DNA of 64,000 nucleotides. Origin: an uncultured Oscillospiraceae bacterium (GTDB taxonomy: Bacteria > Bacillota > Clostridia > UMGS1883). A model generated the notes under the pieces. That model worked only from the letters and a program-made list of their open reading frames with translations. It was not told where the DNA came from and ran no database searches. This document shows, one piece after another, positions 1 to 64,000 of the stretch. The translations under genes and the position numbers were made by a program. How positions within the stretch are numbered: the first letter of the stretch is position 1; each line of letters begins with the position of its first letter. The DNA is taken from NCBI GenBank assembly GCA_964385605.1, contig CAYLPQ010000003.1, positions 8,203 to 72,202 of the forward strand. The letters are read 5' to 3'.

Positions 1-154
1 TGATTTCCGATTCTGAACAGAAATCAATATGTTCAAGATAATTATAGCAGAAATCTTCACTTAATAAATCAAGTTTTTGAATTATACTGTCAAGTTGCGA
101 AATAGAATCTGTAAGAAAAAGCATTTTTTCTGCAAACATTTTGTTACCAGTCAT
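1..154 (-). CDS. hypothetical protein, N-terminal part only (runs off window start)
   Basis: ATG at 152-154 on the minus strand, preceded by a GGGG Shine-Dalgarno. 51 open codons (MTGNKMFAEKMLFLTDSISQLD...) run to the window edge. Divergent from the XRE gene. No family recognised. Confidence 0.3.
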   Translation of the reverse strand, partial: MTGNKMFAEKMLFLTDSISQLDSIIQKLDLLSEDFCYNYLEHIDFCSESEI

Positions 155-288
155 TACAACCGCCCCTTTTAGTAATAAAAATTTATTATGCAATAATAAT
201 TATTATTTATTTAGTAATATTTATTGCAATTATATCATATAGCTTTTCTTTTGTCAATAAGGTATAATGATTTTAAGGAGTGACAGTT

Positions 289-519
289 ATGAAAGATGAG
301 TTTTCACAAAATTACATAAAAATAGGGTTGAAAGTTTCTTATTATAGAAAACTTAAAGGACTCACACAAGAACAGCTTGCAAATATTATGAACGTCGGCA
401 CGAGTTTTATCGGTCAGATAGAGGCTCCGAATATTTATAAGCCAATAAGTCTTGATACACTGTTTAAAATAGCAAAGTATCTTGAAATTCCTCCACATAA
501 GTTTTTAGAATTTGATTAA
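289..519 (+). CDS. XRE-family helix-turn-helix transcriptional regulator
   Basis: HTH_3-like segment LKGLTQEQLANIMNVGTSFIGQIE. AAGGAG lies 8 nt upstream of ATG 289; the track ORF starts at the upstream GTG 280. Confidence 0.8.
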   Translation: MKDEFSQNYIKIGLKVSYYRKLKGLTQEQLANIMNVGTSFIGQIEAPNIYKPISLDTLFKIAKYLEIPPHKFLEFD

Positions 520-526
520 TTTTTTA

Positions 527-572
527 AGAAAACTGCGTACTTTGGGGACAGTCCCCAAAGTGCGCAGTTTTG
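527..572. terminator. bidirectional hairpin terminator between the XRE gene and clpC
   Basis: 19-bp stem aactgcgtactttggggac / gtccccaaagtgcgcagtt (531-549 / 551-569, one mismatch), flanked by an A-run and a T-run. Confidence 0.75.
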
Positions 573-575
573 CAT

Positions 576-2996
576 TTATTCTATTACAATTTCGCCGTCA
601 ACTTCTTTTACAACAACCTTGTCTCCGTCAACTACTTTTCCGTCAAGCATTTCTTCCGCAAAAAGGTCCTCGACTTTGCTTACGATAGCTCGTCTTAAAG
701 GTCTTGCTCCGTAAACGGGGTCAAAGCCCTCCTTCGCAAGAAGCTTAATCGCAGATTCATGGAATTCTGCCTCTATGCCGTTTTCCAGAAGACGTTTCTT
801 CAGATTTTCAAGCATTACAAGGGCGATTTTTCCGATTTCCTCCTCTGTAAGCTGCGAAAATACAATTATATCGTCAATACGGTTAAGAAATTCCGGTCTG
901 AACATCTTCTTAAGCTCATCCATAACATTGTTGCGGATGTTCTTATTGACGGTTGCGTGATCGTCTGCCTGTGATGCAAAACCAAGTGTTTTCGGCTCGG
1001 AAATATTTCTTGCACCTACGTTACTTGTCATAATGATAACACAGTTTTTAAAATCTACGCGTCTGCCCTGACTGTCGGTAAGCTGTCCGTCATCAAGTAT
1101 CTGCAGAAGAATGTTGAACACATCGGGGTGAGCCTTTTCTATTTCGTCGAAAAGAACTACACTGTAAGGCTTGCGTCGCACCTTTTCTGTAAGCTGTCCG
1201 CCCTCTTCAAAGCCTACATATCCGGGAGGCGAGCCGACAAGCTTTGACACCGAGTGCTTCTCCATAAATTCTGACATATCAACTCTGATAAGAGCATCCT
1301 CATCACCGAAGAGTGCCTCTGTAAGCGCTTTGCTTAATTCCGTCTTACCAACACCTGTTGGTCCCAGGAATATGAATGAACCGATAGGTCTCTTCGGTTC
1401 TTTAAGACCCACTCTGCCGCGGCGGATTGCTCTTGACACGGCACTCACAGCCTCGTTCTGACCGATAACGCGCTTATGAAGAACATCCTCAAGCTTACGA
1501 AGTCTTTCGCTTTCCTCCTCGGCAAGCTTTACTACAGGGATTCCTGTCCAGCCGGAGATAACGGCGGCAATTTCTTCCTCACCGATTTCCCCTGCGGACT
1601 GACTTGTCTGACCTTTCCATTCTTCTCTTAATTTTTCCAGATTTTCTTTGAGCTCTTTCTCTTTATCACGAAGAACAGCCGCTTTTTCAAAGTCCTGCGA
1701 ATTTATTGCTTCTTTCTTTTCTGCCGCAACCTCATCAAGCTCTTTTTCCATATCCTTAACGTCAGCAGGAGGAGTAAGCGCCCCAAGTCTTACACGGCTG
1801 CATGCCTCGTCAACAAGGTCAATTGCCTTGTCGGGAAGATAGCGGTCTGTAATATAGCGACTGCTCATCTTTGCGGCGGCAATTATTGCCTTGTCACTTA
1901 TTTTAACACCGTGATGAGCTTCGTACTTTTCGCGGATGCCCTTAAGAATTTCTATGGTTTCCTCAACAGACGGCTCGCCCACGGTCACAGGCTGAAAACG
2001 GCGCTCAAGAGCGGCATCCTTTTCCACATATTTTCTGTACTCATTAAGAGTGGTTGCACCGATAAGCTGCATTTCTCCTCTTGCAAGGGAGGGCTTCAGT
2101 ATATTCGCTGCATCAATGGCACCCTCTGCCGCACCTGCTCCGATAATTGTGTGTAACTCATCCACAAAAAGAATTACGTTGCCGGATTTCGTTATTTCTT
2201 CCATTGCTTTTTTAAGTCGTTCCTCAAATTCACCACGGTATTTTGCGCCTGCAAGCATTCCCGAAAGGTCAAGGGAGAACACCCTTTTATCCTTTAACAG
2301 CTCGGGGACATTTCCTGCGGCAATTTCCTGTGCAAGTCCCTCTGCAACTGCAGTTTTACCTACACCCGGCTCACCCAGAAGTACGGGGTTATTCTTCGTT
2401 CTTCTTGACAGAATCTGAATAACTCTGTCAATCTCTTTTTCTCTGCCGATTACAGGGTCAAATTTTCCTGCCTTTGCAAGAGCGGTAAGGTCTCTTCCGA
2501 ACTGATTAAGGGTTGGTGTATCGCCGCCTTTTTTATTTGAAGGCTTCTCACTTTCGGGGGTAGCCTCTGAAAGCTGTGCTGTTATATCCTCATACAGATT
2601 ATTGGGTGCGCCTAGCTCCATAAGTATTTTAAAAGCAACACTGTCGCGCTCTCTTGCAAGAGCAAGGAGTATATGCTCTGTTCCGATATATGCGCTCTGA
2701 TGTTTATGAGCCTCTGTCATACTGTTCTGCAGGCACCTTGAAGTTCTGGGGGTAAATCCTGCAAACTGCGCCTGGTCAGAGGATATTGATGCATTGTATT
2801 TTTCTATATACTGTTTTACAGCATGCTTTTCTATGTGCAGAGATGAAAGGTATTTTGCGGCAAATCCGCTGCCTTCCTCCATAAGACCGTACAAAAGATG
2901 CTCTGTGCCGATGTAGTTACATCCCGTCTCATGGGCGCACCCCTCGGAAAGAGCTATGGCGCGCTGGGCTTTTTGTGTGAATCTGTTTTCCATCAT
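576..2996 (-). CDS. clpC: ATP-dependent Clp protease ATP-binding subunit ClpC
   Basis: 806 aa with Clp_N repeats and two AAA+ modules (Walker A GEPGVGKT and GPTGVGKT). It is the last gene of the ctsR-mcsA-mcsB-clpC operon. Confidence 0.96.
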
Positions 2997-3011
2997 AAAT
3001 TATCATTCCTT

Positions 3012-4013
3012 TCACAGTGCATTCTGCAGAATTTCAGCGCGCTTTATATCGCGCATTCCCGCCGCTTCCTCGCCTGTTGCAAGAACAAGGGTTGCGGGCA
3101 TTGTGTCAAAGAGCGCCTTACGCAGTTTTGCACAGTCAATATTCTTTATTATTCCTGAATTTGCTCCCATACAAACATTGGAAACAAGATTCATTGCCTC
3201 ATTGCTTGAAATCATATAAGCATATTTGAGAAGTCCCAGACTGCGGAGACATTTGTCGGTCATTTCGGACTGTTTTTTCTCAAAAAGCTCTGCCGATATA
3301 CGTCGTTCCTCACTGATAAGACTGCACGCGGCGGCTGTAAATCTTGTTATAATATCCGTTTCTTCTGCACCAAGGGTTGTCTGATTTGACAGCTGATAAA
3401 GGTCACCGCTTGCCTTTGAGCCTTCGCCGTAAAGACCGCGCACCGTCATAGAAAGGTTCGCCGCCCATTTCAGAAGAGGGCTGAGGCTGTGGGTAAGACT
3501 GATTGCAGGCAGATGAAGCATCACTGACGCACGAAGCCCTGTTCCCGCATTGGTGGGACAGCTTGTAAGATAGCCGAATTCCTCGTCTACGTCAAAGGTA
3601 AGCTTCTCCGATAAAAGTGCTTCAAGCTTTTTGGCTGTATCGTAGGCTTTTTCCGCCTCGAGACCGCTTTCGAACACCTGCAGACGGATGTGATCCTCCT
3701 CATTTACCATAACGGAAATTTTTTCATCCTTACTTATTATTGCCACAGAAGGAACTCTTGAAGCACAAAGTTCGGGACTTATAAGATGTTTTTCTATGAG
3801 AGATTTTTTCTCGGTATCTGAAATATCGCTCATACGGTAGAGCTTGAGTTCATTTTTCAGGGGTGAATTATCAAATGCCGACCAGACCTCTTCCACAAGC
3901 TTCCGCGCATCGGCTACGGACATATTTGACGGGTAGGGGATTCCCTTGATATTACGGGCAAGACGTATTCTGGTGGTTACAGCAATATCGTTTTCGTTAC
4001 CTGTTGGTTTCAT
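3012..4013 (-). CDS. mcsB: protein arginine kinase McsB
   Basis: ATP:guanido phosphotransferase domain (CPTNAGTGLRASVMLHLP). Position between mcsA and clpC fits. Confidence 0.93.
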   Translation of the reverse strand: MKPTGNENDIAVTTRIRLARNIKGIPYPSNMSVADARKLVEEVWSAFDNSPLKNELKLYRMSDISDTEKKSLIEKHLISPELCASRVPSVAIISKDEKISVMVNEEDHIRLQVFESGLEAEKAYDTAKKLEALLSEKLTFDVDEEFGYLTSCPTNAGTGLRASVMLHLPAISLTHSLSPLLKWAANLSMTVRGLYGEGSKASGDLYQLSNQTTLGAEETDIITRFTAAACSLISEERRISAELFEKKQSEMTDKCLRSLGLLKYAYMISSNEAMNLVSNVCMGANSGIIKNIDCAKLRKALFDTMPATLVLATGEEAAGMRDIKRAEILQNAL

Positions 4014-4492
4014 TATTTATTATCCCCTTTCTGTGAATTTTCCGTTTCACGGATTTTATCGCGGAGAACTGCCGCCTGTTCAAAATTCTCCTCGGCTATA
4101 GCCCTGGTCAATTCTTCTCTTAATTTTTCAACAGGAGATTTTTGGGTTTCTTTCTTTGGCTCCTCTGCAGATTGAACGGGGGCAGTGACGTGCTTTGCAG
4201 TACCGTGAATTTTTTTAAGCATTGCACTCGCCTGGGGGCGGAATGTATTATAGCATTCTCCGCAACCCATTCTGCCGCGCCTTGAAAATTCTGCAAGAGT
4301 CATTCTGCAGACAGGGCAAACGGTGTTCTGCTTTGACGGACGTGTGCCGAAGCTTAAAATTGAGCCAAGATTATCAAATATAGACTCCTGGGACGCGCAG
4401 GCTGAACAAATATTCAGTGTTCTTTTCTGCCCGTTTACTATCTGTGTATACATTACAGTTGCGTTATTTTTACCGCATTTCTCACATAACAT
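4013..4492 (-). CDS. mcsA: McsA (UvrB/UvrC-motif, zinc-finger activator of McsB)
   Basis: Four CxxC pairs (CEKCGK, CSAC, CPVC, CGEC) plus a C-terminal UVR motif (FEQAAVLRDKI). Its stop overlaps the mcsB start by 1 nt. Confidence 0.9.
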   Translation of the reverse strand: MLCEKCGKNNATVMYTQIVNGQKRTLNICSACASQESIFDNLGSILSFGTRPSKQNTVCPVCRMTLAEFSRRGRMGCGECYNTFRPQASAMLKKIHGTAKHVTAPVQSAEEPKKETQKSPVEKLREELTRAIAEENFEQAAVLRDKIRETENSQKGDNK

Positions 4493-4508
4493 AAAAAATC
4501 ATTCCTTT

Positions 4509-4961
4509 CTAGCGCTTGAAGATACCTGTTATCATACTTTTGAATATTCTGGCGCGGAGGGCATCGCGGACACTACTCTCAATGGGTAGTGCTTTGTCAT
4601 TTATTGCTCCTAAAATAAGATGTGCCTCTCTGGGAGTTATACATTCATAATCAAGAAGATTCTGCACAAAAACTGTCGCCGTACGATAGGAAAGGGTATT
4701 TCCAACGGCATTTACAATATGCATTGGGTAGGTTGAAGGCTCGGTATTTACTGCACGGATTCTGACACCGCCGCCACCGCCCCTGCGGCTCTCTATAATA
4801 TATCCCCTCTCGGGAGTAAAACGCGTCTGTATAACATAATTAATCTGACTCGGCACGCACTTCAGCTCGCCTGCAAGGTTGTTTCGCTGAATTTCTACGT
4901 TGCCACCGGCTTCCTTAAGCATCTGGAGAAGCATTTTTTCAATTGCATCTGACATATTCAT
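4509..4961 (-). CDS. ctsR: class III stress-gene repressor CtsR
   Basis: CtsR-like sequence (MSDAIEKMLLQML..., glycine-rich RRGGGGG loop). Start set at ATG 4961, 9 nt after a GAGG Shine-Dalgarno; the track ORF starts at TTG 4985. Its own operator lies immediately upstream. Confidence 0.9.
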   Translation of the reverse strand: MNMSDAIEKMLLQMLKEAGGNVEIQRNNLAGELKCVPSQINYVIQTRFTPERGYIIESRRGGGGGVRIRAVNTEPSTYPMHIVNAVGNTLSYRTATVFVQNLLDYECITPREAHLILGAINDKALPIESSVRDALRARIFKSMITGIFKR

Positions 4962-4987
4962 ACATAATCGCCTCACTTTCTTCAAAA

Positions 4988-5011
4988 TTTGACTTTGACT
5001 TTCTTTGACTT
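4988..5011 (-). promoter_or_regulatory. CtsR operator (heptad direct repeats)
   Basis: Minus-strand reading is AGTCAAAGAAAGTCAAAGTCAAA. This matches the CtsR box RGTCAAA-NAN-RGTCAAA and carries a third abutting GTCAAA. Confidence 0.85.
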
Positions 5012-5012
5012 T

Positions 5013-5041
5013 AATATATCACCCTGTTTTTCATTTGTCAA
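5013..5041 (-). promoter_or_regulatory. sigmaA-type promoter of the ctsR operon
   Basis: Minus strand: TTGACA (5036-5041), 17-nt spacer, TATATT (5013-5018). The operator sits just downstream, over the expected transcription start site. Confidence 0.7.
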
Positions 5042-5111
5042 TACCTTTTTCAAAAAAAGTTTGACGTACCCTTTCTATGGCTATATAATAAGCATATAAG
5101 GAGAAATGTAT

Positions 5112-6002
5112 ATGAAAGAATATAACAAAATTTCCTCGCCGCCACTGATTGAGGCGGATTCAATTATATATATTGTAAACGACAAGCTTGCATCCTCGAT
5201 TGTTGAATATCCCGGCAGATACAGCTTCTGGCAGTTATACCTGGTCACCGAAGGGGAGGTGCGTATCAGCCGCGATAACGAGGATTTGTGCATAAAAGAG
5301 GGGAATATGTTTCTTCTTTCTCCTAAAGGCGACCTGCGCACAGCAAAAAAGGCAATTGATAAGGACGGCAGGTTTTTCGTAATTTCCTTTGAAAGCAAGT
5401 CCGATGCCTTGCAGGAAATGTGCGAAAGGGAAATTCCTCTTTCACCCGCAGAGCGCATACCTGTTGAGGAAATCTGCTCTACAGGAATAAAGGTGCTTCA
5501 GCCCATAAAGCACAACGAGGAAAAACAGGGATTAAGGGAGAAAAATACATCACATCCCGCAGTGCTTCAGTATATGAAGGTTTCTCTCGAACAATTTTTA
5601 CTCAAAATTTATTGCCGTGAAATGGACATCAGAAGTATGGGCAATGCAAAGGAAAAAGCCAACCGTCAGAACTACGAAAAAGGCATTGTCCGCCGGGCGG
5701 ATGAGTTTATGCATAAAAACGTGTGTGAGAAGCTTTCTATAAATGACATTGCACAAGCGCTTGCTGTAAATAAAACCACTCTGCGAATATCATACAAAAA
5801 AGAAACGGGTGTAAGCATTATAAAAGCATTTTCAAGGATGAAAGTTGCCGAGGCACAGCACCTTATAGCAGAAACGGATATGAACTTCACCCAGATTGGT
5901 GAGGAATTGGGATTTTTGTCGCTGTATCACTTTTCGCGGTTTTTTAAAGAAAATATGGGTATAACACTTTCGGAATATAGTAAGGAGATAGCAAAAAAAT
6001 AG
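5112..6002 (+). CDS. AraC-family transcriptional regulator (cupin sensor plus HTH)
   Basis: C-terminal AraC HTH (LSINDIAQALAVNKTTL...YHFSRFFKENMGITLSEY). AAGGAG lies 9 nt upstream of ATG 5112; the track ORF starts at 5106. Confidence 0.85.
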   Translation: MKEYNKISSPPLIEADSIIYIVNDKLASSIVEYPGRYSFWQLYLVTEGEVRISRDNEDLCIKEGNMFLLSPKGDLRTAKKAIDKDGRFFVISFESKSDALQEMCEREIPLSPAERIPVEEICSTGIKVLQPIKHNEEKQGLREKNTSHPAVLQYMKVSLEQFLLKIYCREMDIRSMGNAKEKANRQNYEKGIVRRADEFMHKNVCEKLSINDIAQALAVNKTTLRISYKKETGVSIIKAFSRMKVAEAQHLIAETDMNFTQIGEELGFLSLYHFSRFFKENMGITLSEYSKEIAKK

Positions 6003-6027
6003 CATTGGGTTTACCAATGCTATTTTT
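6001..6027 (+). terminator. rho-independent terminator of the AraC gene
   Basis: Stem agcattgg / ccaatgct followed by TATTTTT. Confidence 0.7.
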
Positions 6028-6062
6028 GCTATCAGTTTTTATTCATATAAATGCGTCATCTC

Positions 6063-6089
6063 AAAAATTCCCCAATTTGGGGAATTTTT
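6063..6089. terminator. palindromic hairpin (CCCCAA..TTGGGG family)
   Basis: aaaaattccccaa / ttggggaattttt. Lies between convergent genes. Shares the CCCCAA-TTGGGG core with the hairpins at 531-569 and 30179-30217. Confidence 0.65.
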
Positions 6090-6094
6090 TATAT

Positions 6095-7342
6095 CTACTT
6101 TTTGAAGTTTTCCGTGAATTCGGCTACATCAATAACTTTTCCTGTTTTTCTTGCTTCTTCTGCAGCGAATGCAATCATATGTGAATGAAGACATTCTCTG
6201 GCAGGAGATTTGTTTGCAGAGTTATCACCGTTTACGCACTGTGCAAATGCTCTTACAATTCCTTCATCACCGCCGCCATGCTTTGTGAAATCGCTTACGA
6301 TATGGAACTTCTCTGTTTCGTGAGCACCGAAAATCTTAAGCTCGATTTCGCCTGTATCAAGGTCACCGCCGAGTTCACCGTAAGTACCCATAATCTTAAT
6401 AGTTCTTGAATGGTCATATGTAAAAGCAGAAACGGTGAACACAACCGTAATATCATCCTCAAACTGCATTGAAACAACTTGATGGTCACACACGTTGTTG
6501 TCGCAACGGAACACACATTTACCCCAATCGCTTGTCTTAAGGTCCTGTGTTATGCTTTCCTCGTCCTCAACATAGCCGGGAACACGGAATTTTGCAATGT
6601 TCGGAGGGGGATTAATATTGAACTTCACTGGATTATAGGGGCAAGTGTCTGCAATCTTACAGTCAACAACACATCTTGTACCGCTGCCCTCAGGTGCGTT
6701 TTCTTCATTAAAGAAGCCTATGTTACCGAAAGAAGAAACCTTAAGACATTTTTTACCCGTAAGGAATGTAAGAATATCCATATCGTGACAGCACTTTGCA
6801 AGAATAAGGGGAGATGTTGTGTCTGTGCTTCTCCACTTTCCGCGCACAAAGTTGTTTGATGCAAACCAGTAAGCCATATTTTCGTTATGGTTGATTGACA
6901 TTATTTTACCAATTCTGCCACTGTCAATAAGCTCCTTAATTTTTACAAAGAAAGGTGTGTAGCGGAGAACGTGACAAATCATAAGGGTTTTGTCAAATGT
7001 TTCTGCAACTGTATCAATTTCCGCAACATCCTCGGGGAATGAAGAGATAGGCTTTTCAAGAAGAATATGATAGCCCTGCTTTGAACACATTCTGAAAGGC
7101 GCAACATGGTCACGGTCATTGGTACAAATCATCGCAATGTCCGCAAGCCTTCCAAGAGGCTCCATATCCGTAAAGCTTTCAAAGCACATATCGTCCGCCA
7201 CATCATAATGCTCCTGCACCCAGTCACGGTTTGACTTGATGGGGTCAGCAACGCCAATAAGCTTAATGTCGTTTTCTGCAAGGAAATCAAGATATGCAAG
7301 TCGTCCTCGGGGACCTGCACCGATTAAAATAGCAGTTTTCAT
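6095..7342 (-). CDS. Gfo/Idh/MocA-family oxidoreductase
   Basis: N-terminal Rossmann fold MKTAILIGAGPRGR and an EKP motif (LLEKPIS). 415 aa. Confidence 0.85.
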   Translation of the reverse strand: MKTAILIGAGPRGRLAYLDFLAENDIKLIGVADPIKSNRDWVQEHYDVADDMCFESFTDMEPLGRLADIAMICTNDRDHVAPFRMCSKQGYHILLEKPISSFPEDVAEIDTVAETFDKTLMICHVLRYTPFFVKIKELIDSGRIGKIMSINHNENMAYWFASNNFVRGKWRSTDTTSPLILAKCCHDMDILTFLTGKKCLKVSSFGNIGFFNEENAPEGSGTRCVVDCKIADTCPYNPVKFNINPPPNIAKFRVPGYVEDEESITQDLKTSDWGKCVFRCDNNVCDHQVVSMQFEDDITVVFTVSAFTYDHSRTIKIMGTYGELGGDLDTGEIELKIFGAHETEKFHIVSDFTKHGGGDEGIVRAFAQCVNGDNSANKSPARECLHSHMIAFAAEEARKTGKVIDVAEFTENFKK

Positions 7343-7510
7343 ACTAACACCTCGTTTTTTGATTTATACCTTGATTATAGTCTGTTTTTTCAGAAAAACA
7401 ATATCTTATACAGCACAAAATTTAACTAAAATGATATGATTGTCCGGCTATATTGACACAATTTTACTTTATATGTTATAATTAAAGAAAATTTTCACAG
7501 GAGGTTTTTT

Positions 7511-8980
7511 ATGAATACCAAAGCTAAAAAAATAGTGTGCATAATTCTGTTTTCCATTGTGCTTCAGATTATGTTAATCCCGTTTATTTATACATTTATT
7601 TTGAGTATGAAGGATTATAAACCCTTTGCGGGTTTGTTTGGCAGCGCCTTTGTGGGTATGAAAAACATCGCTACCGTATTAAGTTCGCCATATTTTTCAA
7701 GACTTTTAGGTAATACCTTCTCTATATCTGTTATTGGATTAATTGCAGGTGCCGTGTATGTCTTCCTTGCTTCTATGGCAATAGGCGGCATAGGTAACCG
7801 CTGGGTTAAATCACTGGTTGCAGTTTTCTTTGCAATCCCTGCACTTATTCCCGTAACCTTTGCGCGTTTCTTTTTCCCGACAGCAATGTTGACAGGTGAA
7901 ATCCCCGGCTATCAGCTGATAGCGGGAATTTTAGGCGGTTTAAGACTTGCAGGACTGGTATCCTTTGTTTCAATATTCACAAAGGATGATGTTCTGAAGC
8001 AGGGTCTTAAAACCACTCTTCTGTTTGTTGCTCTTAAGATGGTAACTTTCTTTTCTCCCGATGCTACCGTTAGCCTTGCTTCAATCAATCCGGCTATTTA
8101 CGAGGTTGCGGACACCCTTGCAACATATATGTACAGAGTAGGACTGATAGATACAAACTTTAGTTTTTCTGCCGCAGTTGGTATGATAAGAATGATTATG
8201 CAGCTCATTTTAGCTATTCCCATGATATTTGTTGTGAGATATATTATGCGTGAGGAAAAGGTTGTAAGACCACAGAATAAGCTGTTCAGCCTGTTCTCAA
8301 TTTCCGCAATTACACCACTTATTTTCCTTATACTGTCAATTGTTCTTTGCGGTTCGATTTTCTCCGTTTTTTCAGTTTCAGGTTATTTAGGAGATTTTGC
8401 CCCCTTTATGGCAAATGGATTTATAACATCTTTGTCCTCGGCTATACTAGTTGCGTTTATGGCTTATGCTGTAGCACTTTTGGGGCGCAACTCCGGAATG
8501 TTGGGAATTATCGGTATAACGTTGTTGTGCGCTATGACAGGCAACCTTATTTCCGAATATTTACTTATACGTCAGTTTGGTTTGCTTAACACATATCTGG
8601 CTGTAGCTGCAGGCAATCTTAAACTTGTTCCCATGATTTCACTTCTGTTCATGTTTGCCACAAAGAATAACCGCAGTGTGAAAAAGGATATGGCAGTAGT
8701 TATTGCAATGATACTTATGGTATTTGCATGGACCTGGGGTGACTTTTTCACTGACTCCATAGTCATCAGCGACCGTTCAAAACACACAGCTTCACTTCTT
8801 GCAAGACAAATCTGCACCCAAAATAATTCTGCTATGGTTACAGAAGGTACGGGCGCTGTTGGAGCCGTTCTTTCCAACGCAATTATGGCAATAACCAGAG
8901 TTATTCCGCTTACAATAGTGTTTGGCGGAAGTATATTGGTAGCACTGCTTAATAAAACAAATACACTTGAAATAAAGTAA
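7511..8980 (+). CDS. polytopic membrane protein: fused, truncated LplB-like plus LplC-like ABC permease halves
   Basis: The N-terminal half resembles MalF/LplB permeases (YKPFAGLFGSAFVGMKNI..., TYMYRVGLIDTNFSFSAAVGM). The C-terminal half resembles MalG/LplC (GNLISEYLLIRQFGLLNTYLAV..., WTWGDFFTDSIVISDRSKHTASLLARQI). I see no EAA-loop motif in either half. AGGAGG ribosome-binding site. Confidence 0.6.
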   Translation: MNTKAKKIVCIILFSIVLQIMLIPFIYTFILSMKDYKPFAGLFGSAFVGMKNIATVLSSPYFSRLLGNTFSISVIGLIAGAVYVFLASMAIGGIGNRWVKSLVAVFFAIPALIPVTFARFFFPTAMLTGEIPGYQLIAGILGGLRLAGLVSFVSIFTKDDVLKQGLKTTLLFVALKMVTFFSPDATVSLASINPAIYEVADTLATYMYRVGLIDTNFSFSAAVGMIRMIMQLILAIPMIFVVRYIMREEKVVRPQNKLFSLFSISAITPLIFLILSIVLCGSIFSVFSVSGYLGDFAPFMANGFITSLSSAILVAFMAYAVALLGRNSGMLGIIGITLLCAMTGNLISEYLLIRQFGLLNTYLAVAAGNLKLVPMISLLFMFATKNNRSVKKDMAVVIAMILMVFAWTWGDFFTDSIVISDRSKHTASLLARQICTQNNSAMVTEGTGAVGAVLSNAIMAITRVIPLTIVFGGSILVALLNKTNTLEIK

Positions 8981-8995
8981 ATATTATTAAACCCA

Positions 8996-9051
8996 AAAGA
9001 GGCTGTAGCAAAACGAATAAATATTTATTCGTTTTGCTACAGCCTCTTTTT
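8996..9051. terminator. perfect 56-nt palindrome / bidirectional terminator
   Basis: aaaagaggctgtagcaaaacgaataaat is followed by its exact reverse complement. Lies between convergent genes. Confidence 0.85.
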
Positions 9052-9054
9052 TGA

Positions 9055-11361
9055 TTATTCCAGTATTATTCCTTCATACGAAGTTCCGCCTGATGTCTGA
9101 TACATATTTTTAAAGCAGTATGTCACACCGCTTGATGTGATATTAAACGAAAGATACTGCATATTTTCGACTATACTTTTTACCGAGCCGCAATCCTTGG
9201 AATCGGCAACGGAAATATAACGGACTCCGTTTTTCAATTTCACGGCATTTTCATCACCGCAGTAAACTACAAATACATTTTTGTTCTTTGCGGCAGTTTG
9301 TATCATATTGTCAAAAGCGACACCGTCAATATATGCCTCAAATCCCGGCTCTGAATCAAAAAGCAAAATCAGATTCTTCTGTGCCGCGCCAGAGAGAACT
9401 GTATTAAGCTGTGACCACTGATTTCCGCGGCTGAATAAGCCTTTGTCAGACAAATCAACGGAAACAACCTTTGTATTCTCATAATTGTGCTCGCTCCAGG
9501 TTTGCGCCGTTATGGAAGAAATTCCGTCAGGGGTAAATTCGTTTATAAATTCACCGCCGACTATTGCCGAGGCACCGCCCTCGCGGAAAAGCTTCATTCC
9601 CTGTGCGTAAATAAGCCTATCAATAAGAGTTGTTGACGGGGTACTTGCGAGAACATTAAATGAAAATCCTCCGGACTCATTTTTGTACAATTCATCATTT
9701 GTCACTGCGTTAAGGATGGGGGCATCATACTCCCCGCAGGTGATTTTTATGCTGTTAAATGCGCTTCCGTAAGAAAAGGTGAGGTTTCCGCCGCCTTCAC
9801 GGAGAGCCTTTACACTATTTCCAGAAAGGGATATAAACGAGGAATCGTACACAGGATTAAGCAGTCCGAGGTTATTCACCGTTGCAGTATTTCCGTATTT
9901 ATCAAATACACAAACACCTTTTATCGTAGCACTTTCGCCTGTATTAAGAGTGAAAGCCGCAGGTGCTGTTATTCCGCACACATCGCTGATAACGGTAATC
10001 TCGCAGGAGTCGGTTACTTTTCCGTTATAGTAAAGCTCAAGCACTGTTTTTCCATCGCCCGACGCATAATAAATATCGTCCCTGACAGATCCGCTTCCCT
10101 CTGCCACTTTCCACTCATAAGGGTAAGGGGTTGAAACGGGTTTGTTGAAGTTCACATCGTAAGGGATAAGGTTAAGCTTCACACTGTCTCCGGAAAGAAC
10201 ATATTCACTTGCAGGACTTACATAAAATCCCACTGTCTCACCGCTTTGTGCTGTAGAAGTAACAGCAACTGCGTTTATTACCTTACGGTTTTCCGACGGG
10301 CTGTTAATATGGTGAAGCTCGCTGTTTGAAAGAGTTTTTGCAACCATCGCCGTAGAACCGCCGCCATCGAAATTCATGGCATTAACCATACCTGCTTCAA
10401 GGCATATGTCAGCAAGTGTTCCCAGAGTAACACCGCGGCTTATAGTCTGCCGTCCGTCAACAGTCAGAAGATATACAACTGTTCCGTCAGCATTTGTACC
10501 GATTGCCGTACGGGGGTTGTTGCCGGCAACATCGTGAGTTATTGTTGTTTTTACACCATCTTTAAGAAGAAGTGTACCTCCGCCAAAGGCGGTGTCAACA
10601 TCTTTTATAAGCTCTGCTTCACTCAAAGACACATTCACATTGTCACCTACATTGAAGTTATACTCCAGAAAAGGCGTCATATTATCATCAATTACAAGAA
10701 TATAGCCGTTTTCAGGAATCTGTATCGTTCCACCCTGACTTACACCCTTTGCCGTAACAATATCGTTTTCCACGGTAAGCGCCGTTATTCCCACAGGCAA
10801 AAACGGGGAAATGCCACCGTTAAATTCCGCAGTATACATAAGAACTGCACCGTAATAGTCTGTAGGCTTGTTAATATGCGCAAGGGCTGACGATGCACCA
10901 TTTGGCGCAGTTACGGTTCCTGTAAATTCAAGATAAGAAAACGCAAGGGAATTGTCACGGAAAAAGCCTGCCGCCATATCGGAATTAATATGGGACTGCA
11001 GAAGCTCCCCGTCCTTTACTTCAAGACCCAGGCTGAAGTTCTGATTGCCTTTATAAGCCGAAAAAAAGTCTGCATTTGTTGCCGCAACAACGTTTTGTCC
11101 GGCTTTTGCAAGGTTGATTACCGTATCAACCTTGTCACATCCTCCGGAATTTTTCAGAAGGTCCAGAGAAATATACTCGTTTTTTAAGTCAGCCGTAATA
11201 AGATTTATATTAAGGGAATAATCACCGTAAAATTTCTGTATGTTCGTACGGGTTACTCCGCCTGTTATAGTTTCTTGAGTAGTTTTTGTGTAAAGAGGCT
11301 GTGCAAATACACTTTGACAAAAAAGCATAAACACAGCAAAAAAAGAAATCAGCTTTTTCAC
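9055..11361 (-). CDS. secreted phosphodiester glycosidase (NAGPA/DUF2233) family protein with Ig-like repeats
   Basis: Signal peptide MKKLISFFAVFMLFCQSVFA and core motif AIGTNADGTVVYLLTVDGRQ...MNFDGGGSTAMV. GTG start 8 nt after AAGGAGG. Confidence 0.8.
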   Translation of the reverse strand: MKKLISFFAVFMLFCQSVFAQPLYTKTTQETITGGVTRTNIQKFYGDYSLNINLITADLKNEYISLDLLKNSGGCDKVDTVINLAKAGQNVVAATNADFFSAYKGNQNFSLGLEVKDGELLQSHINSDMAAGFFRDNSLAFSYLEFTGTVTAPNGASSALAHINKPTDYYGAVLMYTAEFNGGISPFLPVGITALTVENDIVTAKGVSQGGTIQIPENGYILVIDDNMTPFLEYNFNVGDNVNVSLSEAELIKDVDTAFGGGTLLLKDGVKTTITHDVAGNNPRTAIGTNADGTVVYLLTVDGRQTISRGVTLGTLADICLEAGMVNAMNFDGGGSTAMVAKTLSNSELHHINSPSENRKVINAVAVTSTAQSGETVGFYVSPASEYVLSGDSVKLNLIPYDVNFNKPVSTPYPYEWKVAEGSGSVRDDIYYASGDGKTVLELYYNGKVTDSCEITVISDVCGITAPAAFTLNTGESATIKGVCVFDKYGNTATVNNLGLLNPVYDSSFISLSGNSVKALREGGGNLTFSYGSAFNSIKITCGEYDAPILNAVTNDELYKNESGGFSFNVLASTPSTTLIDRLIYAQGMKLFREGGASAIVGGEFINEFTPDGISSITAQTWSEHNYENTKVVSVDLSDKGLFSRGNQWSQLNTVLSGAAQKNLILLFDSEPGFEAYIDGVAFDNMIQTAAKNKNVFVVYCGDENAVKLKNGVRYISVADSKDCGSVKSIVENMQYLSFNITSSGVTYCFKNMYQTSGGTSYEGIILE

Positions 11362-11366
11362 AAAAG

Positions 11367-12113
11367 TTACCTCCTTTTTGCTTTCTGAATGTTATACAGC
11401 ATCCTTACCGTAACGGATTCCGGCAAAATTTTTGACAGAATTCTGGTTGTTTTCATTGTTAATTCGGGAATAACGGTTTTCTTTCCTTTGAGCATACCGT
11501 TAACAGCTTTCCGAGCGGCATATTCTGCCGATATTGCCTTTTTCCCAAGATTTGACCCGGACACCTTACCAAACTCTGTCTCCACAGGTCCGGGGCAAAA
11601 AACAGTTATACTTACAGGGATTTTTTTATGCCGAAGCTCCTCATTGACAGCATTGCTTAATCGAAGAACATATGCCTTTGACGCATAGTATGACGATAAA
11701 AACGGACCCGAAAAAAATGCCGCAGATGATGCCACATTCAGGATTTTTCCACCGCGAGCGGACATTAAGGGAATATATTTTTTCATCAGGAAATGAAGGG
11801 CACGGATATTGACGTCCAGCATCTGACTTTCTCTGTCAAAATCCGAACTGCAAAATTCTCCATACACACCAAAGCCTGCGTTGTTCACAAGTATATCAAT
11901 GTCAGGATAGTTTTTCACAAGGGCTTCAAGCTCTGCCATATCCGAAAGGTCGGCTGTAACAATCTCACTCTTTGTTTTAATGGATTCTGCCACCGCCTGA
12001 AGGCGGTCTGTCCGCCTTGCAACAAGGATTGTTTCATATCCTTTTTCCGAAAGGACCTTTGCAATCTCTGCGCCTATTCCCGAGCTTGCCCCTGTTATAA
12101 GTGCCTTTGCCAT
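11367..12113 (-). CDS. SDR-family oxidoreductase
   Basis: TGASSGIG cofactor motif, NNAG, and YxxxK (YYASKAY). Confidence 0.9.
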   Translation of the reverse strand: MAKALITGASSGIGAEIAKVLSEKGYETILVARRTDRLQAVAESIKTKSEIVTADLSDMAELEALVKNYPDIDILVNNAGFGVYGEFCSSDFDRESQMLDVNIRALHFLMKKYIPLMSARGGKILNVASSAAFFSGPFLSSYYASKAYVLRLSNAVNEELRHKKIPVSITVFCPGPVETEFGKVSGSNLGKKAISAEYAARKAVNGMLKGKKTVIPELTMKTTRILSKILPESVTVRMLYNIQKAKRR

Positions 12114-12766
12114 TAATACCCGAGCTCCTCATTTACTAAAATTACATGAATTCTGTCCTTGTCGCGCTGGTAGCCTGTCACTACATAATTACAGCATATT
12201 CTGCCGTCACCGTGACATCCGTCTGCCATAGAGCCTTTTATCCCCGCACATATGCCCGTCTCGTGGCAGGGAGTTTCGCAGGAAAGTCGCTGACAGTTTG
12301 CAGGTGCACCATAGCATTTAACCTGTGCTACAGCTTCGTCAAGATCCTTTACAACCTTGTTTCTGCCGACAATAAGAACCACTTTGTCGGGTCCGTGGCA
12401 GATGCAGGCAACACGGTTTGAGTTACCATCTACGTTATAAAGCTCGCCTTTTTCCGTGATTGCATTTACGGAGCACATATAAAAATCCGCAGAAAAGCTC
12501 TGTCTGTAAAGAGCCTTTTTATCAGCTACTGCCTCACGGTCAAGATAGTTATATTTTCCACTACGGAGAACTGCCATCATACCGCACTCCTCAAGGGTCA
12601 TAGAGCCGCCGCTTGCAATTGTAGCCCCCTCTTTAATAATGGAGGTTGCAATCTCTACAGCCTCTTCCTTTGTCTGTGCTATATAGCCGTTCATATTGTT
12701 GTTTTTTAGACTTGATTTAACTCTTTCAAGCTGCTTTGTAATAGCAGTTCTTTTGTTATTATCCAT
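12113..12766 (-). CDS. LUD-domain (lactate-utilisation LutC/YkgG-like) protein with Cys-rich C-terminus
   Basis: DUF162/LUD-like fold (ATIASGGSMTLEECG...NSNRV). C-terminal cysteine cluster CETPCHETGICAGI...CHGDGRICCNY. Confidence 0.7.
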   Translation of the reverse strand: MDNNKRTAITKQLERVKSSLKNNNMNGYIAQTKEEAVEIATSIIKEGATIASGGSMTLEECGMMAVLRSGKYNYLDREAVADKKALYRQSFSADFYMCSVNAITEKGELYNVDGNSNRVACICHGPDKVVLIVGRNKVVKDLDEAVAQVKCYGAPANCQRLSCETPCHETGICAGIKGSMADGCHGDGRICCNYVVTGYQRDKDRIHVILVNEELGY

Positions 12767-12768
12767 AA

Positions 12769-13035
12769 TTAACCCTCCTGAACCTTGAAACTATCTTCAG
12801 GAAGAACTCTTATAGCAACACCCAACTCGTCGCCTACCTTTTCAAGCGCTACTGTAAGTTCATCCATGGAAAGAGTGCTGTTTTCCATATCAATCAGAGC
12901 TATCATAGTAAAAAGATTCTGCATAAGCTTCTGTGAAATGTCGAGAATGTTGATATTTTTCTCGTAAAAAAGTCCGCTGACTCTTGCTATGATACCTGTT
13001 TTGTCTTTTCCTACTACTGTTACTACTGCACGCAT
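12769..13035 (-). CDS. ACT-domain protein (UPF0237-like)
   Basis: 88 aa. MRAVVTVVGKDKTGIIARVSG is typical of stand-alone ACT proteins. Confidence 0.8.
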   Translation of the reverse strand: MRAVVTVVGKDKTGIIARVSGLFYEKNINILDISQKLMQNLFTMIALIDMENSTLSMDELTVALEKVGDELGVAIRVLPEDSFKVQEG

Positions 13036-13060
13036 AATTTAAACCTCCGTTTTTTTAAGT

Positions 13061-13095
13061 TTGAAATGTGAAATTCGAATTTCGCACTTCGCATT
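13061..13095 (-). repeat. tandem heptamer array (5 units)
   Basis: Plus-strand units: TTGAAAT GTGAAAT TCGAATT TCGCACT TCGCATT. Same family as 20884-20918, 20992-21019, 36373-36393 and 43235-43262. Confidence 0.7.
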
Positions 13096-13107
13096 TAATT
13101 TTTGCCT

Positions 13108-13139
13108 TTTTGCGCTCTGGAGCTTTTTAACATCTCCGT
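13108..13139 (-). repeat. stop-adjacent conserved box, copy A
   Basis: Minus-strand reading is TAA-AC-GGAGATGTTAAAAAGCTCCAGAGCGCAAAA, directly after the rlmB stop. 28/29 identical to 50183-50211. Confidence 0.8.
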
Positions 13140-13871
13140 TTATCTTCCTTGTCTTACTGCTTCATATATAAAAAGCGATGCCGCAATCGACGCATTAAGG
13201 GAATTTACATTGCCCCTCATTGGGATTTTAACCTTGAAATCGCATTTTTCCAGAACAAGACGGCTTATACCCTCACCCTCAGAGCCGATAACGATTGCCA
13301 CTGCACCCTTGAGGTCAGCATCAAACAATTCCTTGTCTCCCGATGCGTCTGCGCCCGTTACCCAGATGTTTTTCTTCTTTAAGTCATCAATTGTTTTTGC
13401 AAGGCTGGCAACTCTTGCCACGGGGGTATACTCCACTGCGCCTGCAGATGCCTTGGCACAGGTTGCCGTAAGGGACGCGGAATCGTGCTTCGATATTATA
13501 ATACCGTGAACTCCTGCGCAGTTTGCCGTTCTGATGATAGAGCCCAGATTACGGGGGTCGGCAATTTTGTCAAGGATTATGATGAAAGGGGGCTCTCCCT
13601 TTTCCTCTGCTATGCGGAGTATATCGTCAACAGTTTTATACTCTGCCGCCGCACAAACCGCAATAACACCCTGATGCGCCCCTGTCTCACTCATTTCGTC
13701 AAGCTTACGGGGGTCGGCTTCGCTTATTTGTATGCCCTTTTCCTTTGCCATACGGATTATGGGAATAATGCTTCCGTGCTTATCGCCCTTTTTTACATAA
13801 ATCTTGTCTATATTTCTCCCGCTTTTAAGGGCTTCTGTAACGGGATTTCTGCCCTCTATTTTATCTGTCAT
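13140..13871 (-). CDS. rlmB: 23S rRNA (guanosine-2'-O-)-methyltransferase RlmB (SpoU/TrmH family)
   Basis: SpoU_sub_bind N-terminus plus SpoU motifs (LDKIADPRNLGSIIRTA, AIVIGSEGEGIS, SLNASIAASL). Confidence 0.9.
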   Translation of the reverse strand: MTDKIEGRNPVTEALKSGRNIDKIYVKKGDKHGSIIPIIRMAKEKGIQISEADPRKLDEMSETGAHQGVIAVCAAAEYKTVDDILRIAEEKGEPPFIIILDKIADPRNLGSIIRTANCAGVHGIIISKHDSASLTATCAKASAGAVEYTPVARVASLAKTIDDLKKKNIWVTGADASGDKELFDADLKGAVAIVIGSEGEGISRLVLEKCDFKVKIPMRGNVNSLNASIAASLFIYEAVRQGR

Positions 13872-13989
13872 AATGGATTCCTCCTTTGTTGCAAATCTGA
13901 AAATTTCTGTTTTTCAACCTGATTACAAACAGTCAAAACTCTGTCAGTAAATCATTATATCATACTTTCGGAGAAATTTCACTGTTTTT

Positions 13990-16068
13990 TTAATATAAAT
14001 TTGCAGTTAATTCTTTTTCTTTTTTCAATATTTTACCGTTTGTTACATTTATGAGCTCTTTTTCTGTGTGAAAATCTGCTCCCGAAAGCTTCAGATAGTC
14101 GCAATCTATAGGGAGAGGAGACTTTTTCAGCTCCTCAATACCGCTATAGCCTATTGCCTGCATAAAGACAAAGGTTTTTCCCATATATTCTATTTCCACT
14201 ACTGCGTTTTCATTCCCGACGTGATTAAGACTGTAAAGCTTTATATATGCATTTTTGCACCAAAAGACCTCATTTTCCTGAAGATATATTATCTGCACTC
14301 CCTGTTTTTTAAAAGATTCTATCTTTTGTCTTTCGCTGTCGGTATTGAAAGCAAATTCAGGCACAATTACAGTTCCTGCAAAGCCATTGTCTGCAAGCCT
14401 TTGCAGATTTCCGATATACGATGTAGTAAAAATAATATAGTCATATTGCGATTTCCCGTGATTTTCTGCCATGCTGATTGCTGTGGAGGATTGGTGACAA
14501 TCTATAAGAACCGACTCCCCGTCAGGAAAAAATGCCGCCGTCATTTCCCTTGAGCCGTAATTGACAAAATACATATTGATACGGTTTTTACTCTGCATTT
14601 CTGCACTCGTTACGACAAAAAATACTATCATAAATACCGCTGTTATCCTAAAAAGTATGTCTGTATTTATGTTTTTTGCAAAAATCATTATCATAATAAA
14701 CAGCCACGCAATGACAATGCTCCATTTCAGACTGAACGAAATTATTGCAAAAGGCAGCTTCCCTACAATGTTGCACACAGCCACAATACCCGTCAGGCAA
14801 CATTTTTCAGCAATTGCTGCCACCGTACCCAACAAAGGAATTTTATCCACGATAACCAACACCATCCCTGCAACAATTGACAGATTTGCAAAGGGTGTTA
14901 CCAGAAGATTGGAAAGAACGGAATAAGGGGTCAGTATGCCAAAGTAATACAGCACGGGAATTGTAACCGTCAGCTGTGCACTTACGGTTACAGCTATAAC
15001 CTCTGCCACGAAGCCCGGCAGATAGCGGGATATTACAGAGGATACCTTTTTATTAAAAAGAAATATTCCAATCACCGCAGCCACCGACAACACAAAGCCT
15101 GCGTTAAAAACTATGTAGGGATTAAATAATGTCATCAGAAGAACCGATACGGAAAGGGAGGTCAACGGGTCATTTTCCCGCCGTAAAATACGCGCCAGGG
15201 AGTACATTATACACATTATGCAGGCACGCACAACAGATGCACCTGCGCCCGTAAGAAGTGTTATTGCAATAATTACAGGAATTGAAAAGGCACTGCCCCG
15301 CCTGCGCCTGCCGAAAAGCCTTCCAAGAAATATCATCACTGCTTCAACAACCACCGAAAGATGCATTCCGGATACCGCGGCAATATGATTAAGTCCTGCT
15401 TTCTGCAATTTGTCGGTGAGATTATCGTCCATAAGATGCTTGTCTCCAAATACTATTGAATTAAAAAGCGCCCGTGCTTCACCTGCAAACCGGGCTTCAC
15501 CAACATTGTTCATATATCTGCGGACACTGTAAACAACGCCCTTTATTCCCGACCTTTCCTGTCCGCAAATCTGCACGTCATTAACGTCACCGTAAAGATA
15601 TATTCTGCGACTTAAAAGGTATTCCGAAAAGCCCGATGGACTTACTTTGTCAGAATACGGTTCACTGAAAGATATTCGCGTTTTTATAATATCGCCGGGC
15701 TTAAGCTCTGTCGGTTCTTCCATATAAAAATAGACCTTGTGGATTTTCCCCTGGGAATTAAATTCCGCAACTGCATTTGCTCTCTCCGAAAATTCTGTAA
15801 CTGTCATAGTCTGAATTTGGTTTTTGCCGTCAAATTCTCTTAAAACATCATCTTTAGTTCTTTGCGCCATAGTTGTACGCAGGCATCCTGCAAGAAGAAA
15901 AATAAGGCACAGGAAAATAAACGGCATTTTATCACTTTTATAAAGAAATACCGCCACGGAAAATATGAACCCTGCGCCGCAAATCAGCAATACATCTATA
16001 TTGAAAATTGTAAGTAAAACTCCCGCAACAAAAAAGCAGGTTGCCGCAAGCAAGGGACGTTTACTCAT
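13990..16068 (-). CDS. comEC: ComEC/Rec2-family DNA internalisation protein
   Basis: 692 aa. Polytopic competence domain (AGLNHIAAVSGMHLSVV). The C-terminal lactamase-like region has no HxHxDH string. Confidence 0.85.
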   Translation of the reverse strand: MSKRPLLAATCFFVAGVLLTIFNIDVLLICGAGFIFSVAVFLYKSDKMPFIFLCLIFLLAGCLRTTMAQRTKDDVLREFDGKNQIQTMTVTEFSERANAVAEFNSQGKIHKVYFYMEEPTELKPGDIIKTRISFSEPYSDKVSPSGFSEYLLSRRIYLYGDVNDVQICGQERSGIKGVVYSVRRYMNNVGEARFAGEARALFNSIVFGDKHLMDDNLTDKLQKAGLNHIAAVSGMHLSVVVEAVMIFLGRLFGRRRRGSAFSIPVIIAITLLTGAGASVVRACIMCIMYSLARILRRENDPLTSLSVSVLLMTLFNPYIVFNAGFVLSVAAVIGIFLFNKKVSSVISRYLPGFVAEVIAVTVSAQLTVTIPVLYYFGILTPYSVLSNLLVTPFANLSIVAGMVLVIVDKIPLLGTVAAIAEKCCLTGIVAVCNIVGKLPFAIISFSLKWSIVIAWLFIMIMIFAKNINTDILFRITAVFMIVFFVVTSAEMQSKNRINMYFVNYGSREMTAAFFPDGESVLIDCHQSSTAISMAENHGKSQYDYIIFTTSYIGNLQRLADNGFAGTVIVPEFAFNTDSERQKIESFKKQGVQIIYLQENEVFWCKNAYIKLYSLNHVGNENAVVEIEYMGKTFVFMQAIGYSGIEELKKSPLPIDCDYLKLSGADFHTEKELINVTNGKILKKEKELTANLY

Positions 16069-16088
16069 AATATCTCCCCAAACAGAAA

Positions 16089-16113
16089 GGGATGTAAAAA
16101 GTTTTTACATCCC
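16089..16113 (-). terminator. rho-independent terminator after lysC
   Basis: gggatgtaaaaa / tttttacatccc stem, with a T-rich tract on the minus strand. The stem core is shared with the terminator at 57404-57445. Confidence 0.75.
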
Positions 16114-16162
16114 CTTTTTACCGTATAAGATTCTGCGCAAAATTAATCAGTGTGCAACCTGA

Positions 16163-17374
16163 TTAATCATGAAGGTTAAATTTGCTGTGGATTGCACGAA
16201 CAGCATTTTCAGCATCCTTCTGGTCGATGAGAACACTTACTCTGATTTCACTTGTGGAAATCATATGAATGTTAATGCCTGCATCATAAAGAGCCTCAAA
16301 CATTGTTGCGGCAACACCGGGGTTGGATGTCATACCTGCACCTACAACAGAAACCTTTGAAACTGTGTCATCGTGCAGAACCTTTTCACAACCGATGATA
16401 GCATTATTCTCGTTAATGATGTTGAGAGCCGCCTCAAGGTCACTCTGGCTTACGGTGAAGCTGATATCCTTGCTTCCGTCACGGCCGATAGACTGCAGGA
16501 TTACGTCTACATTGATTTTCTTCTTTGCAAGAATTGAGAAAATCTGGAATGCCTTGCCGGGCTTATCGTCTATATTTACAAGAGCAATTCTTGCGACGTC
16601 ATTGTCGCGGGCAATACCTCTGATTAACATTTTTTCCACTGTGTTTTCCTCCTTAACTATTGTTCCGGGCACTTTTTCAAAGCTCGAAAGCACTTCCATA
16701 TTGATATTAAATTTCTTTGCAAGCTCCACACTTCTGTTGTGGAGTACGTTTGCGCCTGCACTTGCCAGTTCAAGCATTTCGTCATAAGTAATTTCGTTAA
16801 GCTTGAATGCTTCAGGCACGATTCTGGGGTCAGCTGTGTAAACACCTGTTACATCGGTGAATATCTGACAAAGGTCCGCACCGAGAGCCGCCGCAATTGC
16901 AACAGCCGATGTATCAGAGCCGCCACGACCGAGAGTTGTAATATCATCATACTTATTAATACCCTGGAAGCCTGCCACGATAACGATTTTCTTTTTATCA
17001 AGCTCAAGCTGTATTCTTTCACCGACAACTCTTTTGATTCTTGCTTTTGAATAGTTACTGTCAGTATTCATTCCTGCCTGCCAGCCTGTAAGTGAAACAA
17101 CAGGTCTGCCCAGTTTTTCAATAGCCATTGCAAGAAGTGACATTGAAATCTGCTCACCTGCAGAAAGAAGAACATCCATCTCTCTTTTTGATGCGCCCTT
17201 GTTTATTTCAGCAGCTTTCGCAATAAGGTCATCTGTTGTGTCACCCTGTGCAGAAACTACTACAACCACGTCATTGCCCTGGTCATAGGTTTCTATAACA
17301 CGGTTTGCAACGTTAAATACCTTCTGTGCATCGGCAACACTGCTACCGCCGAATTTCTGTACTATTAAACCCAT
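16163..17374 (-). CDS. lysC: aspartate kinase
   Basis: MGLIVQKFGGSSV N-terminus, an amino-acid kinase domain, and two C-terminal ACT domains. Confidence 0.95.
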   Translation of the reverse strand: MGLIVQKFGGSSVADAQKVFNVANRVIETYDQGNDVVVVVSAQGDTTDDLIAKAAEINKGASKREMDVLLSAGEQISMSLLAMAIEKLGRPVVSLTGWQAGMNTDSNYSKARIKRVVGERIQLELDKKKIVIVAGFQGINKYDDITTLGRGGSDTSAVAIAAALGADLCQIFTDVTGVYTADPRIVPEAFKLNEITYDEMLELASAGANVLHNRSVELAKKFNINMEVLSSFEKVPGTIVKEENTVEKMLIRGIARDNDVARIALVNIDDKPGKAFQIFSILAKKKINVDVILQSIGRDGSKDISFTVSQSDLEAALNIINENNAIIGCEKVLHDDTVSKVSVVGAGMTSNPGVAATMFEALYDAGINIHMISTSEIRVSVLIDQKDAENAVRAIHSKFNLHD

Positions 17375-17389
17375 ATATATACCTCCTGT

Positions 17390-18610
17390 TTATCTGAACA
17401 ACCTCATTTTTGATACGACTTCTATGCCCGAGAGCTTATTTTCAAGCTCGCTTACTTTCATAAGGGGAGCTACAAAGCCGTAATCCGATACACCCTTTAT
17501 AATCTCTACATCGCCAAATGCTTCTTTAACCGCGTCTTTCTCACTTTCGTTTATGCGGACAAAGAACTTTGCCTCAACATCCTCATAGGGGATAACGGCA
17601 CTGTCGTCACCGTCAACCCATGTGAAGTAGGGATTATATTCAGGACTTCTCACTATATCTACAATGTCGCCAACAACTGCGCTTGCTGTGGGAAGCTTAC
17701 CTGCGCCTCTGCCGTAGAACATGAGATTATCTACCATATTACCCTTAACCAGAACACCGTTGAACACATCAACAACACTTGCAAGAGGACAGCTTTCGGG
17801 GATAAGCATAGGCTCAACGGACGCATTTGCCTTGCCGTCTTTCACATAGCCGTTACCGATAAGCTTGATTGTACAACCGATTGCCGCCGCGTAGGTCACA
17901 TCCTCCGCAGTGATATTTCTGATACCTACGGTATGAACATTTTCGGAATTGATTTTCTTTCCTGTAGCAAGTGACATAAGAATTGAAATTTTTCTTGATG
18001 CGTCAATACCGTCAACGTCTGCCGTGGGGTCTTTTTCCGCATAGCCAAGCTCCTGGGCGGTTTTAAGAGCCGCTTCAAAGCTGTCGTTTTCGCGGAACAT
18101 CTTTGTTAAAATGTAGTTTGTCGTTCCGTTAAGAATACCGGAAATCTCTACAACCTCATTAGCACTGACATCGTTTGCGAGAGGACGGATTATGGGAATA
18201 CCGCCGCCAACTGATGCCTCGTAAAGATAGCGGACATTGTTTTCCTGTGCAATACGGAAAAATTCGTCGCCGTGCGCTGCCACAAGCTCCTTATTACTTG
18301 TAACAACACTCTTTCCTGCTGAAAGCAGTGCTTTTGTATAGTCATAGGCGAACTTTATTCCGCCCATAGTCTCTACAACAATGCTGATTTCGGAATCGTT
18401 TAAAAGGTCGTTAAAGTCTTTTGTGAAAATACCGCTTTCCTCATGGTCGGAAAAATCACGGATATCAAGAACTTTCTTAATATCAATTTCCTCACCAGCT
18501 TTTTTGGTGAGAATCTGTTTATTTTTCCTGATAATTTCGTATACTCCCGAGCCTACAACTCCGAAGCCTATTATAGCAATTTTTTTCATCTGTATGCCTT
18601 CCTTTGTCAT
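17390..18610 (-). CDS. hom: homoserine dehydrogenase
   Basis: NAD-binding IAIIGFGVVGSG, a homoserine dehydrogenase catalytic domain, and a C-terminal ACT-like tail. Confidence 0.95.
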   Translation of the reverse strand: MTKEGIQMKKIAIIGFGVVGSGVYEIIRKNKQILTKKAGEEIDIKKVLDIRDFSDHEESGIFTKDFNDLLNDSEISIVVETMGGIKFAYDYTKALLSAGKSVVTSNKELVAAHGDEFFRIAQENNVRYLYEASVGGGIPIIRPLANDVSANEVVEISGILNGTTNYILTKMFRENDSFEAALKTAQELGYAEKDPTADVDGIDASRKISILMSLATGKKINSENVHTVGIRNITAEDVTYAAAIGCTIKLIGNGYVKDGKANASVEPMLIPESCPLASVVDVFNGVLVKGNMVDNLMFYGRGAGKLPTASAVVGDIVDIVRSPEYNPYFTWVDGDDSAVIPYEDVEAKFFVRINESEKDAVKEAFGDVEIIKGVSDYGFVAPLMKVSELENKLSGIEVVSKMRLFR

Positions 18611-18760
18611 AATAGAAATATTTTCGTCAGAAACTTTTCATTTTGGTGGGGATAGGAAAAATCTGCGAACGGACAAACAATTTATACAATGTAGGGCAGG
18701 GGCTCTTATGCCGAAAAGCGGAACGAGCAAGCCCGTTCCCTACAAACGCATTGCCTGTTC

Positions 18761-18781
18761 CGGGCAATTTTAACATCCGTC
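18761..18781 (-). repeat. stop-adjacent conserved box, copy D
   Basis: Minus-strand reading is TAA-GACGGATGTTAAAATTGCCCGG, directly after the ACT-gene stop. The 17 nt GATGTTAAAATTGCCCG are identical to copy B (21028-21047). Confidence 0.75.
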
Positions 18782-19216
18782 TTACTGTTTTGCAAGTATA
18801 TTTACCCGTCTTACACCACGGACTGTCTGTATTCCTGAAATAAGTCTGTCGGTGCTGACCTTCATATTCTCTGTCTGAACGGTTACGGTTATATTTGCAA
18901 CTCCGTTTACCGGAACGTTCTGATTAATTGTGAGAATGTTGCAGCCTACGTCGCTTATAAAGCTTAACATATCGCTGAGCACACCCTTCATATCCACAAC
19001 CGCTATAAGGAGTGTCAGTATTCCCTGCATCTGATTAAAAGGGAAAACATAATCCTTATATTTATAATACGCACTTCTTGAAACATCTGCTATCGCAGTA
19101 GCTTCATTAACTGTTTCTGCCTGACCTGATTCCAGTAATTCCTTAACGGTCAGAACCTTGTGGTAAACCGGCGGAAGCACTGACAGGTCGGCGATTACAA
19201 GTTTCCTTTCTACCAT
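18782..19216 (-). CDS. ACT-domain protein (UPF0735/PheB-like)
   Basis: The C-terminal ACT fold is recognisable (ILTLLIAVVDMKGVLSDMLSFISDVGCNILTINQ). Start set at ATG 19216 after a GGTGG Shine-Dalgarno; the track ORF starts at 19237. Confidence 0.75.
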   Translation of the reverse strand: MVERKLVIADLSVLPPVYHKVLTVKELLESGQAETVNEATAIADVSRSAYYKYKDYVFPFNQMQGILTLLIAVVDMKGVLSDMLSFISDVGCNILTINQNVPVNGVANITVTVQTENMKVSTDRLISGIQTVRGVRRVNILAKQ

Positions 19217-19289
19217 GTGTCCACCACCCGTGTACATTTGTCTTTGCTTGCTATGTTACCACTAATTTAGCCCTTTGTCAACAAATTTT

Positions 19290-20132
19290 TTAAAATTTAT
19301 ATTCGTTATATATATCTCTCTTGGAAACTCCTCTGTCTTTCGCCACGGCTTTGAGGGCATCTTTTTCGTCCATTCCCTGTGAAAGATACATCTCAACGTG
19401 CTCCGATACGGACATATTCTCCCACTCTTTACGGGATTCCTGGAGAATTTCTTCCTTATTTTTCCCCTCAATTACAAGAACAAATTCCCCACGTGGAGGA
19501 TTTTCTTCATAATGAGAAATTGCCTCTGAAAAAGTTGTACGGAAAAATTCCTCGTGAATTTTCGTAATTTCACGGCAGAGGCAGATTTTCCTCTCACCGA
19601 AGACCTTGTACATATCCCGAAGTGTAGCCATAAGCTTATGAGGTGCTTCGTAGAAAATCATCGTACGTTCCTCATTTTTAAGCGAGTCAAGCATTTCGTT
19701 TCTTCCTTTTTTATTAACGGTAAGAAATCCCTCAAAGGTAAATCTGCCCGTAGAAAGACCGCTCGAAATAAGAGCATTAATACCTGCAACGGCACCGGGT
19801 ACGGGAACAACCTGTACACCGTATTCTGCACACAGTGCCACAAGGTCCTCTCCGGGGTCACTGATAGCAGGAGTTCCGGCATCGCTTACAAGAGCTATAT
19901 TTTTTCCATTCTTCATTTCATTAATAAGCATTTCCCCTTTTTCACGGCGATTATGCTCAAAGTAGCTGGTCATTGGCTTTTCAATGCCCAGATGATTTAA
20001 AAGGCCGAGAGTATGCCGGGTATCCTCCGCCGCAATTAAATCCACACTTTTCAGAACTTCAACGCATCTGTATGTAATGTCCCCCAGATTTCCGATAGGG
20101 GTTGCACATAAATAAAGCTTTCCCTGTTCCAT
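19290..20132 (-). CDS. rsmI: 16S rRNA (cytidine1402-2'-O)-methyltransferase RsmI
   Basis: GKLYLCATPIGNLGDIT N-terminus (tetrapyrrole-methylase fold). Neighbourhood matches the conserved yabB-yabC arrangement. Confidence 0.93.
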   Translation of the reverse strand: MEQGKLYLCATPIGNLGDITYRCVEVLKSVDLIAAEDTRHTLGLLNHLGIEKPMTSYFEHNRREKGEMLINEMKNGKNIALVSDAGTPAISDPGEDLVALCAEYGVQVVPVPGAVAGINALISSGLSTGRFTFEGFLTVNKKGRNEMLDSLKNEERTMIFYEAPHKLMATLRDMYKVFGERKICLCREITKIHEEFFRTTFSEAISHYEENPPRGEFVLVIEGKNKEEILQESRKEWENMSVSEHVEMYLSQGMDEKDALKAVAKDRGVSKRDIYNEYKF

Positions 20133-20148
20133 AGTTATTTCCGTCCTT

Positions 20149-20862
20149 TTATTTCAAAGATTGAATATAATTACCATCTCTGTCATACATAAATACTGCT
20201 TCTTCCAATTTGAGCTGGGGTTTGCCGTCCTTTGCACCCTCGATAAGAATGAGAGAAGCCGCCCTGCCCTCACCGGGGTAGACTATTTTCAGCCTTTTCG
20301 GTTCAATTTTATACTTTCTGAAAGTAGTTATGACATCACACATTCTGTCAGCGCGGTGTACCATAAAAAGCTTACCGCAAGGCTTTAAGACATCCCTTGC
20401 CGCCTTTACCACGTCGTCAAGAGTGCACAGAATTTCGTGACGGGCAATTGCAAGGTTATCCTTGGGATTAACAAGCCCACCGCCCACGTTCATATAGGGC
20501 GGATTGCAGGTCACGGCATCAAAGCTGAGATGTCCGTATATATCAACAACGTCTTTCACATCGGCACATTTAACGCGGATTTTGTCCCCAATACCGTTCA
20601 GCTCCATTGTGCGCTGTGCCATAGAGGCAACCTCCGGCACAATATCCACCGCGTCAATGCTTTCAGGATTGCAAAGTCCCCACACAAGAACGGGAATAAT
20701 ACCCGTACCTGTACAGAGGTCAAGTACCCTTGCGCCCTTTTTCAGCTTCACAAATCGGGACAGAAGCACTGCATCACTGCCAAAGCAAAAGCCGTCTTTA
20801 TTCTGTATTACTTTTAAATCGTTTATACCAAGGTCTTCAACCTTTTCATAATCATATACCAT
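20149..20862 (-). CDS. tRNA (adenine37-N6)-methyltransferase-like SAM-dependent methyltransferase (YabB/TrmN6 type)
   Basis: SAM motif VLDLCTGTGIIP and catalytic NPPY (TCNPPYM). Confidence 0.85.
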   Translation of the reverse strand: MVYDYEKVEDLGINDLKVIQNKDGFCFGSDAVLLSRFVKLKKGARVLDLCTGTGIIPVLVWGLCNPESIDAVDIVPEVASMAQRTMELNGIGDKIRVKCADVKDVVDIYGHLSFDAVTCNPPYMNVGGGLVNPKDNLAIARHEILCTLDDVVKAARDVLKPCGKLFMVHRADRMCDVITTFRKYKIEPKRLKIVYPGEGRAASLILIEGAKDGKPQLKLEEAVFMYDRDGNYIQSLK

Positions 20863-20883
20863 ATTTACTCGTACCTCGTAAAT

Positions 20884-21047
20884 AGTTCGAAATGTAAAAT
20901 GCGAAGTGCGTAATGAATGTTGATTTTCGTTAAAACGAAAACCTTTGTTTTAATAAAAAGATTTTCTCCACAGAGAAAATCAACCATCATTTCGAATTTC
21001 GAACTTCGAATTTCGCATTAAAATCTTCGGGCAATTTTAACATCTCC
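20884..21047 (-). repeat. composite palindromic repeat: two inverted heptamer arrays, internal hairpins, and conserved box copy B
   Basis: 20884-20918 reads AGTTCGA AATGTAA AATGCGA AGTGCGT AATGAAT. 20992-21019 reads TCGAATT TCGAACT TCGAATT TCGCATT. Internal hairpins at 20924-20941 and 20961-20982. Box cgggcaattttaacatctcc at 21028-21047. Confidence 0.75.
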
Positions 21048-21061
21048 TAATAGAAGAAAGT

Positions 21062-21088
21062 AAAGGTCGCCAACAATAGGCGACCTTT
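21062..21088 (-). terminator. terminator after the ferredoxin gene
   Basis: aaaggtcgcc / ggcgaccttt stem with a 7-nt loop and a T-rich tail on the minus strand. Confidence 0.75.
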
Positions 21089-21104
21089 CTTTTTATGTTT
21101 GCTA

Positions 21105-21278
21105 TTATTCAGCAGGGTTGGGAGCTGCTACGGGGCAGATACCAGCACAAGCGCCACACTCTACGCAAGCATCAGCATCGATTTCGTACTTACCATCTGC
21201 TTCTTTAATGCATTCTACGGGGCATTCAGCTGCACAAGCGCCGCAACCGATGCACTCATCGTTGATAACGTATGCCAT
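21105..21278 (-). CDS. 2x[4Fe-4S] ferredoxin
   Basis: Two CxxCxxCxxxCP motifs (CIGCGACAAECP, CVECGACAGICP). Start taken at MAYVIND; the track ORF extends to 21299. Confidence 0.92.
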   Translation of the reverse strand: MAYVINDECIGCGACAAECPVECIKEADGKYEIDADACVECGACAGICPVAAPNPAE

Positions 21279-21437
21279 TGTCGTACACCTCTTTTTCATA
21301 AATTATACCTACATTGTAGCATATTTTTCTCAAATTTCAATAGTTTTTTTCGTATTTATAGTTTTTTTGGCTTGAATATGGGGTGTTTTTTATATATAAT
21401 GGTTAAAAATATAATTTTTTGTTAGGAGTAATGTGCC

Positions 21438-22505
21438 TTGAATACGTTTAAAAAAGTTCTTAACCACATATTTATTGACGGACTCAGCGCAATGGCGACA
21501 GGTCTGTTTGCCACACTGATTGTCGGAACAATCCTGTCACAGATAAGTACCTTTATCCCTGCGGGGAATGTGAGCACAGTTCTTTTTACTGCCGGTAAGG
21601 TTGCGTCACTTCTTACAGGTGCAGGCATTGGGTGTGCCGTGGCACACCGTTACAAGTCCTCACCCCTCGTAACGGTAAGTGCCGCAGTGTGCGGTATGGT
21701 AGGCGCTTATGCGTCACAGATTCTGGGCGGCGGCATTGTAAGCGGAAACTCCTTTTCAATAAATGCCCCCGGTGAGCCGCTCGGTGCATTCATCGCAGCT
21801 TACATAGGTATCCTTGTGGGAAGTCTTGTGAGCGGCAGAACAAAGGTAGATATTATCGTCACACCGATAGTTACTATTCTGGTGGGATGTGTGGCAGGTC
21901 TTTTTGTGGGACCGCCGATTTCTTCGTTTATGGCATACCTTGGCTCTCTTGTAAACTGGGGAACACAGCAACAGCCGTTTCTGATGGGTATTGTAGTAAG
22001 TGTTCTTATGGGAATTTTTCTGACACTTCCCATAAGCTCTGCGGCTATCGGTGTTTCACTGGGTCTTAACGGAATTGCTGCAGGTGCGGCAACGGTTGGA
22101 TGCTGTGCAAATATGGTTGGCTTTGCCGTTGCAAGTTACCGTGAAAATAAGGTTGGCGGACTTCTCAGCCAAGGACTTGGCACAAGTATGCTTCAGATGC
22201 CCAATATTGTGAGAAAGCCTATTATATGGGTTCCCGCCATTGTCACCAGCGCAATCCTCGGACCTGTTTCCACAATGGTGTTCAAGATGGAAAGCAATCC
22301 CGTGGGTTCAGGTATGGGAACGGCAGGTCTTGTGGGACCGATTATGTCATTCCAGACGATGAGCGCCAATATGTCCCCCACACTGGCGATGATTTACAAT
22401 CTTACAATGTACTTTGTTCTTCCTGCAATAATATCCCTTGCGGTTTCTGAATTTATGCGCAAGTGCAAGCTTATCTCCTATGGGGATATGTCTCTCAAAT
22501 CATGA
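21438..22505 (+). CDS. PTS EIIC-like integral membrane protein (orphan)
   Basis: 355 aa and polytopic. N-terminus FIDGLSAMATGLFATLIVGTIL is typical of proteins annotated as PTS transporter subunit IIC. TTG start 9 nt after AGGAG. No EIIA or EIIB gene nearby. Confidence 0.6.
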   Translation: MNTFKKVLNHIFIDGLSAMATGLFATLIVGTILSQISTFIPAGNVSTVLFTAGKVASLLTGAGIGCAVAHRYKSSPLVTVSAAVCGMVGAYASQILGGGIVSGNSFSINAPGEPLGAFIAAYIGILVGSLVSGRTKVDIIVTPIVTILVGCVAGLFVGPPISSFMAYLGSLVNWGTQQQPFLMGIVVSVLMGIFLTLPISSAAIGVSLGLNGIAAGAATVGCCANMVGFAVASYRENKVGGLLSQGLGTSMLQMPNIVRKPIIWVPAIVTSAILGPVSTMVFKMESNPVGSGMGTAGLVGPIMSFQTMSANMSPTLAMIYNLTMYFVLPAIISLAVSEFMRKCKLISYGDMSLKS

Positions 22506-23449
22506 TGAAAATAGGAAGCATTGAATTAAAAAGTAATGTGTTTCTTGCTCCTATGGCAGGTGTAACGGACCTTGCGTTCCGTATGATATGCGACCGCTTC
22601 GGAGCAGGGCTGTCCTATACAGAAATGGTCAGTGCCAAGGCTCTGTCCTTCTCCGATAAAAAGACGGCAGACCTTATGCGCACGGAAAATCTTCCCACTG
22701 CGGTACAGCTTTTCGGAAAGGAAGCTTCCGTTATGGCAGATGCCGTTAATGAAGCGGAAAAACACGGACTTTTTACAGATATAAACATGGGTTGTCCCGC
22801 TCCGAAAATTGCAGGTAACGGTGAGGGCGCCGCCCTTATGCGTGACCTTGATAAAGCTGAAAAAATTATTGGAGCAATCTGCGAAAAAGCCACAAAGCCT
22901 GTTACCGTAAAAATGCGTGCAGGCTGGGACGATAGTCATATAAATGCCGTAGAACTTGCCCGCATTGCCGAGAATTGCGGTGCGGAGGCAGTAACCGTTC
23001 ACGGCAGGACAAGGGAAATGTGCTACAGCGGAAAGGCTGACAGGAGTATTATAAAAAAGGTTGTGGGAAGTGTTTCTATTCCCGTAATTGCCAACGGAGA
23101 CATTTTCTCTGCGGAGGATGCCCGGGATATGCTGTCGGAAACTGGTGCGGCAGCGGTTATGATTGGCAGAGGTTCCCAGGGAAATCCGTGGATTTTCACA
23201 CAGATTAACGAGCTTTTTGATGGTGGCGCGGTTGAAACCGTACCCACTCCCGACGAAAAAATAAAAATCGCTATGGAGCATATCACTCTCCTTTGTGAAA
23301 TCAAAGGAGAATACAGAGGAATACGGGAAGCAAGAAAGCATGCCTCCTGGTATATAAAAGGACTTAATGGTGCGGCGGCACTCCGTGGAAAAATCAATGC
23401 GGCAACATCTTTGGAGGAAATGCAAAGCACTCTTCAAAAACTATTGTAA
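22502..23449 (+). CDS. dusB: tRNA dihydrouridine synthase DusB
   Basis: LAPMAGVTDLAFR, NMGCPAPK and VKMRAGWD motifs. The ATG at 22502 overlaps the upstream stop (ATGA). Confidence 0.93.
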   Translation: MMKIGSIELKSNVFLAPMAGVTDLAFRMICDRFGAGLSYTEMVSAKALSFSDKKTADLMRTENLPTAVQLFGKEASVMADAVNEAEKHGLFTDINMGCPAPKIAGNGEGAALMRDLDKAEKIIGAICEKATKPVTVKMRAGWDDSHINAVELARIAENCGAEAVTVHGRTREMCYSGKADRSIIKKVVGSVSIPVIANGDIFSAEDARDMLSETGAAAVMIGRGSQGNPWIFTQINELFDGGAVETVPTPDEKIKIAMEHITLLCEIKGEYRGIREARKHASWYIKGLNGAAALRGKINAATSLEEMQSTLQKLL

Positions 23450-23542
23450 ATGGAAATATTAAAAATATGGGATGAGGAATAAAGATTTTTGCCAAAGCAA
23501 AATCCACCAGAATTCTGAATTTTAAAACCGGAGGTTTTAATC

Positions 23543-24313
23543 ATGCGTATAGCAGTAAAAGTAGGAACTTCAACCCTGGCACATGCCACGGGACATCTTA
23601 ATATACGCCACGTTGAAAGCCTGTGCAAGGTATTAAGCGACCTGAAAAATGCAGGAAATGAAATTATTCTTGTAACGTCGGGCGCTATCGGTATGGGTGT
23701 GGGAAAGCTCTCCCTTAAGGAGCGCCCCTCTGATATGCCCACCAAGCAAGCGGCAGCGGCAGTAGGTCAGTGTGAGCTGATGTACACATATGACAAGCTG
23801 TTTTCGGAATATAACCACACGGTAGCACAGCTTCTTATAACGGCACCGGATATTGAGGACAGTGTAAGGGGCGGAAATTTCCGCAATACGGTATTAAGGC
23901 TTCTTGAAATGGGGGCGCTTCCTGTTATCAATGAAAACGATACCGTTGCGACGGAGGAAATTGCCGTTGGCGACAACGATACACTTTCTGCTCTTGTGGC
24001 AAAGAGCTGTAAGGCAGATTTACTGGTTCTGCTTTCAGATATTGACGGACTTTTCACCTCTGACCCCCGAACAGACAAAAACGCATCACTTATAGATGAG
24101 GTCAGTGAAATCACCCCCGAAATAATCGCCGTTGCAGGCGGAAAAGGCTCGGATTTGGGCACAGGCGGTATGGCTACAAAAATCCATGCGGCACAGATTT
24201 GCACGGAAGCCGGAATTGATATGATTATCGCAAACGGGGCAGAGCCTGATGTTCTCTACGATATAACCGACGGCAAAAAGGTCGGAACAAAGTTCATAGG
24301 AAGGAAAGCCTGA
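23543..24313 (+). CDS. proB: glutamate 5-kinase (short form, no PUA domain)
   Basis: RIAVKVGTSTL N-terminus and an amino-acid kinase fold. First gene of proB-proA-proC. Confidence 0.95.
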   Translation: MRIAVKVGTSTLAHATGHLNIRHVESLCKVLSDLKNAGNEIILVTSGAIGMGVGKLSLKERPSDMPTKQAAAAVGQCELMYTYDKLFSEYNHTVAQLLITAPDIEDSVRGGNFRNTVLRLLEMGALPVINENDTVATEEIAVGDNDTLSALVAKSCKADLLVLLSDIDGLFTSDPRTDKNASLIDEVSEITPEIIAVAGGKGSDLGTGGMATKIHAAQICTEAGIDMIIANGAEPDVLYDITDGKKVGTKFIGRKA

Positions 24314-24314
24314 T

Positions 24315-25571
24315 ATGACTACACAAGAGATACTTAAAAACGCAAAAGGTGCAAAGCTCGAGGCGATGCTTCTTGATACCAAAAAGAAAAATACCGCGCT
24401 TCTTTGTATGGCGGATAAACTGGTTGAAAATACCGAAAAGATCCTCGCCGCCAACGAAAAAGACGTTGAAAATGCAAGAGGAATTATTTCTGATGTTATG
24501 ATAGACCGACTTTCTCTTACGGAGGAAAGAATTGCGGCAATGGCTGACGGCATCCGTCAGGTAGCACTTCTACCAGACCCTGTCGGCAGGATTCTTGAGA
24601 AAACAGTACGTGAAGACGGTCTTGTAATAGAAAAAACCGCTGTTCCCATTGGTGTTACGGCAATTATTTACGAAAGCCGTCCCAATGTTACAAGCGATGC
24701 GGCGGCACTTTCTTTAAAAAGCGGTAACGTGTGCGTTCTCCGTGGCGGAAAAGAGGCATTTTTAAGCGCAAGCGCCATTGTCAAGGCACTGCGTCAGGGA
24801 TTAAAGGAAGCAGGATTATCCGAAAACCTTGTAAATCTTATAAAAGACACTACCCGACAGAGTGCATCGGACCTGATGCAGGCGGTAGGGTATGTGGATT
24901 TGCTTATTCCCCGCGGCGGAAAAGGGCTTATTACAGCTTGTCTTGAAAACGCAAAGGTTCCCTGCATACAGACAGGAACGGGAATTTGTCACATTTATGT
25001 GGATGAAAGCGCTGATTTCCAGATGGCGCTCAATATTATAAACAACGCAAAAACAAGCAGACCCTCTGTATGTAACGCGGCAGAGAGCCTGATAGTGCAT
25101 AAAAATATTGCAGAGGAATTTCTCCCCTTTGTAAAGAAGACCCTTTGCGACGACAGAGAAAAGAACGGTCTTATTCCCGTAGAACTGCGCTGCGACGAAA
25201 CCGCTTACGGAATTATCGGCGGAACACAGGCAGTGGCAGAGGATTTTGATACGGAGTTTCTTGATTATATTCTTGCCGTAAGTGTTAAAAACGACGTGAA
25301 AGAGGCAATTGACCATATTGCAAAGCATTCCACGGGCCATAGTGAGTGTATTATTTCAGAAAATGCTGAAAACATATCTCTTTTTACATCGGCGGTAGAC
25401 AGCTCTGCAGTGTATGTGAATGCTTCAACACGTTTCACCGACGGCGGCGAGTTCGGTCTCGGTTGCGAAATGGGTATTTCAACGCAGAAGCTTCACGCAA
25501 GAGGACCTATGGGACTTTGTGAATTAACGACTTATAAATACATTATTAAAGGTGCAGGACACATCAGATAA
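24315..25571 (+). CDS. proA: glutamate-5-semialdehyde dehydrogenase
   Basis: 418 aa aldehyde dehydrogenase fold with CNAAESLIVH around the catalytic Cys. Confidence 0.95.
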   Translation: MTTQEILKNAKGAKLEAMLLDTKKKNTALLCMADKLVENTEKILAANEKDVENARGIISDVMIDRLSLTEERIAAMADGIRQVALLPDPVGRILEKTVREDGLVIEKTAVPIGVTAIIYESRPNVTSDAAALSLKSGNVCVLRGGKEAFLSASAIVKALRQGLKEAGLSENLVNLIKDTTRQSASDLMQAVGYVDLLIPRGGKGLITACLENAKVPCIQTGTGICHIYVDESADFQMALNIINNAKTSRPSVCNAAESLIVHKNIAEEFLPFVKKTLCDDREKNGLIPVELRCDETAYGIIGGTQAVAEDFDTEFLDYILAVSVKNDVKEAIDHIAKHSTGHSECIISENAENISLFTSAVDSSAVYVNASTRFTDGGEFGLGCEMGISTQKLHARGPMGLCELTTYKYIIKGAGHIR

Positions 25572-25582
25572 GGAGGATTATA

Positions 25583-26383
25583 ATGAAAATCGGATTTATC
25601 GGTTGCGGCAATATGGGCAGTGCCCTTTGCAGCAGTGCTATAAAAGCAGTGGGAAACAAAGATATTTACGTTTCTGACTTTATTACAGAAAAGGCAAAGG
25701 AATTTTGCGATGCTACAGGTGCAACACTTTCTTCAAACGAGGAAATTTCAAAGAACTGTGACTATATTTTCCTTGGAGTAAAACCCCAGATAATGGACAA
25801 GACAATTGACGAAATCAATCATATTCTCAAGGAAAGAACAGACGATTTCACCATCGTTTCAATGGCGGCAGGATTAAGCATCGGCGCTATTGAAAAAATG
25901 ATTGGTGCATCCGTTCCCGTTATACGCATTATGCCCAATACCCCCTGTAAGGTTTCGGAGGGTGTCGTTCTCTACGCGCCTAACGACAAGGTCAGCGCCC
26001 TCAAGGCGGAGGCATTTGAAAAAATTCTTTCAAAATGCGGATCCGTTGACCGCATCCCCGAAAATCTTATTGATGCGGCAAGCGCAGTATCAGGTTGCGG
26101 ACCTGCGTTTGTGTATCTGTTTATCGAAGCACTGGCTGACGGCGGTGTATGTTGCGGTCTGCCCAGAGAAAAAGCACTCGCTTATGCGGCGCAGACCGTA
26201 AAGGGTGCGGCTGAAATGGTGCTTGAAACAGGCATGCACCCCGGTGAGCTGAAAGATGCAGTATGCTCACCGGGCGGCACAACTATTGAGGGTGTGAAAG
26301 CTCTTGAAGACGGTGCTTTCCGTGCAAATGCTATGGAGGCAGTAGTGGCTGCATATGAAAAAACTCTCAAATTAAAAGCCTGA
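25583..26383 (+). CDS. proC: pyrroline-5-carboxylate reductase
   Basis: IGFIGCGNMGSAL NAD motif and C-terminal SPGGTTIEG motif. Confidence 0.95.
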   Translation: MKIGFIGCGNMGSALCSSAIKAVGNKDIYVSDFITEKAKEFCDATGATLSSNEEISKNCDYIFLGVKPQIMDKTIDEINHILKERTDDFTIVSMAAGLSIGAIEKMIGASVPVIRIMPNTPCKVSEGVVLYAPNDKVSALKAEAFEKILSKCGSVDRIPENLIDAASAVSGCGPAFVYLFIEALADGGVCCGLPREKALAYAAQTVKGAAEMVLETGMHPGELKDAVCSPGGTTIEGVKALEDGAFRANAMEAVVAAYEKTLKLKA

Positions 26384-26451
26384 AAGCTTGATTAAATGGC
26401 GCAGAACGCATAAAGGAACTATATATACGACTTACTATCGTTTTGTGTAAC

Positions 26452-26484
26452 AAAAAAAGAACCGCCGCAGTGGTTCTTTTTTTA
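26452..26484. terminator. bidirectional terminator (proC / ABC binding-protein gene)
   Basis: A-run, agaaccgc / gtggttct stem, T-run. Confidence 0.7.
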
Positions 26485-26495
26485 TGTAGTTTTAA

Positions 26496-27281
26496 TTACT
26501 CAGCAACTGCGTACTTATCTGCAAGGTCTGCAATTGTGCCTTCTGCAAGCATCTTCCCGATAGAAGCATTGATCATATCAAGAAGCTCGGGGTTGCCCTT
26601 CTTAACTGCAATAGCATATTCTTCTGATGCGAAAGCTTCAGAATCTTCAACAATCTTAAGACCTTCGTTGTCATTTACATACTTTGTAGCTGTTGCAGAG
26701 TCGATAACTACAACATCAGCCTTGCCGTTTACAAGCTCAAGAACTGCGTCTGTACCCTTCTTGAAAGAAGTGTAGCTGTATCCCATGTCAACAACACAAG
26801 TTTCGCCTGTGTAACCCTGGATAACAGCGATTTTCTTGTCAGCCATATCGCTTGCCTTTGCAATTTCGGACTCTTCCTTAACAATCATAACCTGTGTTGC
26901 CTGATAGTAAGGAATTGAGAAATCAACCTTCTGCTGTCTTTCTTCTGTTACTGTCATACCTGCGATAACAGCATCTACCTGACCGTTGTCAAGAGCAATA
27001 AGAAGAGAGTCAAACTCCATGTTTGAAATCTTTGCTGTCTTGCCGTTGTCTGTAGCAATCTTATCAGCGATTGCCATGTCGATACCGTCAAATTCGCCGA
27101 TAACACCCTTTGCTGTTACAAACTCAAAGGGAGGAAATTCCGCATTTGTACCAAATACGATTTCTTCAACCTTGTTGTCTGCTACTTCTTCTTCGTTTCC
27201 GCCACAAGCTGTGAATGCAACCATAGCCATTACAAGTGACAGGATAAGTGCCAGAATTCTGATTTGTTTTTTCATGTTCAT
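26496..27281 (-). CDS. amino-acid ABC transporter substrate-binding lipoprotein
   Basis: Lipobox VAFTACGG and an SBP_bac_3-like sequence. Confidence 0.88.
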   Translation of the reverse strand: MNMKKQIRILALILSLVMAMVAFTACGGNEEEVADNKVEEIVFGTNAEFPPFEFVTAKGVIGEFDGIDMAIADKIATDNGKTAKISNMEFDSLLIALDNGQVDAVIAGMTVTEERQQKVDFSIPYYQATQVMIVKEESEIAKASDMADKKIAVIQGYTGETCVVDMGYSYTSFKKGTDAVLELVNGKADVVVIDSATATKYVNDNEGLKIVEDSEAFASEEYAIAVKKGNPELLDMINASIGKMLAEGTIADLADKYAVAE

Positions 27282-27329
27282 ACACTCCTATAAAAATATA
27301 TTTATCAAAGGTTTCCCTCAGATAATCAA

Positions 27330-28052
27330 TTAAAGTACCTTGCTGAGGAAGTTCTGCGTCCTCTCGTTTTTCGGGTTGGAGAAAATTTCCTCGGGAGAAC
27401 CCTGCTCCATAATTATACCCTGGTCCATAAACAGAACCCTTGTTCCGACCTCTCTTGCGAAGCCCATTTCGTGAGTAACAACAACCATTGTCATACCGGA
27501 ATCTGCAAGGTCCTTCATAACCTCCAGAACTTCGCCGACCATTTCAGGGTCAAGAGCGCTGGTAGGCTCGTCAAAAAGCATAATCTGCGGCTCCATCGCA
27601 AGAGCACGCGCGATGGCAACCCTCTGCTTCTGTCCGCCGGAAAGCTGTGCAGGATACGCATCCGCCTTTTCCGAGAGGCCTACTCTTTTAAGAAGCTCCT
27701 CGCCTTTCTTAACAGCTTCCTGTTTGGTCATTTTCTTAAGCTTGACCGGAGCGAGAGTTATATTTTCCATAATTGTGAGATGGGGGAACAGATTAAACTG
27801 CTGGAACACCATACCCATCTTCTGACGAAGCTTGTTAACGTCCGCCTTTTTAGAATTGATAAGCTCATCACCGATATATATTTCACCGTCGGTAGGAGTT
27901 TCCAAAAGATTGAGACATCTTAAAAACGTACTTTTTCCCGAACCCGACGGTCCGATTACAACTACAACCTCACCTTTGGAAATATGCTCGTCAATCCCCG
28001 TAAGAACTTCTATATCACCGAAGCTTTTGTGCAAATTTTTTACGGTAATCAT
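27330..28052 (-). CDS. amino-acid ABC transporter ATP-binding protein
   Basis: Walker [10 protein letters not shown], signature [15 protein letters not shown], Walker [12 protein letters not shown]. Confidence 0.95.
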
Positions 28053-28064
28053 ACGGGCACCTCC

Positions 28065-28763
28065 TTATCTTACATCTGACTTTCTGAGGGCGGCCTCTAT
28101 ACGGCCCATAATGAGAGTCAGAATCTTTATCAGTACAAAATAAATAATTGCCGTAGCTATAAGGGGCATAAATGCCTCAAAAGTCAGGCTCTTTATAAAG
28201 TCGCCTGCTTTCTGAATATCAACAAGACCAACATAGCCCACAATAGCTGTTTCCTTAATAAGCACAATAAATTCGTTGCACAGCGCAGGGAAAATATTTT
28301 TCACCGCCTGGGGAATAACGATGCTCATCATGGTCTGCGCACCGCTTAATCCAAGAGAACGACCAGCCTCCGTCTGACCTTTGTCAATGGACAGAATGCC
28401 GGCTCTTATAATTTCCGACACATATGCACCGGAATTGATACCAAACGCAATTGCCGCAATAACCCATTTTTCCCAGTTTACAGTTGCAAATACAACGAAA
28501 TAAATTATCATCAGCTGTGTTACTGACGGAGTTCCTCTGATAACGTCGGTATATATTTTACCAAAGAAATTAAGTCCCTTGTTCTTTGAAAGGTTGCAAA
28601 GGGCAATTACAAGACCGATAAGTATACCAATTATAACCGCAAGAATTGACACCTTTATAGTAACACCGATACCGTCAAGAAGAAGCTTATATCTGTCATC
28701 CTTTATAAAACAGGTGTGAAAAGTTTCCACAAGCTCTGTCTTCCACTGTACAAATCCGCTCAT
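28065..28763 (-). CDS. amino-acid ABC transporter permease (His/Glu/Gln/Arg family)
   Basis: EAA-type loop IDKGQTEAGRSLGLSGAQTMMSIVIPQA. Confidence 0.92.
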   Translation of the reverse strand: MSGFVQWKTELVETFHTCFIKDDRYKLLLDGIGVTIKVSILAVIIGILIGLVIALCNLSKNKGLNFFGKIYTDVIRGTPSVTQLMIIYFVVFATVNWEKWVIAAIAFGINSGAYVSEIIRAGILSIDKGQTEAGRSLGLSGAQTMMSIVIPQAVKNIFPALCNEFIVLIKETAIVGYVGLVDIQKAGDFIKSLTFEAFMPLIATAIIYFVLIKILTLIMGRIEAALRKSDVR

Positions 28764-28842
28764 TCCATATCTCCTTTATGTAAAAAATTACAAATAAGTA
28801 AGGTTATATTACCATACTTTCCTTCATAATGCAAGTTTTTTA

Positions 28843-30012
28843 TCAGTAACAGCTGTCGAAAATCTCCTTAACCTTTGCATAATCAAGGCTCATATATGTA
28901 GATATGCTCCTCTGCTTGCCGAAAGTACAAAGGTCTGCAAGTTTGTCCGTACAATCTCTGTCTAACCCAAATTCACGGAGGGTAAGGGGCATTTCTATAA
29001 ATTTAAAGAATTTTTCCATTTCTTCTATTCCCATAAGTGCGGCTTTTTCGTCGTCTGCCTCCGTTACATCCCACACGCGCCTTGCTACTTGGGCAAAACG
29101 GGGAATTGCTTCCTTATACACGTATCTCGCCCAGGCAGGGAACAGCACCGCAAGTCCTGCCCCGTGGGCAATAAAGGCAAATTCACCGCTTAATGCGTGC
29201 TCAAGCTGATGGACGGGAAGTGCGTTTTCGCGTCCGCATCCTGTAAGGTCATTGTGGGAAAGGCTTGATGCCCACATCATATTGGCACGTGCCTCATAAT
29301 CTTCGGGGTTTTTTATCAGGGATTTTCCTGCGGCTATCACTGACTTCAACACACTTTCCGCGATGCGGTCGGTAAGGTCGGTGGACGGTACAGGAATAAA
29401 ATATCTTTCCATAGTATGCGCCATAATATCCACTACTCCGCAGGCTGTCTGATACTTGCTTACAGTATATGTAAGGCAGGGGTTACATATAGCAAATTTC
29501 GGACGGTTAAACTCGCTGTTATAGTCGCGCTTCATATTAAGCTCCGTATTGGAAATAACGGCGGATGAGCTCATTTCACTGCCTGCTGCGGAAATTGTCA
29601 GCACACACCCTACGGGAAGCCCAGCCCGGGGAGCAGCTTTTCTTGTGGGGAAATCCCACACATCGCCGTCGTACATTGCGCCGGTGGCAGTATATTTTGA
29701 GGAATCAATGGCACTGCCTCCACCAACAGCGAGAATCATCTCCACCTGTTCCTTTTTTGCAATTTCAATAGCTTCTCTCACAAAGGAAAGCTTGGGATTA
29801 GGCTCTACTCCACCCATTTCAACAACTTCTATTCCTGCAGAATTAAGGGATGCCATTATTTCGTCATATAATCCGCTTTTTCTGATGCTTCCCTGACCGT
29901 ACTGCATCATAATTTTTTTATAACCGTAGGATTTTATAACCTCACCCACCTGTTTGTGGGTATCTTTTCCGAAAATCACTTTTGTCGGTGCGTAATATGT
30001 GAAATTTTGCAT
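28843..30012 (-). CDS. iron-containing (group III) alcohol dehydrogenase, butanol-dehydrogenase-like
   Basis: GGGSAIDS motif and a conserved His cluster (HNDLTGCG..HQLEHALSG..AHGAGLA). Confidence 0.9.
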   Translation of the reverse strand: MQNFTYYAPTKVIFGKDTHKQVGEVIKSYGYKKIMMQYGQGSIRKSGLYDEIMASLNSAGIEVVEMGGVEPNPKLSFVREAIEIAKKEQVEMILAVGGGSAIDSSKYTATGAMYDGDVWDFPTRKAAPRAGLPVGCVLTISAAGSEMSSSAVISNTELNMKRDYNSEFNRPKFAICNPCLTYTVSKYQTACGVVDIMAHTMERYFIPVPSTDLTDRIAESVLKSVIAAGKSLIKNPEDYEARANMMWASSLSHNDLTGCGRENALPVHQLEHALSGEFAFIAHGAGLAVLFPAWARYVYKEAIPRFAQVARRVWDVTEADDEKAALMGIEEMEKFFKFIEMPLTLREFGLDRDCTDKLADLCTFGKQRSISTYMSLDYAKVKEIFDSCY

Positions 30013-30041
30013 AATGATTCTCCTTTTTGAAGTATGTTTTA

Positions 30042-30070
30042 ATTATATACTCCGCCCATAAATATGTCAA
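30042..30070 (-). promoter_or_regulatory. sigmaA-type promoter of the alcohol dehydrogenase gene
   Basis: Minus strand: TTGACA (30065-30070), 17 nt, TATAAT (30042-30047). Confidence 0.7.
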
Positions 30071-30178
30071 GAAAACAAAATTGAAGCATGCCGCTTCAGC
30101 CACGTCGCGTTCCAATTAAATTTAAAACCAACAAATTGTTGCTCGCAATGAAAGTATACGATTTTCTATACAAACAAA

Positions 30179-30217
30179 ATTCCCCAATTTGGGGACAGTC
30201 CCCAAATTGAGGAATTT
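30179..30217. repeat. 19-bp-stem hairpin of the TTTGGGGACAGTCCCCAAA family
   Basis: aattccccaatttggggac a gtccccaaattgaggaatt. Its 17-nt core is identical to the one at 541-557. Confidence 0.8.
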
Positions 30218-30230
30218 TCATTTTGTATTC

Positions 30231-30250
30231 AGGAGCTTTTTAACATTTCC
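30231..30250 (-). repeat. stop-adjacent conserved box, copy E
   Basis: Minus-strand reading is TAG-GGAAATGTTAAAAAGCTCCTGA, directly after the ypeB stop. Confidence 0.7.
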
Positions 30251-31576
30251 CTACACTGCAAGTGTTCCGTTTTCCGACTCAAGCAGTATCTGCACATCCT
30301 CGGTATATCCCGTCTGGGTGTTCACATACATAAGGAAATGCTTTCCTGAAACGGTTCCTTTTATCTGATAGCAACAGGCTTCACTTCCGTTTTCAAGGGG
30401 GATTATCGCCATAGACACCCCATTTATTTCAAGGTTGCCGTTGATATTTCGGAGCGCCTGCTCTTTTGAGATTTTCGGCTGGGGAATAGTGCGGTAGGTG
30501 TGATTCATTACATATCCACGGCTTTCAAAGCCTATCACTTCGCCGTTATCAAGAGCTATTTTTATTTTTACAAGGTCCGGGTAAACAATGTAGCCATCCT
30601 GACTGTAGGCATAATTTATAACAATGCTTCCCTCCCGCTTTTCAAAATAGCTTTCCTGCATATTTCTGTAGCCGTTGTCACGCAGAAATAACTCCGCTTT
30701 CTGCCTAACCTCTTTTTCGGAAAGTTTTTCTTCTCCAATGTGTTTGTCCCGTAAAAGCATCAGCAGAAAACCGCCGTTTTTCGTAAATTCCGCCGTTGTG
30801 TTGTTTCCGTTTATTATATAGGATGGAAGTTTTCCGTCTATTTTTGTGACAGTCACGTCCTTGTCACCTGTAAATTTAACGGCACGGTCTTTTGCCTGTT
30901 TTTCGGTTATTTCGGACTGTTCCTTTAAAAGAGGGGATTCTTTAAGTTCAAGATGCTGTGAAAACGGTCCGTCATAAATCAGCGACGGATAGTTGTGAAA
31001 TTCCTCCTCCAGCAGGGCAAGACGGCTTGACATAGCGGTTTTTCCGCTTCCGTCAAAGGAGGGAAAGCCGGATTTATTTCCGTCGTAGTTTATTTTGCCT
31101 TCGTTGACGTCAACGAGCATTTTATCAAGCCCTGTCCGCAGTTTCCCTGCATATCCACCAAGGTCCTGCATAGTCTGTATTTCCTCTGCAGAAAGCGCCT
31201 CGCCCCGCAGCATTTTGTCAGACAGACAGATTGCATATTCTCCCACCTGGGACAGAAATTCCGAGGTTTTTTCAAGCTGTTTCCCCTCCAGCGGAAGAAG
31301 TGTAAGATTTGCCTTGGCGGCACTTGCCTGACCGTACAAATCAGAGCTGAGCCTCACCATCTGGTCGGGAGTTGACACGATCTGCCCCTTTAACAAAGTA
31401 ATTTCCATGTCGTCTACATACTGTGTAAGTTCAGAAAAAATTCTGTTGTATTCGTTCACGCGGATATATTCAAGGGATCGTGCCCTGGTATACTGCGAAA
31501 ACCCAAACATTACAAGCAAAAGTATAACCGTTGCCAGTAAAATGCCTTTTTTATGTTTTTTGAGAGCTTCTAGCAT
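30251..31576 (-). CDS. ypeB: germination protein YpeB (PepSY domains)
   Basis: N-terminal membrane anchor. Length (441 aa) and C-terminal PepSY repeats are typical of YpeB. Confidence 0.85.
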   Translation of the reverse strand: MLEALKKHKKGILLATVILLLVMFGFSQYTRARSLEYIRVNEYNRIFSELTQYVDDMEITLLKGQIVSTPDQMVRLSSDLYGQASAAKANLTLLPLEGKQLEKTSEFLSQVGEYAICLSDKMLRGEALSAEEIQTMQDLGGYAGKLRTGLDKMLVDVNEGKINYDGNKSGFPSFDGSGKTAMSSRLALLEEEFHNYPSLIYDGPFSQHLELKESPLLKEQSEITEKQAKDRAVKFTGDKDVTVTKIDGKLPSYIINGNNTTAEFTKNGGFLLMLLRDKHIGEEKLSEKEVRQKAELFLRDNGYRNMQESYFEKREGSIVINYAYSQDGYIVYPDLVKIKIALDNGEVIGFESRGYVMNHTYRTIPQPKISKEQALRNINGNLEINGVSMAIIPLENGSEACCYQIKGTVSGKHFLMYVNTQTGYTEDVQILLESENGTLAV

Positions 31577-31643
31577 CTTTTTACCACCTCGCTTATTAAT
31601 GTCCGCATTTTGCTAAAAATTATTCATTTTTTTACCTTGTGTC

Positions 31644-31672
31644 TTGAAAAACCTCATATTAATTGTTATAAT
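31644..31672 (+). promoter_or_regulatory. sigmaA-type promoter of the phosphoglycerate mutase gene
   Basis: TTGAAA (31644-31649), 17 nt, TATAAT (31667-31672). Confidence 0.65.
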
Positions 31673-31702
31673 GAAATCAAATTTTTGAAAGGTCCTGATT
31701 TT

Positions 31703-32905
31703 ATGAAACACGTTATAATACTTACAGACGGTTGTGCGGACCTTCCGGTAGCACAGCTTGACAATATGACACCTCTTGAAAAGAGCAACACTCCCAATAT
31801 GGATTATTTTGCGTCAAACGGTTCTCTTTACCTTGTGAAAACCGTTCCCGATTCTCTTAAGCCGGGCAGTGATGTGGCAAATCTTTCCGTAATGGGTTAC
31901 AATCCCCTTGACTGCTACACAGGCCGTTCTCCTCTTGAGGCGGCATCTATCGGGGTAAAGCTTGAGGATAATCAGACGGCATTCCGCGCAAACCTGGTTA
32001 CACTGTCAGATGAAGAAAACTATGCCGATAAAACTATGCTTGACTACTCCTCCGGAGAAATAACAACTGAAGAGAGCACTGCTCTTATGCTGGAAATTGA
32101 AAAGCAGCTTGGTGGCGGAGATATTCATTTTTATCCCGGTGTAAGCTATCGCCATCTTTTCGTATGGACAGATGCTCCAAAGGAATTTACTCTTACACCA
32201 CCCCACGATATTTCCGACCGTAAGATAGCAGATTATCTTCCCTCCGATGATAGAATTCTTGATTTAATGAAAAAGAGTGAGGAAATACTTAAAAATCATC
32301 CCGTAAACAAAAAGCGCATTGCAGATGGAAAAAATCCTGCAACCTCTATGTGGATTTGGGGTGAGGGGACGCGTCCGTCACTTGAAGCATTTGCTTCTCT
32401 TTATAATAAAAAGGGCGCTGTTGTAAGTGCGGTTGACCTGATAAAGGGAATTGCAATCCTTGCGGGGATGAACAGCATTGATGTTGACGGAGTTACAGGA
32501 AATATTCACACAAACTTTGAAGGCAAGGCAAAGGCGGCGGCAGATGCACTGCTTAAAGACGGCGCAGATCTTGTGTATGTTCACCTTGAAGCACCCGACG
32601 AATGCGGTCATCAGGGAGATGCCGTGGGTAAGACACGCAGTCTTGAAATTATTGATGAAAAGGTTATCGGCTACATAAAAGACCATCTTGACGAGGCGGG
32701 TGAGGATTATGCGTTCCTCGTAATGCCTGACCACCCCACTCCCATTGCCACAAAAACTCACAGCCGCGAAAGAGTTCCCTGTGTTATCTACAAAAAGGGA
32801 GATAACAACAACACCGGACACCGCTTCACCGAGGAGGATGCCGTTAAATATGGCGAAAAAATAGAGGTCGGCTACACTGTTATGAAAAAATTCCTTGAGT
32901 ATTAA
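31703..32905 (+). CDS. apgM: cofactor-independent phosphoglycerate mutase, ApgM-type metalloenzyme
   Basis: MKHVIILTDGCAD N-terminus and EAPDECGHQGD metal-site motif. Start taken at ATG 31703; the track ORF starts at 31610. Confidence 0.88.
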   Translation: MKHVIILTDGCADLPVAQLDNMTPLEKSNTPNMDYFASNGSLYLVKTVPDSLKPGSDVANLSVMGYNPLDCYTGRSPLEAASIGVKLEDNQTAFRANLVTLSDEENYADKTMLDYSSGEITTEESTALMLEIEKQLGGGDIHFYPGVSYRHLFVWTDAPKEFTLTPPHDISDRKIADYLPSDDRILDLMKKSEEILKNHPVNKKRIADGKNPATSMWIWGEGTRPSLEAFASLYNKKGAVVSAVDLIKGIAILAGMNSIDVDGVTGNIHTNFEGKAKAAADALLKDGADLVYVHLEAPDECGHQGDAVGKTRSLEIIDEKVIGYIKDHLDEAGEDYAFLVMPDHPTPIATKTHSRERVPCVIYKKGDNNNTGHRFTEEDAVKYGEKIEVGYTVMKKFLEY

Positions 32906-33016
32906 GTTTAAAAAAATATATTTGTGAATAAAATAGCAAGAGAGGTTTCTCTTGCTATTTTTTTGTGTCTGAAGTTTATGTTTGTACCGTGTATATCTAC
33001 CAAACAGGGGGTTTTT

Positions 33017-34066
33017 ATGAAATTAATTTCATTCCGTACATTACGTTCTATGTGTCTTGACCTGATAATTTTTCTTATACCGCTGTCGCTGATTATTATT
33101 TCTTTTCCGTACGTGTTACGGCTGTTGGCGCCGTTTATTGCAGGTCTGTTTCTATATTTTGCGGCAAATCCCCTGAACAGAATTCTGAAAACCCGCGAAA
33201 TTCCCCGTTCTTTTTGCGCGCTGATTTCGCTTTTTACAATAACTCTTATCGTGCTTGTAATTCTTCGTTTTGTGGGGGAAAAAATATTTATTGAGCTTTA
33301 TTCATTGACGGAAAATCCTCCGAAATTCTACACCTCCGCCATAGACGGTGTCGTCCGCGGAATAAAGACCGTTGCACATAAGTTCAACATAAAGGATGTG
33401 TCCGCTTTTGAATCATTTCTTCCAGGATTTTACTCGGCACTTCAGGAGCAGATTGGCGGAATAGTATCGGGAATCAGTCAGTTTCTCATAAACTTTGCAA
33501 AAGGAATCCCATCCCTTTTTATAGCATCCTTTGCCGCTGTTTTTACAGCATTTTTCCTGCTTCGCGATAACGATAAAATCGTGGATTTTTCCTGCAGATT
33601 TTTCGGAGAAAAATTCTGTAAAGGCTGCTTCCGACTGAAAGACACATTTTTTTCCGTAGCCGCTTCCTACCTTAAAGCACAGCTCATACTTGTGGGAATT
33701 GTTTTTGTTGTCCTGCTTTCGGGATTTTTGTTACTGAAAGTGAAATATGCATTTCTCCTTGCTATTCTTACTGCCTTGGTGGATGCCGTTCCTGTCTTCG
33801 GCACGGGGACAGTGCTTTTGCCGATGGCGCTGTTCAATTTTTTGTCGGGGAACAGCTCTCTCGGATGGGGAATCCTTGTTCTCTACGGAGTCACACTTAT
33901 TGTAAGACAATTCTGTGAACCGAAAATTCTTGGGAAATCTCTGGGAATCCATCCCCTTCTCACGGTGTTTTCTCTGTACGTGGGAATGAAGCTTTTTGGC
34001 ATTCCCGGACTCATTTTAGGACCGTTTTTTGCGATTTTTGCAAAAATCCTTATATTTCCTCAATAA
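33017..34066 (+). CDS. ytvI: sporulation integral membrane protein YtvI (AI-2E/PerM family)
   Basis: 8-TM AI-2E family pattern. The ATG at 33017 is preceded by AGGGGG; the track ORF starts at 32924. Confidence 0.8.
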   Translation: MKLISFRTLRSMCLDLIIFLIPLSLIIISFPYVLRLLAPFIAGLFLYFAANPLNRILKTREIPRSFCALISLFTITLIVLVILRFVGEKIFIELYSLTENPPKFYTSAIDGVVRGIKTVAHKFNIKDVSAFESFLPGFYSALQEQIGGIVSGISQFLINFAKGIPSLFIASFAAVFTAFFLLRDNDKIVDFSCRFFGEKFCKGCFRLKDTFFSVAASYLKAQLILVGIVFVVLLSGFLLLKVKYAFLLAILTALVDAVPVFGTGTVLLPMALFNFLSGNSSLGWGILVLYGVTLIVRQFCEPKILGKSLGIHPLLTVFSLYVGMKLFGIPGLILGPFFAIFAKILIFPQ

Positions 34067-34143
34067 AAATACGAACAAATGTTTGCATTTTTGAAAATAG
34101 TATGTTATAATAGCTTCACAAAGATACTTGGGGGTGTGATTTT

Positions 34144-35454
34144 GTGGAGTTATTAAAAAAGCTGGAAATACTTGCAGACAGCGCAAAATATGATGCATCC
34201 TGCTCTTCAAGCGGCAGCGAGAGAAGCTTCCACTACGGCGGAATAGGTGCACCCACTGCCGCAGGTTGCTGTCATGCTTTCAGCGCAGACGGCAGATGTA
34301 TTTCTCTTCTGAAAGTGCTTTTTACAAACTATTGTATAAATGACTGCAAGTACTGTCACAACCGTATTTCAAATGATATTCCACGTGCCACCTTCACTCC
34401 GGAGGAGCTTGCACAGCTGTGTATTGACTTTTACCGCAGAAACTATATCGAGGGACTTTTCCTCAGTAGCGGAATAATAAAAAGCCCCGACTATACGGCG
34501 GAGCTTATTCTTGAATGCCTTAAAATTTTGAGATACCGCTACAAATTCAACGGTTACATCCACGTCAAGGGAATTCCAGGCGCATCAGAGCTTCTTATCA
34601 GAGAAATCGGTTTTCTTGCCGACAGAATGAGTGTTAATATTGAACTTCCGTCAGAGTCGGGACTTAAGCTTCTTGCACCCCAGAAAACCAAGGAATCCCT
34701 CGTTAAACCAATGGAATTTATAAAAAACACCATTACGGAAGTAAAAGATGCGTCGCTTACAACGAAAAACAAACTGCACTTTGTTCCCGGCGGACAAAGC
34801 ACCCAGATGATAATCGGTGCTACCGGCGACAGCGATTATCAGATACTTAACCTTACACAGGCTCTTTACAAAAAATTTTCCCTGAAAAGGGTTTATTTTT
34901 CCGCATATATACCCGTCGGAAATCACCCTGTTCTTCCCAAGGACGTACCACCGCCTCTGCTCCGTGAGCATCGGCTCTATCAGGCTGACTGGCTTTTACG
35001 TTTTTACGGATTTCAGGCAAGCGAAATTCTTGAAAAGGGGGAGTCTCTTGACCCGCTTTTAGACCCCAAAAGTAACTGGGCAATGAAAAATCTGCATCAT
35101 TTCCCTGTGGAAATAAACACTGCACCTTACGAAATGCTTCTTCGGGTCCCGGGAATAGGTGTCACCTGCGCGAGACGCATTGTAGTGGCACGGCGCATTA
35201 CCCGTCTGTCCTTTGACGATTTAAAAAAGCTTCGGGTGGTGCTGAAAAGAGCGGCATACTTTATTACCTGCGACGGAAAGTATATGTACTCTGCTTTTAA
35301 AATGGATTACGGCTTTATTTATGAGGCACTTACCCATCAGAGTGCTATGCTTCCCGCTATACGGCAGGCACAGCAGTTATCATTTTTCAGCGGATATGAT
35401 GCGCTTCTGCCACCCGCCGAAGAAAAAATCATGGCAGTAAGCGGACAGTTTTAA
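34144..35454 (+). CDS. putative DNA modification/repair radical SAM protein (TIGR03916-like)
   Basis: CxxxCxxC cluster (CINDCKYC) and a C-terminal helix-hairpin-helix-like segment (LLRVPGIGVTCARRIV). GTG start after GGGGGTG. Confidence 0.8.
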   Translation: MELLKKLEILADSAKYDASCSSSGSERSFHYGGIGAPTAAGCCHAFSADGRCISLLKVLFTNYCINDCKYCHNRISNDIPRATFTPEELAQLCIDFYRRNYIEGLFLSSGIIKSPDYTAELILECLKILRYRYKFNGYIHVKGIPGASELLIREIGFLADRMSVNIELPSESGLKLLAPQKTKESLVKPMEFIKNTITEVKDASLTTKNKLHFVPGGQSTQMIIGATGDSDYQILNLTQALYKKFSLKRVYFSAYIPVGNHPVLPKDVPPPLLREHRLYQADWLLRFYGFQASEILEKGESLDPLLDPKSNWAMKNLHHFPVEINTAPYEMLLRVPGIGVTCARRIVVARRITRLSFDDLKKLRVVLKRAAYFITCDGKYMYSAFKMDYGFIYEALTHQSAMLPAIRQAQQLSFFSGYDALLPPAEEKIMAVSGQF

Positions 35455-35480
35455 ACTTTTTCACAGAAAGGGGAAAAACC

Positions 35481-36248
35481 ATGTCACATAACAGTTATGT
35501 AGACTCTTCGGAAATTTTTTATATATATGACGGCAGTTTTGAGGGGCTTCTCTCTGTTATTTTCACTGCTGTTTATTCACGGGTGCGCCCTTGCGGCATT
35601 TCTACCGACAGGACTCTGCAGTTTGCTTTTGCCACACGTTATGTGGAGGTAGAAACCAACCGCAACCATGCCCGCCGTGTTCACGATGCGATCTATAAGA
35701 AAATCGGAACTTTCGGTCTTAAACGGCTTTACTATGTTTTTCTCAGTGACCATCCCACCAAAGACCTTATTATATATAATTATATGATGTTAGGGTTTAA
35801 AAACGGACAGCTCACTAATTCTGCACTGTCAGACAATACCGTTTCCGCCGCATTTAAAATTGCAGAAAGTGTTTCACGTGAAACAGAGAAATTTCGTCAG
35901 TTTACAAGGTTCAACGTAATGCAATGGGGTGTTCAATACGCAAAAATTGCACCAATCAATAATATTCTGCCTATTCTCACCCCGTTTTTTGTGAACAGGC
36001 TCAAAATAATTCCTTTTGTTATACACGATGTAACTCACGATGTCTGCGCTATATATGATACAAAGGAATGGCGGATAGTATCATCTGACGGTTTAACTGC
36101 GCCGGAGCTTTCCGAGGACGAGGCAAAAGTCAAAACATTATGGGAAACTTTTTTCAATGCAATTACCATTGAACCCAGAAAAAACACCAAGCTTCAGAAG
36201 CAGAATATGCCGGCGAGGTACTTTAGAAATGTCTGGAGCATTAAATAA
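35481..36248 (+). CDS. TIGR03915-like 'probable DNA metabolism protein', partner of the radical SAM protein
   Basis: 255 aa. Family-typical N-terminus YIYDGSFEGLLSVIFTA and C-terminal NMPARYFRN. No fused uracil-DNA-glycosylase domain. Confidence 0.75.
   Translation: MSHNSYVDSSEIFYIYDGSFEGLLSVIFTAVYSRVRPCGISTDRTLQFAFATRYVEVETNRNHARRVHDAIYKKIGTFGLKRLYYVFLSDHPTKDLIIYNYMMLGFKNGQLTNSALSDNTVSAAFKIAESVSRETEKFRQFTRFNVMQWGVQYAKIAPINNILPILTPFFVNRLKIIPFVIHDVTHDVCAIYDTKEWRIVSSDGLTAPELSEDEAKVKTLWETFFNAITIEPRKNTKLQKQNMPARYFRNVWSIK
35870..35885. promoter_or_regulatory. parS site (inside a coding region)
   Basis: TGTTTCACGTGAAACA, a perfect match to the consensus TGTTNCACGTGAAACA. Confidence 0.85.
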
Positions 36249-36249
36249 T

Positions 36250-36270
36250 GGGTTGTTAAAATCGCCCAGA
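36250..36270 (+). repeat. stop-adjacent conserved box, copy F
   Basis: TAA-T-GGGTTGTTAAAATCGCCCAGA, directly after the stop at 36246-36248. Confidence 0.6.
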
Positions 36271-36337
36271 CCGTAAAGAGCTTATAGGATTAAATTTTCA
36301 AATCAATAAACCATACCGAAAAGAAATAAATTAAAAA

Positions 36338-36362
36338 GGGATTCATCTCCACAATGAACCCC
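36338..36362 (-). terminator. rho-independent terminator of serS
   Basis: Minus strand: GGGGTTCAT TGTGGAG ATGAATCCC TTTTT. Preceded by the heptamer-like block GAAATTCGAAATGAAGG. Confidence 0.8.
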
Positions 36363-36438
36363 TTCCTTCATTTCGAATTTCTAATTTAATTTTTCATTAT
36401 ACATTCAGAACTTTTATTACAATAATCAAACAAACCGC

Positions 36439-37710
36439 TTATTTAATAACAGTCTTTCCGCCCATATAAGGAACGAGTGCTTCGGGAATTGTTACACTGC
36501 CATCCTCATTCTGATAGTTTTCAAGGATTGCCGCAACAGTTCTGCCTACTGCAACACCACTACCGTTAAGAGTATGAACGAACTGTGCCTTGCTGCCCTG
36601 TCCGTCCTTATATTTTATATTAGCTCTTCTTGCCTGAAAATCCTCGAAGTTACTGCAGGATGAAATTTCAACATATCTGCCGTAAGAGGGCATCCAAACC
36701 TCTATATCGTACTTCTTTGCAGCTGTAAAGCCAAGGTCTCCGATGCAAATCTGAACAACTCTGTAAGGAAGACCAAGACCCTGAAGCACCTTTTCTGCAT
36801 CGTTTGTAAGCTTTTCAAGCTCTTCATAAGACTCTTCAGGCTTTGCAAATTTAACAAGCTCAACCTTGTTGAACTGATGCTGACGGATAAGACCTCTCGT
36901 ATCACGTCCTGCGCTGCCTGCTTCCGCACGGAAACAAGCTGTATAAGCAACGTGCTTAATGGGAAGTTCACTTCCGTCAAGAATCTCAGACCGGTACATA
37001 TTTGTGACAGGAACTTCTGCCGTGGGAACAAGGAAATATTCGGTGTTTGCAACCTTAAACGCATCCTCCTCAAACTTGGGAAGCTGACCTGTGCCAACCA
37101 TTGAATTTCTGTGCACCATAAAGGGAGGGAATACTTCTGTATAACCGTGCTTTTCTGTGTGCATATCAAGGAAATAGTTGATAACGGCTCTTTCAAGCCT
37201 TGCACCGATGTCCTTATAAACAGTAAATCTTGTACCTGTAATTTTTGCGGCTGTGTCAGGATCAAGAATTCCAAGGTCCTTACCTATGTCCCAGTGAGCC
37301 TTGGGTTCAAAGCCGAACTGCTTGGGCTCGGAGAACTTTCTGATTTCGATATTATCCTCATCTGTGTCGCCGTCGGGCACATCGTCACAAGGAATATTGG
37401 GGATTGTGAGCATCATGGTGTTAAGCTCTGCCTCAACCTCACGGGTCTGTGCATCAAGCTCCTTGATTTTCTCGGAAATTTCTTTCATTTCCGCAAATAC
37501 AGCAGTTGTATCCTTGCCTTCCTTTTTCATGGCAGGAATCTGCTTTGTAACCTCATTCTGTTTTGCTTTGAGAGCCTCAACCTCTACAAGAAGAGCACGT
37601 CTTTTGTCATCAATGGCAAGAACTGCGTCAACGTCAACGTTTTCCTTTCTTCTTCCGAGAGCTTTTTTAACTCTGTCGGTCTCGCTTCTTAAAAGCTTCA
37701 TATCCAGCAT
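36439..37710 (-). CDS. serS: serine--tRNA ligase
   Basis: N-terminal coiled-coil arm and class II motifs ([30 protein letters not shown]). Confidence 0.97.
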
Positions 37711-37767
37711 TCTAAAAACTTCCTTTCGCTTGTTTAATATGTATTATTTAAGCCTTTTGCGGCAATT

Positions 37768-38610
37768 TCAATCAAGTAAGTCAACAATTCTTGTAAGGTC
37801 TTTAACGGAATAGAACTCAATCTCTATTTTACCTTTACGGTTTCCTTTTATTCTGACCTTTGTCCCATATTTTTCGCTGAGAGTGCGTTCCACATCAGGA
37901 TAAACACTTTCTTTCTCTGTTTTTTTCTTTTTTTTCGGCGGTGTGTCCTCTTTAGCGAGAGCTTCTACAGCTCTTACTGTAAGCCCCTCATCAGCAATTT
38001 TCTTTGCTGCATCAATACGGGATGCGCCCTCCGGCAGAGACAACAGCGCTCTTGCGTGTCCCATAGAAAGCTTGTTTTCGGCAAGCATTGTCTTTATCTC
38101 ATCTTCCAGCGAAAGAAGACGGAGCATATTTGCCACATTACTGCGGCTTTTACCCACTCTTTCACTGACCTTATCCTGTGTCATAGAGAACTTGTCCATC
38201 AGAGTTTTATATCCAAGCGCCTCTTCAATAGGATTAAGGTCTTCACGTTGAAGATTTTCTATAAGAGCAACTTCCGCAATCTGTAACTCGTCATAATTTC
38301 TGACAATCGCGGGAATTTCTGAAAGATTGGCAATTTTCGCCGCTCTCCATCGACGTTCACCTGCAATTATACTGTAGTAACCGTTGTTTCCCTCGGTTAC
38401 GATTATTGGCTGAATAATGCCGTGTTCCGATATGGAATTTGCCAGTGCCTGCAGTTGTTCCCGGTCAAAATTCTTTCTGGGCTGGTCACGGCGCGGCTCA
38501 ACAAGGCTGGTTTTTAGCATTACAACATCGCCCTGCTCCGTTTTCTCCTCTGCGCCATGTTCTGTGCTTTCAAACAAAGCATCAAGCCCCTGTCCCAAAA
38601 CTCTTTTCAT
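37768..38610 (-). CDS. parB: chromosome partitioning protein ParB/Spo0J
   Basis: ParB box IIAGERRWRAA and an HTH (SQDKVSERVGKSRSNVANMLRLL). Overlaps parA by 4 nt. Confidence 0.95.
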   Translation of the reverse strand: MKRVLGQGLDALFESTEHGAEEKTEQGDVVMLKTSLVEPRRDQPRKNFDREQLQALANSISEHGIIQPIIVTEGNNGYYSIIAGERRWRAAKIANLSEIPAIVRNYDELQIAEVALIENLQREDLNPIEEALGYKTLMDKFSMTQDKVSERVGKSRSNVANMLRLLSLEDEIKTMLAENKLSMGHARALLSLPEGASRIDAAKKIADEGLTVRAVEALAKEDTPPKKKKKTEKESVYPDVERTLSEKYGTKVRIKGNRKGKIEIEFYSVKDLTRIVDLLD

Positions 38611-39401
38611 TCTACACCATCCTCCCCGTTATTTCCCGGCGGATTGCTTTCAGCAACCTCCGCGGCAAGCTCTGTATAAGCCTGCGCCCCTTTGGAAGAT
38701 TCATCATAATATACAACAGGTCTGCCGAATCCCGGCGCCTCACTGATTCTCACATTCCGCGGAATAATCGTGCGGTAAACTTTTCCCGGGAAAAACCGCT
38801 TAACCTCATCAACAACCTCAACCGCAAGATTTGTGCGGGCATCGTACATAGTCATCACAATACCCTCAATAAAAAGCGAAGGATTAAGCGCTTTTTTTAT
38901 TCTTTTTACCGTTTCAACCAGCTGACTTACACCCTCAAGAGCATAAAATTCGCACTGTATAGGTATCAGAACACTGTTTGCCGCAGTGAGTGTGTTTATC
39001 GTTATAAGTCCCAGTGACGGCGGAGTGTCTATAAGGATAAAATCGTATTCTTCCTTAACCCCTTCAAGACTCTGCTTCAATCTGTTTTCTCTGCCCATAA
39101 CACTGATTAACTCAACCTCTGCCCCTGATAATTCAAGGTTCGATGGACAAACAAAAAGATTTTCATATTGGGAGGGAATTGCCACGTTTTCCATTTTTTC
39201 TTCATTTATAAGACAGTCGTAGATAGTTTTTTCGACTCTTCTTTTATCTATTCCAAGTCCGCTTGTGGAATTTCCCTGAGGGTCTATATCAACAAGCAAA
39301 ACCTTTTTACCCATTTTTGCAAGACAAGCGGCAAGATTAACCGTTGTTGTGGTTTTTCCCACACCGCCTTTCTGGTTTGCGACAGCTATTATTCTGCTCA
39401 T
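38607..39401 (-). CDS. parA: chromosome partitioning ATPase ParA/Soj
   Basis: Deviant Walker A NQKGGVGKTTT. ATG 39401 lies after GGAGGG; the track ORF starts at 39443. Confidence 0.95.
   Translation of the reverse strand: MSRIIAVANQKGGVGKTTTTVNLAACLAKMGKKVLLVDIDPQGNSTSGLGIDKRRVEKTIYDCLINEEKMENVAIPSQYENLFVCPSNLELSGAEVELISVMGRENRLKQSLEGVKEEYDFILIDTPPSLGLITINTLTAANSVLIPIQCEFYALEGVSQLVETVKRIKKALNPSLFIEGIVMTMYDARTNLAVEVVDEVKRFFPGKVYRTIIPRNVRISEAPGFGRPVVYYDESSKGAQAYTELAAEVAESNPPGNNGEDGVE
38781..38794. promoter_or_regulatory. Noc-binding-site-like palindrome
   Basis: TTTTCCCGGGAAAA against the B. subtilis NBS consensus ATTTCCCGGGAAAT (12/14, perfect palindrome). Lies inside parA. Confidence 0.5.
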
Positions 39402-39446
39402 TTTTACCCTCCTTTTTCGTTGTTTTAATATAGTATAACACAAAAA

Positions 39447-39462
39447 TGTTTCACGTGAAACA
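39447..39462. promoter_or_regulatory. parS site (parA-noc intergenic)
   Basis: TGTTTCACGTGAAACA, a perfect consensus palindrome. Confidence 0.9.
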
Positions 39463-39569
39463 TTTTTTTATAAAAAATTTGTTTTTTTACAAAAATACAG
39501 CTATATCAGAGCTTTTACGATGTTAATTACATATAAAAGGCCGCATTTTTACAAAAAGCGGCCTTAACT

Positions 39570-40367
39570 TTATTTATATGCCTTAATAACAAACTCCGTA
39601 TATTCTTCATTCTCATTCTGCGAATATTCCACCCGTGCGCCATTACTTTTCAACAGTTCTATCGTTTTTTTGACAGTATTTATGTAGATAGGATCTCTCT
39701 TCAAAGCTTTTTCTTTGTTAATTTCAGATATGCGCCTTTTTTTCGGTTTTTGAGACATATTTATAAGATTTGAAGAAACGAGTTTTCTTATATCTTCGGG
39801 AGAAAGACGTTCCTCCTTTGCTTTTTTTATTATATCAAGCTGTTTTTCCTCATTATGAAGTCGTAGAAGCTCTTTTATGGCTGATTCTTCAATTTCTGCA
39901 TTTTCTATTTCTTTTCTTACACTTTCTCTTAAAGAAAGTATTCTGACCCTGTCATTAAGTATAAAAGGGCTTACAGACAGGCTTTTCTGCAATTTATCTT
40001 TTTTTATGCGGTGAAACATCATCAGATTATAAAACCCCTCCGCTTCCTCGAAAATCCCCAGATTTCTGCGGTGCAGGTTTTCTATCAGCGACAACTGGGC
40101 GCATTGAGCATCACCCGCACGCACAATTATTGCGGGAATTCGCTCCACAGATGCAAGAATTGCCGCTCTGACGCGTCTTTGACCACAAATCAGCTCATAT
40201 CCAAAGTTGCTTCTTCGTACAATTACCGGGCAGAGCATTCCCACCTCTTTTATTGATTCTGCAAGGCTTTCAATATCAGTCTGACAAAATTTTCTGCGTA
40301 TCTGGTAAGGGTTTGGGATTATTTCCTTGGGAGAAATCATTTTTATCTTTTGGGTGGTACTAATCAC
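39570..40367 (-). CDS. noc: ParB/Noc-family paralogue (nucleoid-occlusion-like)
   Basis: ParB N-terminal domain (IIPNPYQIRRKF, ICGQRRVRAA). Sits between parA and rsmG, as noc does in Bacilli. Start codon uncertain (GTG 40367 or ATG 40340). Confidence 0.75.
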   Translation of the reverse strand: MISTTQKIKMISPKEIIPNPYQIRRKFCQTDIESLAESIKEVGMLCPVIVRRSNFGYELICGQRRVRAAILASVERIPAIIVRAGDAQCAQLSLIENLHRRNLGIFEEAEGFYNLMMFHRIKKDKLQKSLSVSPFILNDRVRILSLRESVRKEIENAEIEESAIKELLRLHNEEKQLDIIKKAKEERLSPEDIRKLVSSNLINMSQKPKKRRISEINKEKALKRDPIYINTVKKTIELLKSNGARVEYSQNENEEYTEFVIKAYK

Positions 40368-40535
40368 CTTTAAACAGTCCTTTCAAAATATATTAACTAT
40401 ATTTTACCATTTAACCGCTATATATTGAACAAAAACTTTTCGCCTTATGCCAAGCAAATGCGACATTTTGCTATGTTTGAACCAACCAAGGAATAATAAA
40501 GTCCTTGTTATATTAAATTTTTCTCTTTTACTTCG

Positions 40536-40567
40536 TACGGTCTGCGCTTTTTATCAAGCCGTCCGTA
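40536..40567 (-). repeat. stop-adjacent box, degenerate copy H
   Basis: Minus-strand reading is TAA-TACGGACGGCTTGATAAAAAGCGCAGACCGTA, directly after the rsmG stop. Closed by TACGG/CCGTA. Confidence 0.45.
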
Positions 40568-41272
40568 TTAAACAATAGGCTCTTTCGATGGTTTTCCGGC
40601 TTTTCGTGGGTATTTTGATGGGGTTTGAGAGATTTTTCTTACAATTACAAGACAATGCTTTATTTCCGATGGTAAAACAACCTCTTTTACTTCCTCAATC
40701 TGTCCGCCCATTTCCTTTATAGCTTTTTTCGCATTGTTTATTTCTTCTTCCGGGTCATTTCCTTTCATAGCTACGAAATATCCGCCTACCTTTACAAAAG
40801 GAAGAGCATATTCTGAAAGAACTGCAAGGTCAGCAACGGCTCTTGCGGTAGCTACATCAAATTTTTCACGTAATTCCTTGTTTTTTCCGCCTTCTTCCGC
40901 TCTGAAATGCAATGCTTTTGCGTTTTTAAGACCTACTTTTTCAATTACATCATTTAAAAAGTTAATTCTTTTATTGAGAGAATCAAGCATTGTAAGGTTT
41001 ATGTCCTCTCTCACGACTTTTACGGGAACAGACGGAAAGCCTGCTCCTGCACCTATGTCTATAAGAGAGCAACCCTCTGTGAGTTTTCCGCTTGAAATAA
41101 GGGTTATTGAATCAAGAAAATGCTTTTCCTGAACCTCTTCATGGTCAGTTATAGCTGTAAGATTCATAAATTCGTTGTATTCAAGCATCATTTTCTCATA
41201 TTTTGAGAGATTTTCTTCCTGTAACGGTGTTATTTCAATATTAAATTTTGCAGCTTCTTTTATTAAATCCAT
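40568..41272 (-). CDS. rsmG: 16S rRNA (guanine527-N7)-methyltransferase RsmG
   Basis: GidB family with SAM motif LIDIGAGAGFPSVPVK. Confidence 0.95.
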   Translation of the reverse strand: MDLIKEAAKFNIEITPLQEENLSKYEKMMLEYNEFMNLTAITDHEEVQEKHFLDSITLISSGKLTEGCSLIDIGAGAGFPSVPVKVVREDINLTMLDSLNKRINFLNDVIEKVGLKNAKALHFRAEEGGKNKELREKFDVATARAVADLAVLSEYALPFVKVGGYFVAMKGNDPEEEINNAKKAIKEMGGQIEEVKEVVLPSEIKHCLVIVRKISQTPSKYPRKAGKPSKEPIV

Positions 41273-41274
41273 AC

Positions 41275-43140
41275 TTATTTTCCTTTCGATGCAAGATAAA
41301 TCAAAAGTACACCTATATCTGCAGGGCTTACTCCGCTGATTCTGCTTGCTCTGCCTATATTTTCCGGACGCATTTTTTCAAGCTTTTGTCTTGCTTCTAT
41401 TCTTAATCCGTAAACTTCTGAATAATCAATGTCTTCAGGTATCAGTTTTTTCTCATTTTTTTCAAAGCGCTCTACCTGTTCGCACTGTCTTTTTATATAT
41501 CCTTCATATTTTACTGCAATTTCCGCCTGCTGCCACACAGATTTTTCAAGCACCGGTCTCTCATTATCGTAGGGAGCAAGAGATTCGTAGCTTAATTCCG
41601 GTCTTCGTATGAGTTCTGCAAGTTTTATACCTGTTGAAAGAGTTTGACTTCCATTTTCTTCCAGATATGTATTGATTTCCTTACTTGGGGGGATATTTAC
41701 AGAGTTAATTCTTTCAATTTCTTTTTCTATATTTTCCTTTTTCTGTAAAAACTTATTATATCGTTCCTCTGAAATAAGACCAACCTCATATCCTGTAGGG
41801 GTAAGACGCAAATCTGCGTTATCCTGACGAAGAAGAAGTCTGTATTCAGCTCTTGAAGTAAGCATTCTGTAAGGCTCATTTGTTCCTTTTGTTACAAGAT
41901 CATCTATAAGTACGCCGATATATGCCTCATTTCTGCCGAAAACTACGGGTTCTTTTCCGTCGAGCTTTCTTACAGCATTAATTCCGGCAATAAGTCCCTG
42001 TGCTGCTGCTTCTTCATAGCCGCTAGTTCCGTTAAACTGTCCTGCACCGAAAAGTCCGGGAATTTCGCGCATTTCGAGGGAGGGTTTAAGCTGCAAAGGA
42101 TTACAGCAATCGTACTCAATTGCATACGCACTGCGCATTATTTCCACGTTTTCAAGACCTTTCATAGTCTTAAGCATTGCAAGCTGAACATCTTCGGGGA
42201 GACTTGAACTCATTCCCTGAAGATACATTTCCTCTGTAGTAAGTCCCATAGGTTCAATAAACACCTGATGTCGGTCCTTATCGGCAAATCTTACCACCTT
42301 ATCCTCAATTGAGGGACAATAACGGGGGCCTACGCCGTCAATAAGACCGTTGAAAAGGGGACTGCGGTGGAGATTTGCCTTGATTATATCATGAGTTTCC
42401 TTATTTGTGTAAGTAAGATAGCAGCATACCTTGTTTTCACCGGGGTCTTCCGTTTCAAAGGAGAAAGGAACTATTTCCTCGTCACCTTCCTGCTTTTCAA
42501 GAACAGAAAAATCCACACTTCTTGCATGAACTCGGGTAGGAGTACCTGTTTTAAAACGCATCATTTCAACACCCAGTTTTTGCAGGCTTTCACTGAGACC
42601 GTTAGAAGGGAAGAGGCCGTCGGGACCGCCACTGTAAGCAGTTTCACCAATGATAATTTTACCCTCCATATATGTTCCGGTGGAAAGAATAACGCATTTT
42701 GCATAGAATTTTGTTCCCGTATGTATTGTGAGAACGTATCCGTCGTCGTCTTTTTCCACTGTTTTAACTTCAGCCTGTCTTATAAAGAGATTTTCCTGCT
42801 TTTCGAGACGTCGTTTCATCTCAATCTGATACGCACGTCTGTCAGCCTGTGCACGGAGAGAATGTACTGCAGGGCCTTTTCTTAAATTAAGCATTCTTGT
42901 CTGAAGCTTCGTAAGATCAGCAACCTTTCCCATTTCGCCACCGAGAGCATCAATTTCTCTTACAAGATGACCTTTTGCCGTACCGCCAATGCTGGGATTA
43001 CATGGCATATTTGCAATAGAATCAAGATTTATGGTAAGAAGAAGAGTCTTTTTACCAAGTCTTGCCCCCGCAAAAGCCGCTTCACATCCTGCGTGACCAG
43101 CACCTATAACCGCAATGTCAAAATTAAATGTAGTATCCAT
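41275..43140 (-). CDS. mnmG: tRNA uridine-5-carboxymethylaminomethyl synthesis enzyme MnmG
   Basis: FAD motif [12 protein letters not shown]. 621 aa, GidA family. Confidence 0.97.
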
Positions 43141-43176
43141 AATAAAAATCCTTTCACAAAGGTTTTTTAAGTTCTA

Positions 43177-43262
43177 AATTATAAATTCGAAGTGATGATA
43201 GGTTTTCTTTTTTAAAGAAATCTTTTCCTTCATTTTGAATTTCGCACTTTACATTTCGCATT
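43177..43262 (-). repeat. inverted heptamer arrays filling the mnmE-mnmG spacer
   Basis: 43177-43197 reads AATTATA AATTCGA AGTGATG. 43235-43262 reads TTGAATT TCGCACT TTACATT TCGCATT. The right array abuts the mnmE stop codon. Confidence 0.7.
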
Positions 43263-44593
43263 TATTTTCCGAGACAGAATTTTTCGAAAATCCTATTTAC
43301 TGTTTCCTGATTTATACTAATTCCCTCGGCTTCACCTAAAAATGCAGTAGCCTGTTCAATATCAATGGCGCAAAGATCACTGAAAAATCCGTCATCAATA
43401 GTATTTTTGGCTTTTTTTATACATTCTGTTCCTCTTACAACTGCCTCAAACTGTCTTTCGTTGGCTATAAAAGCAGTGCTTTCGGAAGTTCCTATAATTT
43501 TTGAAATAGCTTTTTTAATTTCTTCTATTCCTTTTTCTCCTTTAGCGCTTACAGATAGGTATTTATCATCTTTATTATCTATTAAATCAGTCTTATTTGC
43601 AACAAAAATACAATCTTTTTCTTTTATTATTTCAAGAATTTCTTTTTCTTCGTCGGTCAATTCTTTTCCGGATTCCGTTACAAAGATACATATATCGGCA
43701 TTCTTTATATAATCATAGGATTTTTCAACACCTATGTTTTCTACAACATCTTCACTTTCTCTTATACCTGCAGTATCGCCGAATTTTACAGGTATTCCTT
43801 CAATATCAGCATACTCCTCAACAACATCGCGGGTTGTTCCCGCTATATCTGTTACAATAGCTTTGTTTTTTTCTGTCAGAGCATTTAACAAAGAGCTTTT
43901 TCCCGTGTTTGGAATACCGCATATTGCGCAGGTTATACCATTATTAAGAGCTTCACCCCGGCGGGCTGATTTTTTAAGGGATTCCAGTCTGTTTAATACA
44001 GAATCCAGCTTTTCCGAAAGCTCACCGCCGGCAAATGCATCAATATCCTCTTCCGGAAAATCACTCGAAACCTGGATTGCGGCAAGGAGGTCAAGAAGAT
44101 CCTCTCTGATTTTTATAATAGGCTTTGTAATTCCGCCCTCAAGTCTGTTTACAGCAGCATACAGCGCCTCATCTGTTTTTGAATTTATAACATCATTTAC
44201 CGCTTCAGCTTCAGTAAGGCTTAATTTACCGTTGAGAAATGCCCTTTTTGTAAATTCACCCTTACCTGCCATAGAAGCACCATTTTCTATAAGTGCATCT
44301 ATAATTCTTTCCACACTTACCATAGACCCGTGACAGCTTATTTCGCAGACATTTTCTCCTGTAAAGGAGTTAGGTGCACGAAATACACTGACGAGACATT
44401 CATCAATCACTCTGTTTTCAAAACAAGCCTTGCCATAAACTATGGTATATCCGTCAGCATCTGTTATCTTTTTATTCGATTTAATGACTTTTTCAGTTAT
44501 TGAGAGAGCATCATTTCCACTTATTCTTATAACTGCGATGCCACCTTTTCCACGGGGGGTAGAGAGGGCACAAATTGTAGTGTTATCAGTCAT
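43262..44593 (-). CDS. mnmE: tRNA modification GTPase MnmE
   Basis: TrmE N-domain, G-domain (GIPNTGKSSLLN, DTAGIR), and C-terminal FCLGK. Start at ATG 44593; the track ORF starts at 44641. Confidence 0.95.
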   Translation of the reverse strand: MTDNTTICALSTPRGKGGIAVIRISGNDALSITEKVIKSNKKITDADGYTIVYGKACFENRVIDECLVSVFRAPNSFTGENVCEISCHGSMVSVERIIDALIENGASMAGKGEFTKRAFLNGKLSLTEAEAVNDVINSKTDEALYAAVNRLEGGITKPIIKIREDLLDLLAAIQVSSDFPEEDIDAFAGGELSEKLDSVLNRLESLKKSARRGEALNNGITCAICGIPNTGKSSLLNALTEKNKAIVTDIAGTTRDVVEEYADIEGIPVKFGDTAGIRESEDVVENIGVEKSYDYIKNADICIFVTESGKELTDEEKEILEIIKEKDCIFVANKTDLIDNKDDKYLSVSAKGEKGIEEIKKAISKIIGTSESTAFIANERQFEAVVRGTECIKKAKNTIDDGFFSDLCAIDIEQATAFLGEAEGISINQETVNRIFEKFCLGK

Positions 44594-44736
44594 ATTTTCA
44601 CTTCCAATATTAAAAAATAAGAGGTAAAAGTATTTTCTCATAAGATATTATCTTACAAGAAAGACCTTTCACCTCTTTCTCACTTTATTAAAGTTATTTC
44701 CGAGCTCTTTTTGAGGCGCTCAAAAATGGTGTGGAA

Positions 44737-44805
44737 CTTACGAACTGAACCGAAGGGTTACCCGAAAGTGTACGTGGGTACACCGAGAGGTGAAGTTCGT
44801 GAGTA
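44737..44805 (-). repeat. structured ~70-nt element, copy 2 (homologue of 50238-50309)
   Basis: Minus-strand reading is ACTCACGAACT-[47 nt]-AGTTCGTAAGT. 11-bp closing stem, with interior about 70% identical to copy 1. Confidence 0.7.
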
Positions 44806-44942
44806 GAATTTGGATAAAATTTAAAATTCGTGTAACGAATTTTTTCTATAAACAATAAAACTCACTTTGTTTTATTGTTTTATAAAATCAAATAATCTAA
44901 TTTACTGTTTCCAAATGCGATCAATGCCGTTTTTCAGCCGAC

Positions 44943-45635
44943 TCAAACTCCCTCGAGTTCGTTTTCTTTACGATTATATCTGTACTTTGAAACATAATCG
45001 TCTCCATATTCCTTTTTCTTTGTTGTTATAACGATACAACGGTTAGGATCCTTACCTGTAGAATATGTTGTAATATTTCTGTACTCCTGAAGTGCTGAAT
45101 GAATAATTCTTCTTTCGTTAGGATTCATAGGCTCAAGAGTAACACTCTTTCTGCTTCTTGAAACAACTCCTGCCATTCTTTTTGCAAGCTTTATAAGAGT
45201 TTCTTCTCTCTTACCTCTGTAATTTTCAGTGTCGATTGTAACTCTTATATAATCTTCCTCATCCTTATTTACAACAAGTGATGTAAGATACTGAAGTGCA
45301 TCAAGTGTATCGCCGCGTCTGCCTATTACCTTACCCACAGCTTCGCTGTCACCAACGATTTCAATATTTACAGTTTCATCCTCATACGAAGACTTTATTT
45401 CTGTTTCAATACCGAAATTATCCATTACACTTTTAACGTATTTTTCGGCTTTCTGAAGGGGATTTTCCTCCATCTTAACTCTTACCACTGCATTTTCTGC
45501 ACCGAGACCGAGGATTCCTCTTTTACCTTCATTTACTACTTCTATTTCTACATTCTCTCTGTCAGTATTAAGCTCAAGAAGTGCTGCATTAACGGCTTCA
45601 TCAATTGTTTTACCGCTTTTTTCTATAATAATCAT
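44943..45635 (-). CDS. jag: RNA-binding protein Jag/KhpB (Jag_N, KH, R3H)
   Basis: 230 aa. N-terminal Jag domain and C-terminal R3H (ERRIIHSAL). Confidence 0.9.
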   Translation of the reverse strand: MIIIEKSGKTIDEAVNAALLELNTDRENVEIEVVNEGKRGILGLGAENAVVRVKMEENPLQKAEKYVKSVMDNFGIETEIKSSYEDETVNIEIVGDSEAVGKVIGRRGDTLDALQYLTSLVVNKDEEDYIRVTIDTENYRGKREETLIKLAKRMAGVVSRSRKSVTLEPMNPNERRIIHSALQEYRNITTYSTGKDPNRCIVITTKKKEYGDDYVSKYRYNRKENELEGV

Positions 45636-46498
45636 TATTTTACTTTCCTTTCAGCCATTATTTCTTCTTCAATTTTTTTATTTATCACCTTTGTCATAAA
45701 TGCCTGCTGTAACAGCTGGAATGCTGTTGAAATAAACCAGTAAAGAGACATACCTACAGGCATTGTAACTGTGAAAAATGCTGTCATAATAGGCATAAAC
45801 GTCATCATTGAGTTTGACATACTCTGTGCCTGGTCAGCTGCTTCATTAGTCCTTTTCTTATCTGTCTTCTTATTGTTTTCCATCTGTTTCTTTGTAACAT
45901 AAGAAGAAATATACGTAGCAATTACTGCTAGAGCAGGGAATATCCATGCTGTAATGCTTGTCCAGTGGTCCTTGGGAATCATGGTAAGATCTATTCCGAA
46001 GAAATCGAAGTCTATCATATCCTTACCTAATTTTGCAAGCTCTGCCGCAAAACCTTCTATTCCGCAAAGACTAACCTGATACACAGCACCCTCTACACCG
46101 AGAGCTGTTGTTATTGTATCAATCTGTTCTTTAGTGAGTCCGAGCATATAAGTAAGCGGGTCATAAACAACACGTATAAATCCAAAGAGTATAAACATCT
46201 GAAGAATAAGGGGGAGACATCCTCCCATAGGATTAACGTTGTTTTTCTTATAAAGCTCCTGCATCTTTATGCTCTGCATATTTTTATCGTTTTTGTATTT
46301 TTCCTGAATTTTCTGAAGTTCAGGCTGAATAAGCTGTGTTCTGGCAGTGCTCTTCTGCGACATAATTGAAAACGGAATAGTTATAATCTTAATCAAAAGA
46401 GTTACTACAATAAGAGTGAGACCGTAATCACCAATCCACTCATAAATGGGCCTTATTATAAAGGCCAGAGGCTCCGCCAATGCATATAAAAATTTCAT
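45635..46498 (-). CDS. yidC: membrane protein insertase YidC/SpoIIIJ
   Basis: 60-kDa inner-membrane protein family signature (NPMGGCLPLILQMFILFGF). Confidence 0.93.
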   Translation of the reverse strand: MKFLYALAEPLAFIIRPIYEWIGDYGLTLIVVTLLIKIITIPFSIMSQKSTARTQLIQPELQKIQEKYKNDKNMQSIKMQELYKKNNVNPMGGCLPLILQMFILFGFIRVVYDPLTYMLGLTKEQIDTITTALGVEGAVYQVSLCGIEGFAAELAKLGKDMIDFDFFGIDLTMIPKDHWTSITAWIFPALAVIATYISSYVTKKQMENNKKTDKKRTNEAADQAQSMSNSMMTFMPIMTAFFTVTMPVGMSLYWFISTAFQLLQQAFMTKVINKKIEEEIMAERKVK

Positions 46499-46534
46499 TT
46501 TTATTCTCCTTATAAAGACCGATATGTAAACCGG

Positions 46535-46753
46535 TTACGGAACAGGGTCATACCCACCCTTACATAAGGGGTGGCATCTTAAAATTCTTTTTACAGACAA
46601 ATAAAGCCCCTTTATCACTCCGTACTTTTCAAATGCTTCTAAAGCATACTCTGAACAAGTGGGTGTAAAGCGGCAACAAGGTTTTTTCATAGGAGATATA
46701 TACTTCCTGTAAAATCTGATAATACCGATAAAAATTTTTTTAATCAGTCTCAT
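46535..46753 (-). CDS. yidD: membrane protein insertion efficiency factor YidD
   Basis: YRKYISP...[11 protein letters not shown]...RCHP motif. 72 aa. Confidence 0.93.
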
Positions 46754-47084
46754 TCCCTTTTAAAAGCCCGCCTTCACAAAGCGCACTTTCCAAATCTTTT
46801 TTAAAATCGTAAAAGGTCGATTTAACCGACCTTCTCCTGGCTACAATCACAATATCGTACCCTTGAGACAAACCTTTTAAAAGTCTGTAATTTTCCTTAA
46901 TAGTCCGTCTTATTCTGTTTCTTGTAACGGCATTTCCCACCTTCGGGGAAACTGTCAGACCAAGTCTGTTGTAAGAAAAAGCGTTCCTTCTGTAATAAAG
47001 GGCAATACTACCCCTCACCACAGACTTACCCCTGTAATAGAGTCTTTTAAAATCACTGTTTTCTTTTATGGAAATTACTTTCAT
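46740..47084 (-). CDS. rnpA: ribonuclease P protein component
   Basis: RNase P protein motif ([19 protein letters not shown]). Start at ATG 47084. Overlaps yidD by 14 nt. Confidence 0.9.
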
Positions 47085-47098
47085 ACTACACACAGAGT

Positions 47099-47130
47099 GT
47101 GTTCTTTCTGCTCTTATGCAGAAAGAACAC
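47099..47130 (-). promoter_or_regulatory. perfect 13-bp hairpin spanning the rpmH stop codon
   Basis: gtgttctttctgc (47099-47111) pairs with gcagaaagaacac (47118-47130). No U-tract follows. Lies between rpmH and rnpA. Confidence 0.6.
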
Positions 47131-47248
47131 GTCTACCTCTCTGACGGCGTCTTCTGAGTACCTTTCTGCCGTTAGCAGTACTCATTCTCTTTCTGAAACC
47201 GTGGTCCTTTTTTCTTTTTCTTACGTTAGGCTGATAAGTTCTAAGCAT
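47114..47248 (-). CDS. rpmH: 50S ribosomal protein L34
   Basis: Not in the ORF track (44 aa). Minus-strand translation is [44 protein letters not shown], a canonical L34. Confidence 0.95.
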
Positions 47249-47584
47249 TTATCTGCACCTCCTTAAATATAAAAGCCCATAAAGGCTATTTTCGCTAAAT
47301 TTACCATAACGATACCAACATAGTATACCGAAAATTATTTTTTTTGTCAATAATTATTTTATTTTTTTTATTTTTAAGTTGAATTTCACCCATTAATCTG
47401 TTATAATTAATTAGATTAATAAATAAAGAGATGTGTAAGTTATTAACAGTTTTTTTTGTAAATATTTGAGTTATTAACATAATTTTTCTCTATTTTGCCC
47501 TGTTTGATGGGGTTTTTAACAGGTTTTATTAACAGGACTGTTTATAACTTTTAAAGAATTTTTTATTGTGAGGGAAATATATTT
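47249..47584. promoter_or_regulatory. oriC part 1: DnaA-box cluster and AT-rich tract upstream of dnaA
   Basis: Identical 9-mers TTATTAACA at 47440-47448, 47471-47479 and 47526-47534. Related sites are TTTTTAACA (47514) and TTATCTGCA (47249). AT-rich tract at 47331-47380. Gene-strand switch occurs here. Confidence 0.75.
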
Positions 47585-48889
47585 ATGTCATCTGATTTAA
47601 TTAAACTCTGGACCGAATGTCTTATGCTTCTTGAAGAAGAGGTTACTCCCGTAGGTTTCAACACCTGGATTAAGGACATAAGACCTATAAAGTTATCAAG
47701 TGATACCTTTACTCTTTCCGTAGGAAGTAACATTATCAAAAATATGGTTGAGATGCGTTACTATGACCTTATTAAAAATACTCTTTGTGAAATAACAGGC
47801 AAAATTTATGAAATTGAGTTTGTTGTGGGAGATTTGGCTGCATCTTCACAAAGAAGAAACGAAAATTCAAGTGTTTATGAAAAATACACATTCGATAATT
47901 TCGTAGTAGGCAATTCAAACCGTTTTGCACAGTGTGCATCACTTGCCGTTGCGGAGGCTCCCGCATATGCGTACAATCCCCTTTTCCTTTACGGCGGTGT
48001 AGGTCTCGGAAAAACTCATCTTATGCATGCTATAGGCAATTACATAAAGGATAACAATCCTAATGCTAAAATTGAATTTTTAAGTGCCGAAACATTTACG
48101 AATGAGCTTATTAATTCAATCAAGGATAATAAAAATCAGGAATTCAGAGATAAATACAGAAATATAGACGTTCTTCTTGTTGACGATATACAATTCATTG
48201 CAGGAAAAACTACTACCGAGGAAGAGTTTTTCCACACATTTAACACCCTGCATGAGGCTAACAGGCAGATTGTACTTACAAGTGACCGTCCTCCCAATGA
48301 AATAAAAACTCTTGAAGAAAGACTACGTTCAAGATTTGGCTGGGGATTAATGTGCGAAATACAGCCACCGGACTATGAAACAAGAATGGCTATTCTTCGC
48401 AAAAAAGCACAAACTGATAATGTAATAATAAGCGATGAAATTATTGAGTTTATTGCGCAGAAAATAAAGTCAAATATCCGTGAGCTTGAAGGAGTTTTTA
48501 ACAGGGTTGTTGCTTACCGCGGACTTATTAACAAGGAAATAACAATTGATGTTGCTATGGAAGCTCTTAAGGATTATGGAGAAAGTAATGAGAAAAAGAT
48601 TACTCCAGACCTTATAATTGATGCCTGTGCAAAATTCTACAACGTTAAAAAAGAAGATATTTACTCAAGAAAGAAAACAAAGGAAATTGCCTTTGCAAGG
48701 CAGGTTGCCATATATCTTATGAGAGAGGTTATTGATTATTCTTTCCCGAAGATTGGTTCTGTTTTTGAAAAAGACCATGCTACTGCTATTTACGGACATA
48801 AGCAGATTTCAAAATTGATGGAAGAGGACATCAGCGTAAAAATAAATATTGAAGGTCTTATAAATGATATAAAAGGTTCAGGTAATTAA
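47585..48889 (+). CDS. dnaA: chromosomal replication initiator DnaA
   Basis: AAA+ motif YGGVGLGKTHLMHA and a C-terminal DNA-binding domain (DHATAIYGHKQI). Confidence 0.98.
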   Translation: MSSDLIKLWTECLMLLEEEVTPVGFNTWIKDIRPIKLSSDTFTLSVGSNIIKNMVEMRYYDLIKNTLCEITGKIYEIEFVVGDLAASSQRRNENSSVYEKYTFDNFVVGNSNRFAQCASLAVAEAPAYAYNPLFLYGGVGLGKTHLMHAIGNYIKDNNPNAKIEFLSAETFTNELINSIKDNKNQEFRDKYRNIDVLLVDDIQFIAGKTTTEEEFFHTFNTLHEANRQIVLTSDRPPNEIKTLEERLRSRFGWGLMCEIQPPDYETRMAILRKKAQTDNVIISDEIIEFIAQKIKSNIRELEGVFNRVVAYRGLINKEITIDVAMEALKDYGESNEKKITPDLIIDACAKFYNVKKEDIYSRKKTKEIAFARQVAIYLMREVIDYSFPKIGSVFEKDHATAIYGHKQISKLMEEDISVKINIEGLINDIKGSGN

Positions 48890-49080
48890 CACTTTTCCTG
48901 TTAATTAACAAAATGCCTCAAAATCTTTCATTTTTTTACAAACTGTTTATTAACAGATGTAAAATGTGTTTTTATCCTTTATAAAGGCTTTTAAGAGAGT
49001 TATTCACATTATAAACCTTACTACTTATACTTTTAATTAATATATATTATTATATATTACGGAAAGGAAGAAATTTAAAA
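48890..49080. promoter_or_regulatory. oriC part 2: DnaA boxes, possible DnaA-trios and unwinding element between dnaA and dnaN
   Basis: TTATTAACA at 48947-48955 and TTATTCACA at 49000-49008 (8/9 to TTATCCACA). Then CTACTTATACTT (trio-like, about 49018-49032) and a pure A/T run, ttttaattaatatatattattatatatta, at about 49031-49059. Confidence 0.7.
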
Positions 49081-50181
49081 ATGAAATTTTTCTGCGATAC
49101 AAAAAATCTTTCGGAAGCTATTAATATTGTTTCCAAGGCTGTTGCCGTTAAATCACCCATTCCTCATCTTGAGGGAATTCTTCTTACAGCACAGGGCGGT
49201 ACTGTAACATTACTTGGTAACAATCTTGAAATTTCAATTAAAACAACTATAAGTGCAAATATTCAGGAAGAGGGAAGTATTGTTCTTAATTCAAAGATGT
49301 TTTCAGACATTGTAAGAAAGCTCCCCCAGGATGTTTGTGAAATAACAACTAATGAAAAAAATAATGTTTCTATTGTTTGTCAGAATTCAGATTATAAAAT
49401 TGTAGGTCTTAATGCTGATGAATTTCCCCAGCCTCCCCAGATTGCAAAGAAAAGCACTATTGTTTTAAAGAGTGAAAAACTCCGTGAAATAATAGGAAAA
49501 ACGTTGTTTGCTGTTTCTATGGATAATGCAAGAAAAATCCTTACAGGCTCCCTTTATGAAATTGAGAACAATAATCTTACAGTTGTTGCAGTTGACGGAT
49601 ACCGCCTTGCCCTTACAAAGATGGAGCTTGAAGGAGACCATGCAGATGCTAAATTTATTATTCCCGGTAAAACGCAGAGCGAAATTTCAAAAATTATAAG
49701 CGGAAGTGAAGATTCCGATATAGTTATTTCCTTTAGCGATAACTATGCTCTTATAGAGGGTGAGGGAATTATTATTACATCACGTCTTATAGAGGGTGAG
49801 TTCTTCTCTTACAGAAATACAATTCCTTCAGAATCAAAATATATTATTAAAACAGACTGTTATTCTTTCGGTAAAGCTATTGAAAGAGTTGAGCCTATTA
49901 TTGATGAAGTAAGTAAAAACTGCGTAAGATTTAAATTTGGTAACGGAAAAATAAACATAAGCTGTGAAACAGTTCTCGGTAAAGTAAATGACATTGTTGA
50001 ATGTGAATATTTCGGTGAAGATATAGAGATAGGATTTAACTATAAATACCTTCATGATGCTGTTTCTAGATGTGACAGCGATGAAATTGAGCTTAAGATG
50101 AATTCTCCATTCAATCCTCTTATTATAAATTCTCCGGAGGATGACAGTTATCTGTATATGGTATTACCTGTAAGAATATGA
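49081..50181 (+). CDS. dnaN: DNA polymerase III beta sliding clamp
   Basis: 366 aa, three-domain beta clamp. Canonical position after dnaA. Confidence 0.97.
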   Translation: MKFFCDTKNLSEAINIVSKAVAVKSPIPHLEGILLTAQGGTVTLLGNNLEISIKTTISANIQEEGSIVLNSKMFSDIVRKLPQDVCEITTNEKNNVSIVCQNSDYKIVGLNADEFPQPPQIAKKSTIVLKSEKLREIIGKTLFAVSMDNARKILTGSLYEIENNNLTVVAVDGYRLALTKMELEGDHADAKFIIPGKTQSEISKIISGSEDSDIVISFSDNYALIEGEGIIITSRLIEGEFFSYRNTIPSESKYIIKTDCYSFGKAIERVEPIIDEVSKNCVRFKFGNGKINISCETVLGKVNDIVECEYFGEDIEIGFNYKYLHDAVSRCDSDEIELKMNSPFNPLIINSPEDDSYLYMVLPVRI

Positions 50182-50182
50182 C

Positions 50183-50211
50183 GAGATGTTAAAAAGCTCC
50201 AGATCGCAAAA
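50183..50211 (+). repeat. stop-adjacent conserved box, copy C
   Basis: TGA-C-GAGATGTTAAAAAGCTCCAGATCGCAAAA. 28/29 identical to the reverse complement of 13108-13136. Confidence 0.8.
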
Positions 50212-50236
50212 CGAATTTCGGATTGATTCGTTTTGC
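50206..50236 (+). repeat. hairpin GCAAAACGAAT...ATTCGTTTTGC
   Basis: 11-bp stem. The arm sequences plus the following TAC are shared with the 56-nt palindrome at 8996-9051. A related hairpin lies at 59653-59676. Confidence 0.65.
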
Positions 50237-50237
50237 T

Positions 50238-50309
50238 ACGCACAAACGTCACCTCGACGTACCCACCACGTATGCCTTCGGTTCCGCCCTTCGGGATTCG
50301 TTTGTACGT
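50238..50309 (+). repeat. structured ~70-nt element, copy 1
   Basis: ACGCACAAACG-[50 nt containing TCACCTC, TACCCAC and CCCTTCGGG]-CGTTTGTACGT. Its 11-bp stem covaries with copy 2 at 44737-44805. Confidence 0.7.
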
Positions 50310-50375
50310 TCTGAAACTTTTTTCCTGTCTCTTTGGAAGTTTTAAAAATATAATTTTTAAAAAATAGGTGTAGTT

Positions 50376-50579
50376 ATGATTATAGAAATAAACACAGAAT
50401 ATATAAAGCTTGATTCTGCTTTGAAGTTTGCAGGAATTGCGGAAAATGGTGCTCACGCAAAGGAGCTTATTCTTGACGGACTTATAAAGGTAAACGGTGA
50501 GGTTGAGTTGAGAAGGGGAAAAAAGCTTTATAAAGGAGACAAATTCAGAATAGAAGACGAGGAATTTGAAATAGGATGA
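50376..50579 (+). CDS. yaaA: S4-domain RNA-binding protein YaaA
   Basis: 67 aa with an S4 fold (IKLDSALKFAGIAENGAHAKELI..VNGEVE.RRGKKL). Conserved dnaN-yaaA-recF order. Confidence 0.88.
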   Translation: MIIEINTEYIKLDSALKFAGIAENGAHAKELILDGLIKVNGEVELRRGKKLYKGDKFRIEDEEFEIG

Positions 50580-51652
50580 GAGCTTCAGGATTAGAACTCT
50601 ATAATTTCAGAAATTACGAAAATGAAAAAATTTCTTTCGGGGATGAGGTTAATATAATTTACGGCGATAACGGTATGGGTAAAACAAATATACTTGAAGC
50701 TGTTTATTATTTCTCCTATGGAAGAAGCTTTCGCACAGGCGGACGTGAAATAATAAAAGACGGTGAGAAAGAAGGAAGAATAGCACTTTCATTCTTAAAT
50801 AATGAGAGAAATTATGAAGGTGAAATTAAATTTTTAAGCGGAAAAAGAAAAGAAATTTATCTTAATGAGATTGAGCTTAAAAAAACAAGTCAGCTTCTGG
50901 GTAATTTTATATGTGTTCTTTTCACACCTGATGAAATGTCCATTATAAAAGGAATGCCTGATTCAAGAAGAAGATTTTGTGACAGTTCTATAATGCCTCT
51001 TCGTCCCCAGTTTATAAAGGAGCTTATTAATTACAGAAATATTATTAACCAGAAAACGGCTCTTTTAAAATCAAAAAGATACGAAACCCTTGACATATGG
51101 AATGAAAAGCTTGCAGAATGCGGAAGTAAAATAATGGTGATGCGCTCAAGCTATATTAAAAGAATAGAGGAAAAAGCCGCTCTTTTACAAAAGGATATTT
51201 CTCTTAAAAAGGAAAATCTCACGGTAAGATATAATCCGTCTGTAAAAATGGGAGAAAGCCTTGATGAAATAAAAGAAAATTTTCTTACAAAGCTTGAAGA
51301 ATACAAAGAAAAAGAAAAGGAAAATTTCTTCTGTATGGCAGGTATTCACCGTGACGAAATAGATTTTGAAATAAACGGAAAGCCTGCAAAAACTTACGCA
51401 AGTCAAGGACAGATAAGGACTGCTGTTTTATGTCTTAAATCGGCACAGATGGAAATAATCAAAGAAGAAACGGGTTCGTACCCTGTTATGCTTTTAGACG
51501 ATATTTTAAGTGAACTCGACAAAAAAAGACGTGATTTTCTAATATCCAGGATAAAGGGAAAACAGATTATAATAACCTGCACAGACCTTGAAAATTCTTT
51601 TATGAATAAAAACACAAATATTATAAATATAAAAGAGGGAAAGGTAATTTAA
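50576..51652 (+). CDS. recF: DNA replication/repair protein RecF
   Basis: Walker A GDNGMGKTNILEA and an SMC-like signature (ASQGQIRT). ATGA overlap with yaaA. Confidence 0.95.
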   Translation: MRASGLELYNFRNYENEKISFGDEVNIIYGDNGMGKTNILEAVYYFSYGRSFRTGGREIIKDGEKEGRIALSFLNNERNYEGEIKFLSGKRKEIYLNEIELKKTSQLLGNFICVLFTPDEMSIIKGMPDSRRRFCDSSIMPLRPQFIKELINYRNIINQKTALLKSKRYETLDIWNEKLAECGSKIMVMRSSYIKRIEEKAALLQKDISLKKENLTVRYNPSVKMGESLDEIKENFLTKLEEYKEKEKENFFCMAGIHRDEIDFEINGKPAKTYASQGQIRTAVLCLKSAQMEIIKEETGSYPVMLLDDILSELDKKRRDFLISRIKGKQIIITCTDLENSFMNKNTNIINIKEGKVI

Positions 51653-51658
51653 AAGAAT

Positions 51659-51931
51659 ATGTTTTTACATATAGGTGACAGAAAAATAATAAGTAAAAAA
51701 GAAATAATAGGGATTTTTAACCTTGAAACCACGTCTGTAAGTAAAAAAACACGGGAATTTCTCCGTATGAATGATAAAAAAGGAAATATTGAATATATTT
51801 CGGAGGATATTCCAAAAACATATATAATTTGCAGCTCTGAAAAGAAAAAGAAAGTATATGTGTCGCAGATTTCATCCCAGACACTTTACAAAAGAGCAGA
51901 AAGGATTGACTCAATTGGAACAGAAAATTAA
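51659..51931 (+). CDS. remB: DUF370 protein (YaaB/RemB-like)
   Basis: [20 protein letters not shown] is typical of DUF370. Conserved position between recF and gyrB. Confidence 0.85.
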
Positions 51932-53852
51932 TACTGCCTATGACGAAAATCAAATACAGGTACTGGAAGGACTTGAAGCTGTACGGAAAAGACCGGGTAT
52001 GTACATCGGCTCAACATCGGCAAGGGGTCTGCATCATCTTGTGTATGAAATAGTGGACAACAGTATTGACGAAGCATTGGCGGGATACTGTACACAGATA
52101 GATGTAACTCTGAACAGTGACGGCAGTGTATCTGTAAAGGATAACGGCCGTGGTATGCCTCACGGTATTCACCCGAAAATGGGTATATCCACAATCGACG
52201 TTATTTTTACAGTGCTTCACGCAGGCGGTAAATTCGGCGGCGGAGGATACAAGGTTTCCGGTGGTCTTCACGGTGTTGGTGCGTCTGTTGTTAATGCTCT
52301 TTCAACAAAGCTTGAGGTAGAAGTTCACGACGGAGAAAACATATGGTTCCAGAGCTATAAGCGCGGTGTTCCCGACGGTGAGGTTCACAAAACAGGTACT
52401 ACAGACAGGACAGGTACACAGGTAACCTTCTGGGCTGACGGTGAAATATTCGATGAAACTGTTTATGATTATGAAGTTCTTTTAAAGAGACTTCGTGAGC
52501 AGGCATTCCTTAACGGTGGTATTAAAATAATATTCAAGGATGACAGAGAAGAAAAGAGAGAAGAAGTTTTGCAGTATGAGGGCGGTATTAAAAACTTCGT
52601 TTCTTATCTTTTTAACGATAAAAAGCAGAGAAAAGATACTCTTGAGGAAGTTCACAGTGAAGTAATTTACGTAAGCGGTGAAAAAAAGGGTAGTATGGCA
52701 GAGGTTGCTCTCCAGTGGAATACCGGATATGACGAGGTCATTGAGTCATTTGCCAACAATATTTCCACAACAGAGGGCGGTATGCATGAAACAGGCTTTA
52801 AATCTGCTCTTACAAAGGTACTTTTCGAATACGGAAGAAAATATAAGCTTATTAAAGATAATGAGGAATTAACCGGCGAAGATGCGCGAGAGGGTCTTAT
52901 AGCTGTTATTTCGGTTAAGCTTGAAGAACCCCAGTTTGAGGGTCAGACAAAGACAAAGCTCGGAAATTCCGAAATGCGTACTCTTGTAGAAAGTATGGTT
53001 AAGGAAAAGCTTGCAGATTTTCTTGAGGAAAATCCCGATGTTGGTAAGGCTATTATTGAAAAGGCTCTTATGGCATCTCGTGCAAGACTTGCTGCAAGAA
53101 GAGCAAGAGAAGCTACAAGAAAAACTCCTCTCGGTTCAAGCACTCTTCCCGGTAAATTAACAGATTGTATCGTAAAAGACCCCACAAAGACGGAAATTTA
53201 CATCGTCGAGGGTGATAGTGCGGGCGGTAGCGCAAAGAACGGAAGAGACAGTAAATATCAGGCAATACTTCCTCTCTGGGGTAAGATGCTTAACGTAGAA
53301 AAAGCAAGAGAGGATAAAGTTTACGGCAATGACAAGCTTACTCCCGTAATTCAGGCACTGGGAACAGGAATAGGTGGAGAATTTAATCTTGAAAAGCTTC
53401 GTTATGACAAAGTAATTATTATGGCCGATGCCGACGTTGACGGTGCGCATATTCAGACACTTCTTCTGACATTCTTCTTCAGATTTATGCGTGAGCTTAT
53501 AGAAACAGGTCATATTTATCTTGCAAAGCCTCCGCTGTACAAGTTATCAAGAGGTAAGAAAACACAGGTTGCTTTCAGTGATGAAGAAAGAGATCAGATA
53601 AGTGAAGAAATGAAAAACGGCGATGTAAATGCAAAGGTTGATATAAGCCGTTACAAAGGTCTTGGTGAAATGAATCCCGAAGAACTCTGGGAAACAACTA
53701 TGGACCCCAAGAACAGAATACTTCTTAAGGTAACTCTTGAGGATGCTGCAAAAGCAGACGAGATATTCAGTATTCTTATGGGTGACGAGGTAGAGCCCAG
53801 ACGTGTATTTATTGAAGAAAATGCACAGTATGTAACTAACTTGGATGTGTAA
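51915..53852 (+). CDS. gyrB: DNA gyrase subunit B
   Basis: [24 protein letters not shown], Toprim [10 protein letters not shown], and [12 protein letters not shown]. Likely TTG start at 51915, 9 nt after GAAAGGA; the track ATG at 51858 would overlap remB by 74 nt. Confidence 0.93.
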
Positions 53853-53975
53853 GCAGACTGTGCCTGCACCCATGTCGCGCACTTGATAATTAAAACACAG
53901 TTCACGCGACAAAGAAGGTACGGTGAATAAGGTGTACCTTCATATCTTTCAGTAAAAGAAAGGAACTAATAAAAA

Positions 53976-56495
53976 ATGGCTAAACATAAGAATTACGAAG
54001 ATTCTCATTTTGAAGAATACTTCGACACACAAACCATTGTAGATATAGACATCGAAAAACGTATGAAAGAGGCTTTCATTGACTATGCAATGAGTGTTAT
54101 TGTAAGCCGTGCGCTTCCGGATGTCCGTGACGGTCTTAAGCCTGTTCACAGAAGAATACTTTATTCAATGTACGAGGAAAATCTTACATCGGATAAGCCT
54201 TTCTTCAAATCTGCTACAACCGTAGGTAACGTTATAGGTAGATACCATCCCCACGGTGACGCATCCGTTTACGATGCAATGGTAAGACTTGCCCAGGATT
54301 TCTCTATGCGTTACCCGCTGATTGACGGTCACGGTAACTTTGGTAGTGTCGACGGTGACCCGCCGGCTGCTTACCGTTATACCGAGGCAAGAATGAGTAA
54401 GCTTTCAAACGTTCTTCTCGAAAATATTGAGAAAAATACTGTTGATTTTGCTCCCAACTTCGACGAAAAGAGAAAAGAGCCCACAATCCTTCCTACAAGA
54501 ATCCCCACACTGCTTGTAAACGGTAGTAGCGGTATTGCTGTAGGTATGGCTACAAATATACCTCCTCACAACCTGACCGAGGTACTTAACGGAGCAATTG
54601 CACAGATTGATAACCCCGATATTACCGTGGAGGAGTTGATGGAGTATATTCAGGGTCCTGACTTCCCCACAAGTGCCACAATTATGGGAAGAAGCGGTAT
54701 CAGAAGTGCATATAGCACAGGACGCGGTAAAATCGTTATCCGTGCAAAAGCTACTATTGAGGAGCATAAGGATGGTACTTCTTCAATTATCGTTACAGAG
54801 CTTCCCTATCAGGTTAATAAGAAGATGCTCGTGGAATCTATTGCTAACCTTGTTAAGGAAAAGAAAATTGAGGGACTTTCCGACATTGATGACCATTCAT
54901 CAGACCGTGTAGGTATCCGTCTTGAAATATTCCTCAAGCGCGATGCAAACCCCTATGTTGTACTTAATCAGCTTTATAAATATACACGTCTTCAGGACAG
55001 CTTTTCTGTAAATCTTCTTGCAATTCACGACGGAAAGCCCAAAACAATGGGTCTTAAAGAGGTGCTCGCTCACTTTATCACATTCCAGGAGGAGATAGTT
55101 ACCCGCCGTACACAGTATGACCTGGAAAAAGCAGAAGCGAGAATGCATATACTCGAAGGTTTACGTATTGCTCTTGCAAATATTGATGAAATTATAGACG
55201 TTATAAGAAACTCCTACGATGATGCAAAGGAAAATCTTATGGCGCGCTTCGGACTTTCTGAAATTCAGGCGCAGAGTGTACTTGATATGCGTCTTGCACA
55301 GCTGCAGAGACTGAATGGCGAGAAAATTGAGGAAGAATATCAGGAGCTTACTCTCCGTGTTGAGGGATATAAGGCACTTCTTGCTGATAAGAATCTCCTT
55401 AACGAAAAAATTAAGGAGGAGCTTTCTGAAATCCGCGATAAATTCGGCGATGAAAGAAAGACAAATATCGAAAATGTAATGACTGAAATTGACATAGAAG
55501 ACCTTATTGAAGAGGAGGAAAGTGTGTATACACTTACTCATTTCGGTTATCTTAAACGTATACCTGCCGCAACATATCAGAGTCAGCACAGAGGCGGTAA
55601 GGGAATAAAAGGTCTTTCCACAAGGGATGAGGATTTCGTTGAAAATATCATCGTTGCTTCAACCCATACAAATATGCTTTTCTTTACAAACAAGGGCAGA
55701 ATGTACAGAATTAAAGGCTATCAGATTCCCGAAGCAGGCAGACAGGCAAAGGGAAGCGCTATTGTAAATCTTCTCCCCATTGAAAAAGAGGAGAAGGTTA
55801 CGGCTGTTATTTCTGTGCCCAAATTTGAAGAAGATAAGTATCTTCTTATGTGTACAAGAAATGGTATTATCAAGAAAACTGCCGTTACAGATTACGACAC
55901 ATCCCGTAAGGGCGGTATTATCGGTATCGTTCTTGACGAGGGTGATGAGCTTATAAAGGTTGAACTTACAGACGGCGAAAACGACGTTATTGTAGGTACA
56001 AACAGCGGTATGGCTATCCGCTTCAACGAAAAGGATGTCCGCTCTATGGGCAGAGTAACACGCGGTGTTAAGTCTATTAATCTCCGCGGTGAGGATTATG
56101 TTGTTGGTATGTGCCTTGCAATAGAGGGTACGGAGCTTCTTACAGTAACGGAAAACGGCTACGGTAAGAGAACGGATATTTCCGAATACCGCGTTCAGTC
56201 AAGAGCAGGTGTAGGTATAAAGAACTACAAGTGCAGTGATGTGACAGGTAATGTTGTAGGTCTCCGAACTGTTTCCGATGATGAGGATATTTTGCTTATA
56301 ACAAGTGAGGGTATTATTATAAGAATTGCCGCAAACGGTATCAGCTCCATCGGCAGAAGCACCAAGGGTGTAAGACTTATGCGCCTTAATGAGGGGGTAA
56401 GTGTTGTATCAATGGGTGTGACAGAGCACGAAGAGCCAGAAGAAGAAACAACAGAAGAAAGCAGTGAAAATTCTTCGGAAGAAGTAACAGAATAA
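53976..56495 (+). CDS. gyrA: DNA gyrase subunit A
   Basis: Active-site region [10 protein letters not shown], a QRDR-like [17 protein letters not shown], a C-terminal beta-pinwheel, and an acidic tail. Confidence 0.98.
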
Positions 56496-56560
56496 CAATT
56501 TGCCGACTGCCTTAAAAAGGTGGTCGGCAAATAATGTATTAATGGAAAGGGTGGTATAAA

Positions 56561-57388
56561 ATGGATGAAAAAAGATTAGAAGATAATGAAAAAACTGCCG
56601 TGTTTAATCCTATAAAAGATCAGCCTGCCAGGGAGAAAACTCCGGAAGAAAATCCTGATTCTGCAGAAAAATATCCATTTCAGCCGGAGGAGTCCATCGG
56701 TTTTAATGAGGATTTTGAAGATGAAGATAATGATGACGAATACGATGAAGAGGATGACGATGATGAAAGTGAAGACAGCGACAAGTTAAACATAGTTCTC
56801 ATAGTCGTTACGGCACTTGCCACAATTATTTTTGTTGTAACATGCATATGGGGAATATCCACATTTATGAATTCAAGAAAAGAAAAAGCAGAAATTGTGG
56901 AAAATGAAAAAATTATTGAAGAAATACCGGAAAAAATTGAAGAGGTACCCGAAAAGCCCGTAGAAGAAGAAAAGAATACTGTTTATAGCATCGCATTCAT
57001 GCCTGATTCAGTAGAAAAAGAGGGCGATACCTATACAGTCCGTGTAACTCTCTACAATAAATCTATGACCACAGAGGGTGAGAAGAGAGTTGTTCTTAAC
57101 AGCTCCACTGAAATAGTGGAAGACGGCGAGGAGCTTTCTCTTGTAAGCTTTATTTCCGTAATTGAAAGTATCGGTGACGAGGAAATCATTTTTAAAGGAA
57201 AAATAAACGAAAAAACAAGGGAAGTAATAAATATTTCCTATAACAGTTCAATTTTGGAGGTTCTTCAGGAACCTGACCTCCAGCCGGAGATTGAAAGAGA
57301 AGTAACGAAGGAAAATCAAACCGAAGAGGAAGAAGTTCCTGAAGTTTCTCCCGAAGAACCTGAAAATGAAGGGGAAACTCTCGAATAA
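56561..57388 (+). CDS. hypothetical single-pass membrane protein with poly-acidic N-terminal region
   Basis: Acidic run FEDEDNDDEYDEEDDDDESEDSD, one TM helix (NIVLIVVTALATIIFVVTCIWGI), a ~150-aa C-terminal domain, and an E-rich tail. No family recognised. Confidence 0.55.
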   Translation: MDEKRLEDNEKTAVFNPIKDQPAREKTPEENPDSAEKYPFQPEESIGFNEDFEDEDNDDEYDEEDDDDESEDSDKLNIVLIVVTALATIIFVVTCIWGISTFMNSRKEKAEIVENEKIIEEIPEKIEEVPEKPVEEEKNTVYSIAFMPDSVEKEGDTYTVRVTLYNKSMTTEGEKRVVLNSSTEIVEDGEELSLVSFISVIESIGDEEIIFKGKINEKTREVINISYNSSILEVLQEPDLQPEIEREVTKENQTEEEEVPEVSPEEPENEGETLE

Positions 57389-57403
57389 TACTGTTTGTAT
57401 AAA

Positions 57404-57445
57404 CAAAAAAAGGATGTAAAAAAACTGATTTTTTACATCCTTTTT
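57404..57445. terminator. bidirectional terminator
   Basis: aaaaaaaggatgtaaaaaa ... ttttttacatccttttt. Lies between convergent genes. Confidence 0.85.
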
Positions 57446-57531
57446 AATCGTATAGGAAATTGCTCGAATTAACACGCGTGAAACAATGTTTGTGCTTTGT
57501 GAGTGCGCGACAAGGGTGAAGCGGCACTCTT

Positions 57532-58413
57532 CTATTCATCTGTACGGCTTAAAACAAGAACAGAGCCTAAAATAAGGACAATTCCTATTGCAGAAAAAAC
57601 AGAAAGCTTTTCATCAAAAAGAATAATACTGAAAATAGTTGCTGACAAGGGTTCAATAATTCCCATAGCAGATGCTACACCGGCAGGAAGATTTTTCAGT
57701 GAAATTGTGTAAAGGAAATATGGCAGAACAAAAGTTACAACCGCGTGAGAAATGGCAAGGGGTATTGCTTTTGCCGCGTTGTTTGCAACAAGTGTCTGAA
57801 TCTGCGGAAAATCGCAGGCTATCAGAGAAATCACCGCTGCAAAAAGAAAACTGTACAGTGTTGCAGTTATAGGATTACACCCACGGCGCATTTCTATCTT
57901 TGTCAGAATGTTATAAATACCGTAAGACACACCTGACAGAAGTCCCATTACGATGCCCATCGCATTAAATTTCATACCGCCGACAATGCCTGACACCAGC
58001 GCGCATCCGATAAGTACGCAAAGAACACTGATGCCTTTTTTGAGAGTGAGCTTTTCTCCGAAAAATGCTACAGACCAACCAAGAACAAGCACCGGAGCCA
58101 TATACATAAGGATAACTGCCGTTGCAATTGATGTCTGCTTCATTGAGGAATAGTAGCACGCGGCAGTTGCAAACAATGTTATACCGCTTCCTATGTAAAG
58201 GGGAATGTCCCTCAATCTTAAGGAGAGTGCACCCCTGTTGAAACAGAGTGTGTAAATCAAAAAGCACGGAAATGAAAGCATTGTTCTGATAGCGGTTATC
58301 TGAAGGGGTGCAAGTCCCATCTTGCTCCAGGTGTTGACAAATATTCCCGAAGTTCCCCACAGAATACCGGCAAGAACTATAAACAGTAGTGATTTTTTCT
58401 TCATTTGAAACAA
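57532..58413 (-). CDS. EamA/DMT-family transporter
   Basis: 10-TM protein with two EamA repeats. 293 aa. Confidence 0.85.
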   Translation of the reverse strand: MFQMKKKSLLFIVLAGILWGTSGIFVNTWSKMGLAPLQITAIRTMLSFPCFLIYTLCFNRGALSLRLRDIPLYIGSGITLFATAACYYSSMKQTSIATAVILMYMAPVLVLGWSVAFFGEKLTLKKGISVLCVLIGCALVSGIVGGMKFNAMGIVMGLLSGVSYGIYNILTKIEMRRGCNPITATLYSFLFAAVISLIACDFPQIQTLVANNAAKAIPLAISHAVVTFVLPYFLYTISLKNLPAGVASAMGIIEPLSATIFSIILFDEKLSVFSAIGIVLILGSVLVLSRTDE

Positions 58414-58526
58414 CCTTTCGTTACTAAAACACTAACTATACAATTATATCACAAATATTTTTGTAAATCTACAAAAAAATAAACAAAAAATGTAATTAAA
58501 CAGATATTTGTAAAAGAGGTGAGAAA

Positions 58527-58911
58527 ATGAGACGTTATAATATTACTTATGTAAAAGAAACTGTCACAGAGGAGATATGGAATAAGATAATGCCTCTAAA
58601 AATAGATATTTCCCCCTGCGAGGAGTATCCCTGTCCATATAAAACACAGGTGCGGCTTGCATATGACGAAGAAAAGCTGTATGTTTATTTCAAAACGGAC
58701 GAAACAAAGCTTCGTGCAGTGAACTCACAAAGAAATTCCCTTTTCCTTTATAAAAGAGCATTTTAACGATATATCAAAGATAATGCATGCCAATTTTTAT
58801 AAATGCGGAGAAAAAACAGAACCTGAACACTATGGATGCTGGAGTAATATTCCTGAATATCCGTATGATTTTCATACTCCTGAATACTTCGGTGAACTGG
58901 CTTTTAATTAA
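58527..58911 (+). pseudogene. carbohydrate-binding family 9-like protein, internally deleted and frameshifted
   Basis: N-terminal fragment (..VRLAYDEEKLYVYFKTDETKLRAVNSQRNS) stops at 58766. The C-terminal end (HANFYKCGEKTEPEHYGCWSNIPEYPYDFHTPEYFGELAFN*) continues in another frame to 58911. Confidence 0.65.
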
Positions 58912-58991
58912 ACGAAGAAGGGTGAGGACTAACCTAATAATAACAGGAAGAATCAGAAATCTTTCTGTAAAATTCAATTAACGGAAATTCT

Positions 58992-59334
58992 TTAAGGCAA
59001 ATTTAAAAAATCGTCATTAAGTGACCACAAAAGGTATCCGTCAATCCTGGCTCCGTCATCACTTGCCTTTTCAAGCTTATGCAGATAACGTTCAAGAAAG
59101 TCAATTCTGTTGGGGTCATGCCCTTTTCCGTCAAGAGATACAACATCGTGGGCAGACATTCCGTTTTCAGTTATAAAAATCGGAAGTTTAAGTCCGGGGA
59201 ACATGTATGCCCAGTTGATAACTCTGACCGATAAAGCATTGCGGCTCGTTGAAGGTTATAAAATATTTTGCCTTATCTGAATAAAGCTCTGCTATTGCTG
59301 CAGTAAGTGCAGTTGATTCAGCATTGTTCTCCAT
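58992..59334 (-). pseudogene. GH1 beta-glucosidase remnant
   Basis: The acid/base motif segment KYFITFNEPQCFIGQSYQLGIHVP (about 59205-59334) is joined out of frame directly to the nucleophile segment PIFITENGMS (ORF 58992-59204). About 190 aa are missing between them, and both protein ends are absent. Confidence 0.75.
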
Positions 59335-59518
59335 ATGAACGCAAACAGTCTGATTTTTCTTGACGTATAAATTTTTATAAGAAACCCTCCCAATAGTATT
59401 ATTTTTATAATATCACAGCCGGGAGAGTAGTTAAATTTCAACTTTATTGGATTTTATTTAACTGTTTTTGGGAAAGGTGTCAGAAAGAACTCTTTTTCAG
59501 AAGAAATCAAAACATAAG

Positions 59519-59556
59519 AAAAAAACCGCCTAACCCTATTGGTTAAGCGGTTTTTT
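59519..59556. terminator. strong bidirectional terminator
   Basis: A-run, aaccgcctaacc / ggttaagcggtt stem, T-run. Confidence 0.85.
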
Positions 59557-59558
59557 AT

Positions 59559-59577
59559 AGCGTGCTTGGAGGGACGA
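59559..59577 (-). repeat. duplicated tRNA-Arg 3' end (T-stem 3' strand plus acceptor strand)
   Basis: tatagcgtgcttggaggga against tatggcgtgcttggaggga at 59761-59779: 18/19 identical, with CCA changed to CTA. Confidence 0.8.
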
Positions 59578-59724
59578 TGTTGCTGCGCACCATCCCTGCT
59601 AGTCCACCCAAATGCTGACGCATTTGGGTACCGGACGTCGCACCACCGTGCTAAAAACGATTATCAATCGTTTTTTAACGCACGTTGCCCTCACAGGGTT
59701 CGAATCCCTTTTTAATTAAAGCAC

Positions 59725-59758
59725 AAAAAAGGACATCCACGAATGTAGATGTCTTTTC
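59725..59758 (-). terminator. terminator immediately after tRNA-Arg
   Basis: Minus strand: AAAAGACATC TACATTCGTG GATGTCCTTTTTT. Confidence 0.7.
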
Positions 59759-59762
59759 TTTA

Positions 59763-59839
59763 TGGCGTGCTTGGAGGGATTCGAACCCCCGACCCTTTGG
59801 TTCGTAGCCAAATACTCTATCCAACTGAGCTACAAGCAC
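59763..59839 (-). tRNA. tRNA-Arg (anticodon ACG), CCA encoded
   Basis: Minus-strand cloverleaf: GTGCTTG TA GCTC AGTTGGATA GAGT A TTTGG CTACGAA CCAAA GGGTC GGGGG TTCGAAT CCCTC CAAGCAC G CCA. Confidence 0.93.
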
Positions 59840-59930
59840 ACTTCAAACGCAAGTTATATGATAACATACAATTGATAAAAAAGCAAGTATTATTTTTGGA
59901 AAATTTCGTTTTTTTAAATTTTTAAAAAAA

Positions 59931-59981
59931 GGATGTGTCTCAACACAACAAGCTTTGTAATTTGAGGACACATCCTTTTTT
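59931..59981 (-). terminator. terminator after the membrane AraC-type regulator gene
   Basis: ggatgtgtc / gacacatcc stem with a 27-nt loop, flanked by an A-run and a T-run. Confidence 0.65.
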
Positions 59982-59982
59982 G

Positions 59983-62244
59983 TTAATTGTTTTGGTTTGT
60001 AAGAGAAACCTTATATTCTTTTGGTGTCATACCCATATAAGCTTTAAACGCGCGTCTGAAAGAGACATCGCTGTTATAGCCTACCTGTTGTGAGATTTTT
60101 TCAATAGTTATATTTGAGCCGGACAAAAGATTGCAGGCAGCTTCCATACGTACTTTCGTAACATATTCGCTGAACTGATAACCCGTATATTCCTTAAAGA
60201 ATCGCGATGTGTATGCCTCGGAAATATGAAAATGACTTGAAAATGTCTGACGGGAAAGCAACGGGTCGCTGTAATGAGTATCAATATACTGCATCATGAT
60301 AACCGCCATATTTTCCGAAGAGCTGTCGTTTGAAAAGCTGTGTATTTTTGTCAATTGGGACTTTACAAGGTCAAAAAATCCCGGCAGTGTCAGGTCAAAG
60401 CCTTCTGAAAAAGCGGCTTCAGCCTCGGTAATAATTTCCGGGGGAAGATTTAAGTTGTACAGAATTTTAAATACCGTACATCTTATGTTGGAATAAAGGT
60501 GCTTGATTGCCTGTGCTGACAGAACCTTTTTTTCATGATTTTCCTTGAGGACAGTGTCCAGTGTCTCAAAAACTATATCTATGTTTTTGTGCTGGAAGGA
60601 GTAAATAATACGTTTTTCCACATCGGTAGGGTAAAAGTAACCCGTATTTCCCGAAAGTCCCTTCGTGCACCAGACAGCATTGTTATACGTGGTCTGAATA
60701 CCGTATTCCATAATGTTTTTTACATCGCAGTATTTATAGAATGTGTCAAAAAACGAAGTGAAAGGCTCACTGATAGCAAATTTGAGCTTAATGTCAAATT
60801 CTTTGTTGGATTCTTCTGCCAGCTTATTAAGGGTATCCTCGAGAATAAGCACCGTGTCATCTTTATCGTCAACACCTAAAAGAAAAACTGTTTGCTCGTC
60901 ATTAATATAGGTATGGATACACGAATACTGTGACGATAGCTTTTCAGAAAGTGTTGCTTTCAATGAAGTTACTTTTGTCGGAGAGTTACCTCTGCCGGGA
61001 GAAGACATCAGAATGGAAATAATACATATAATGTAATGGCTGGAATCAAGTGAAAGATTAAATTGATTCATGTTCTGCATTATTTCGTCCCTGTCCAAGA
61101 GGTCGCCCGAAAGAATCGAATGCAGGAAGTTAGAACGTAGTATAGGCATACTTTCTTCCAGGATTTTTGTTGAATGCTGGCTTGTGCTTATAAGATTATC
61201 AACCGATTCAGAAATAATGTTCAGTTCGTTGTTTTTGTCGTTTGAAGCCTCCGAATAGGGGCGAAGTGTATTTAATATCCGCTCTATGGGGCGTGTATTG
61301 CGCTTGGTAAAGTAAAGCGCGAGAAATCCGCACACTATAAAGCTGATGAAGAGAGCAAATATTATAATGAAGCGCACCATATTTATGTCGGAAGAAACTA
61401 TACTTGACGGAATTGCCAGAGCATAGTTGTAGGAGTTTGATTCTGTTGTCTGATAGACCGTGTATTCTATCCCATCAATAACTTCGGTGGTTCTTTTCTC
61501 GCTACCGAGGCTTATGTTAGGGGAATTATAGCTCTGTGCAATCGGATTTTTAGAATTATCAAAGAAATAGAAACAACTGTTGGCAGGGAGGTCGTTTTCA
61601 ATTGCTTTAAACAGCTTTTCAGAATCAACACTTATAAGAATCGTTCCTGTAATGTTTTCGGCTTCCTGCACAGGAACGGTTGTAATGAAGTAAAAGCAGT
61701 TTTTATGCGTGCCCTTGGAAATAAAGTCCGTCTGATAGTATAGTCTGTTGTATCCATAGTAAGAAAGAACAGTTGCTTTCAGGGTGTGATAATCCATATC
61801 GCCGATTTTCAGGAAATCGCCGTAACTTGAAGAGGGAATAGCTGTTGTAGTCGAAAGAAAATAATCTCCCGGGTGGGAGTATAGGTAAATATCATCAATA
61901 AGTGGGTTTGAGGATGTGTATGAATTCAGATGTGAAATTATATTGAGCTGTATTGATGGTTGATATGTACTGCTTCCTTTATTAAGTACGTTTGTTGTTA
62001 AAAACGAAGCTGATTCTCTGTTTGACAGAATCTGTGCAGGGATATTGCTGATTCCTTCAAGGTATTGGTTAACAATTTGCTGGGATTGGGAGAGTGCGCT
62101 GTAATACTTCTCCTCGTTGTTGCGGTTAAGGGTCTGAAGCAGATTTGCGTAAAGTATTCCACAGGTAATAATAGGAATAAGCATAATCACCAGATATGTT
62201 AAAATAAAGAATTTAAAAGTAGATAGTTTTACATTTGTTTTCAA
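59983..62244 (-). CDS. membrane-anchored sensor/AraC-family transcriptional regulator
   Basis: 753 aa. Two TM segments flank an extracytoplasmic (Cache-like) domain. C-terminal AraC HTH (ITIEKISQQVGYNSDVSFRRAFKAYMGMTPKEY). Confidence 0.8.
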   Translation of the reverse strand: MKTNVKLSTFKFFILTYLVIMLIPIITCGILYANLLQTLNRNNEEKYYSALSQSQQIVNQYLEGISNIPAQILSNRESASFLTTNVLNKGSSTYQPSIQLNIISHLNSYTSSNPLIDDIYLYSHPGDYFLSTTTAIPSSSYGDFLKIGDMDYHTLKATVLSYYGYNRLYYQTDFISKGTHKNCFYFITTVPVQEAENITGTILISVDSEKLFKAIENDLPANSCFYFFDNSKNPIAQSYNSPNISLGSEKRTTEVIDGIEYTVYQTTESNSYNYALAIPSSIVSSDINMVRFIIIFALFISFIVCGFLALYFTKRNTRPIERILNTLRPYSEASNDKNNELNIISESVDNLISTSQHSTKILEESMPILRSNFLHSILSGDLLDRDEIMQNMNQFNLSLDSSHYIICIISILMSSPGRGNSPTKVTSLKATLSEKLSSQYSCIHTYINDEQTVFLLGVDDKDDTVLILEDTLNKLAEESNKEFDIKLKFAISEPFTSFFDTFYKYCDVKNIMEYGIQTTYNNAVWCTKGLSGNTGYFYPTDVEKRIIYSFQHKNIDIVFETLDTVLKENHEKKVLSAQAIKHLYSNIRCTVFKILYNLNLPPEIITEAEAAFSEGFDLTLPGFFDLVKSQLTKIHSFSNDSSSENMAVIMMQYIDTHYSDPLLSRQTFSSHFHISEAYTSRFFKEYTGYQFSEYVTKVRMEAACNLLSGSNITIEKISQQVGYNSDVSFRRAFKAYMGMTPKEYKVSLTNQNN

Positions 62245-62484
62245 TTAAACAGCCCCTTGCTTTGTTTATAAAATGTTTGTATGCGAAAAATCCCATACTG
62301 TTAGTTTAAAGCATCAAAAAAGCCTTGTCAAGGCGAAGAAAACAAAAATAACATACAAAATGAAACAACATTAAGTATCTAAAATGTATGTTGTTTAGGG
62401 AAAGCCAAATGCGAATAAAATTCCAAAAAAGTTCTGTTTTTGCAAAATTGGTTTCAAACTGAATGTTTTCCATTATTTTGTGTG

Positions 62485-62514
62485 TTTACAACAAATAGAA
62501 CGGCAAGGTATAAT
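62485..62514 (+). promoter_or_regulatory. sigmaA-type promoter of the sugar-binding lipoprotein gene
   Basis: TTTACA (62485-62490), 18 nt, TATAAT (62509-62514). Confidence 0.6.
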
Positions 62515-62556
62515 TAAGCTGTGCAAAAGTCTAACTCCACGAAAGGATGAAGCATT

Positions 62557-64000
62557 GTGAAAAAAGTGTGTGCAATACTGTGTATCGTGACAATTCTATT
62601 TACAGCAGTAGGCTGCGAAGAAAAAACTGAAAAAAGAGATGTTGTGACTTTGTCATGGTGGGTTCCGATGCTTCAGCATGTTGGGAAAACCAGCTCGAAT
62701 TTTGCTGAAAATGAAATGTATAAGGAACTTATGAAACGAACAGGAACCAACATTGAGTTTATACATCCCAAAGGAGGAGAAACCTTTGATGTGCTTTTGA
62801 TGTCAAATGATTTGCCTGACATAATAGAGCATAGCTTTTTCAGCTTCAAGGGAGGTCCCCAGGCAGCCCTTGATGAAAATTTCATTATCAGTCTTGATTC
62901 TTTTCTTGAAAAATACTCGCCCAATTATGCGCGGGTTCTCAAAGAAAACCCGTCATGGGACAGTGAGGTAACCACGGAAAACGGTTCTCATTACACCTAT
63001 GCGTGGTTAAGAGGCGACGAAAGTCTTCTGTACTGGAAAGGCTTGCAGGTAAGAACTGATTTATTGAAGCAGGCAGAACTTCCCGTTCCGGAAACTGTAG
63101 CAGAATGGGATACTGCACTGCGAAAATTTAAGGAGATGGGTATAAAGTACCCCCTTACATACAGATGGTCTTTTGGTACCTCCGACCCGTTTGTCAGCGC
63201 TTATAACTCTTTAAGCGGATATTATGAAGTTGACGGTGTTGTTAAATTTTCTCCCTTTGATGAGGGGTACAGAAAATACATTGAGCTGATGCATACCTGG
63301 TACAGAGACGGAATCCTTGACCCTGATGTTTTTACCCAGAGCGATGAGCTTTTTGAAAGCAAGCTGATGAGCGGACAGGTAGGAGCATATATGGGAACAC
63401 TTGGAGGAAATATGGGAAACTGTCTGCCTGAATTGCAGAAAAAAGGTGCCGGAATCGTAGCCGCGCCAACTCCTGTGATGAACCGCGGAGATGAAGTTTT
63501 TCAAAGCCAGCGGGACAGTTTTTATCAGCCCAGTACAAGTGTTTCAATAAGTCGTGACTGTGAAAATATAGAAGCTGCGGCAAGATTACTTGATTACGGG
63601 TACAGCGAAGAGGGACATCTTTTATACAATTTCGGAATAGAGGGTGTTTCGTATAAAATGGTGGACGGCTATCCAAAATATCTTCCCGAAATAACAAACA
63701 ATCCCGACGGACTTTCCATGCAGCACGCAATGAGTAAGTATATGGCATCGGCTTACGGCGGACCGTTTATTCAGGATAAAAGAGAATATGAGCAGTATCT
63801 CAGGTATCCCGAACAGAAGTATGCTGTCGAGCTGTGGAGTAAAGAAACCCAGGATCACAGATTGCCTCAACATATAATGCTTCCGGCAGAGCTTGAAAGT
63901 AAGGACAGTCAGATAAGAGCTTATTGCAGCAATATGCTCGTTAAATTTATAACCGGCGAGGTTCCGTTAACTGAATACGACAGATTTACGAATGATTTAA
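62557..64000 (+). CDS. extracellular solute-binding lipoprotein (LplA-type sugar ABC SBP), 3' end beyond the window
   Basis: Not in the ORF track (GTG start, no stop within the window). AAAGGA lies 9 nt upstream. Lipobox LFTAVGC. 481 open codons (..TLSWWVPMLQHVGKTSSNFAENEMYKELMKRTGTNIEFIHP..), typical of a family 1 SBP. Confidence 0.8.
   Translation, partial: MKKVCAILCIVTILFTAVGCEEKTEKRDVVTLSWWVPMLQHVGKTSSNFAENEMYKELMKRTGTNIEFIHPKGGETFDVLLMSNDLPDIIEHSFFSFKGGPQAALDENFIISLDSFLEKYSPNYARVLKENPSWDSEVTTENGSHYTYAWLRGDESLLYWKGLQVRTDLLKQAELPVPETVAEWDTALRKFKEMGIKYPLTYRWSFGTSDPFVSAYNSLSGYYEVDGVVKFSPFDEGYRKYIELMHTWYRDGILDPDVFTQSDELFESKLMSGQVGAYMGTLGGNMGNCLPELQKKGAGIVAAPTPVMNRGDEVFQSQRDSFYQPSTSVSISRDCENIEAAARLLDYGYSEEGHLLYNFGIEGVSYKMVDGYPKYLPEITNNPDGLSMQHAMSKYMASAYGGPFIQDKREYEQYLRYPEQKYAVELWSKETQDHRLPQHIMLPAELESKDSQIRAYCSNMLVKFITGEVPLTEYDRFTNDL

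Follow-up and report, generated by a model that had tools for sequence, protein, structure and literature searches.

An intact fused LplB–LplC-type permease without EAA coupling loops, from an unnamed protein family in Clostridia

The stretch of DNA analysed (64,000 nucleotides, here called the window) belongs to a MAG of 2.5 Mb that is 84% complete. It carries a single-gene fusion of two permease-like halves, delimited by the following features.

7453–7482, plus strand: sigma-70 promoter (TTGACA, 18-nt spacer, TG-n-TATAAT) with 12/12 consensus matches and an extended −10
7499–7504, plus strand: ribosome-binding site AGGAGG, 6 nt 5' of the ATG
7511–8980, plus strand: CDS of the fused permease-like protein, an intact 489-codon ORF encoding 489 aa with 12 predicted TM segments and cytoplasmic N- and C-termini
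8999–9046, bidirectional: intrinsic terminator with a 20-bp stem, common to the fused gene and the convergent NAGPA gene

The gene is thus a complete monocistronic unit with its own strong promoter, a ribosome-binding site and a strong terminator. An earlier sequence-only reading of the window had described the ORF as intact and preceded by AGGAGG, and both statements were confirmed. The promoter and the GGAGG core of the ribosome-binding site were kept at the orthologous loci of two related genomes, G014 and G031. At the corresponding locus of a third, G035, where the gene is missing, similarity ended immediately 5' of the −35 box. On the 5' side the gene order is ctsR-mcsA-mcsB-clpC (minus strand), an AraC regulator (plus strand) and a divergent Gfo/Idh/MocA oxidoreductase (minus strand). 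On the 3' side a convergent minus-strand gene for a 768-aa NAGPA-domain protein is followed by genes for an SDR, a LUD-domain protein, an ACT protein, SpoU, ComEC, aspartokinase and homoserine dehydrogenase.

The protein divides into two halves of different ancestry.

7511–8257, plus strand: N-half, aa 1–249, LplB/AlgM1/MalF-type permease domain with TM1–TM6, supported by hhalign and an AlgM1 match
8258–8977, plus strand: C-half, aa 250–489, LplC/AlgM2/MalG-type permease domain with TM7–TM12, supported by hhalign and an AlgM2 match and preceded by a basic cytoplasmic linker of ~20 aa

These assignments upheld the sequence-only reading, which had placed an LplB-like and an LplC-like half in one gene. 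Using hhalign, a 60-member family alignment was compared with the genome's own paralogues from 8 canonical lplB/lplC pairs. The N-half matched the LplB paralogues at 99.9% (E 3.5e-35) and the C-half matched the LplC paralogues at 98.6% (E 7e-16); against the LplB paralogues the C-half reached only E 0.08. Searched against the PDB, the 60-member profile matched AlgM1 (4tqu_M, E 1.9e-37, query 6–247) and AlgM2 (4tqu_N, E 1.6e-8, query 283–467), as well as SugA and SugB. A smaller profile made from the protein and three close homologues already matched AlgM1. The EAA segments of AlgM1 and AlgM2 appeared as inserts relative to the family profile.

No match was obtained on scanning the fused protein against Pfam and NCBIfam. 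The two partial BPD_transp_1 domains (PF00528) expected earlier failed to appear: this model gave no hit at E<=10 with the whole protein, with either half or with any of the 60 members. As a control, BPD_transp_1 scored canonical LplB at 58.4 bits and canonical LplC at 39.7 bits (cut-off 26.4). Since profiles and hhalign do detect permease homology, the silence of Pfam and NCBIfam is a problem of sensitivity. By these profile comparisons the fused protein is demonstrably homologous to type I ABC importer permeases, yet it does not reach the gathering score of the Pfam family profile. A colicin pore-domain match seen for 1 of the 60 members (18–20 bits, below cut-off) was taken as a chance hydrophobic-hairpin match.

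Hydropathy analysis gave 12 hydrophobic segments arranged 6+6, with a K+R density of 0.21 in the proposed inner loops versus 0.05 in the outer loops. Cytoplasmic exposure is limited to around 91 residues: a basic linker of 20 residues joins the halves and is the longest stretch, and each of the other inner loops spans 8–14. An AF2 model was computed from 13 rows comprising the orthologues, one metagenome relative and the genome's LplB paralogues aligned on the N-half. LplC paralogues were left out because a mixed MAFFT alignment had put them on the N-half. A profile-based homologue search and scans of genome and metagenome loci, run to deepen the alignment, contributed a single further sequence. 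The model reached a pTM of 0.76 and a mean pLDDT of 68 (medium confidence), with TM cores at 70–90, the N-half being helped by the LplB paralogues in the alignment. Its best full-length Foldseek match was FbpB (9j4r_A, TM 0.51, probability 1.00); AlgM1 and SugA came next, covering the N-half at target TM-scores of 0.47–0.57. Topology and model both fit a six-helix core per domain with the two termini in the cytoplasm.

Two short cytoplasmic loops mark the positions at which the ATPase-coupling elements of the ancestral subunits would have been located.

7979–8008, plus strand: short TM4–TM5 cytoplasmic loop, aa 157–166, TKDDVLKQGL, at the site of the LplB EAA coupling loop, with ~20 residues deleted
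8660–8689, plus strand: short TM10–TM11 cytoplasmic loop, aa 384–393, TKNNRSVKKD, at the site of the LplC EAA loop, with ~20 residues deleted

The strict EAA pattern was found in 0/60 family members compared to 15/16 canonical paralogues from the same genome. Canonical EAA columns were 83–100% gap in the family, with the exception of the Gly-Ala pair (~62%), and the LplB columns I-D-x-x-L-Y-E-A-A-x-I-D-G-A were 100% gap. The absence of EAA loops from both halves, already noted from the sequence, was therefore borne out. Retention in the fused family was then scored at positions >=80% conserved in 29–30 canonical LplB or LplC sequences. G41, S45, G49, N68, P110, Y197, D201, Y208, R209, G211 and A222 were kept in 77–98% of members, and P466 in 98%. 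These retained signature residues map to loops on the outer face or to the outward ends of helices. Losses other than the EAA blocks included the LNE and QT motifs of the TM2–TM3 inner loop, TLPxIxPT, and the LplC C-terminal tail YPFxQKxFxxGxxxGxxK. In this tail the F, Q, K and F columns were 98–100% gap, and the flanking Y and P and the final K were substituted (0–5% retained). Conserved residues of TM4–TM6 were also lost (W144, G148, Y154, G178 and N239 equivalents). The N-half is additionally short by ~20–25 aa in the TM3–TM4 outer loop, and the C-half by ~18 aa in its first outer loop. The earlier statement that each half is shortened holds as far as the EAA-loop deletions are concerned, but the shortening also affects outer loops and the LplC C-terminal tail. 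Overall, the fused protein has lost both EAA loops together with the LplC tail and the remaining conserved cytoplasmic motifs, and has kept its 6+6 TM core and the conserved loop motifs of the outer face.

The sequence-only reading had allowed for a very recent pseudogene. Three other species of the genus have intact fused orthologues, two at 53–55% identity (G031 and G014) and one at 39% (G009). Comparison with G014 and G031 gave a dN of 0.34–0.37, a dS of ~1.6–1.75 (saturated) and a pN/pS of 0.40–0.44, with the C-half diverging faster than the N-half. Its rate is 4–5 times that of gfo, lud and spoU (dN 0.06–0.08) and is comparable to those of the secreted NAGPA protein and ComEC. Judged by these substitution patterns, the gene is fast-evolving and under purifying selection. 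G035 (96% complete) yielded no full-length copy, indicating that the gene is an accessory, cassette-like unit, and no fused gene adjoined gfo in G034 or G035. This accessory distribution and the rapid divergence relative to housekeeping neighbours would suit a non-functional relic, a pseudogene in progress. Such a reading is barely credible in view of frames that stay intact across orthologues at this dS (pN/pS <0.45), the conserved promoter and ribosome-binding site, and >100 diverged full-length family representatives with conserved motifs. The relatives carry fused, loop-less orthologues at the locus and no split, full-length lplB/lplC genes, so that the fused EAA-less form is itself conserved and the recent-pseudogene proposal was set aside.

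The wider family was charted by an exhaustive HMMER search of 1.84 billion representatives, which gave 475 hits at E<=1e-3 and 132 at E<=1e-10. Proteins of >=430 aa made up 130 of the 153 examined, and at least 110 cluster representatives were fused. A single-ORF member was present in at least 14 of 399 sampled Clostridia genomes, from at least 11 families; with three candidates scored per genome, 14/399 is a lower bound. No name was found for any of ten representatives looked up, and our literature search found no description of such a fused EAA-less family. The sole significant Pfam match among scanned members was a C-terminal SHOCT domain in one protein. Longer members extend into the cytoplasm with disordered tails, a zinc ribbon or SHOCT; these extensions fit the topology with both termini inside and indicate no function. 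These data define an unnamed fused LplB–LplC family in Clostridia that is missed by current profile libraries. PADLOC returned no defence hits. A phage origin was also considered and rejected, since PHROG matched nothing but the SHOCT tail of a single member.

Trees built for each half on its own placed the fused family in one clan, apart from canonical LplB (SH-aLRT 82) and LplC (94). A full-length tree including concatenated canonical pairs split these from all fused proteins with a support of 100. Within the same tree a loop-retaining group (support 100) and a loop-deleted group (support 82) each formed one clan. The loop-retaining subgroup ('group II') comprised 13 of 130 fused proteins and has near-canonical loop lengths. 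Its C-half shows an EAA-like skeleton, xxAxxxGRGExxxFFTLFIPK, in which the A, G and I-P spacing is as in canonical LplC (A-x3-G-x12-P), and it keeps an LplC-type C-terminal tail, RKWxTSEVLxSQxRK. Lengths of the C-half loop region formed a series of 41, 35, 23–34 and 21 residues, with the window's protein and its orthologues at the minimum (21 residues, compared to 41 in group II). In the 17 loci examined for gene context, four (L050, L051, L055 and L056) encode 41-residue loops with the EAA-like skeleton, L052 a 35-residue loop and the others intermediate lengths; the strict EAA motif was absent from all 17. The existence of a sister subgroup with near-full-length loops suggests that the loops shrank stepwise. 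Taken together, the trees and loop lengths fit one fusion followed by progressive coupling-loop loss, an order that assumes rooting on the canonical pairs. Apparent '615–655-aa fused permeases' in relatives were considered as full-length fused ancestors and discarded, as each proved to be a neighbouring pair of lplB and lplC genes whose intervening stop codon had been read through.

Gene context offered little guidance to function. The sequence-only reading had pointed to the phosphodiester glycosidase, oxidoreductase and AraC neighbours as a possible functional setting. Of these only the pairing with the divergent Gfo oxidoreductase held, as the one neighbour common to the three closest species, and no neighbour cluster recurred beyond them in the 17 loci. 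The 14 more distant loci have unrelated housekeeping neighbours. Immediate neighbours there include SpoIVA, phosphoglucomutase, an SLH-M13 peptidase, GH43, PfkB, an SNF symporter, FloA, a class A PBP and SipL, and further ones MnmA, an ABC-F protein, YbaK, an epimerase, a TPR protein, an OmpR-type regulator, a HAD hydrolase, LeuA and ThyA. No conserved gene neighbour supports any substrate.

Two of these loci bear on a role in the cell envelope or in sporulation that is unrelated to sugars, in which the 12-TM scaffold would be reused in spore coat or cell-wall assembly. The fused gene directly adjoins SpoIVA at one distant locus (L015) and lies beside the gene for SipL, a SpoIVA partner, at another (L052); elsewhere the class A PBP and FloA genes adjoin it. 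SpoIVA was also present in all 14 class-sample genomes with a fused member. This co-occurrence is weak (about 0.02, with non-independent genomes), given that SpoIVA is found in 301 of the 399 sampled genomes (75%) anyway. The promoter is of the perfect vegetative sigma-70 type and not of a sporulation-sigma type, and most neighbourhoods consist of unrelated housekeeping genes. We consider an envelope or sporulation role quite improbable.

Neither a binding protein nor a transporter ATPase adjoined the fused gene in any of the 17 loci, across both subgroups. The sequence-only reading had made the same observation for the fused gene in the window, and both genes are indeed absent, but the two absences differ in weight. 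Canonical lplBC pairs of this genome had an ATPase within 6 kb in 0/8 cases, and the genome's single MalK/MsmX-type ATPase is unlinked, on contig C35. A missing ATPase gene nearby is therefore uninformative. A lipoprotein binding protein is encoded next to each of the 8 canonical pairs, which makes its absence beside the fused gene informative. The true differences from canonical systems are the missing binding protein and the missing loops. An orphan LplA-type binding protein (G000 C2:40672-42228) was tried as a partner and rejected: orthologues were found in G014 and in G035, which has no fused gene, and none in G031, which has one.

The unlinked ATPase leaves room for a protein that is still an ATP-driven importer and that touches this shared MsmX/MalK-type enzyme by a non-canonical interface. 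The lack of linked ATPases among canonical systems here is in keeping with such an arrangement, and group II, having kept the EAA-like skeleton and C-terminal tail, may still bind an ATPase. In the window's protein, however, all three known contact elements are deleted and only short inner loops remain, and no binding protein adjoins the fused gene. ATP-driven import by this route is very improbable.

The fused protein is a stand-alone pseudo-heterodimer descended from the two membrane subunits of a CUT1 oligosaccharide ABC importer, LplB-type followed by LplC-type, now joined in one chain. Within its family the cytoplasmic ATPase-contact elements have probably been shortened progressively, and the protein at 7511–8980 represents the fully reduced end. 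With these elements gone, canonical drive by a MalK/MsmX-type ATPase would be impossible, and for this reason an ATP-independent conduit appears most likely. On balance we favour the view that the protein probably acts from its outer face and membrane core as a conduit for a carbohydrate, which might be passive or gated by a binding protein. The sequence evidence likewise favoured the 'repurposed scaffold' suggested at the outset. The translocation path may not be preserved, as TM4–TM6 signature residues are lost, and the retained outer-loop motifs could serve folding instead of ligand or partner binding. To our knowledge, no type I importer membrane domain transports without its ATPase, and our literature search found no precedent for one working in this way.

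The distribution of conserved residues could also be read as that of a non-transporting receptor or scaffold, whose outer face would dock LplA-type binding proteins or surface glycans and relay information or position to another membrane protein. In its favour, the conserved residues cluster in the outer loops, with cytoplasmic and several intramembrane signature residues lost. Many members also bear cytoplasmic tails that are variable and disordered, or a zinc ribbon or SHOCT, and fast evolution is typical of surface-exposed proteins. Against this, no regulator, kinase or binding-protein gene recurs beside the fused gene in the 17 loci, the single orphan binding protein examined as a partner did not co-occur across the genus, and the window's protein has almost no cytoplasmic surface for signalling. 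Such a protein would be analogous to UhpC or Snf3/Rgt2, and we regard a receptor as a rather unlikely alternative. We thus rank an ATP-independent conduit first, followed by a receptor or scaffold, an envelope or sporulation role, non-canonical ATPase coupling and, last, decay.

The EAA coupling loop, EAA-x3-G-x9-I-x-LP, lies between TM4 and TM5 of each domain and is the defining and supposedly indispensable feature of binding-protein-dependent ABC permeases. A conserved, selected family, widespread in gut Clostridia, that fused the two subunits, afterwards removed its ATPase contacts and kept the core and outer face would imply that this scaffold can be reused without its motor. More tentatively, the family could be the first type I ABC-importer membrane-domain lineage free of any ATPase, acting as a passive or gated oligosaccharide channel or as a surface receptor and preserving the stepwise path from a split importer through a fusion with degenerate coupling loops to one whose loops are excised. 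The question whether the membrane domain of a type I importer conducts or senses solutes by itself becomes tractable with this family. Current profile libraries are blind to its >100 diverged clusters, which are consequently annotated as 'hypothetical'.

Among known systems, the closest include AlgM1–AlgM2 of the Sphingomonas sp. A1 alginate importer (PDB 4TQU/4XIG) and LplB/LplC of the Bacillus subtilis type, which share homologous halves, the heterodimer order and the 6+6 TM core with the fused protein. The LplB-type outer-loop motifs SxKDYxPxxGxxGSxxVG and NPxxYExxDxxxTYxYRxGL are common to both. In contrast to these systems the fused protein is one polypeptide instead of two, has shortened outer loops and no adjacent binding protein, and lacks the EAA loops, LNE/QT, TLPxIxPT, the LplC tail and a Pfam BPD_transp_1 match. 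FbpB, from the ferric-ion importer FbpBC of Thermus thermophilus (PDB 9J4R), also carries two type I permease domains in one chain, as do other single-chain double permeases, but the fold alignment shows only 13% sequence identity. In FbpB the coupling helices are preserved, and its partners are a binding protein and the FbpC ATPase. UhpC and Snf3/Rgt2 are sensors derived from transporters, and CFTR is likewise a transporter fold diverted from ancestral energised transport. Their likeness to the fused family is functional only, as they belong to unrelated families or to a different ABC type. Also close is group II (P0104, P0125 and P0149, and the four loci with 41-residue loops), which has the same LplB–LplC fusion, belongs to the same clan and also stands alone with no adjacent binding protein or ATPase. 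It differs from the window's protein in its near-canonical loops (41 versus 21 residues in the C-half region), EAA-like skeleton and LplC-like tail, and the family offers a natural intermediate series for studying the loss of coupling.

Among the fused LplB-LplC proteins, a sister subgroup of 553-598 aa retains near-full-length cytoplasmic loops and an LplC-like C-terminal tail. It comprises P0092, P0099, P0101, P0102, P0104, P0106, P0117, P0122, P0125, P0126, P0138, P0145 and P0149, and the EAA-like motif GRGExxxFFTLFIPKVWKPLLAL is strongly conserved in the C-half. Its members are stand-alone genes, with no binding-protein or ATPase gene adjoining them (loci L050, L051, L055 and L056). These proteins may still bind an ATPase, and the subgroup looks like an evolutionary intermediate.

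The following family members were distinguished by an extension or by their neighbours:
L058:430-2298 (metagenome contig Ga0265299_10041844), 623-aa member with an N-terminal cytoplasmic extension
L015:8328-9803 (species G009), fused gene directly adjoining spoIVA
L052:5624-7219 (species G382), fused gene adjoining sipL

The extension of the 623-aa member is built of tandem NNQGANMQTSTFE-like repeats, and related Q/P/A-rich low-complexity tails occur in many fused-family members. G009, with spoIVA immediately beside the fused gene, and G382, with sipL beside it, are distant species; SpoIVA and SipL are partners in spore-coat morphogenesis.

Features surrounding the fused gene in the source genome (G000) were as follows:
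7385-7435, intergenic, conserved stretch of ~45 nt (AACAATATCTTATACnGCnnAAAATTTAACTnAAATGATATG) proximal to the Gfo/Idh/MocA oxidoreductase gene
8996-9051, perfect palindrome in the gap that separates the fused gene from the convergent NAGPA gene
9055-11361 (-), secreted NAGPA-domain protein (59% identity, dN 0.33)
13990-16068 (-), ComEC (45% identity, dN 0.50)

The AACAATATCTTATACnGCnnAAAATTTAACTnAAATGATATG stretch is conserved upstream of the oxidoreductase gene in G000, in two species with fused orthologues (G014 and G031) and even in G035, a relative lacking the fused gene. This stretch may serve the oxidoreductase gene as an operator or promoter element, perhaps one recognised by the nearby AraC regulator. 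The palindrome scores as a bidirectional intrinsic terminator with a 20-bp stem. Beyond it, the NAGPA-domain protein and ComEC evolve at rates equal to or above that of the fused gene; the housekeeping genes on the flanks share 85-97% identity across the same species pair.

Two LplA-type lipoprotein binding proteins, one at each of the following loci, have no adjacent permease genes:
59983-62244 (-) and 62557-64000 (+, running off the window), divergent gene pair
G000 C2:38094-42228, further such locus

Each binding-protein gene is divergently paired with that of a 750-800-aa membrane protein, and large secreted proteins come after it; the two may represent binding-protein-dependent sensor modules of glycan-utilisation loci.

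Follow-up and report, generated by a model that had tools for sequence, protein, structure and literature searches.

Our analysis indicates that the spacer between the ferredoxin gene and the trmN6-like gene is probably occupied by a decayed copy, with no gene left, of a palindromic PF05635 cassette of the 'intervening-sequence' type, a selfish or neutral insert. The window, that is the whole stretch of 64 kb that was analysed, contains heptamer arrays of this kind at four gene junctions. Taken by itself the window element is an ordinary decayed copy. Its complete relatives, on the other hand, link the heptamer repeats of bacteria, for long unexplained, to a single type of gene cassette. Tandem heptanucleotide repeats (STRR, GGGAATC, TAACTGA and the Coxiella heptameric repeats) have been reported for decades without an agreed origin or function.

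Layout of the element in the ferredoxin-trmN6 spacer

Since the flanking genes lie on the minus strand, the element at this junction (site B, 20863-21104) is to be read in the minus-strand direction. The initial annotation had overlooked this direction, and also the PF05635 gene present in complete relatives. In minus-strand order the spacer contains a purine-rich array, a hairpin with a U5 tail, a second hairpin, a pyrimidine-rich array and a ribosome-binding site. The features are as follows.

21105-21299, minus strand: ferredoxin gene
21062..21088, no strand assigned: G+C-rich hairpin 3' of the ferredoxin stop codon, outside the repeat element
21029..21047, minus strand: box GGAGATGTTAAAATTGCCC with TAG directly before it, which recurs independently
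20985..21022, minus strand: purine-rich 5' arm, AATGCGA AATTCGA AGTTCGA AATTCGA AATGATG in the transcribed-strand reading
20955..20981, minus strand: inner hairpin 1, GATTTTCTC-TGTG-GAGAAAATC followed by UUUUU, terminator-like
20924..20941, minus strand: inner hairpin 2, TTTTCG-TTTTAA-CGAAAA (plus strand TTTTCG-TTAAAA-CGAAAA)
20884..20918, minus strand: pyrimidine-rich 3' arm, the inverted array, ATTCATT ACGCACT TCGCATT TTACATT TCGAACT
20863..20883, minus strand: host leader ATTTACGAGGTACGAGTAAAT with ribosome-binding site, abutting the trmN6-like start codon, outside the element
20149-20862, minus strand: trmN6-like gene

The spacer is filled by TCGMAYT heptamer arrays in inverted pairs. Every unit that the initial annotation had listed is present, both in the array at 20992-21019 (TCGAATT TCGAACT TCGAATT TCGCATT, with TTCGAA at 20991, 20998 and 21005) and in the inverted array at 20884-20918 (AGTTCGA AATGTAA AATGCGA AGTGCGT AATGAAT). 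Tandem Repeats Finder gave a period of 7 and 4.4 copies at 20989-21019. The two hairpins described earlier were also recovered, at 20924-20941 and at 20960-20981, the latter being terminator-like on the minus strand and one base off the interval first noted (20961-20982). On the plus strand hairpin 1 reads GATTTTCTC-CACA-GAGAAAATC (20960-20981) and TTTTT comes next on the minus strand.

The core of the element (20880-21022) is predicted to form one long stem on either strand, with a folding energy of -37.4 kcal/mol for the minus strand (z = -4.6) and -35.7 kcal/mol for the plus strand (z = -4.6). The arms 20985-21022 and 20884-20918 pair with each other in the predicted fold (z = -4.6). Mismatches of the G.U type number 20 on the sense strand against 32 on the antisense strand, which gives no support for selection on pairing of the sense RNA. 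The hairpin at 21062..21088 has the form AAAGGTCGCC-loop-GGCGACCTTT with a T-rich tail on either strand and is terminator-like on both. L002-L004 have a hairpin in the same position, the stem sequence of which differs among them. The leader ATTTACGAGGTACGAGTAAAT is almost unchanged in L002 and L003 despite their differing elements.

Gene-bearing relatives and copies at other junctions

The same arms are found in the related Clostridia L125, L118 and L087, with a PF05635/TIGR02436 gene between them that codes for the '23S rRNA intervening-sequence protein' (S23p, an Avd-like four-helix bundle). The L125 cassette gene codes for 124 aa and matches TIGR02436 with E = 4.7e-31, the L118 gene matches PF05635 with E = 4.9e-27, and the layout of the L118 and L087 cassettes is the same as in L125. 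Two homologues of the cassette protein have been solved, each with five chains per PDB entry. PADLOC gave no match of the protein to any listed defence component.

Site B and L125 match arm for arm and hairpin for hairpin. The alignment takes in the 5' arm together with hairpin 1 as well as hairpin 2 together with the 3' arm; the 5' arm of site B also aligns with that of a gene-less element in L003. Both inner hairpins of site B have their counterparts in L125, hairpin 1 immediately 5' of the PF05635 gene and hairpin 2 immediately 3' of its stop codon. Between the two hairpins there are 18 nt at site B and a 372-nt gene in L125. A gene-less twin which keeps both hairpins is located in the rsmI-ACT spacer of the relative L003. 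A profile search of every reading frame of at least 50 aa found no PF05635 gene in the 64-kb window, and so it is the homology of the ends that points to descent from a gene-bearing cassette. As they have no internal gene, the window copies are filed as gene-less derivatives and not as full members.

It had been noted earlier that the family recurs in the window, and copies were found at 13058-13095, 36369-36393, 43170-43197 and 43230-43262, i.e. at three gene junctions in addition to site B.

13058..13095, minus strand: site A, arms abutting as a bare hairpin centred on TTCGAA, then an A-run and ribosome-binding site
36338..36393, between convergent genes: site C, a half element with one array (36369-36393) and an adjoining hairpin (36338-36362)
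43170..43262, minus strand: site D in the mnmE-mnmG spacer, both arms and a reduced interior, then an A-run and ribosome-binding site

All four loci are intergenic, in agreement with the earlier view that the arrays are non-coding. The description of a dispersed family, paired and inverted around inner hairpins, holds on all three points. A scan for TCGMAYT repeated three times in tandem, at most 3 mismatches being allowed, gave 13 matches in the window as against 0.09 expected from dinucleotide-preserving shuffles (shuffle maximum 1), and all 13 fall in 13058-13095, 20884-21019 or 43170-43262. With at least three tandem 7-nt units at four loci in 64 kb, all of them intergenic, the family can be placed among the STRR and the heptanucleotide long simple sequence repeats. 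Site A lies between two minus-strand genes. The one at 13140-13871 codes for 243 aa, and the downstream one is small and starts at about 13040. The fold of site A has z of about -2.2 on both strands. At site D the 5' arm (43230-43262) overlaps the mnmE stop codon and the 3' arm is at 43170-43197. Its sense RNA folds no better than shuffled sequences (z = -0.1) and the antisense has z = -2.9.

Elements of this family come and go at orthologous junctions. At the site B junction L002 has an element with a different unit, L003 a short TGCAT palindrome and L004 nothing; the repeat unit has changed at the site B orthologue of a relative with 90% protein identity. The site A junction of L004 is a 22-nt spacer without the element, with a SpoU-type methylase gene on one side and a small ACT-domain gene on the other. 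At the site D junction only a remnant of the 3' arm is left in L177, L181 has an empty 21-nt spacer and L180 a different insert. In relatives at 81-82% protein identity the element is wholly missing from orthologous junctions, and L003 in turn has elements at some junctions that are free of them in the window. The junctions are A+T-rich, with TTAA/TTTA before ATGCG at one end and AAYTT before AAAAA at the other. No consistent target-site duplication was seen at them, the empty sites of the relatives being too diverged to align.

Arrays around PF05635 genes and known heptamer repeats

Metagenomes were scanned with the protein as seed and without selecting on the DNA pattern, which gave 35 non-duplicate PF05635-type genes. 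At least one flanking tandem array was present at 30 of them. Arrays were found in 45 of 70 flanks as compared to 20 of 305 control windows, with a period of 7 in 30 flanks and of 8 in 15, and no other period. The score for inverted matching between upstream and downstream flanks was at least 12 in 26 of the 35 loci, the maximum in shuffles being 11. The repeat unit varies among cassette loci, and within one locus both arms match. A purine-rich 5' arm was seen in 22 of 23 cassettes, and the window copies have one too. The upstream neighbour points in the same direction as the cassette gene in 22 of 25 cases, the downstream neighbour in 18 of 23. An inverted-array layout was confirmed in all six cases inspected from named organisms (Nostoc punctiforme, Anabaena, Monoglobus, Treponema, Planktothrix and Chlorohelix); in Nostoc punctiforme the arms are CAATTCG repeated 4-5 times and GAATTGC. 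Overall the relation between protein identity and repeat unit is weak (Spearman 0.08, p = 0.09). Proteins at least 60% identical have a mean unit similarity of 0.67 and those below 50% one of 0.44, a difference which base composition may confound. When loci were selected by the DNA pattern, an adjoining PF05635 gene was found in 2 of 120, so that complete cassettes are vastly outnumbered by gene-less arrays among these loci. The arrays could be the primary component and the PF05635 gene a later tenant.

A number of described systems share parts of this layout. In the 23S intervening sequence of Coxiella the S23p gene lies within a 28-bp inverted-repeat stem, inside which RNase III cuts, and tandem heptameric repeats are present beside the gene in a strain-variable number (Warrier et al. 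2016, PMC4990558). The 23S rRNA intervening sequences of Coxiella burnetii, Leptospira and others resemble the cassettes in their terminal inverted repeats, long stem and PF05635 gene, in the heptameric repeats of their 5' part, and in that the gene is prone to decay and the whole is regarded as selfish. They sit, however, in helix 25 or 45, whereas the window copies occupy mRNA spacers between protein-coding genes, are without the gene and have arms made almost wholly of heptamer units. The site B element is not a 23S rRNA intervening sequence in the strict sense, as it lies between protein-coding genes and there is no rRNA in the window; a search of the whole window with Rfam at the gathering threshold gave one tRNA only. 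Cyanobacterial STRR are tandem 7-bp units, intergenic in operons and capable of forming hairpins (PMC2670836), features they have in common with the window element. Inverted arrays of this kind flank a four-helix-bundle gene in Nostoc punctiforme. STRR differ in being cyanobacterial, while the window element is from Clostridia and has the unit TCGMAYT.

In Xanthomonas hundreds of intergenic GGGAATC heptamer arrays are known (Rehm et al. 2015, PMC4692102). About 70-75 convergent (inverted) pairs per genome can form stem-loops, at positions mostly conserved between two species (PMC4692102). The Xanthomonas unit is G-rich, is interpreted as quadruplex-forming and has no reported cassette gene, in contrast to the A+T-rich window unit, which is variable among close relatives. 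Heptamer arrays of 2-6 units are also shared with Beggiatoaceae, where TAACTGA direct repeats stand just upstream of start codons and binding of a translational regulator was proposed (PMC4679880), and with the 'class 3' sites of Geobacter metallireducens, five-heptamer arrays which are mostly paired and drawn on opposite strands (PMC2700814). The Beggiatoaceae arrays differ in being mostly direct and single, with one fixed unit and no cassette gene noted. The initial annotation had named two findings that would speak against it, confinement of the arrays to the window and a match to a described MITE or REP family. As to the former, the family extends well beyond the window. As to the latter, it does resemble described repeat classes, namely STRR, the Xanthomonas heptamer pairs and the heptameric repeats of the Coxiella intervening sequence.

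These data give a rule which can be checked. Nearly every PF05635/TIGR02436 gene stands between inverted arrays of 7- or 8-nt units, and cassette arms that lack the gene occur at gene junctions in many phyla. Our literature search found no paper stating this rule and none linking STRR or heptamers to PF05635 or four-helix-bundle genes; a search for the array sequence itself returned nothing relevant. If a full census bears the rule out, several bodies of literature that are now separate can be merged, a very common 'four helix bundle protein' gains a concrete nucleic-acid partner to test, and annotators can tell such spacers as insertions and not regulatory sites.

Origin of the element and alternative explanations

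A complete cassette begins after the upstream stop codon with a purine-rich array of about four 7-nt units, followed by the small PF05635/TIGR02436 gene and the inverted pyrimidine-rich array. The next gene then starts with its ribosome-binding site and start codon, and the cassette is mostly co-oriented with both flanking genes. In the window copy the gene is presumed deleted, with both arms and the two gene-bracketing hairpins of the Clostridial subfamily still in place. The element is likely to be selfish or neutral and decaying, gained and lost at gene junctions, and replication slippage together with arm-to-arm copying could make and reshuffle the 7-nt periodicity. On read-through from the ferredoxin gene the arms would pair into an imperfect dsRNA stem of about 30 or more bp. 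By analogy with the homologous 23S rRNA intervening sequence, such a stem may be the kind of substrate that RNase III accepts. The small terminal hairpins of complete cassettes would cap and stabilise the released gene transcript, and in the relic at site B some transcripts may end at hairpin 1 and its U5 tail, before trmN6. On this reading the element is neither a dedicated regulator of trmN6 nor a protein-binding iteron array.

Among the three readings offered by the initial annotation, terminal repeats of a MITE come closest, because the arrays are the two inverted ends of a cassette, of which the window copies are gene-less derivatives. In a true MITE the element would be a non-autonomous transposon with heptamer arrays as terminal inverted repeats for a transposase encoded elsewhere, possibly a HUH/Y1 enzyme acting on subterminal hairpins as in IS200/IS605 or REP-RAYT. 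We consider this improbable. The window elements share with MITEs and REP elements that they are small, intergenic, palindromic, multicopy and strain-variable. There are four copies in 64 kb, every one at an intergenic junction, their presence differs among close relatives, the inverted ends have subterminal hairpins, and related cassette genes at non-homologous loci have related units (0.67 versus 0.44). Yet the arms are internally periodic and the unit changes at a fixed site, no target-site duplication can be defined at the junctions, no transposase was seen beside any copy, and neither a RAYT partner nor any other mobility enzyme was identified for the element. Full-length relatives encode only the four-helix-bundle protein and not a transposase. 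The arms differ between the window and L002 at one orthologous site, which indicates a change in place and not the re-insertion of a fixed sequence. REP elements are imperfect palindromes of 20-40 nt headed by a conserved GTAG. Inspection by eye showed that the arms start with AAATGCGAA and not with this motif, which does not fit REP/RAYT. The iteron or operator reading, which the initial annotation put first and in which each heptamer is a dsDNA site for a replication or transcription factor, is hardly credible, although short tandem units with a TTCGAA palindrome recurring in one genome would fit it. The oriC region of the window (rnpA/dnaA, about 46.7-47.6 kb) contains none of the copies, and no sigma-70-like promoter is predicted in the ferredoxin-trmN6 spacer. 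With a 7-bp period consecutive units do not face the same side of the helix, the arrays keep a fixed polarity at gene junctions by following transcription, and the unit is not kept at the orthologous site of a close relative with 90% protein identity and differs in L002 and L003. The consensus sites of known operators (the Spo0A 0A box, CodY, Rex, LexA, CcpA cre and sigma-H) were compared by eye, and none fits in sequence or spacing.

The element is always placed after a stop codon and before the ribosome-binding site that follows, with fixed polarity, which could also suggest a cis element retained by the host, i.e. a stem-loop processing site, stabiliser, insulator or attenuator which sets the relative expression of its neighbours (ferredoxin versus trmN6, mnmE versus mnmG). 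The terminator-like hairpin 1 with its U5 tail would suit such a role, and an effect on transcript stability was suggested for STRR hairpins in cyanobacterial operons (PMC2670836). We find this unlikely, since orthologous junctions in relatives at 81-82% protein identity are without the element, the same element stands ahead of unrelated genes, the sense RNA of site D folds only as well as expected by chance, and there is no match to an Rfam family. In a permissive Rfam search of the spacer the best hit was PyrR, at a chance-level 26 bits against a threshold of 54. It is very unlikely that the arrays are plain slippage microsatellites, long simple sequence repeats as described by Mrazek and colleagues, without function and unrelated to PF05635 cassettes. 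According to Mrazek 2007, as quoted in PMC4679880 and PMC4692102, heptanucleotides are the commonest long simple sequence repeats in prokaryotes, and many solo perfect arrays are among the matches listed in our genome scan. Slippage alone, however, leaves unexplained the inverted pairing, the shared inner hairpins, the fixed polarity and the arm-for-arm match with gene-bearing cassettes.

A bolder and rather doubtful extension is that all bacterial heptanucleotide arrays are ends or footprints of PF05635 cassettes and that the Avd-like ring protein binds its own array. This may cover STRR, the Xanthomonas pairs, many 'long simple sequence repeats' and the window elements. One 7-nt unit may correspond to each ring subunit, five chains per PDB entry being set beside arrays of about 4-5 units. 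Binding may serve to move the cassette, in which a reverse transcriptase could take part as it does with Avd in diversity-generating retroelements, or may control processing by RNase III. For the gene-less window copies the protein may then have to be supplied in trans.

The initial annotation had also placed a conserved box next to the arrays, and it was found at 21029-21047 on the minus strand. As a conserved leader peptide (ATG TTA AAA...) the box was rejected, because the reading frames vary in length and sequence with each copy and GGAG touches ATG with zero spacing. Further copies lie at 13125-13137, 18762-18775, 30238-30250 and 36254-36267, the last of them near site C and 3' of the stop codon of a plus-strand gene, and others are found in L002, L003 and L180. 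The box is usually located immediately after a stop codon and often 5' of array elements.

The heptamer element between ferredoxin and trmN6 and its relatives in the window

The spacer at 20863-21104 separates the ferredoxin gene (21105-21299) from a trmN6-like methyltransferase gene (20149-20862), both on the minus strand. Its element (site B) and the related sites A, C and D consist of the following parts.

Heptamer-array features and box copies in the window
20992-21019, site B: heptamer array TCGAATT TCGAACT TCGAATT TCGCATT, four units in register
20960-20981, site B: inner hairpin 1
20924-20941, site B: inner hairpin 2
20884-20918, site B: inverted array
21029-21047, site B flank: box
13058-13095, site A: both arms abutting
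36369-36393, site C: one arm adjoining a terminator hairpin, between convergent genes
43170-43262, site D: mnmE-mnmG spacer, interior reduced
13125-13137, 18762-18775, 30238-30250 and 36254-36267: further box copies

Along the minus strand, the order at site B is the ferredoxin stop codon, a G+C-rich terminator hairpin and a TAG with the box GGAGATGTTAAAATTGCCC, followed by a purine-rich array (AATGCGA AATTCGA AGTTCGA AATTCGA AATGATG). Next come hairpin 1 with a U5 tail, an 18 nt spacer, hairpin 2 and the inverted pyrimidine-rich array with the terminal sequence TTCGAACT, and last ATTTACGAGGTACGAGTAAAT ahead of the trmN6 ATG. A single long stem is predicted for the core on both strands (z = -4.6). 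The arrays, paired inner hairpins and box that the initial annotation described in this spacer are all present, its second hairpin (hairpin 1 here) being shifted by one base. A search of the window against Rfam gave no family matching the site B arrays.

The feature is non-random, and the recurrence in the window that had also been proposed was borne out. Three tandem TCGMAYT units with at most 3 mismatches gave 13 matches against 0.09 expected, all of them in three intergenic clusters (site A, site D and 20884-21019 in site B), and site C is a weaker half-copy. Sites A, C and D follow the plan of site B in shortened form. At sites A, B and D the 5' arm starts at or near a stop codon; beyond the 3' arm lie an A-rich stretch and the ribosome-binding site that serves the next gene. 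The fold of site A is modest (z about -2.2), and site D folds better than shuffles on the antisense strand only, its sense RNA being at chance level.

The box lies directly 3' of the stop codons of unrelated genes and has the consensus TAR-(0-4 nt)-GGRGATGTTAAAA, then TTGCCC, TCGCCC or AGCTCC. It is often 5' of heptamer elements, and the copies at 18762 and 30238 occur without them. It looks like the opening of a very short ORF (ATG TTA AAA), the length and sequence of which vary at every copy. Among the loci compared in relatives, copies were found in L002 (2953-2970), L003 (282-295, about 3452-3464 and about 4393-4404) and L180 (1495-1508 and about 1722-1735).

Cassettes with a PF05635 gene between inverted arrays

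Searching a single genome of each species for three TCGMAYT units without mismatch yielded at least 120 loci from many phyla. Among the matches listed, some are solo perfect arrays and others hairpin-forming inverted pairs; an inverted partner lies on the expected side for 30 of 130 arrays, mostly at a gap of 2-110 nt. Two Clostridial loci have a wider gap of about 440 nt with a small gene inside. The product at one of these (L118) is 135 aa long and matches PF05635, '23S rRNA intervening sequence protein' (E = 4.9e-27). The 122-aa product at the other (L087, Acutalibacteraceae) matches TIGR02436, 'four helix bundle protein' (E = 1.8e-31), and the PDB entries 2RLD (E = 2.3e-41) and, weakly, 2GSC, with five chains each. 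The S23p protein of Xanthomonas has been described as a homopentamer (Warrier et al. 2016, PMC4990558).

The L118 orthologue L125, downstream of aspS, is laid out as AAATGCGAAATTCGAAGTTCGAAATTCGAAATGAAGG-T-GGATTTTCGCcacaaGCGAAAATC-(gene)-GATTTTCGCacaGCGAAAATCAACCATAAC-TTCGAACTTCGCATTTCGAATTTCGAATT-AAAAAGGGGG. Both arms of site B are almost base for base those of L125, and the inner hairpins match too, as confirmed by alignment. By this resemblance, site B has the form of an L125-like cassette from which the gene between hairpins 1 and 2 is missing. Arrays of other heptamer units (CAATCTG, GAGCCCC, CAGTCCT, CTAGGGA, AACCTGG and TGTAGGT among them) adjoin TCGMAYT arrays in loci of various phyla (L029, L034, L082, L083, L093, L100, L106, L111), so that several unit types coexist at one locus.

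The association with the gene is general. Metagenome contigs were scanned with an alignment of three PF05635-type proteins, with no selection on DNA pattern, giving 52 loci (35 non-duplicate). At 30 of these 35 one or both flanks carried a strong tandem array; 45 of 70 flanks were positive, compared with 20 of 305 control windows taken at these loci. Positive flanks had a period of 7 (30 flanks) or 8 (15 flanks) and no other. An inverted match of at least 12 between upstream and downstream flanks, exceeding every shuffle, was found at 26 of 35 loci. Both arms match within each locus although the unit varies between loci (AAACGCA, GGAAAGT, GTTAGTG, AATTACG, CAACTCT, GTGAACA, GAGTGGA, CTTACGA and AATTGAAG among others), which amounts to family-level covariation. 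Searching annotated plasmids for the protein gave 31 records (16 from Nostoc), and the same array-gene-array layout was seen in all six inspected: Nostoc punctiforme (CAATTCG x4-5, gene, GAATTGC x4), Anabaena cylindrica, Monoglobus, Treponema, Planktothrix and Chlorohelix. Cassette genes share the orientation of the upstream neighbour in 22 of 25 cases and of the downstream one in 18 of 23. Of 23 cassettes, 22 have a purine-rich 5' arm, a trait shared by the window copies; both regularities point to directionality. The cross-phylum rule, inverted heptamer arrays on either side of PF05635 genes, is the interesting part of the result and warrants a proper census.

Some cassettes lie within defence loci (L183, Anabaena cylindrica plasmid; L184, Monoglobus; L186, Planktothrix; L187, Chlorohelix), the flanking pairs being cas2/cas1, hsdS/hsdR, DISARM drmD/MmeI-type enzyme and helicase/N6 methylase. 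The four-helix-bundle protein itself gave no match to PADLOC models. In another group of loci (L128-L132 and L171), a tRNA-Leu(TAG) gene lies about 30 nt downstream of the cassette in L129, L131 and L171, and a fragment like the first ~35 nt of a tRNA-Leu lies upstream in L130-L132; this proximity may mean that cassettes insert into a tRNA gene or next to one.

Turnover at orthologous junctions

The site B region has an identical copy on one metagenomic contig. In L002 (trmN6 90% identical) conserved flanks surround an element of site B architecture with different units (AATGTGG AATGCGG AGTATGG ... CATTCCG AATTCAA CATTCCG AACTCCG) and a different inner hairpin. At the same junction only AAATGCATAATGCATTTTGCATTT is left in L003 (84%) and the terminator alone in L004 (81%). 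The site D junction holds a 3'-arm remnant only in L177 (89%), an empty spacer of 21 nt in L181 (82%) and an unrelated 398-nt insert in L180 (85%). L003 has elements between trmN6 and rsmI, where the window spacer is 16 nt long, and between rsmI and ACT, where the window lacks one. Because these junctions differ, heptamer elements are acquired, lost and reshaped over times comparable to species divergence, and such turnover at fixed junctions speaks against conserved regulation of any single gene.

The mnmE-mnmG insert of L180 (1496-1893; same genome as L002) carries two box copies and G+C-rich hairpins, with neither heptamer arrays nor a called gene. The trmN6-rsmI element of L003 (3452-3549) runs from box to hairpin to one array of ATGCATT-type units without a 5' arm, which is the layout of site C.

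Known systems, possible history and the origin region

In Coxiella the S23p gene of the 23S rRNA intervening sequence lies within a 28-bp inverted-repeat stem inside which RNase III cuts; strain-variable numbers of tandem heptamers (GACAGAT) adjoin the gene, which is decaying (Warrier et al. 2016, PMC4990558). Cyanobacterial STRR are hairpin-forming 7-bp tandem repeats of unknown function in operon spacers (PMC2670836). Xanthomonas genomes hold hundreds of GGGAATC arrays, 70-75 as convergent pairs, which were interpreted as quadruplex-forming with S23p left unmentioned (PMC4692102). Heptamer arrays of unknown role occur in Geobacter (PMC2700814) and Beggiatoaceae (PMC4679880), and two of these papers describe heptanucleotides as the commonest long simple repeats in prokaryotes and suggest polymerase slippage as the cause (PMC4679880, PMC4692102). 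A literature search of limited extent found no paper linking heptamer arrays in general to PF05635 genes. The earlier MITE-like reading was near the mark; the site B element is placed as an ordinary decayed member of a known, poorly understood kind, the heptamer-repeat palindromes of STRR/intervening-sequence type.

End homology, the general gene association, polarity, turnover and folding potential are matters of observation. The window copies probably descended from gene-bearing cassettes through gene deletion, with slippage and arm-to-arm copying proposed as the source of the 7-nt units and of their reshuffling. Among the matches listed, gene-less arrays are far more numerous than gene-bearing ones, which argues against such descent; a reverse history, with a gene settling into hairpins that were already there, is a tenable alternative. 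If transcription reads through, the arms would pair and RNase III would cut the resulting stem, by analogy with the intervening sequence of rRNA. The gene transcript set free from a complete Clostridial cassette would then be capped by the two small hairpins. At site B, some termination before trmN6 may come from hairpin 1 and its U5 tail. Wobble pairs number 20 sense versus 32 antisense, so the sense strand is not favoured, and this asymmetry together with the chance-level sense fold of site D argues against an RNA-level function in the window relics.

An iteron or operator role had also been suggested. It finds no support, as the oriC region within the window (rnpA 46740-47093, dnaA 47585-48889) is devoid of array copies. 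The replication-origin gene neighbourhood covers 44943-56495. Minus-strand ORFs at 44943-47093 match the place of jag, yidC and rnpA, beside mnmE and mnmG, in the relatives L177-L181, and for the plus-strand ORFs at 47585-56495 position and size suggest dnaA, dnaN, gyrB and gyrA. One tRNA gene (59766-59839, minus strand) is the sole hit in the window that reaches the Rfam gathering threshold. Short TTATT repeats are present in the A+T-rich spacer 47094-47584.

Follow-up and report, generated by a model that had tools for sequence, protein, structure and literature searches.

The conserved box that follows gene ends in this DNA forms the arm nearest the gene in the helix that closes a 150–260-nt interspersed, non-coding element. 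We consider it probable (roughly 0.75) that the box is the terminal arm of a non-autonomous, REPIN/MITE-like structured repeat whose insertion is polar and stop-proximal. The element was identified at more than 230 loci in Clostridia MAGs (Oscillospiraceae, Acutalibacteraceae, and Congzhengia), with its hosts being uncultured gut and rumen Clostridia that carry many copies per genome. These findings bore out the suggestion in the initial annotation that a mosaic repeat of the BOX/ERIC type, targeted to gene ends, could have the box as its conserved end, as the box opens the element at these related loci. The element is absent from the RNA-family library and the literature searched, and such strict placement is uncommon among bacterial repeats.

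Inspection of the window, the whole 64-kb stretch of DNA analyzed here, confirmed all the box sequences that had been quoted from it, including the best pair, in which 50183–50211 is complementary to 13108–13136 at 28 of 29 positions. The boxes at 21047(−) and 18781(−) have GATGTTAAAATTGCCCG in common, and those at 30250(−) and 36250(+) read GGGAAATGTTAAAAAGCTCC and TGGGTTGTTAAAATCGCCCAGA, respectively. The sequence RATGTTAAAANNNCC had ten matches with one mismatch or fewer, versus 1.6 expected, and ten matches were reached in none of 100 shuffles. The boxes had been placed at seven gene ends, and for six this was correct: they lie 0–7 nt past the stop codons of unrelated housekeeping genes (dnaN and the genes for a SpoU methylase, an ACT protein, YpeB, a DUF4130 protein, and RsmG; Table 1). 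The seventh box (21028–21047) is preceded by a TAG, yet the true upstream gene is a 64-aa ferredoxin-like ORF on the minus strand, so that this box is situated approximately 57 nt past a stop codon and behind a hairpin. The copy at 40536–40567, described earlier as degenerate, is indeed stop-adjacent but is better regarded as a genuine variant box (GGCTTGATAAAAAGCGCAGACCG), as the same variant sits atop a complete element in the relative L042. Two copies had been overlooked, a variant box after proC and a full copy with a diverged box after jag, and the density is nine copies or fragments in the 64-kb window.

Table 1. Element copies, their sub-parts, and box-like hairpins in the 64-kb window.
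Feature	Position	Strand	Context
Intact element	50183..50331	+ (host-gene sense; better-folding strand −)	Between dnaN stop (50179–50181) and yaaA (50376)
Reported box GAGATGTTAAAAAGCTCCAGATCGCAAAA	50183..50211	+	5′ arm of closing helix P0 and start of P1
dnaN element: box, P0 5′ arm	50183–50203		
dnaN element: P1	50206–50216 with 50226–50236		
dnaN element: P2	50240–50248 with 50299–50307		
dnaN element: TCACCTCG	50249–50256		
dnaN element: P3	50257–50271		
dnaN element: P0 3′ arm	50309–50331		
Second intact element	44712..44942	−	After jag/khpB (44943–45635), before mnmE
jag element: diverged box GTCGGCTGAAAAACGGCATTGATCGCA	44916–44942		
jag element: far arm	44715–44738		
Divergent short element	18646..18782	−	After ACT-domain gene (stop 18782–18784); core rearranged
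ACT element: box	18757–18781		
ACT element: far arm GTTCGCAGATTTTTCCTATCCCC	18648–18670		
Degenerate copy	36247..36405	+	After DUF4130 gene (stop 36246–36248)
DUF4130 copy: box TGGGTTGTTAAAATCGCCCAGACCG	36249–36273		Followed by partial TTCGAA module
Solo box and P1 5′ strand (GGAGATGTTAAAAAGCTCCAGAGCGCAAAAAGGC)	13104..13137	−	After SpoU/RlmB-type methylase gene (stop 13140–13142)
Solo box	30221..30251	−	After ypeB (stop 30251–30253); then GGGGACTGTCCCC terminator-like hairpin
Solo box	21025..21047	−	About 57 nt past ferredoxin-like ORF (21105–21299) and its hairpin
Variant-type solo box GGCTTGATAAAAAGCGCAGACCG	40538..40560	−	7 nt past rsmG stop (40568–40570)
Variant-type solo box AAGCTTGATTAAATGGCGCAGAACGCATAAAGG	26384..26416	+	Directly past proC stop (26381–26383)
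Simple palindromic terminator GGGATGTAAAAA-G-TTTTTACATCCC with T run	16086..16116	.	
Second simple hairpin with box-like arms (AGGATGTAAAAAAA-CTGA-TTTTTTACATCCT)	57408..57444	.	

The two intact copies in the window were both recognized by the covariance model. The dnaN element, which was within the training set, scored 141 bits on the minus strand and 20.8 bits on the plus strand. The jag element, which was outside the training set, scored 114.5 bits (E 1e-25) on its antisense (+) strand and was also an nhmmer core match. Logan contigs of the source strain terminate within the dnaN copy, and short-read assemblies break at these elements. Scores were low for the divergent element after the ACT-domain gene (20.1 bits, E 0.014), whose ortholog at L053 has a canonical full element, and for the degenerate copy after the DUF4130 gene (18.9 bits, E 0.028), whose ortholog at L067 has a variant box. 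The copy after the SpoU/RlmB-type methylase gene lacks the core and has a TTCGAA-type module next to it, a solo arrangement that is repeated in the 81%-identical ortholog L093, and the solo box on the ferredoxin side is followed by a complete TTCGAA-type module (20886–21017). The proC-type variant box heads full elements in L039 and has a weak model match at 26388–26560 in the window. The arms of the simple terminator at 16086..16116 match the family-wide box consensus, GGGGATGTAAAAAAAG.

The larger unit starting at the box was seen in L001, L002, L004, and the window, and 116 of the 158 boxes that nhmmer detected had the core downstream. Read along the sense strand of the host gene, the order is the stop codon, 0–10 nt, the box, P1, a three-way core formed by P2, P3, and P4, and the far arm. 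The box itself consists of a G-run, (A/C)TGT(T), an A-run, NNN, YCC, AGA, N, and C. The P1 stem (GCAAAAAGGC / GCCTTTTTGC) encloses a loop of 10–130 nt that often has its own hairpin inside, and the core comprises P2 (ACAAAC / GTTTGT), the motif TCRCCTCTCG, and the hairpins P3 and P4. The far arm has the form GTTCTGAA-NNN-TTTTTTCC-TAT-CCCC, which may also be written as ending in TTCTGAA-NNN-TTTTTTCCTATCCCC. Pairing of the box with the far arm produces the helix P0, which closes the whole element (e.g., GGGGAT/ATCCCC, GGGAAT/ATTCCC, and AAAAATG/CATTTTT), and conservation ends exactly at this helix.

Covariation showed that this fold is maintained by compensatory changes. In an alignment of 45 copies (A2), the 52 pairs of the model were paired in 96.9% of cases, versus 85.7% in shuffles (none of 500 was as high) and 37–50% when the partners were slid, and 30 of the 52 pairs had double (compensatory) changes. 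Changes in the terminal bases and in the NNN triplet are matched by changes in the far arm, and the apparently variable positions of the box vary because they are paired with it. The hairpin with a conserved loop that had been proposed for the box was not upheld, as both the G-run and the variable triplet find their pairing partners at the far end, 130–240 nt away, and not in the adjacent YCC. A local hairpin (GGAG...CTCC) with a ATGTTAAAA loop was ruled out on the same grounds. The earlier view that the box is not itself a terminator was correct, as P0 has no U run and is followed by A-rich or mixed sequence on either strand; of its parts, only the hairpin that some P1 loops contain resembles an intrinsic terminator.

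The covariation also bore on whether the box encodes a peptide. A conserved micro-ORF, either MLK(S/L)(S/P) in sense or a C-terminal ...L-R-S-G-x-F-stop in antisense, is extremely improbable, in agreement with the initial annotation. Most canonical boxes do contain the antisense LRSG-x-F-TAA, with all four CGN codons seen and a variation that looks three-periodic (CGN, TCN, and GGR). However, the antisense peptide was refuted by the x codon covarying, nucleotide by nucleotide, with the distant far arm; in addition, the open frames span 5–141 codons with unrelated upstream parts and N-termini, and TTA/TAA is missing at that position in the wider family. The sense micro-ORF was ruled out as the ATG frames diverge after five codons and no spacer separates the G-run from the ATG. 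The element copies showed no conserved ORF. Elements give rise to spurious small ORFs in annotation.

The enrichment at stop codons extended beyond the window. A same-strand ORF of at least 100 codons ended 12 nt or less before the box in 86 of 137 boxes, versus 2.9% of random intergenic positions, and a same-strand ORF ended beside the box in 62 of 68 full elements. The proportion that was stop-adjacent in the core-ascertained set was 47 of 71. A third or more of the copies are between convergent genes, and elements are often fused to other repeat modules. Copies do occur on both sides of oriC, as had been reported, and their orientation tracks the gene and not replication: host genes were distributed 54:25 with respect to the local majority strand, the same as background genes (326:157). 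A replication-linked orientation, as in IS200/IS605, was therefore unsupported. Insertion between the stop codon and a pre-existing terminator was only partly supported, with a terminator in the 78-nt flank of 9–10 of 70 elements under strict criteria. A phage origin was rejected, with only three viral contigs matched.

The position of the element past ORFs, together with its antisense folding (see below), parallels the biology of the attC bottom strand. Integron attC sites lie directly past an ORF, have an imperfect inverted repeat, and are active as a folded strand complementary to the sense strand of the ORF. In addition, the box resembles an XerD arm (TTATGTTAAAT), with ATGTTAAA matching 8 nt of the XerD arm of dif. 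Nevertheless, we regard it as very unlikely that the element is a recombination site used as a folded single strand, of the integron attC or Xer/dif type. The resemblance to dif is confined to those 8 nt, there is no XerC arm or 6–8-bp spacer upstream, where a variable, unconserved host-gene end is found, and the wider family mostly has TGTAAAAAAA instead of TGTTAAA. The RYYYAAC / GTTRRRY cores are absent at the expected ends, and the R″/L″/L′/R′ boxes of attC are likewise missing. Moreover, the hosts are core housekeeping genes scattered on the chromosome, without cassette arrays or a recurring integrase, and the branched element of 150–260 nt is unlike a simple hairpin of 57–141 nt.

Folding analyses indicated that selection for the fold has acted on the antisense strand with respect to the host gene. 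This strand was better folded in 68 of 70 copies (mean −80.3 versus −70.5 kcal/mol for the sense strand) and in 59 of 62 copies of the core-ascertained independent set, in which 48 of 68 copies had an A·C mismatch in P2 on the sense strand. The tally for alignment A2 was approximately 141 G·U cells versus approximately 20 A·C cells, with the G·U pairs almost exclusively on the antisense strand. The same preference was repeated in the jag copy, on which the model was not trained (−66.7 versus −55.0 kcal/mol), and with DNA folding parameters on the dnaN copy. These data argue against an RNA function of the sense strand. The antisense strand is the template of the host transcription unit and, in most cases, probably also the leading-strand template, which counts against our preferred reading, in which this strand would be single-stranded.

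A host-beneficial 3′-UTR module, in which the sense transcript uses the element as a terminator, a block to 3′-exonucleases, or a processing site, would make closeness to the stop codon a functional requirement. REP/BIME and ERIC sequences serve as such modules in enterobacteria. The placement of the element after the upstream gene, in the same sense, is consistent with such a role, as is the conservation of some solo boxes between 81–83%-identical orthologs (e.g., rlmB in the window and L093). The P1 loop of long copies has a terminator-like hairpin and T run in sense in 22 of 61 and in antisense in 8 of 61; these sense-oriented hairpins, present in a third of long copies, would fit a host function and count against the preferred reading. 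However, a sense RNA whose transcription stopped in the P1 loop would be unable to form P0, P1, or P2, and the pairing is optimized for antisense, with the sense strand having A·C mismatches in covarying pairs. In addition, the host genes are unrelated, and their orthologs commonly lack the element and have either a simple terminator or a downstream gene that is directly coupled. On balance, we consider this explanation unlikely.

The G·U pairs and better folding of the antisense strand could also point to a family of antisense small-RNA genes, whose folded RNA would target the 3′ end of the convergent host mRNA, or work elsewhere in trans. A Shine-Dalgarno-like GAGAGGYGAAG lies beside a TTG buried in P2, which recalls the sequestered start sites of type I toxin mRNAs. 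The frames after this TTG are 7–19 codons in length, hydrophilic, and altered by the P1 covariation (based partly on manual translation). No conserved promoter accompanies the element, which counts against our preferred reading as well, and conservation ending at the closing helix indicates that no promoter travels with it. The antisense 5′ side of some copies adjoins a hairpin and T run that would halt incoming transcription. As the high copy number and the gain and loss of copies better fit a selfish element, such small RNAs appear quite unlikely.

Comparisons of orthologous gene junctions revealed both gain and loss of the element. The dnaN-yaaA spacer is 12–16 nt in most relatives versus 194 nt in the window, and seven other filled/empty ortholog pairs were identified. 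No target-site duplication was found in 40 of 70 copies, and the remainder share 1–4 nt (7 nt in one), which is at chance level. No insertion was caught between near-identical strains in exact-protein look-ups, for which the only returns were a pair of short contigs from a single sample. Spread by recombination is an alternative to insertion.

Damaged copies tend to retain the box end. There were 32 solo boxes, and at most 7 of 71 core-ascertained copies were box-less cores, although this excess of solo boxes is modest (22% versus at most 10%) and the two sets were ascertained differently. A second repeat family is attached to many solo boxes, and secondary rearrangement could therefore account for them. 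A second, truncated box was present 35 nt or less beyond 36 of 70 full elements, versus 2.6% at random. These tandem arrays are head-to-tail with linkers of 1–10 nt, and their final copy is cut at the far end.

The element is probably a non-autonomous selfish unit, functionally similar to REPINs and MITEs. A putative enzyme acting in trans would multiply it by recognizing the folded single strand of antisense polarity, either DNA or RNA. New copies would start from the box end, at a short spacer between a stop codon and the next feature, and any host benefit, such as termination or 3′-end protection, would be secondary. A far more tentative proposal, to which we give little weight, is that the element represents a polar copy-out mobile element of a kind new in bacteria. 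A folded antisense single strand (RNA, or cDNA/ssDNA) would be copied from its 3′ end, which is the box, with priming from a DNA end just past the stop codon, through target-primed synthesis or template jumping of the kind used by SINEs. Such a process would explain the fixed box end and variable far end, the head-to-tail arrays with a partial last copy, the absence of target duplication, the single-strand structural selection, and the orientation that follows the gene.

Several features support the likening of the element to known non-autonomous repeats. Correia/nemis in Neisseria, ERIC/IRU in enterobacteria, and BOX/RUP in pneumococcus are non-coding intergenic repeats of 100–250 bp, which have terminal inverted complementarity and mosaic copies, are often co-transcribed with their neighbors, and vary in presence between relatives. 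The element resembles these MITEs in size class, intergenic non-coding location, complementary termini, modular copies, and presence/absence. The terminal inverted repeats of classical MITEs are of the transposase type, their tips are conserved, and their target duplication is fixed (TA in Correia and ERIC), whereas in the element the tips themselves change in a covarying manner and the target is not duplicated. To our knowledge, the known MITE-like families have no fixed orientation of insertion and no link to a stop codon. MIRUs (mycobacterial interspersed repetitive units) are found in gene junctions in the orientation of the flanking genes, with their ends touching stop and start codons, and consist of 40–100-bp tandem units with small ORFs that overlap the neighboring stop or start and without a conserved branched fold. 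The element shares the junction location and orientation, but it has no ORF and is at many convergent-gene sites.

Class C group II introns are structured mobile RNAs located beside intrinsic terminators, and 5′-truncated fragments that keep the 3′ end are common. Similarly, the position of the element is set by gene-end architecture and its fragments retain one end. However, it lies between the stop codon and the next feature, whereas these introns follow the T run of the terminator on the strand of the gene, and it has no GUGYG/AY ends, domain V/VI, intron-encoded protein, or Rfam group II match.

REPs and REPINs, which RAYT transposases mobilize in Pseudomonas and E. coli, are high-copy, non-autonomous extragenic sequences. 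They form a long imperfect hairpin with compensatory changes, whose folding is predicted for ssDNA or mRNA; singlets are what is left of complete units, copies can be grouped into tandem or higher-order arrays, and there is no encoded protein (PMC3116915). The element has all these REPIN-like features: high copy number, extragenic location, compensatory changes, remnants, arrays, and the lack of an encoded protein. REPINs are approximately 70–110 nt in length, are symmetric doublets of a 20–35-nt REP headed by GT[AG]G, and are reported to be spread randomly in extragenic space (PMC3116915). In contrast, the element is 150–260 nt, asymmetric, branched (with five helices), tied to within 0–10 nt of a stop codon, in one orientation, and strand-biased, and its two arms differ (ATGTT versus CCTAT) instead of forming one symmetric hairpin of inverted REPs. 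An RTAGC precedes P1, but its R is A or G and pairs in P2, unlike the REP head. REP-RAYT systems have a single-copy RAYT (Y1 HUH transposase) gene flanked by the repeats; no RAYT was found beside element copies in the flanks screened. Group 1 RAYTs are present in Clostridia (PMC5581495).

Searches for a partner or a known family were negative within their scope. Only tRNA exceeded the threshold with the Rfam 15 covariance models in the window, L001, and L002, in both gathering and E-value modes, and a chance miRNA hit (9.6 bits) was all that covered the dnaN element when E values of up to 10 were allowed. Two crude tests, tblastn of the 1.08 Mb of flanks with IS200 TnpA and E. coli RAYT queries and a reverse-transcriptase motif scan across all loci, found no transposase, RAYT, or reverse transcriptase, which counts against our preferred reading. 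Among the loci, there was no recurring neighbor protein family, no integrase repeatedly nearby, and, in the collected set, no pair of boxes around a long ORF or autonomous partner between inverted boxes. The literature searches returned REPIN papers, none of which described the element.

Together, a position 0–10 nt past a stop codon, a single orientation, and selection of the fold on a strand that differs from the mRNA strand and, in most cases, from the lagging-strand template represent an unusual combination. We know of no described REP/REPIN or MITE mechanism that predicts this combination of placement, orientation, and strand. Were the enzyme identified or an RNA intermediate demonstrated, direct tests of how gene-end repeats originate would become possible, in a host group that is currently without genetics.

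All of the box sequences quoted in the initial annotation were found where it had placed them, including the best pair (13108-13136 is complementary to 50183-50211 at 28 of 29 positions), and the remaining copies in the window matched their description. The box is real; RATGTTAAAANNNCC with at most one mismatch occurred 10 times in the window compared with 1.6 expected, and none of 100 shuffles reached 10. Direct adjacency to a stop codon had been claimed for nearly all of the seven copies. It held for six, which lie 0-7 nt after the stop of a long same-strand ORF, the host gene. Pfam identified these hosts as DnaN, a SpoU/RlmB-type methylase, an ACT-domain protein, YpeB, a DUF4130 protein and RsmG, that is, housekeeping genes unrelated to each other. 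The seventh copy, at 21028-21047, is preceded by a TAG, but its true upstream gene is a 64-residue ferredoxin-like ORF (21105-21299, minus strand) whose stop is separated from the box by approximately 57 nt and a hairpin. That ORF encodes a clostridial-type 2x[4Fe-4S] ferredoxin with CxxCxxCxxxCP twice; the 108-aa ORF overlapping it on the other strand (21099-21425, plus) is probably spurious. Overall, the window held approximately one copy or fragment of the element per 7 kb.

Features of the box, the element and other repeats in the window
Feature	Position	Strand	Remark
Intact element	50183-50331	+	
Intact element	44712-44942	-	covariance-model match
Divergent or degenerate element	18646-18782	-	
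Divergent or degenerate element	36247-36405	+	
Canonical solo box (box without core)	13104-13137	-	
Canonical solo box	30221-30251	-	
Canonical solo box	21025-21047	-	
Variant solo box	40538-40560	-	
Variant solo box	26384-26416	+	
Simple hairpin, box-like arms	16086-16116		
Simple hairpin, box-like arms	57408-57444		
TTCGAA-type repeat, main copy	20886-21017	+	
TTCGAA-type repeat, partial copies	13055-13098, 36346-36387, 43141-43261		
Third repeat type	526-571, 30167-30227, 6069-6097		
Palindrome TGTTTCACGTGAAACA, perfect copies	35870-35885, 39447-39462		

The third repeat type is terminator-like, with T runs behind long hairpins whose centre is GGGGAC(A/T)GTCCCC or CCCCAATTTGGGG. The palindrome is the canonical parS sequence. 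One copy lies within the DUF4130 gene and the other adjoins the ORFs at 38607-40367, which we take as parB/parA from their position and length only. In addition, tRNA-like fragments were observed at 59558-59712, beside a tRNA-Arg gene (59763-59839), in a region without a long ORF (58414-59982): a copy of the tRNA-Arg 3'-end sequence, GCGTGCTTGGAGGGA, at 59560 and, in the opposite orientation, the T-arm-like GGGTTCGAATCCC at 59696. ARAGORN and Rfam called no gene at 59558-59712.

The window covers the oriC region of an uncultured Clostridia bacterium, with rnpA, dnaA, dnaN, yaaA, recF, gyrB and gyrA. Proteins sharing 84-92% identity with its DnaN occur in MAGs from the ruminant and human gut that carry the label Clostridia or Oscillospiraceae. 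The dnaN-yaaA spacer, with the box at its start, is 194 nt long compared with 12-16 nt in most of these relatives, which indicated that the box is part of something inserted after dnaN. The only public contigs encoding exactly the window's DnaN and YaaA, L142 and L143 from the Logan assembly of SRR14307658, both break within this insertion, L143 ending 70 nt past the dnaN stop and L142 starting at the 3' strand of stem P1, so the repeat fragments short-read assemblies. In five other related loci (L007, L010, L016, L021 and L022) a different gene-end module, GGCGGATGGCAACGCCATCC then TTTCGAAGCGAAAAG, occupies the site just after dnaN, which suggests competition among several repeat families for the position directly behind stop codons. 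In L017 and L020, hairpins related to the third repeat type follow dnaN.

The proposal that the box is the end of a mosaic repeat targeting gene ends was correct, as the box heads a larger dispersed unit. Its exact 21-mer heads a tandemly repeated unit of approximately 235 nt in two relatives (L001 and L002); the dnaN copy is a short-looped version of this unit. A one-genome-per-species scan with the box reverse complement, TTGCGNTCTGGRNNNTTTTAACAT, returned at least 118 stretches, and the matches listed were all gut or rumen Clostridia MAGs. The architecture was constant across the copies read: a stop codon and 0-10 nt; the box, GGGG-ATGTTAAAA-NNN-YCC-AGA-N-C; the P1 5' strand, GCAAAAAGGC; an A/T-rich loop of 10-130 nt, mostly with a hairpin of its own; the P1 3' strand, GCCTTTTTGC; TAYG, P2 (AACAAAC), YTCRCCTCTCG, the P3 hairpin, CTTCGGGTAACCC, the P4 hairpin and P2' (GTTTGTYC); and the far end, ATTCTGAA-NNN-TTTTTTCC-TAT-CCCC. 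A bidirectional terminator at 8995-9050 (GAGGCTGTAGCAAAACGAAT...ATTCGTTTTGCTACAGCCTC) contains the exact P1 stem of the dnaN element (GCAAAACGAAT/ATTCGTTTTGC) and flanking GTAGC, and is a weak covariance-model match (15.6 bits).

Placement was strictly stop-proximal and gene-oriented. The predicted enrichment next to stop codons extended beyond the window, with 86 of 137 boxes no more than 12 nt after the stop of a same-strand ORF of at least 100 codons, against a baseline of 2.9% for random intergenic positions on a random strand. Such an ORF ended beside the box in 62 of the 68 full elements with a left neighbour; right neighbours in this set were co-directional in 33 cases and convergent in 25. 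Host genes lay on the locally dominant strand in a ratio of 54:25, and background genes of the same loci in a ratio of 326:157, indicating that orientation tracks the gene and not replication direction. Because this sample had been ascertained by the box, the scan was repeated with a core pattern, GCTAYRAACAAACYTCRCCNCTCG, which returned at least 120 stretches; Acutalibacteraceae and Congzhengia MAGs were also among the matches listed. At least 64 of the 71 core-ascertained copies with room had a box-type arm upstream, and in 47 of the 71 an ORF of at least 80 codons ended 8-45 nt before P1, i.e., 0 to approximately 15 nt before the box. The commonest box in this sample was GGGG(A/C)TGTAAAAAAAG(T/C)(C/G)CAGACC, the window's ATGTTAAAA form being a minority subtype (6/71).

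Box and far end of the element are imperfect reverse complements of each other and covary, both at their tips (GGGGAT/ATCCCC, GGGAAT/ATTCCC, GGAAAT/ATTTCC, GAGGAT/ATCCTC, AGAGAT/ATCTCT) and between the variable triplet of the box and the triplet preceding the far-arm T run (AAAAATG/CATTTTT, AAAATTG/CAATTTT, AAAAACG/CGTTTTT, AAAATAT/ATATTTT). This covarying pairing displaces the local hairpin that had been suggested around the box. In an alignment of 45 full copies, the box closes a conserved, branched fold of 52 pairs in seven helices, with double-sided changes at 30 pairs; 96.9% of cells were paired compared with 85.7% for shuffled partners (0/500 as high) and 37-50% for slid partners. We also considered an antisense peptide with a three-periodic look, ending L-R-S-G-x-F-stop. 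It was rejected, and coding with it, because its "x codon" coincides exactly with the box triplet covarying with the far arm; these frames ranged from 5 to 141 codons with unrelated N-termini, in agreement with the earlier view that the box is not obviously coding.

The antisense strand, relative to the host gene, was the better folder in 68 of 70 copies (minimum free energy averaging -80.3 versus -70.5 kcal/mol for sense), in 59 of 62 core-ascertained copies, and in the alignment fold of a trimmed 50-copy alignment (-56 versus -28). The dnaN copy behaved likewise as RNA (-57.1 versus -42.8 kcal/mol) and as DNA (-31.9 versus -24.2). Tolerance of wobbles was strand-specific: at covarying pairs nearly all were antisense G·U, which the sense strand shows as A·C mismatches (e.g., 23/45 at one P2 pair, 13/45 at one P3 pair and 19/45 in P0, the closing helix), and a hand tally of the 45-copy alignment in the antisense reading gave approximately 141 G·U against approximately 20 A·C cells. 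A covariance model built on the antisense strand recovered the copy at 44712-44942, absent from the training set, at 114.5 bits, and its antisense strand was again the better folder (-66.7 versus -55.0).

The element is dispersed among the ends of unrelated genes and has been both gained and lost. Orthologous gene ends, dnaN among them, were found both filled and empty; the gyrB end carries an element in L069 and none in the window, and in six further ortholog pairs the gene of the empty partner was followed by a plain terminator or was directly coupled to the next gene downstream. Damage was polar, the box end surviving preferentially. Of 158 boxes, 116 had a core and 32 were solo despite room for one; apparently box-less cores carried variant boxes on inspection, and the box was absent from at most 7 of 71 core-ascertained copies. 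A second box-like sequence lay within 35 nt downstream of 36 of 70 full elements (2.6% at random), as the start of another copy or an arm of a simple hairpin, GGnTGT(T)AAAAA...TTTTT(A)ACAnCC. Where it started another copy, arrays were head-to-tail with 1-10-nt linkers, and their last member was truncated at its far end (L001, L002, L034, L108, L118, L123). A second structured repeat, the TTCGAA-rich module, was often found joined to solo boxes. Two long arms rich in TTCGAA/TGCGAA, which form G·T pairs on one strand, enclose its two small hairpins (GATTTTCG..CGAAAAC and GATTTTCTC..GAGAAAATC), and it directly follows many solo boxes in either orientation, in the window and in L001, L038, L046, L049, L067, L068, L093 and L108.

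The element lacks an ORF, a duplication and a linked gene: no target duplication was consistent across copies, no recurrent protein family was found beside them, and crude tests of 1.08 Mb of flanks detected no IS200/RAYT-like or reverse-transcriptase-like ORF. Viral contigs gave almost no match. Rfam 15 had no matching family, and the literature search turned up REPIN papers, none describing the element. REPINs are high-copy extragenic hairpins with compensatory changes, singlet remnants and mobilisation in trans (PMC3116915), and in these respects of copy number, compensation and remnants are closest in behaviour. However, the element is not a symmetric REP doublet, the crude flank test found no RAYT, and REPIN placement is reported as random in extragenic space. 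Classical MITEs (Correia, ERIC) have fixed tips and duplications, and the element neither. Integron attC sites share the position right after an ORF and the fold on the ORF-complementary strand, but their sequence cores, arrays and integrase are lacking here; an 8-nt likeness of the box to the XerD arm of dif disappeared in the wider family. The element is a new family among structured interspersed extragenic repeats, distinct by its polar stop-codon placement and by structural selection on the antisense strand.

In one third of long copies the P1 loop holds a terminator-like hairpin in sense orientation, which makes some exaptation as a host-gene terminator plausible, but this cannot account for the antisense-strand fold. 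The most likely reading is that the element is a non-autonomous selfish repeat, whose folded antisense-polarity single strand would be recognised by an enzyme encoded elsewhere, new copies being laid down starting at the box end. That strand might be RNA, but no promoter is carried along with the element, or single-stranded DNA, but the antisense strand serves as the template when the host transcription unit is transcribed and is usually also other than the lagging-strand template. How the element would propagate is the interesting part of the finding.

Follow-up and report, generated by a model that had tools for sequence, protein, structure and literature searches.

REP elements carry a conserved GTAG tetranucleotide, and REP and MITE families usually run to tens to hundreds of copies. 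ERIC elements occur in variants with internal insertions of about 70 bp. Compensatory changes are common in the single-stranded DNA hairpins of REPINs, which form tandem clusters and persist at orthologous sites (PMC3116915). ERIC and Correia elements end in defined terminal inverted repeats with TA at the termini and are flanked by target-site duplications, and MITE/ERIC transcripts form long stem-loops with orientation-dependent effects on neighboring transcripts (PMC2229807). The pneumococcal BOX, RUP and SPRITE elements are terminator-like, clustered and mutually inserted (PMC10969869). The structured element described here is likewise a dispersed repeat; its copy number appears low, and it is neither origin-specific nor gene-specific. 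The clade that carries it consists of uncultured gut Clostridia represented by Congzhengia-like MAGs.

Two copies of a stem-loop had been drawn by a sequence-only reading of the window, that is, the whole 64-kb stretch of DNA analyzed here, and pattern and covariance-model searches found these two core copies only. The first copy occupies 50238-50309 on the plus strand, exactly as drawn. The second was given on the right strand but with coordinates one base too high; it runs from 44736 to 44804 on the minus strand and not from 44737 to 44805. As that reading held, an 11-bp stem closes both copies, and double compensatory changes distinguish them at stem positions 3, 7 and 11. The interiors, put at about 70% identity, are 68-77% identical depending on the choice of denominator. 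A C·A mismatch at stem position 4, as the copies were drawn, is indeed common to both, but it is a U·G wobble on the folding strand and thus not a mismatch. Across the units of the family, this position is occupied by U·G, G·U, G-C, C-G or A-U.

Both copies lie in short spacers of the origin region, the first within a unit in the dnaN-yaaA spacer (unit 1) and the second within a unit in the jag-mnmE spacer (unit 2). Near the origin, rpmH, rnpA, yidD, yidC, jag, mnmE and mnmG are encoded on the minus strand, while the plus strand carries dnaA, dnaN, the gene of a 67-aa protein with an S4 domain, recF and gyrB; Pfam labels assigned to the orthologues back this naming. The minimum of the cumulative GC skew falls at ~48 kb, in the stretch that separates the rpmH-side genes from dnaA, and the two copies are therefore on opposite replichores, in agreement with the sequence-only reading.

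The stem-loop is not the self-contained element of ~70 nt that it had been taken for; it is one branch of a three-armed unit of 150-240 nt. Arms that can pair with the sequence on both sides of the stem-loop are present in the flanks of 10 copies. Directly 3' of the upstream stop codon lies a motif, for example AAAAAAGCGCAGA-CC-ACACAAGGCAA, whose halves are complementary to the 5' and 3' neighbors of the stem-loop. Read from 5' to 3' on the folding strand, the unit consists of A0, an A-run, the GC-rich helix A, the stem-loop, helix B and an insert, followed by B', a GG linker, A', a U-run and A0'. The insert comprises an A-run, one or two hairpins that often have an AATTCG...CGAATT motif in common, and then AT-rich sequence; units without insert also occur. 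The window contains two full units, together with a half unit and a minimal relative (Table 1). The plus-strand C·A mismatches in helix A of unit 1 are G·U pairs on the minus strand. The arm of the half unit differs from that of unit 1 at one of 15 positions, and neither partner arms nor a core accompany it. The arms of helix B of unit 1 reappear at 9008-9037, and in the hairpin of the minimal relative exact copies of these arms stand together with GGCTGTAGC, an outer motif seen in units from other genomes.

Table 1. Coordinates of the repeat units and their parts in the window.
Feature	Position	Folding strand	Description
Full unit 1	50183-50331	-	Three-way junction without AT-rich insert; immediately 3' of the dnaN stop codon (50179-50181)
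Unit 1, helix C (stem-loop, copy 1)	50238-50309	-	Assigned by covariance model R1 and pair counts; encloses a small junction made up of H1 (hairpin), P2 (helix), a GA-rich internal loop and P4 (hairpin)
Unit 1, P1	50238-50248 with 50299-50309		
Unit 1, helix A, 3' strand	50191-50203	-	Plus-strand reading AAAAAGCTCCAGA; pairs with 50310-50323 (TCTGAAACTTTTTT)
Unit 1, helix A, 5' strand	50310-50323	-	Within 50310-50331
Unit 1, outer helix A0	50324-50331 with 50183-50188	-	
Unit 1, helix B	50206-50236	-	11-bp hairpin GCAAAACGAAT / ATTCGTTTTGC with 9-nt loop
Full unit 2	44710-44947	+	3' end overlaps the jag stop codon
Unit 2, helix C (stem-loop, copy 2)	44736-44804	+	
Unit 2, P1	44736-44746 with 44794-44804		
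Unit 2, H1	44748-44759		
Unit 2, P4	44768-44783		
Unit 2, helix A, 5' strand	44722-44735	+	AAAAAUGGUGUGGA; pairs with 44921-44934 (UCAAUGCCGUUUUU); three or four G·U pairs
Unit 2, helix B and insert	44806-44918	+	44806-44814 pairs with 44910-44918; insert of 95 nt, AT-rich
Unit 2, hairpins of the insert	44823-44843 and 44850-44880		Two terminator-like hairpins, each flanked by an A-run and a T-run
Half unit	13057-13139	-	Directly 3' of a stop codon; arm GGAGATGTT-AAAAAGCTCCAGA-GC-GCAAAAAGGCAA matches unit 1; tip hairpin with AATTCG motif
Minimal relative	8988-9057		27-bp palindromic hairpin between A-run and T-run

The family was assembled as a set of 13 units, 12 of them independent, from related Clostridia MAGs and assemblies. 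With the insert swapped for GAAA in 12 units, RNAfold gave one and the same three-way-junction topology throughout. Unguided RNAalifold of 11 units recovered A0, A, P1, P2, P4 and B, with 47 pairs of which 25 show compensatory double changes; 93% of the cells in this alignment pair, and none of 500 shuffles reached the observed value on any measure. Among 10 distinct cores, 97.1% of the cells pair, and nine pairs have changed on both sides, a result again reached by 0 of 500 shuffles. The sequence of helix B is wholly different between subfamilies, yet its pairing is always kept. The A0 sequences differ among units (GGGGAT, AGGGC, AAGGCT, CTAGGCT and GGATG), and within a subfamily the inner arms, A and B, keep their sequence. 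H1 ranges from 2 to 11 bp in length, and P4, which has two double changes of its own, is closed by a GUGG, UUUU, AAAG or GUGGUGG loop. The GA-rich internal loop (CGAAG / CGAGA) and an ACC...GG(U/C)GA helix are almost invariant. The compensatory changes among paralogous and orthologous copies indicate selection on structure and not on sequence, as had been argued from the two window copies.

The strand on which the stem-loop folds, however, is the opposite of the sense strand first proposed. The stem mismatches on the strand drawn first are A·C or C·A, and they turn into G·U or U·G on its reverse complement. When each arm was aligned to the reverse complement of its partner with wobble disregarded, the transition-type mismatches on the folding strand amounted to 36 G·U versus 3 A·C (binomial p=3.6e-8, with copies that are not fully independent); folding thus takes place on the strand complementary to the one drawn before. 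Covariance model R1 scored the core of unit 2 with 89.6 bits on the plus (folding) strand and 15.5 bits on the minus strand, and the core of unit 1 with 65.7 bits on the minus (folding) strand and 15.5 bits on the plus strand. The predicted folding energies have the same preference, with -57.1 kcal/mol (z -4.7) versus -42.8 kcal/mol (z -1.8) for unit 1 and -72.4 kcal/mol (z -5.6) versus -62.7 kcal/mol (z -3.7) for unit 2 by RNAfold. For the 73-nt hairpins, the values are -26.9 and -31.7 kcal/mol on the folding strand versus -17.1 and -22.5 kcal/mol on the other, and in each of the 12 units with GAAA in place of the insert the folding strand is more stable by 5-23 kcal/mol. Together, these comparisons show that the capacity to fold as a single strand is maintained on one defined strand. 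A mutational bias was considered as the cause of the G·T excess and rejected; C-to-T change on the leading or non-transcribed strand predicts G·T on the strand drawn first, opposite to the observation, and the units occur in both orientations.

This assignment bears directly on the reading of the element as a cis-acting RNA stem-loop that is sense to dnaN and jag, regulates the adjacent genes, and contains UUCG tetraloops and a TCACCTC resembling the anti-Shine-Dalgarno sequence. TCACCTC is invariant in 11 of the 13 cores, with TCGCCTC in L007b, L150 and L151; CUUCGG motifs are present on the sense strand, and the non-folding strand is codirectional with the upstream gene in 8 of 12 independent units. 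These motifs were read on the non-folding strand, however; the folding strand has GAGGUGA and CGAAG in their place. The sense strand has A·C mismatches and scores 15.5 bits versus 66-90 bits, and the z-scores of copy 1 there are only -0.8 and -1.8. In most units, moreover, the core lies downstream of a hairpin and T-run on the sense strand, the neighboring genes are unrelated, and the element is missing from the matching spacers of close relatives. We thus regard regulation by a sense-strand stem-loop as highly improbable. A riboswitch or other 5'-UTR cis-regulator was rejected on account of the unrelated neighbor genes, the occurrence in both orientations and the location at gene 3' ends. Two further ideas were also discarded. 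For a small ORF behind GAGGTGA on the folding strand, neither the starts nor the peptides, read by eye, are conserved between the copies. For mimicry of the 16S rRNA 3' domain (ACCCGAAGUCG, GGUGAAGU), the 10-11-mer matches are expected by chance and lie outside the family consensus.

A pattern of interior motifs common to both window copies was run against 185,579 species with one genome each, and it returned 11 matches where about 2.5 were expected by chance by our own estimate. Three of them fall in unrelated high-GC genomes, approximately the number that chance would give. The other eight are in MAGs labeled Congzhengia sp. or 'Clostridia bacterium', and all eight have the 11-bp closing stem, which was absent from the pattern specification. 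The MAG JAZNSC01 has three copies on three contigs. The strict interior pattern finds one to three matches per genome and misses diverged and core-less units, and a single scan of JGI metagenomes gave one true match only (L016). A covariance model of the core added diverged copies at L007 7407-7474, at L150 2181-2261 in the mnmE-mnmG spacer and at L151 14685-14762 in the gyrB-gyrA spacer. An interior of 47 nt is identical in three species.

The element matches no known RNA family, as the sequence-only reading had supposed. In Rfam 15, tRNA was the sole match over the whole window at gathering thresholds, and for both copies with flanks no match at E<=10 overlapped either of them; in seven related loci, 6S RNA and SpF59 sRNA were the only matches, neither of them on a unit. 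A known RNA family was rejected on these grounds, and so was a self-cleaving ribozyme, which likewise has no Rfam match and for which the junction strands do not contain a hammerhead core. The core pattern found no match in IMG/VR, and blastn against plasmids and phages returned nothing. The arm pattern gave at least 120 viral matches, none with a palindromic partner, and these were put down to chance. A phage or plasmid origin was rejected accordingly.

The distribution of the units is that of a repeat. All of them are intergenic, with the arms A0, A and B inverted such that they form a long hairpin, and they directly follow stop codons, in both orientations relative to the genes. The neighboring genes are unrelated and include dnaN, jag, 6S RNA, gyrB, mnmE, an AdhE-like gene and a lipoprotein gene, among others. 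One unit sits directly 3' of the 6S RNA gene. Both multiple copies per genome and presence/absence polymorphism at orthologous sites are seen. The dnaN-yaaA spacer, filled by unit 1 in the window, is 7-16 nt long in L010, L019/L020 and L022 and about 8-12 nt in L149, L151 and L152, and it holds an unrelated repeat of ~200 nt in L028, L150 and L153; L028 has a DnaN 94% identical to that of the window. The jag-mnmE spacer contains a unit in the window and in L010, a remnant in L150, the same unrelated repeat in L152, a different insert of 113 nt in L019 and 148 nt without a core in L022, and there is no repeat in this spacer of L149, L151 and L020. The very short origin-region spacers of these genomes have thus been colonized repeatedly by at least two unrelated repeat families.

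The units are also modular. In core-less units (downstream in L011, and at 60-175 of L005), B' and A' are joined by GG, which pairs with CC of the other arm. Half units or remnants, made up of the stop-codon-proximal arm and the tip hairpin, occur at 13057-13139 of the window, in the jag-mnmE spacer of L150 and downstream of L007. Several full units directly adjoin further complete or partial units. An inverton, in which the inverted arms would enclose a promoter, was rejected; the mismatches are strand-asymmetric and the orientation of the insert is constant in all copies.

Comparison of the filled dnaN-yaaA site of the window with the empty site of L010 defines a 179-nt insertion (50178-50356) between GTAAGAAT and TTAAAAAATAGG, with no unambiguous direct repeat at its flanks. 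TA flanks some unit ends only. A conserved terminal inverted repeat was not found among the units, the outermost A0 being variable, while TGTAG, TGTCG or TGT stands beside the A-run arm in many units without being invariant. In agreement with the sequence-only reading, for which the termini of a transposase-bearing mobile element would have been the alternative, no unit forms the inverted termini of such an element, and no unit carries an ORF. Stop-to-stop frames from 403 kb (the window and related loci) gave no significant phmmer match to a Y1 transposase or RAYT, with a best E-value of 0.38; this is a weak test, with IS608 TnpA and E. coli RAYT as the queries.

These observations bear on the proposal that the units function as single-stranded DNA only, as REPIN-like hairpins for an HUH (Y1) transposase/RAYT or for a replication or priming protein. 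Strand-specific folding and frequent compensatory changes are features of REPINs as well (PMC3116915), and full-length transcription of the folding strand is unlikely in several contexts. The TGTAG / TGTCG that adjoins the arm in many units resembles the GTAG of REP elements, and H1 of some units has C(GAA)G loops, which form very stable mini-hairpins in DNA. Beyond the empty Y1 search, though, the A-run/T-run polarity found in 13 of 13 units is meaningful for RNA, as in a terminator, and not for DNA, and G·T pairs, which destabilize DNA, are conserved here at fixed positions. The folding strand is also the leading-strand template in three of four independent near-origin insertions and the lagging-strand template in one. 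On this evidence, a role confined to single-stranded DNA seems to us rather unlikely, though it is a live alternative.

An indication of constraint comes from the orthologous site of unit 2 in L010, whose DnaN is 86% identical to that of the window. The 5' strand of helix A is identical in unit 2 and its orthologue, and the cores agree at 64 of 69 positions; four of the five differences make up two compensatory pairs, and the fifth is one junction base. Helix B is shifted on both arms with pairing kept. The arms and core are 90-100% identical, while identity drops to ~60% in the AT-rich insert, and an indel of 38 nt separates the two in the adjoining spacer. This pattern indicates either purifying selection in place or homogenization from other copies. 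The strong conservation of the core suggests a sequence-specific function beyond termination or selfish spread.

Another reading makes each unit a structured non-coding RNA, trans-acting or protein-binding, transcribed from the folding strand, with the core as the functional part, the helices and the insert as a scaffold, and dispersal by gene duplication or by carriage on a repeat. Tolerance of G·U on one strand only, with wobble pairs at fixed positions, would be expected of such an RNA, and the length variation of H1 and the changes of the P4 loop at fixed positions resemble those of true RNA families. Conservation of the core across species at the orthologous locus while the nearby spacer diverges fits as well, as does the apparently low copy number per genome. 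In contrast, there is no conserved promoter upstream of the folding strand: only weak, non-conserved matches to a dedicated promoter were found, and the 38-nt indel between the window and L010 falls in that very region. None of the genes around either window copy has the same sense as the folding strand, and in L004, L006 and L016 a terminator lies directly 5' of the unit on that strand. The existence of core-less and half units, the inconsistent gene neighborhood and the absence of units from close relatives, including the dnaN-yaaA spacer at 94% DnaN identity, are further arguments against an RNA gene. We consider a non-coding RNA family a minority reading, rather unlikely though to be taken seriously.

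The best explanation, which we hold with moderate confidence, is that the stem-loop forms one branch, highly conserved but optional, of a mosaic, terminator-like palindromic intergenic repeat that is mobile within a narrow clade of gut Clostridia. The GC-rich helix A is preceded by an A-run on its 5' side and followed by a T/U-run of 3-7 nt on its 3' side in 13 of 13 units, and most units have a tip hairpin followed by a T-run on the non-folding strand. The units are missed by a simple terminator scan because their stems are long-range or AT-rich. The repeat would spread non-autonomously, presumably via a single-stranded intermediate and an enzyme acting in trans, and the conserved three-way-junction core would be the likeliest recognition module. 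Once inserted, a unit may act as an asymmetric bidirectional terminator or 3'-end structure. Transcripts of the non-folding strand would stop at the tip hairpin and T-run with no need of arm pairing, so that A·C mismatches could be tolerated there, whereas transcripts of the folding strand would stop only at the long-range helix A and its U-run, so that pairing, including G·U, would be maintained on that strand.

The recurrent half units, in which the stop-proximal arm and the tip hairpin are retained, are consistent with this terminator model. The terminator role would nevertheless be redundant in L004, L006 and L016, since the terminator that precedes the unit there, immediately 5' on the folding strand, is an ordinary bidirectional one. 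The orientation of the independent units relative to the upstream gene, 8:4, does not support a strict terminator design, several U-runs have a length of just 3-4 nt, and the near-invariance of ~50 core nucleotides across species is unexplained by the terminator model. Counting against a mobile repeat are the seemingly low copy number, with two full units in 64 kb, the lack of a clear target-site duplication or conserved terminal inverted repeat, and the search for a transposase or RAYT that came up empty in 403 kb. Recognition by a protein, be it a mobilizing enzyme or a host factor, is the likelier role of the core.

A bolder reading is that the core, defined by P1, the variable H1, P2, the GA-rich internal loop, P4 and the fixed wobble pairs, is a new structured RNA or single-stranded DNA module with a protein partner of its own, for example a nuclease, a transposase or an RNA-binding protein. 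We view this as unlikely. If it were so, the units may represent a class of branched replicators in Firmicutes or a class of non-coding RNA on terminator-like repeats, and they would lend themselves to the study of how a branched nucleic acid is recognized strand-specifically and would provide a test of mobile repeats as a source of terminators for compact genomes. Independently of the partner, the family is a structured repeat absent from Rfam, from an uncultured gut clade in which such elements are essentially undescribed. It also illustrates that a 'covarying hairpin' seen in two copies may be just the most conspicuous part of a larger mosaic repeat, and that the type of mismatch, A·C or G·U, can reveal the folding strand from sequence alone.

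The closest described systems share many of these properties. The REP/BIME/REPIN elements of Enterobacteria and Pseudomonas and the units described here are alike in being intergenic imperfect palindromes located just after stop codons, in which a pair of inverted arms folds into a long hairpin and the spacer enclosed is less conserved, and both show compensatory changes, tandem clusters, mosaic modules and persistence at orthologous sites. The units differ from REPINs in that no RAYT was found with them and their copy number is seemingly in the units and not in the hundreds. In place of the simple hairpin of a REPIN, they form a three-way junction with a conserved branch of ~50 nt; their host is a Firmicute, and there is zero sequence similarity.

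With ERIC/IRU and Correia (NEMIS) elements, the units have in common an imperfectly palindromic sequence of 100-200 bp whose co-transcription yields long RNA stem-loops, and the ERIC variants with an insertion of ~70 bp parallel the units with and without the 70-nt branch. The termini of the units vary, however, unlike those of ERIC and Correia, no clear target-site duplication was found, there is no similarity in sequence, and no parent insertion sequence is known. Intrinsic, and especially bidirectional, terminators are resembled by every unit in its GC-rich stem between a 5' A-run and a 3' U-run, by the tip hairpins followed by T-runs and by the location at gene 3' ends. In contrast to a terminator loop, the 'loop' of a unit is branched, conserved in sequence and 120-200 nt in size; several units have a U-run of only 3-4 nt, and the family is repeated and polymorphic in its presence.

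The BOX, RUP and SPRITE elements are similar in their Firmicute host and modular build, BOX being composed of boxA, a variable number of boxB and boxC. SPRITE resembles Rho-independent terminators as the units do, and BOX, RUP and SPRITE are clustered and inserted into one another (PMC10969869). The optional module of the units differs from theirs in being a structured junction that is strongly conserved across species, and the sequences are not similar. To our knowledge, the strand-asymmetric wobble pattern has not been reported for BOX, RUP or SPRITE. The family is best classed as a new one among the structured, mosaic intergenic repeats and is comparable to REPIN/BIME, BOX/SPRITE and ERIC, to which it adds a conserved branched module.

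Along the folding strand of unit 1, the three-armed palindromic repeat in the dnaN-yaaA spacer, a promoter-like match is directed into the unit. The −10 box of this match lies partly within the opening codons of the S4-domain gene in the yaaA position and is not conserved in the related locus L010; therefore, the match is probably fortuitous.

Coordinates of the features in the window and in related Clostridia loci (L)
Feature	Locus	Position	Strand	Details
Promoter-like match	window	50379-50407	-	TTTATA, 17-nt spacer, TATAAT; 10/12
Possible mnmE leader	window	44594-44700	-	upstream of mnmE
Palindromic hairpins	window	529-571, 6058-6094, 30167-30227
tRNA gene	window	59766-59839	-	Rfam RF00005, 67.3 bits
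6S RNA gene	L004	812-996	-	Rfam RF00013, 100.3 bits
Second repeat family	L028	1303-1506
Second repeat family	L150	9102-9259, 12742-12939
Second repeat family	L152	1682-1884, 10694-10884
Second repeat family	L153	2056-2256

We also observed a second structured repeat family of ~200 nt in the relatives, which is unrelated to the three-armed units and follows the pattern …GGATG.CAA.G.CATCCTTTCG…GTTAAAAACGAGG…CCCCCGTTTTTAAC…GTCAAGGGG…CCCCTTAAC…. It is held in short post-stop-codon spacers of the same kinds (dnaN-yaaA, gyrB-gyrA and jag-mnmE), and an nhmmer search found no copy in the window. L019 and L020 come from two assemblies whose DnaN is identical, yet a 113-nt insertion distinguishes their jag-mnmE spacers (L019 ~5600-5771, L020 5713-5771). 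This insertion includes CCCCCAATCTTGGGGG plus further hairpins and resembles a third type of small insertion. The ATAAAAAA on either side of it may be a target duplication. Among the compared loci, L010 (JAZPYX010000041.1) and L152 (JAZPYX010000097.1) carry two different dnaA-dnaN origin regions under one MAG accession, with DnaN 86% and 85% identical to that of the window, respectively; more than one strain or species, probably two, is likely to have been binned together here.

The region upstream of mnmE, whose protein likely starts at 44593, is almost unchanged in sequence across L010, L149, L150, L151 and L152. It contains two hairpins, AGAAAGA-GGTGAAAGG-TCTTTCT and AAGATAATATCTT, as well as a short in-frame upstream ATG (MRKYFYLLFFNIGSEN...) that precedes the MnmE start. 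The region could function as an mnmE leader or attenuator. Elsewhere in the window, the palindromic hairpins have CCCCAA/TTGGGG(AC) as a common core, which is bordered by A- and T-runs, and look like a recurrent bidirectional terminator type of the source genome.

At the Rfam gathering threshold, the tRNA gene is the only match in the window. For the mnmE upstream region, the sole Rfam match is a weak, sub-threshold one to Ms_IGR-2 (22.5 bits, E=0.006). In L004, a repeat unit starts exactly at the end of the 6S RNA gene, and the tip hairpin of this unit may provide a terminator or processing context for 6S.
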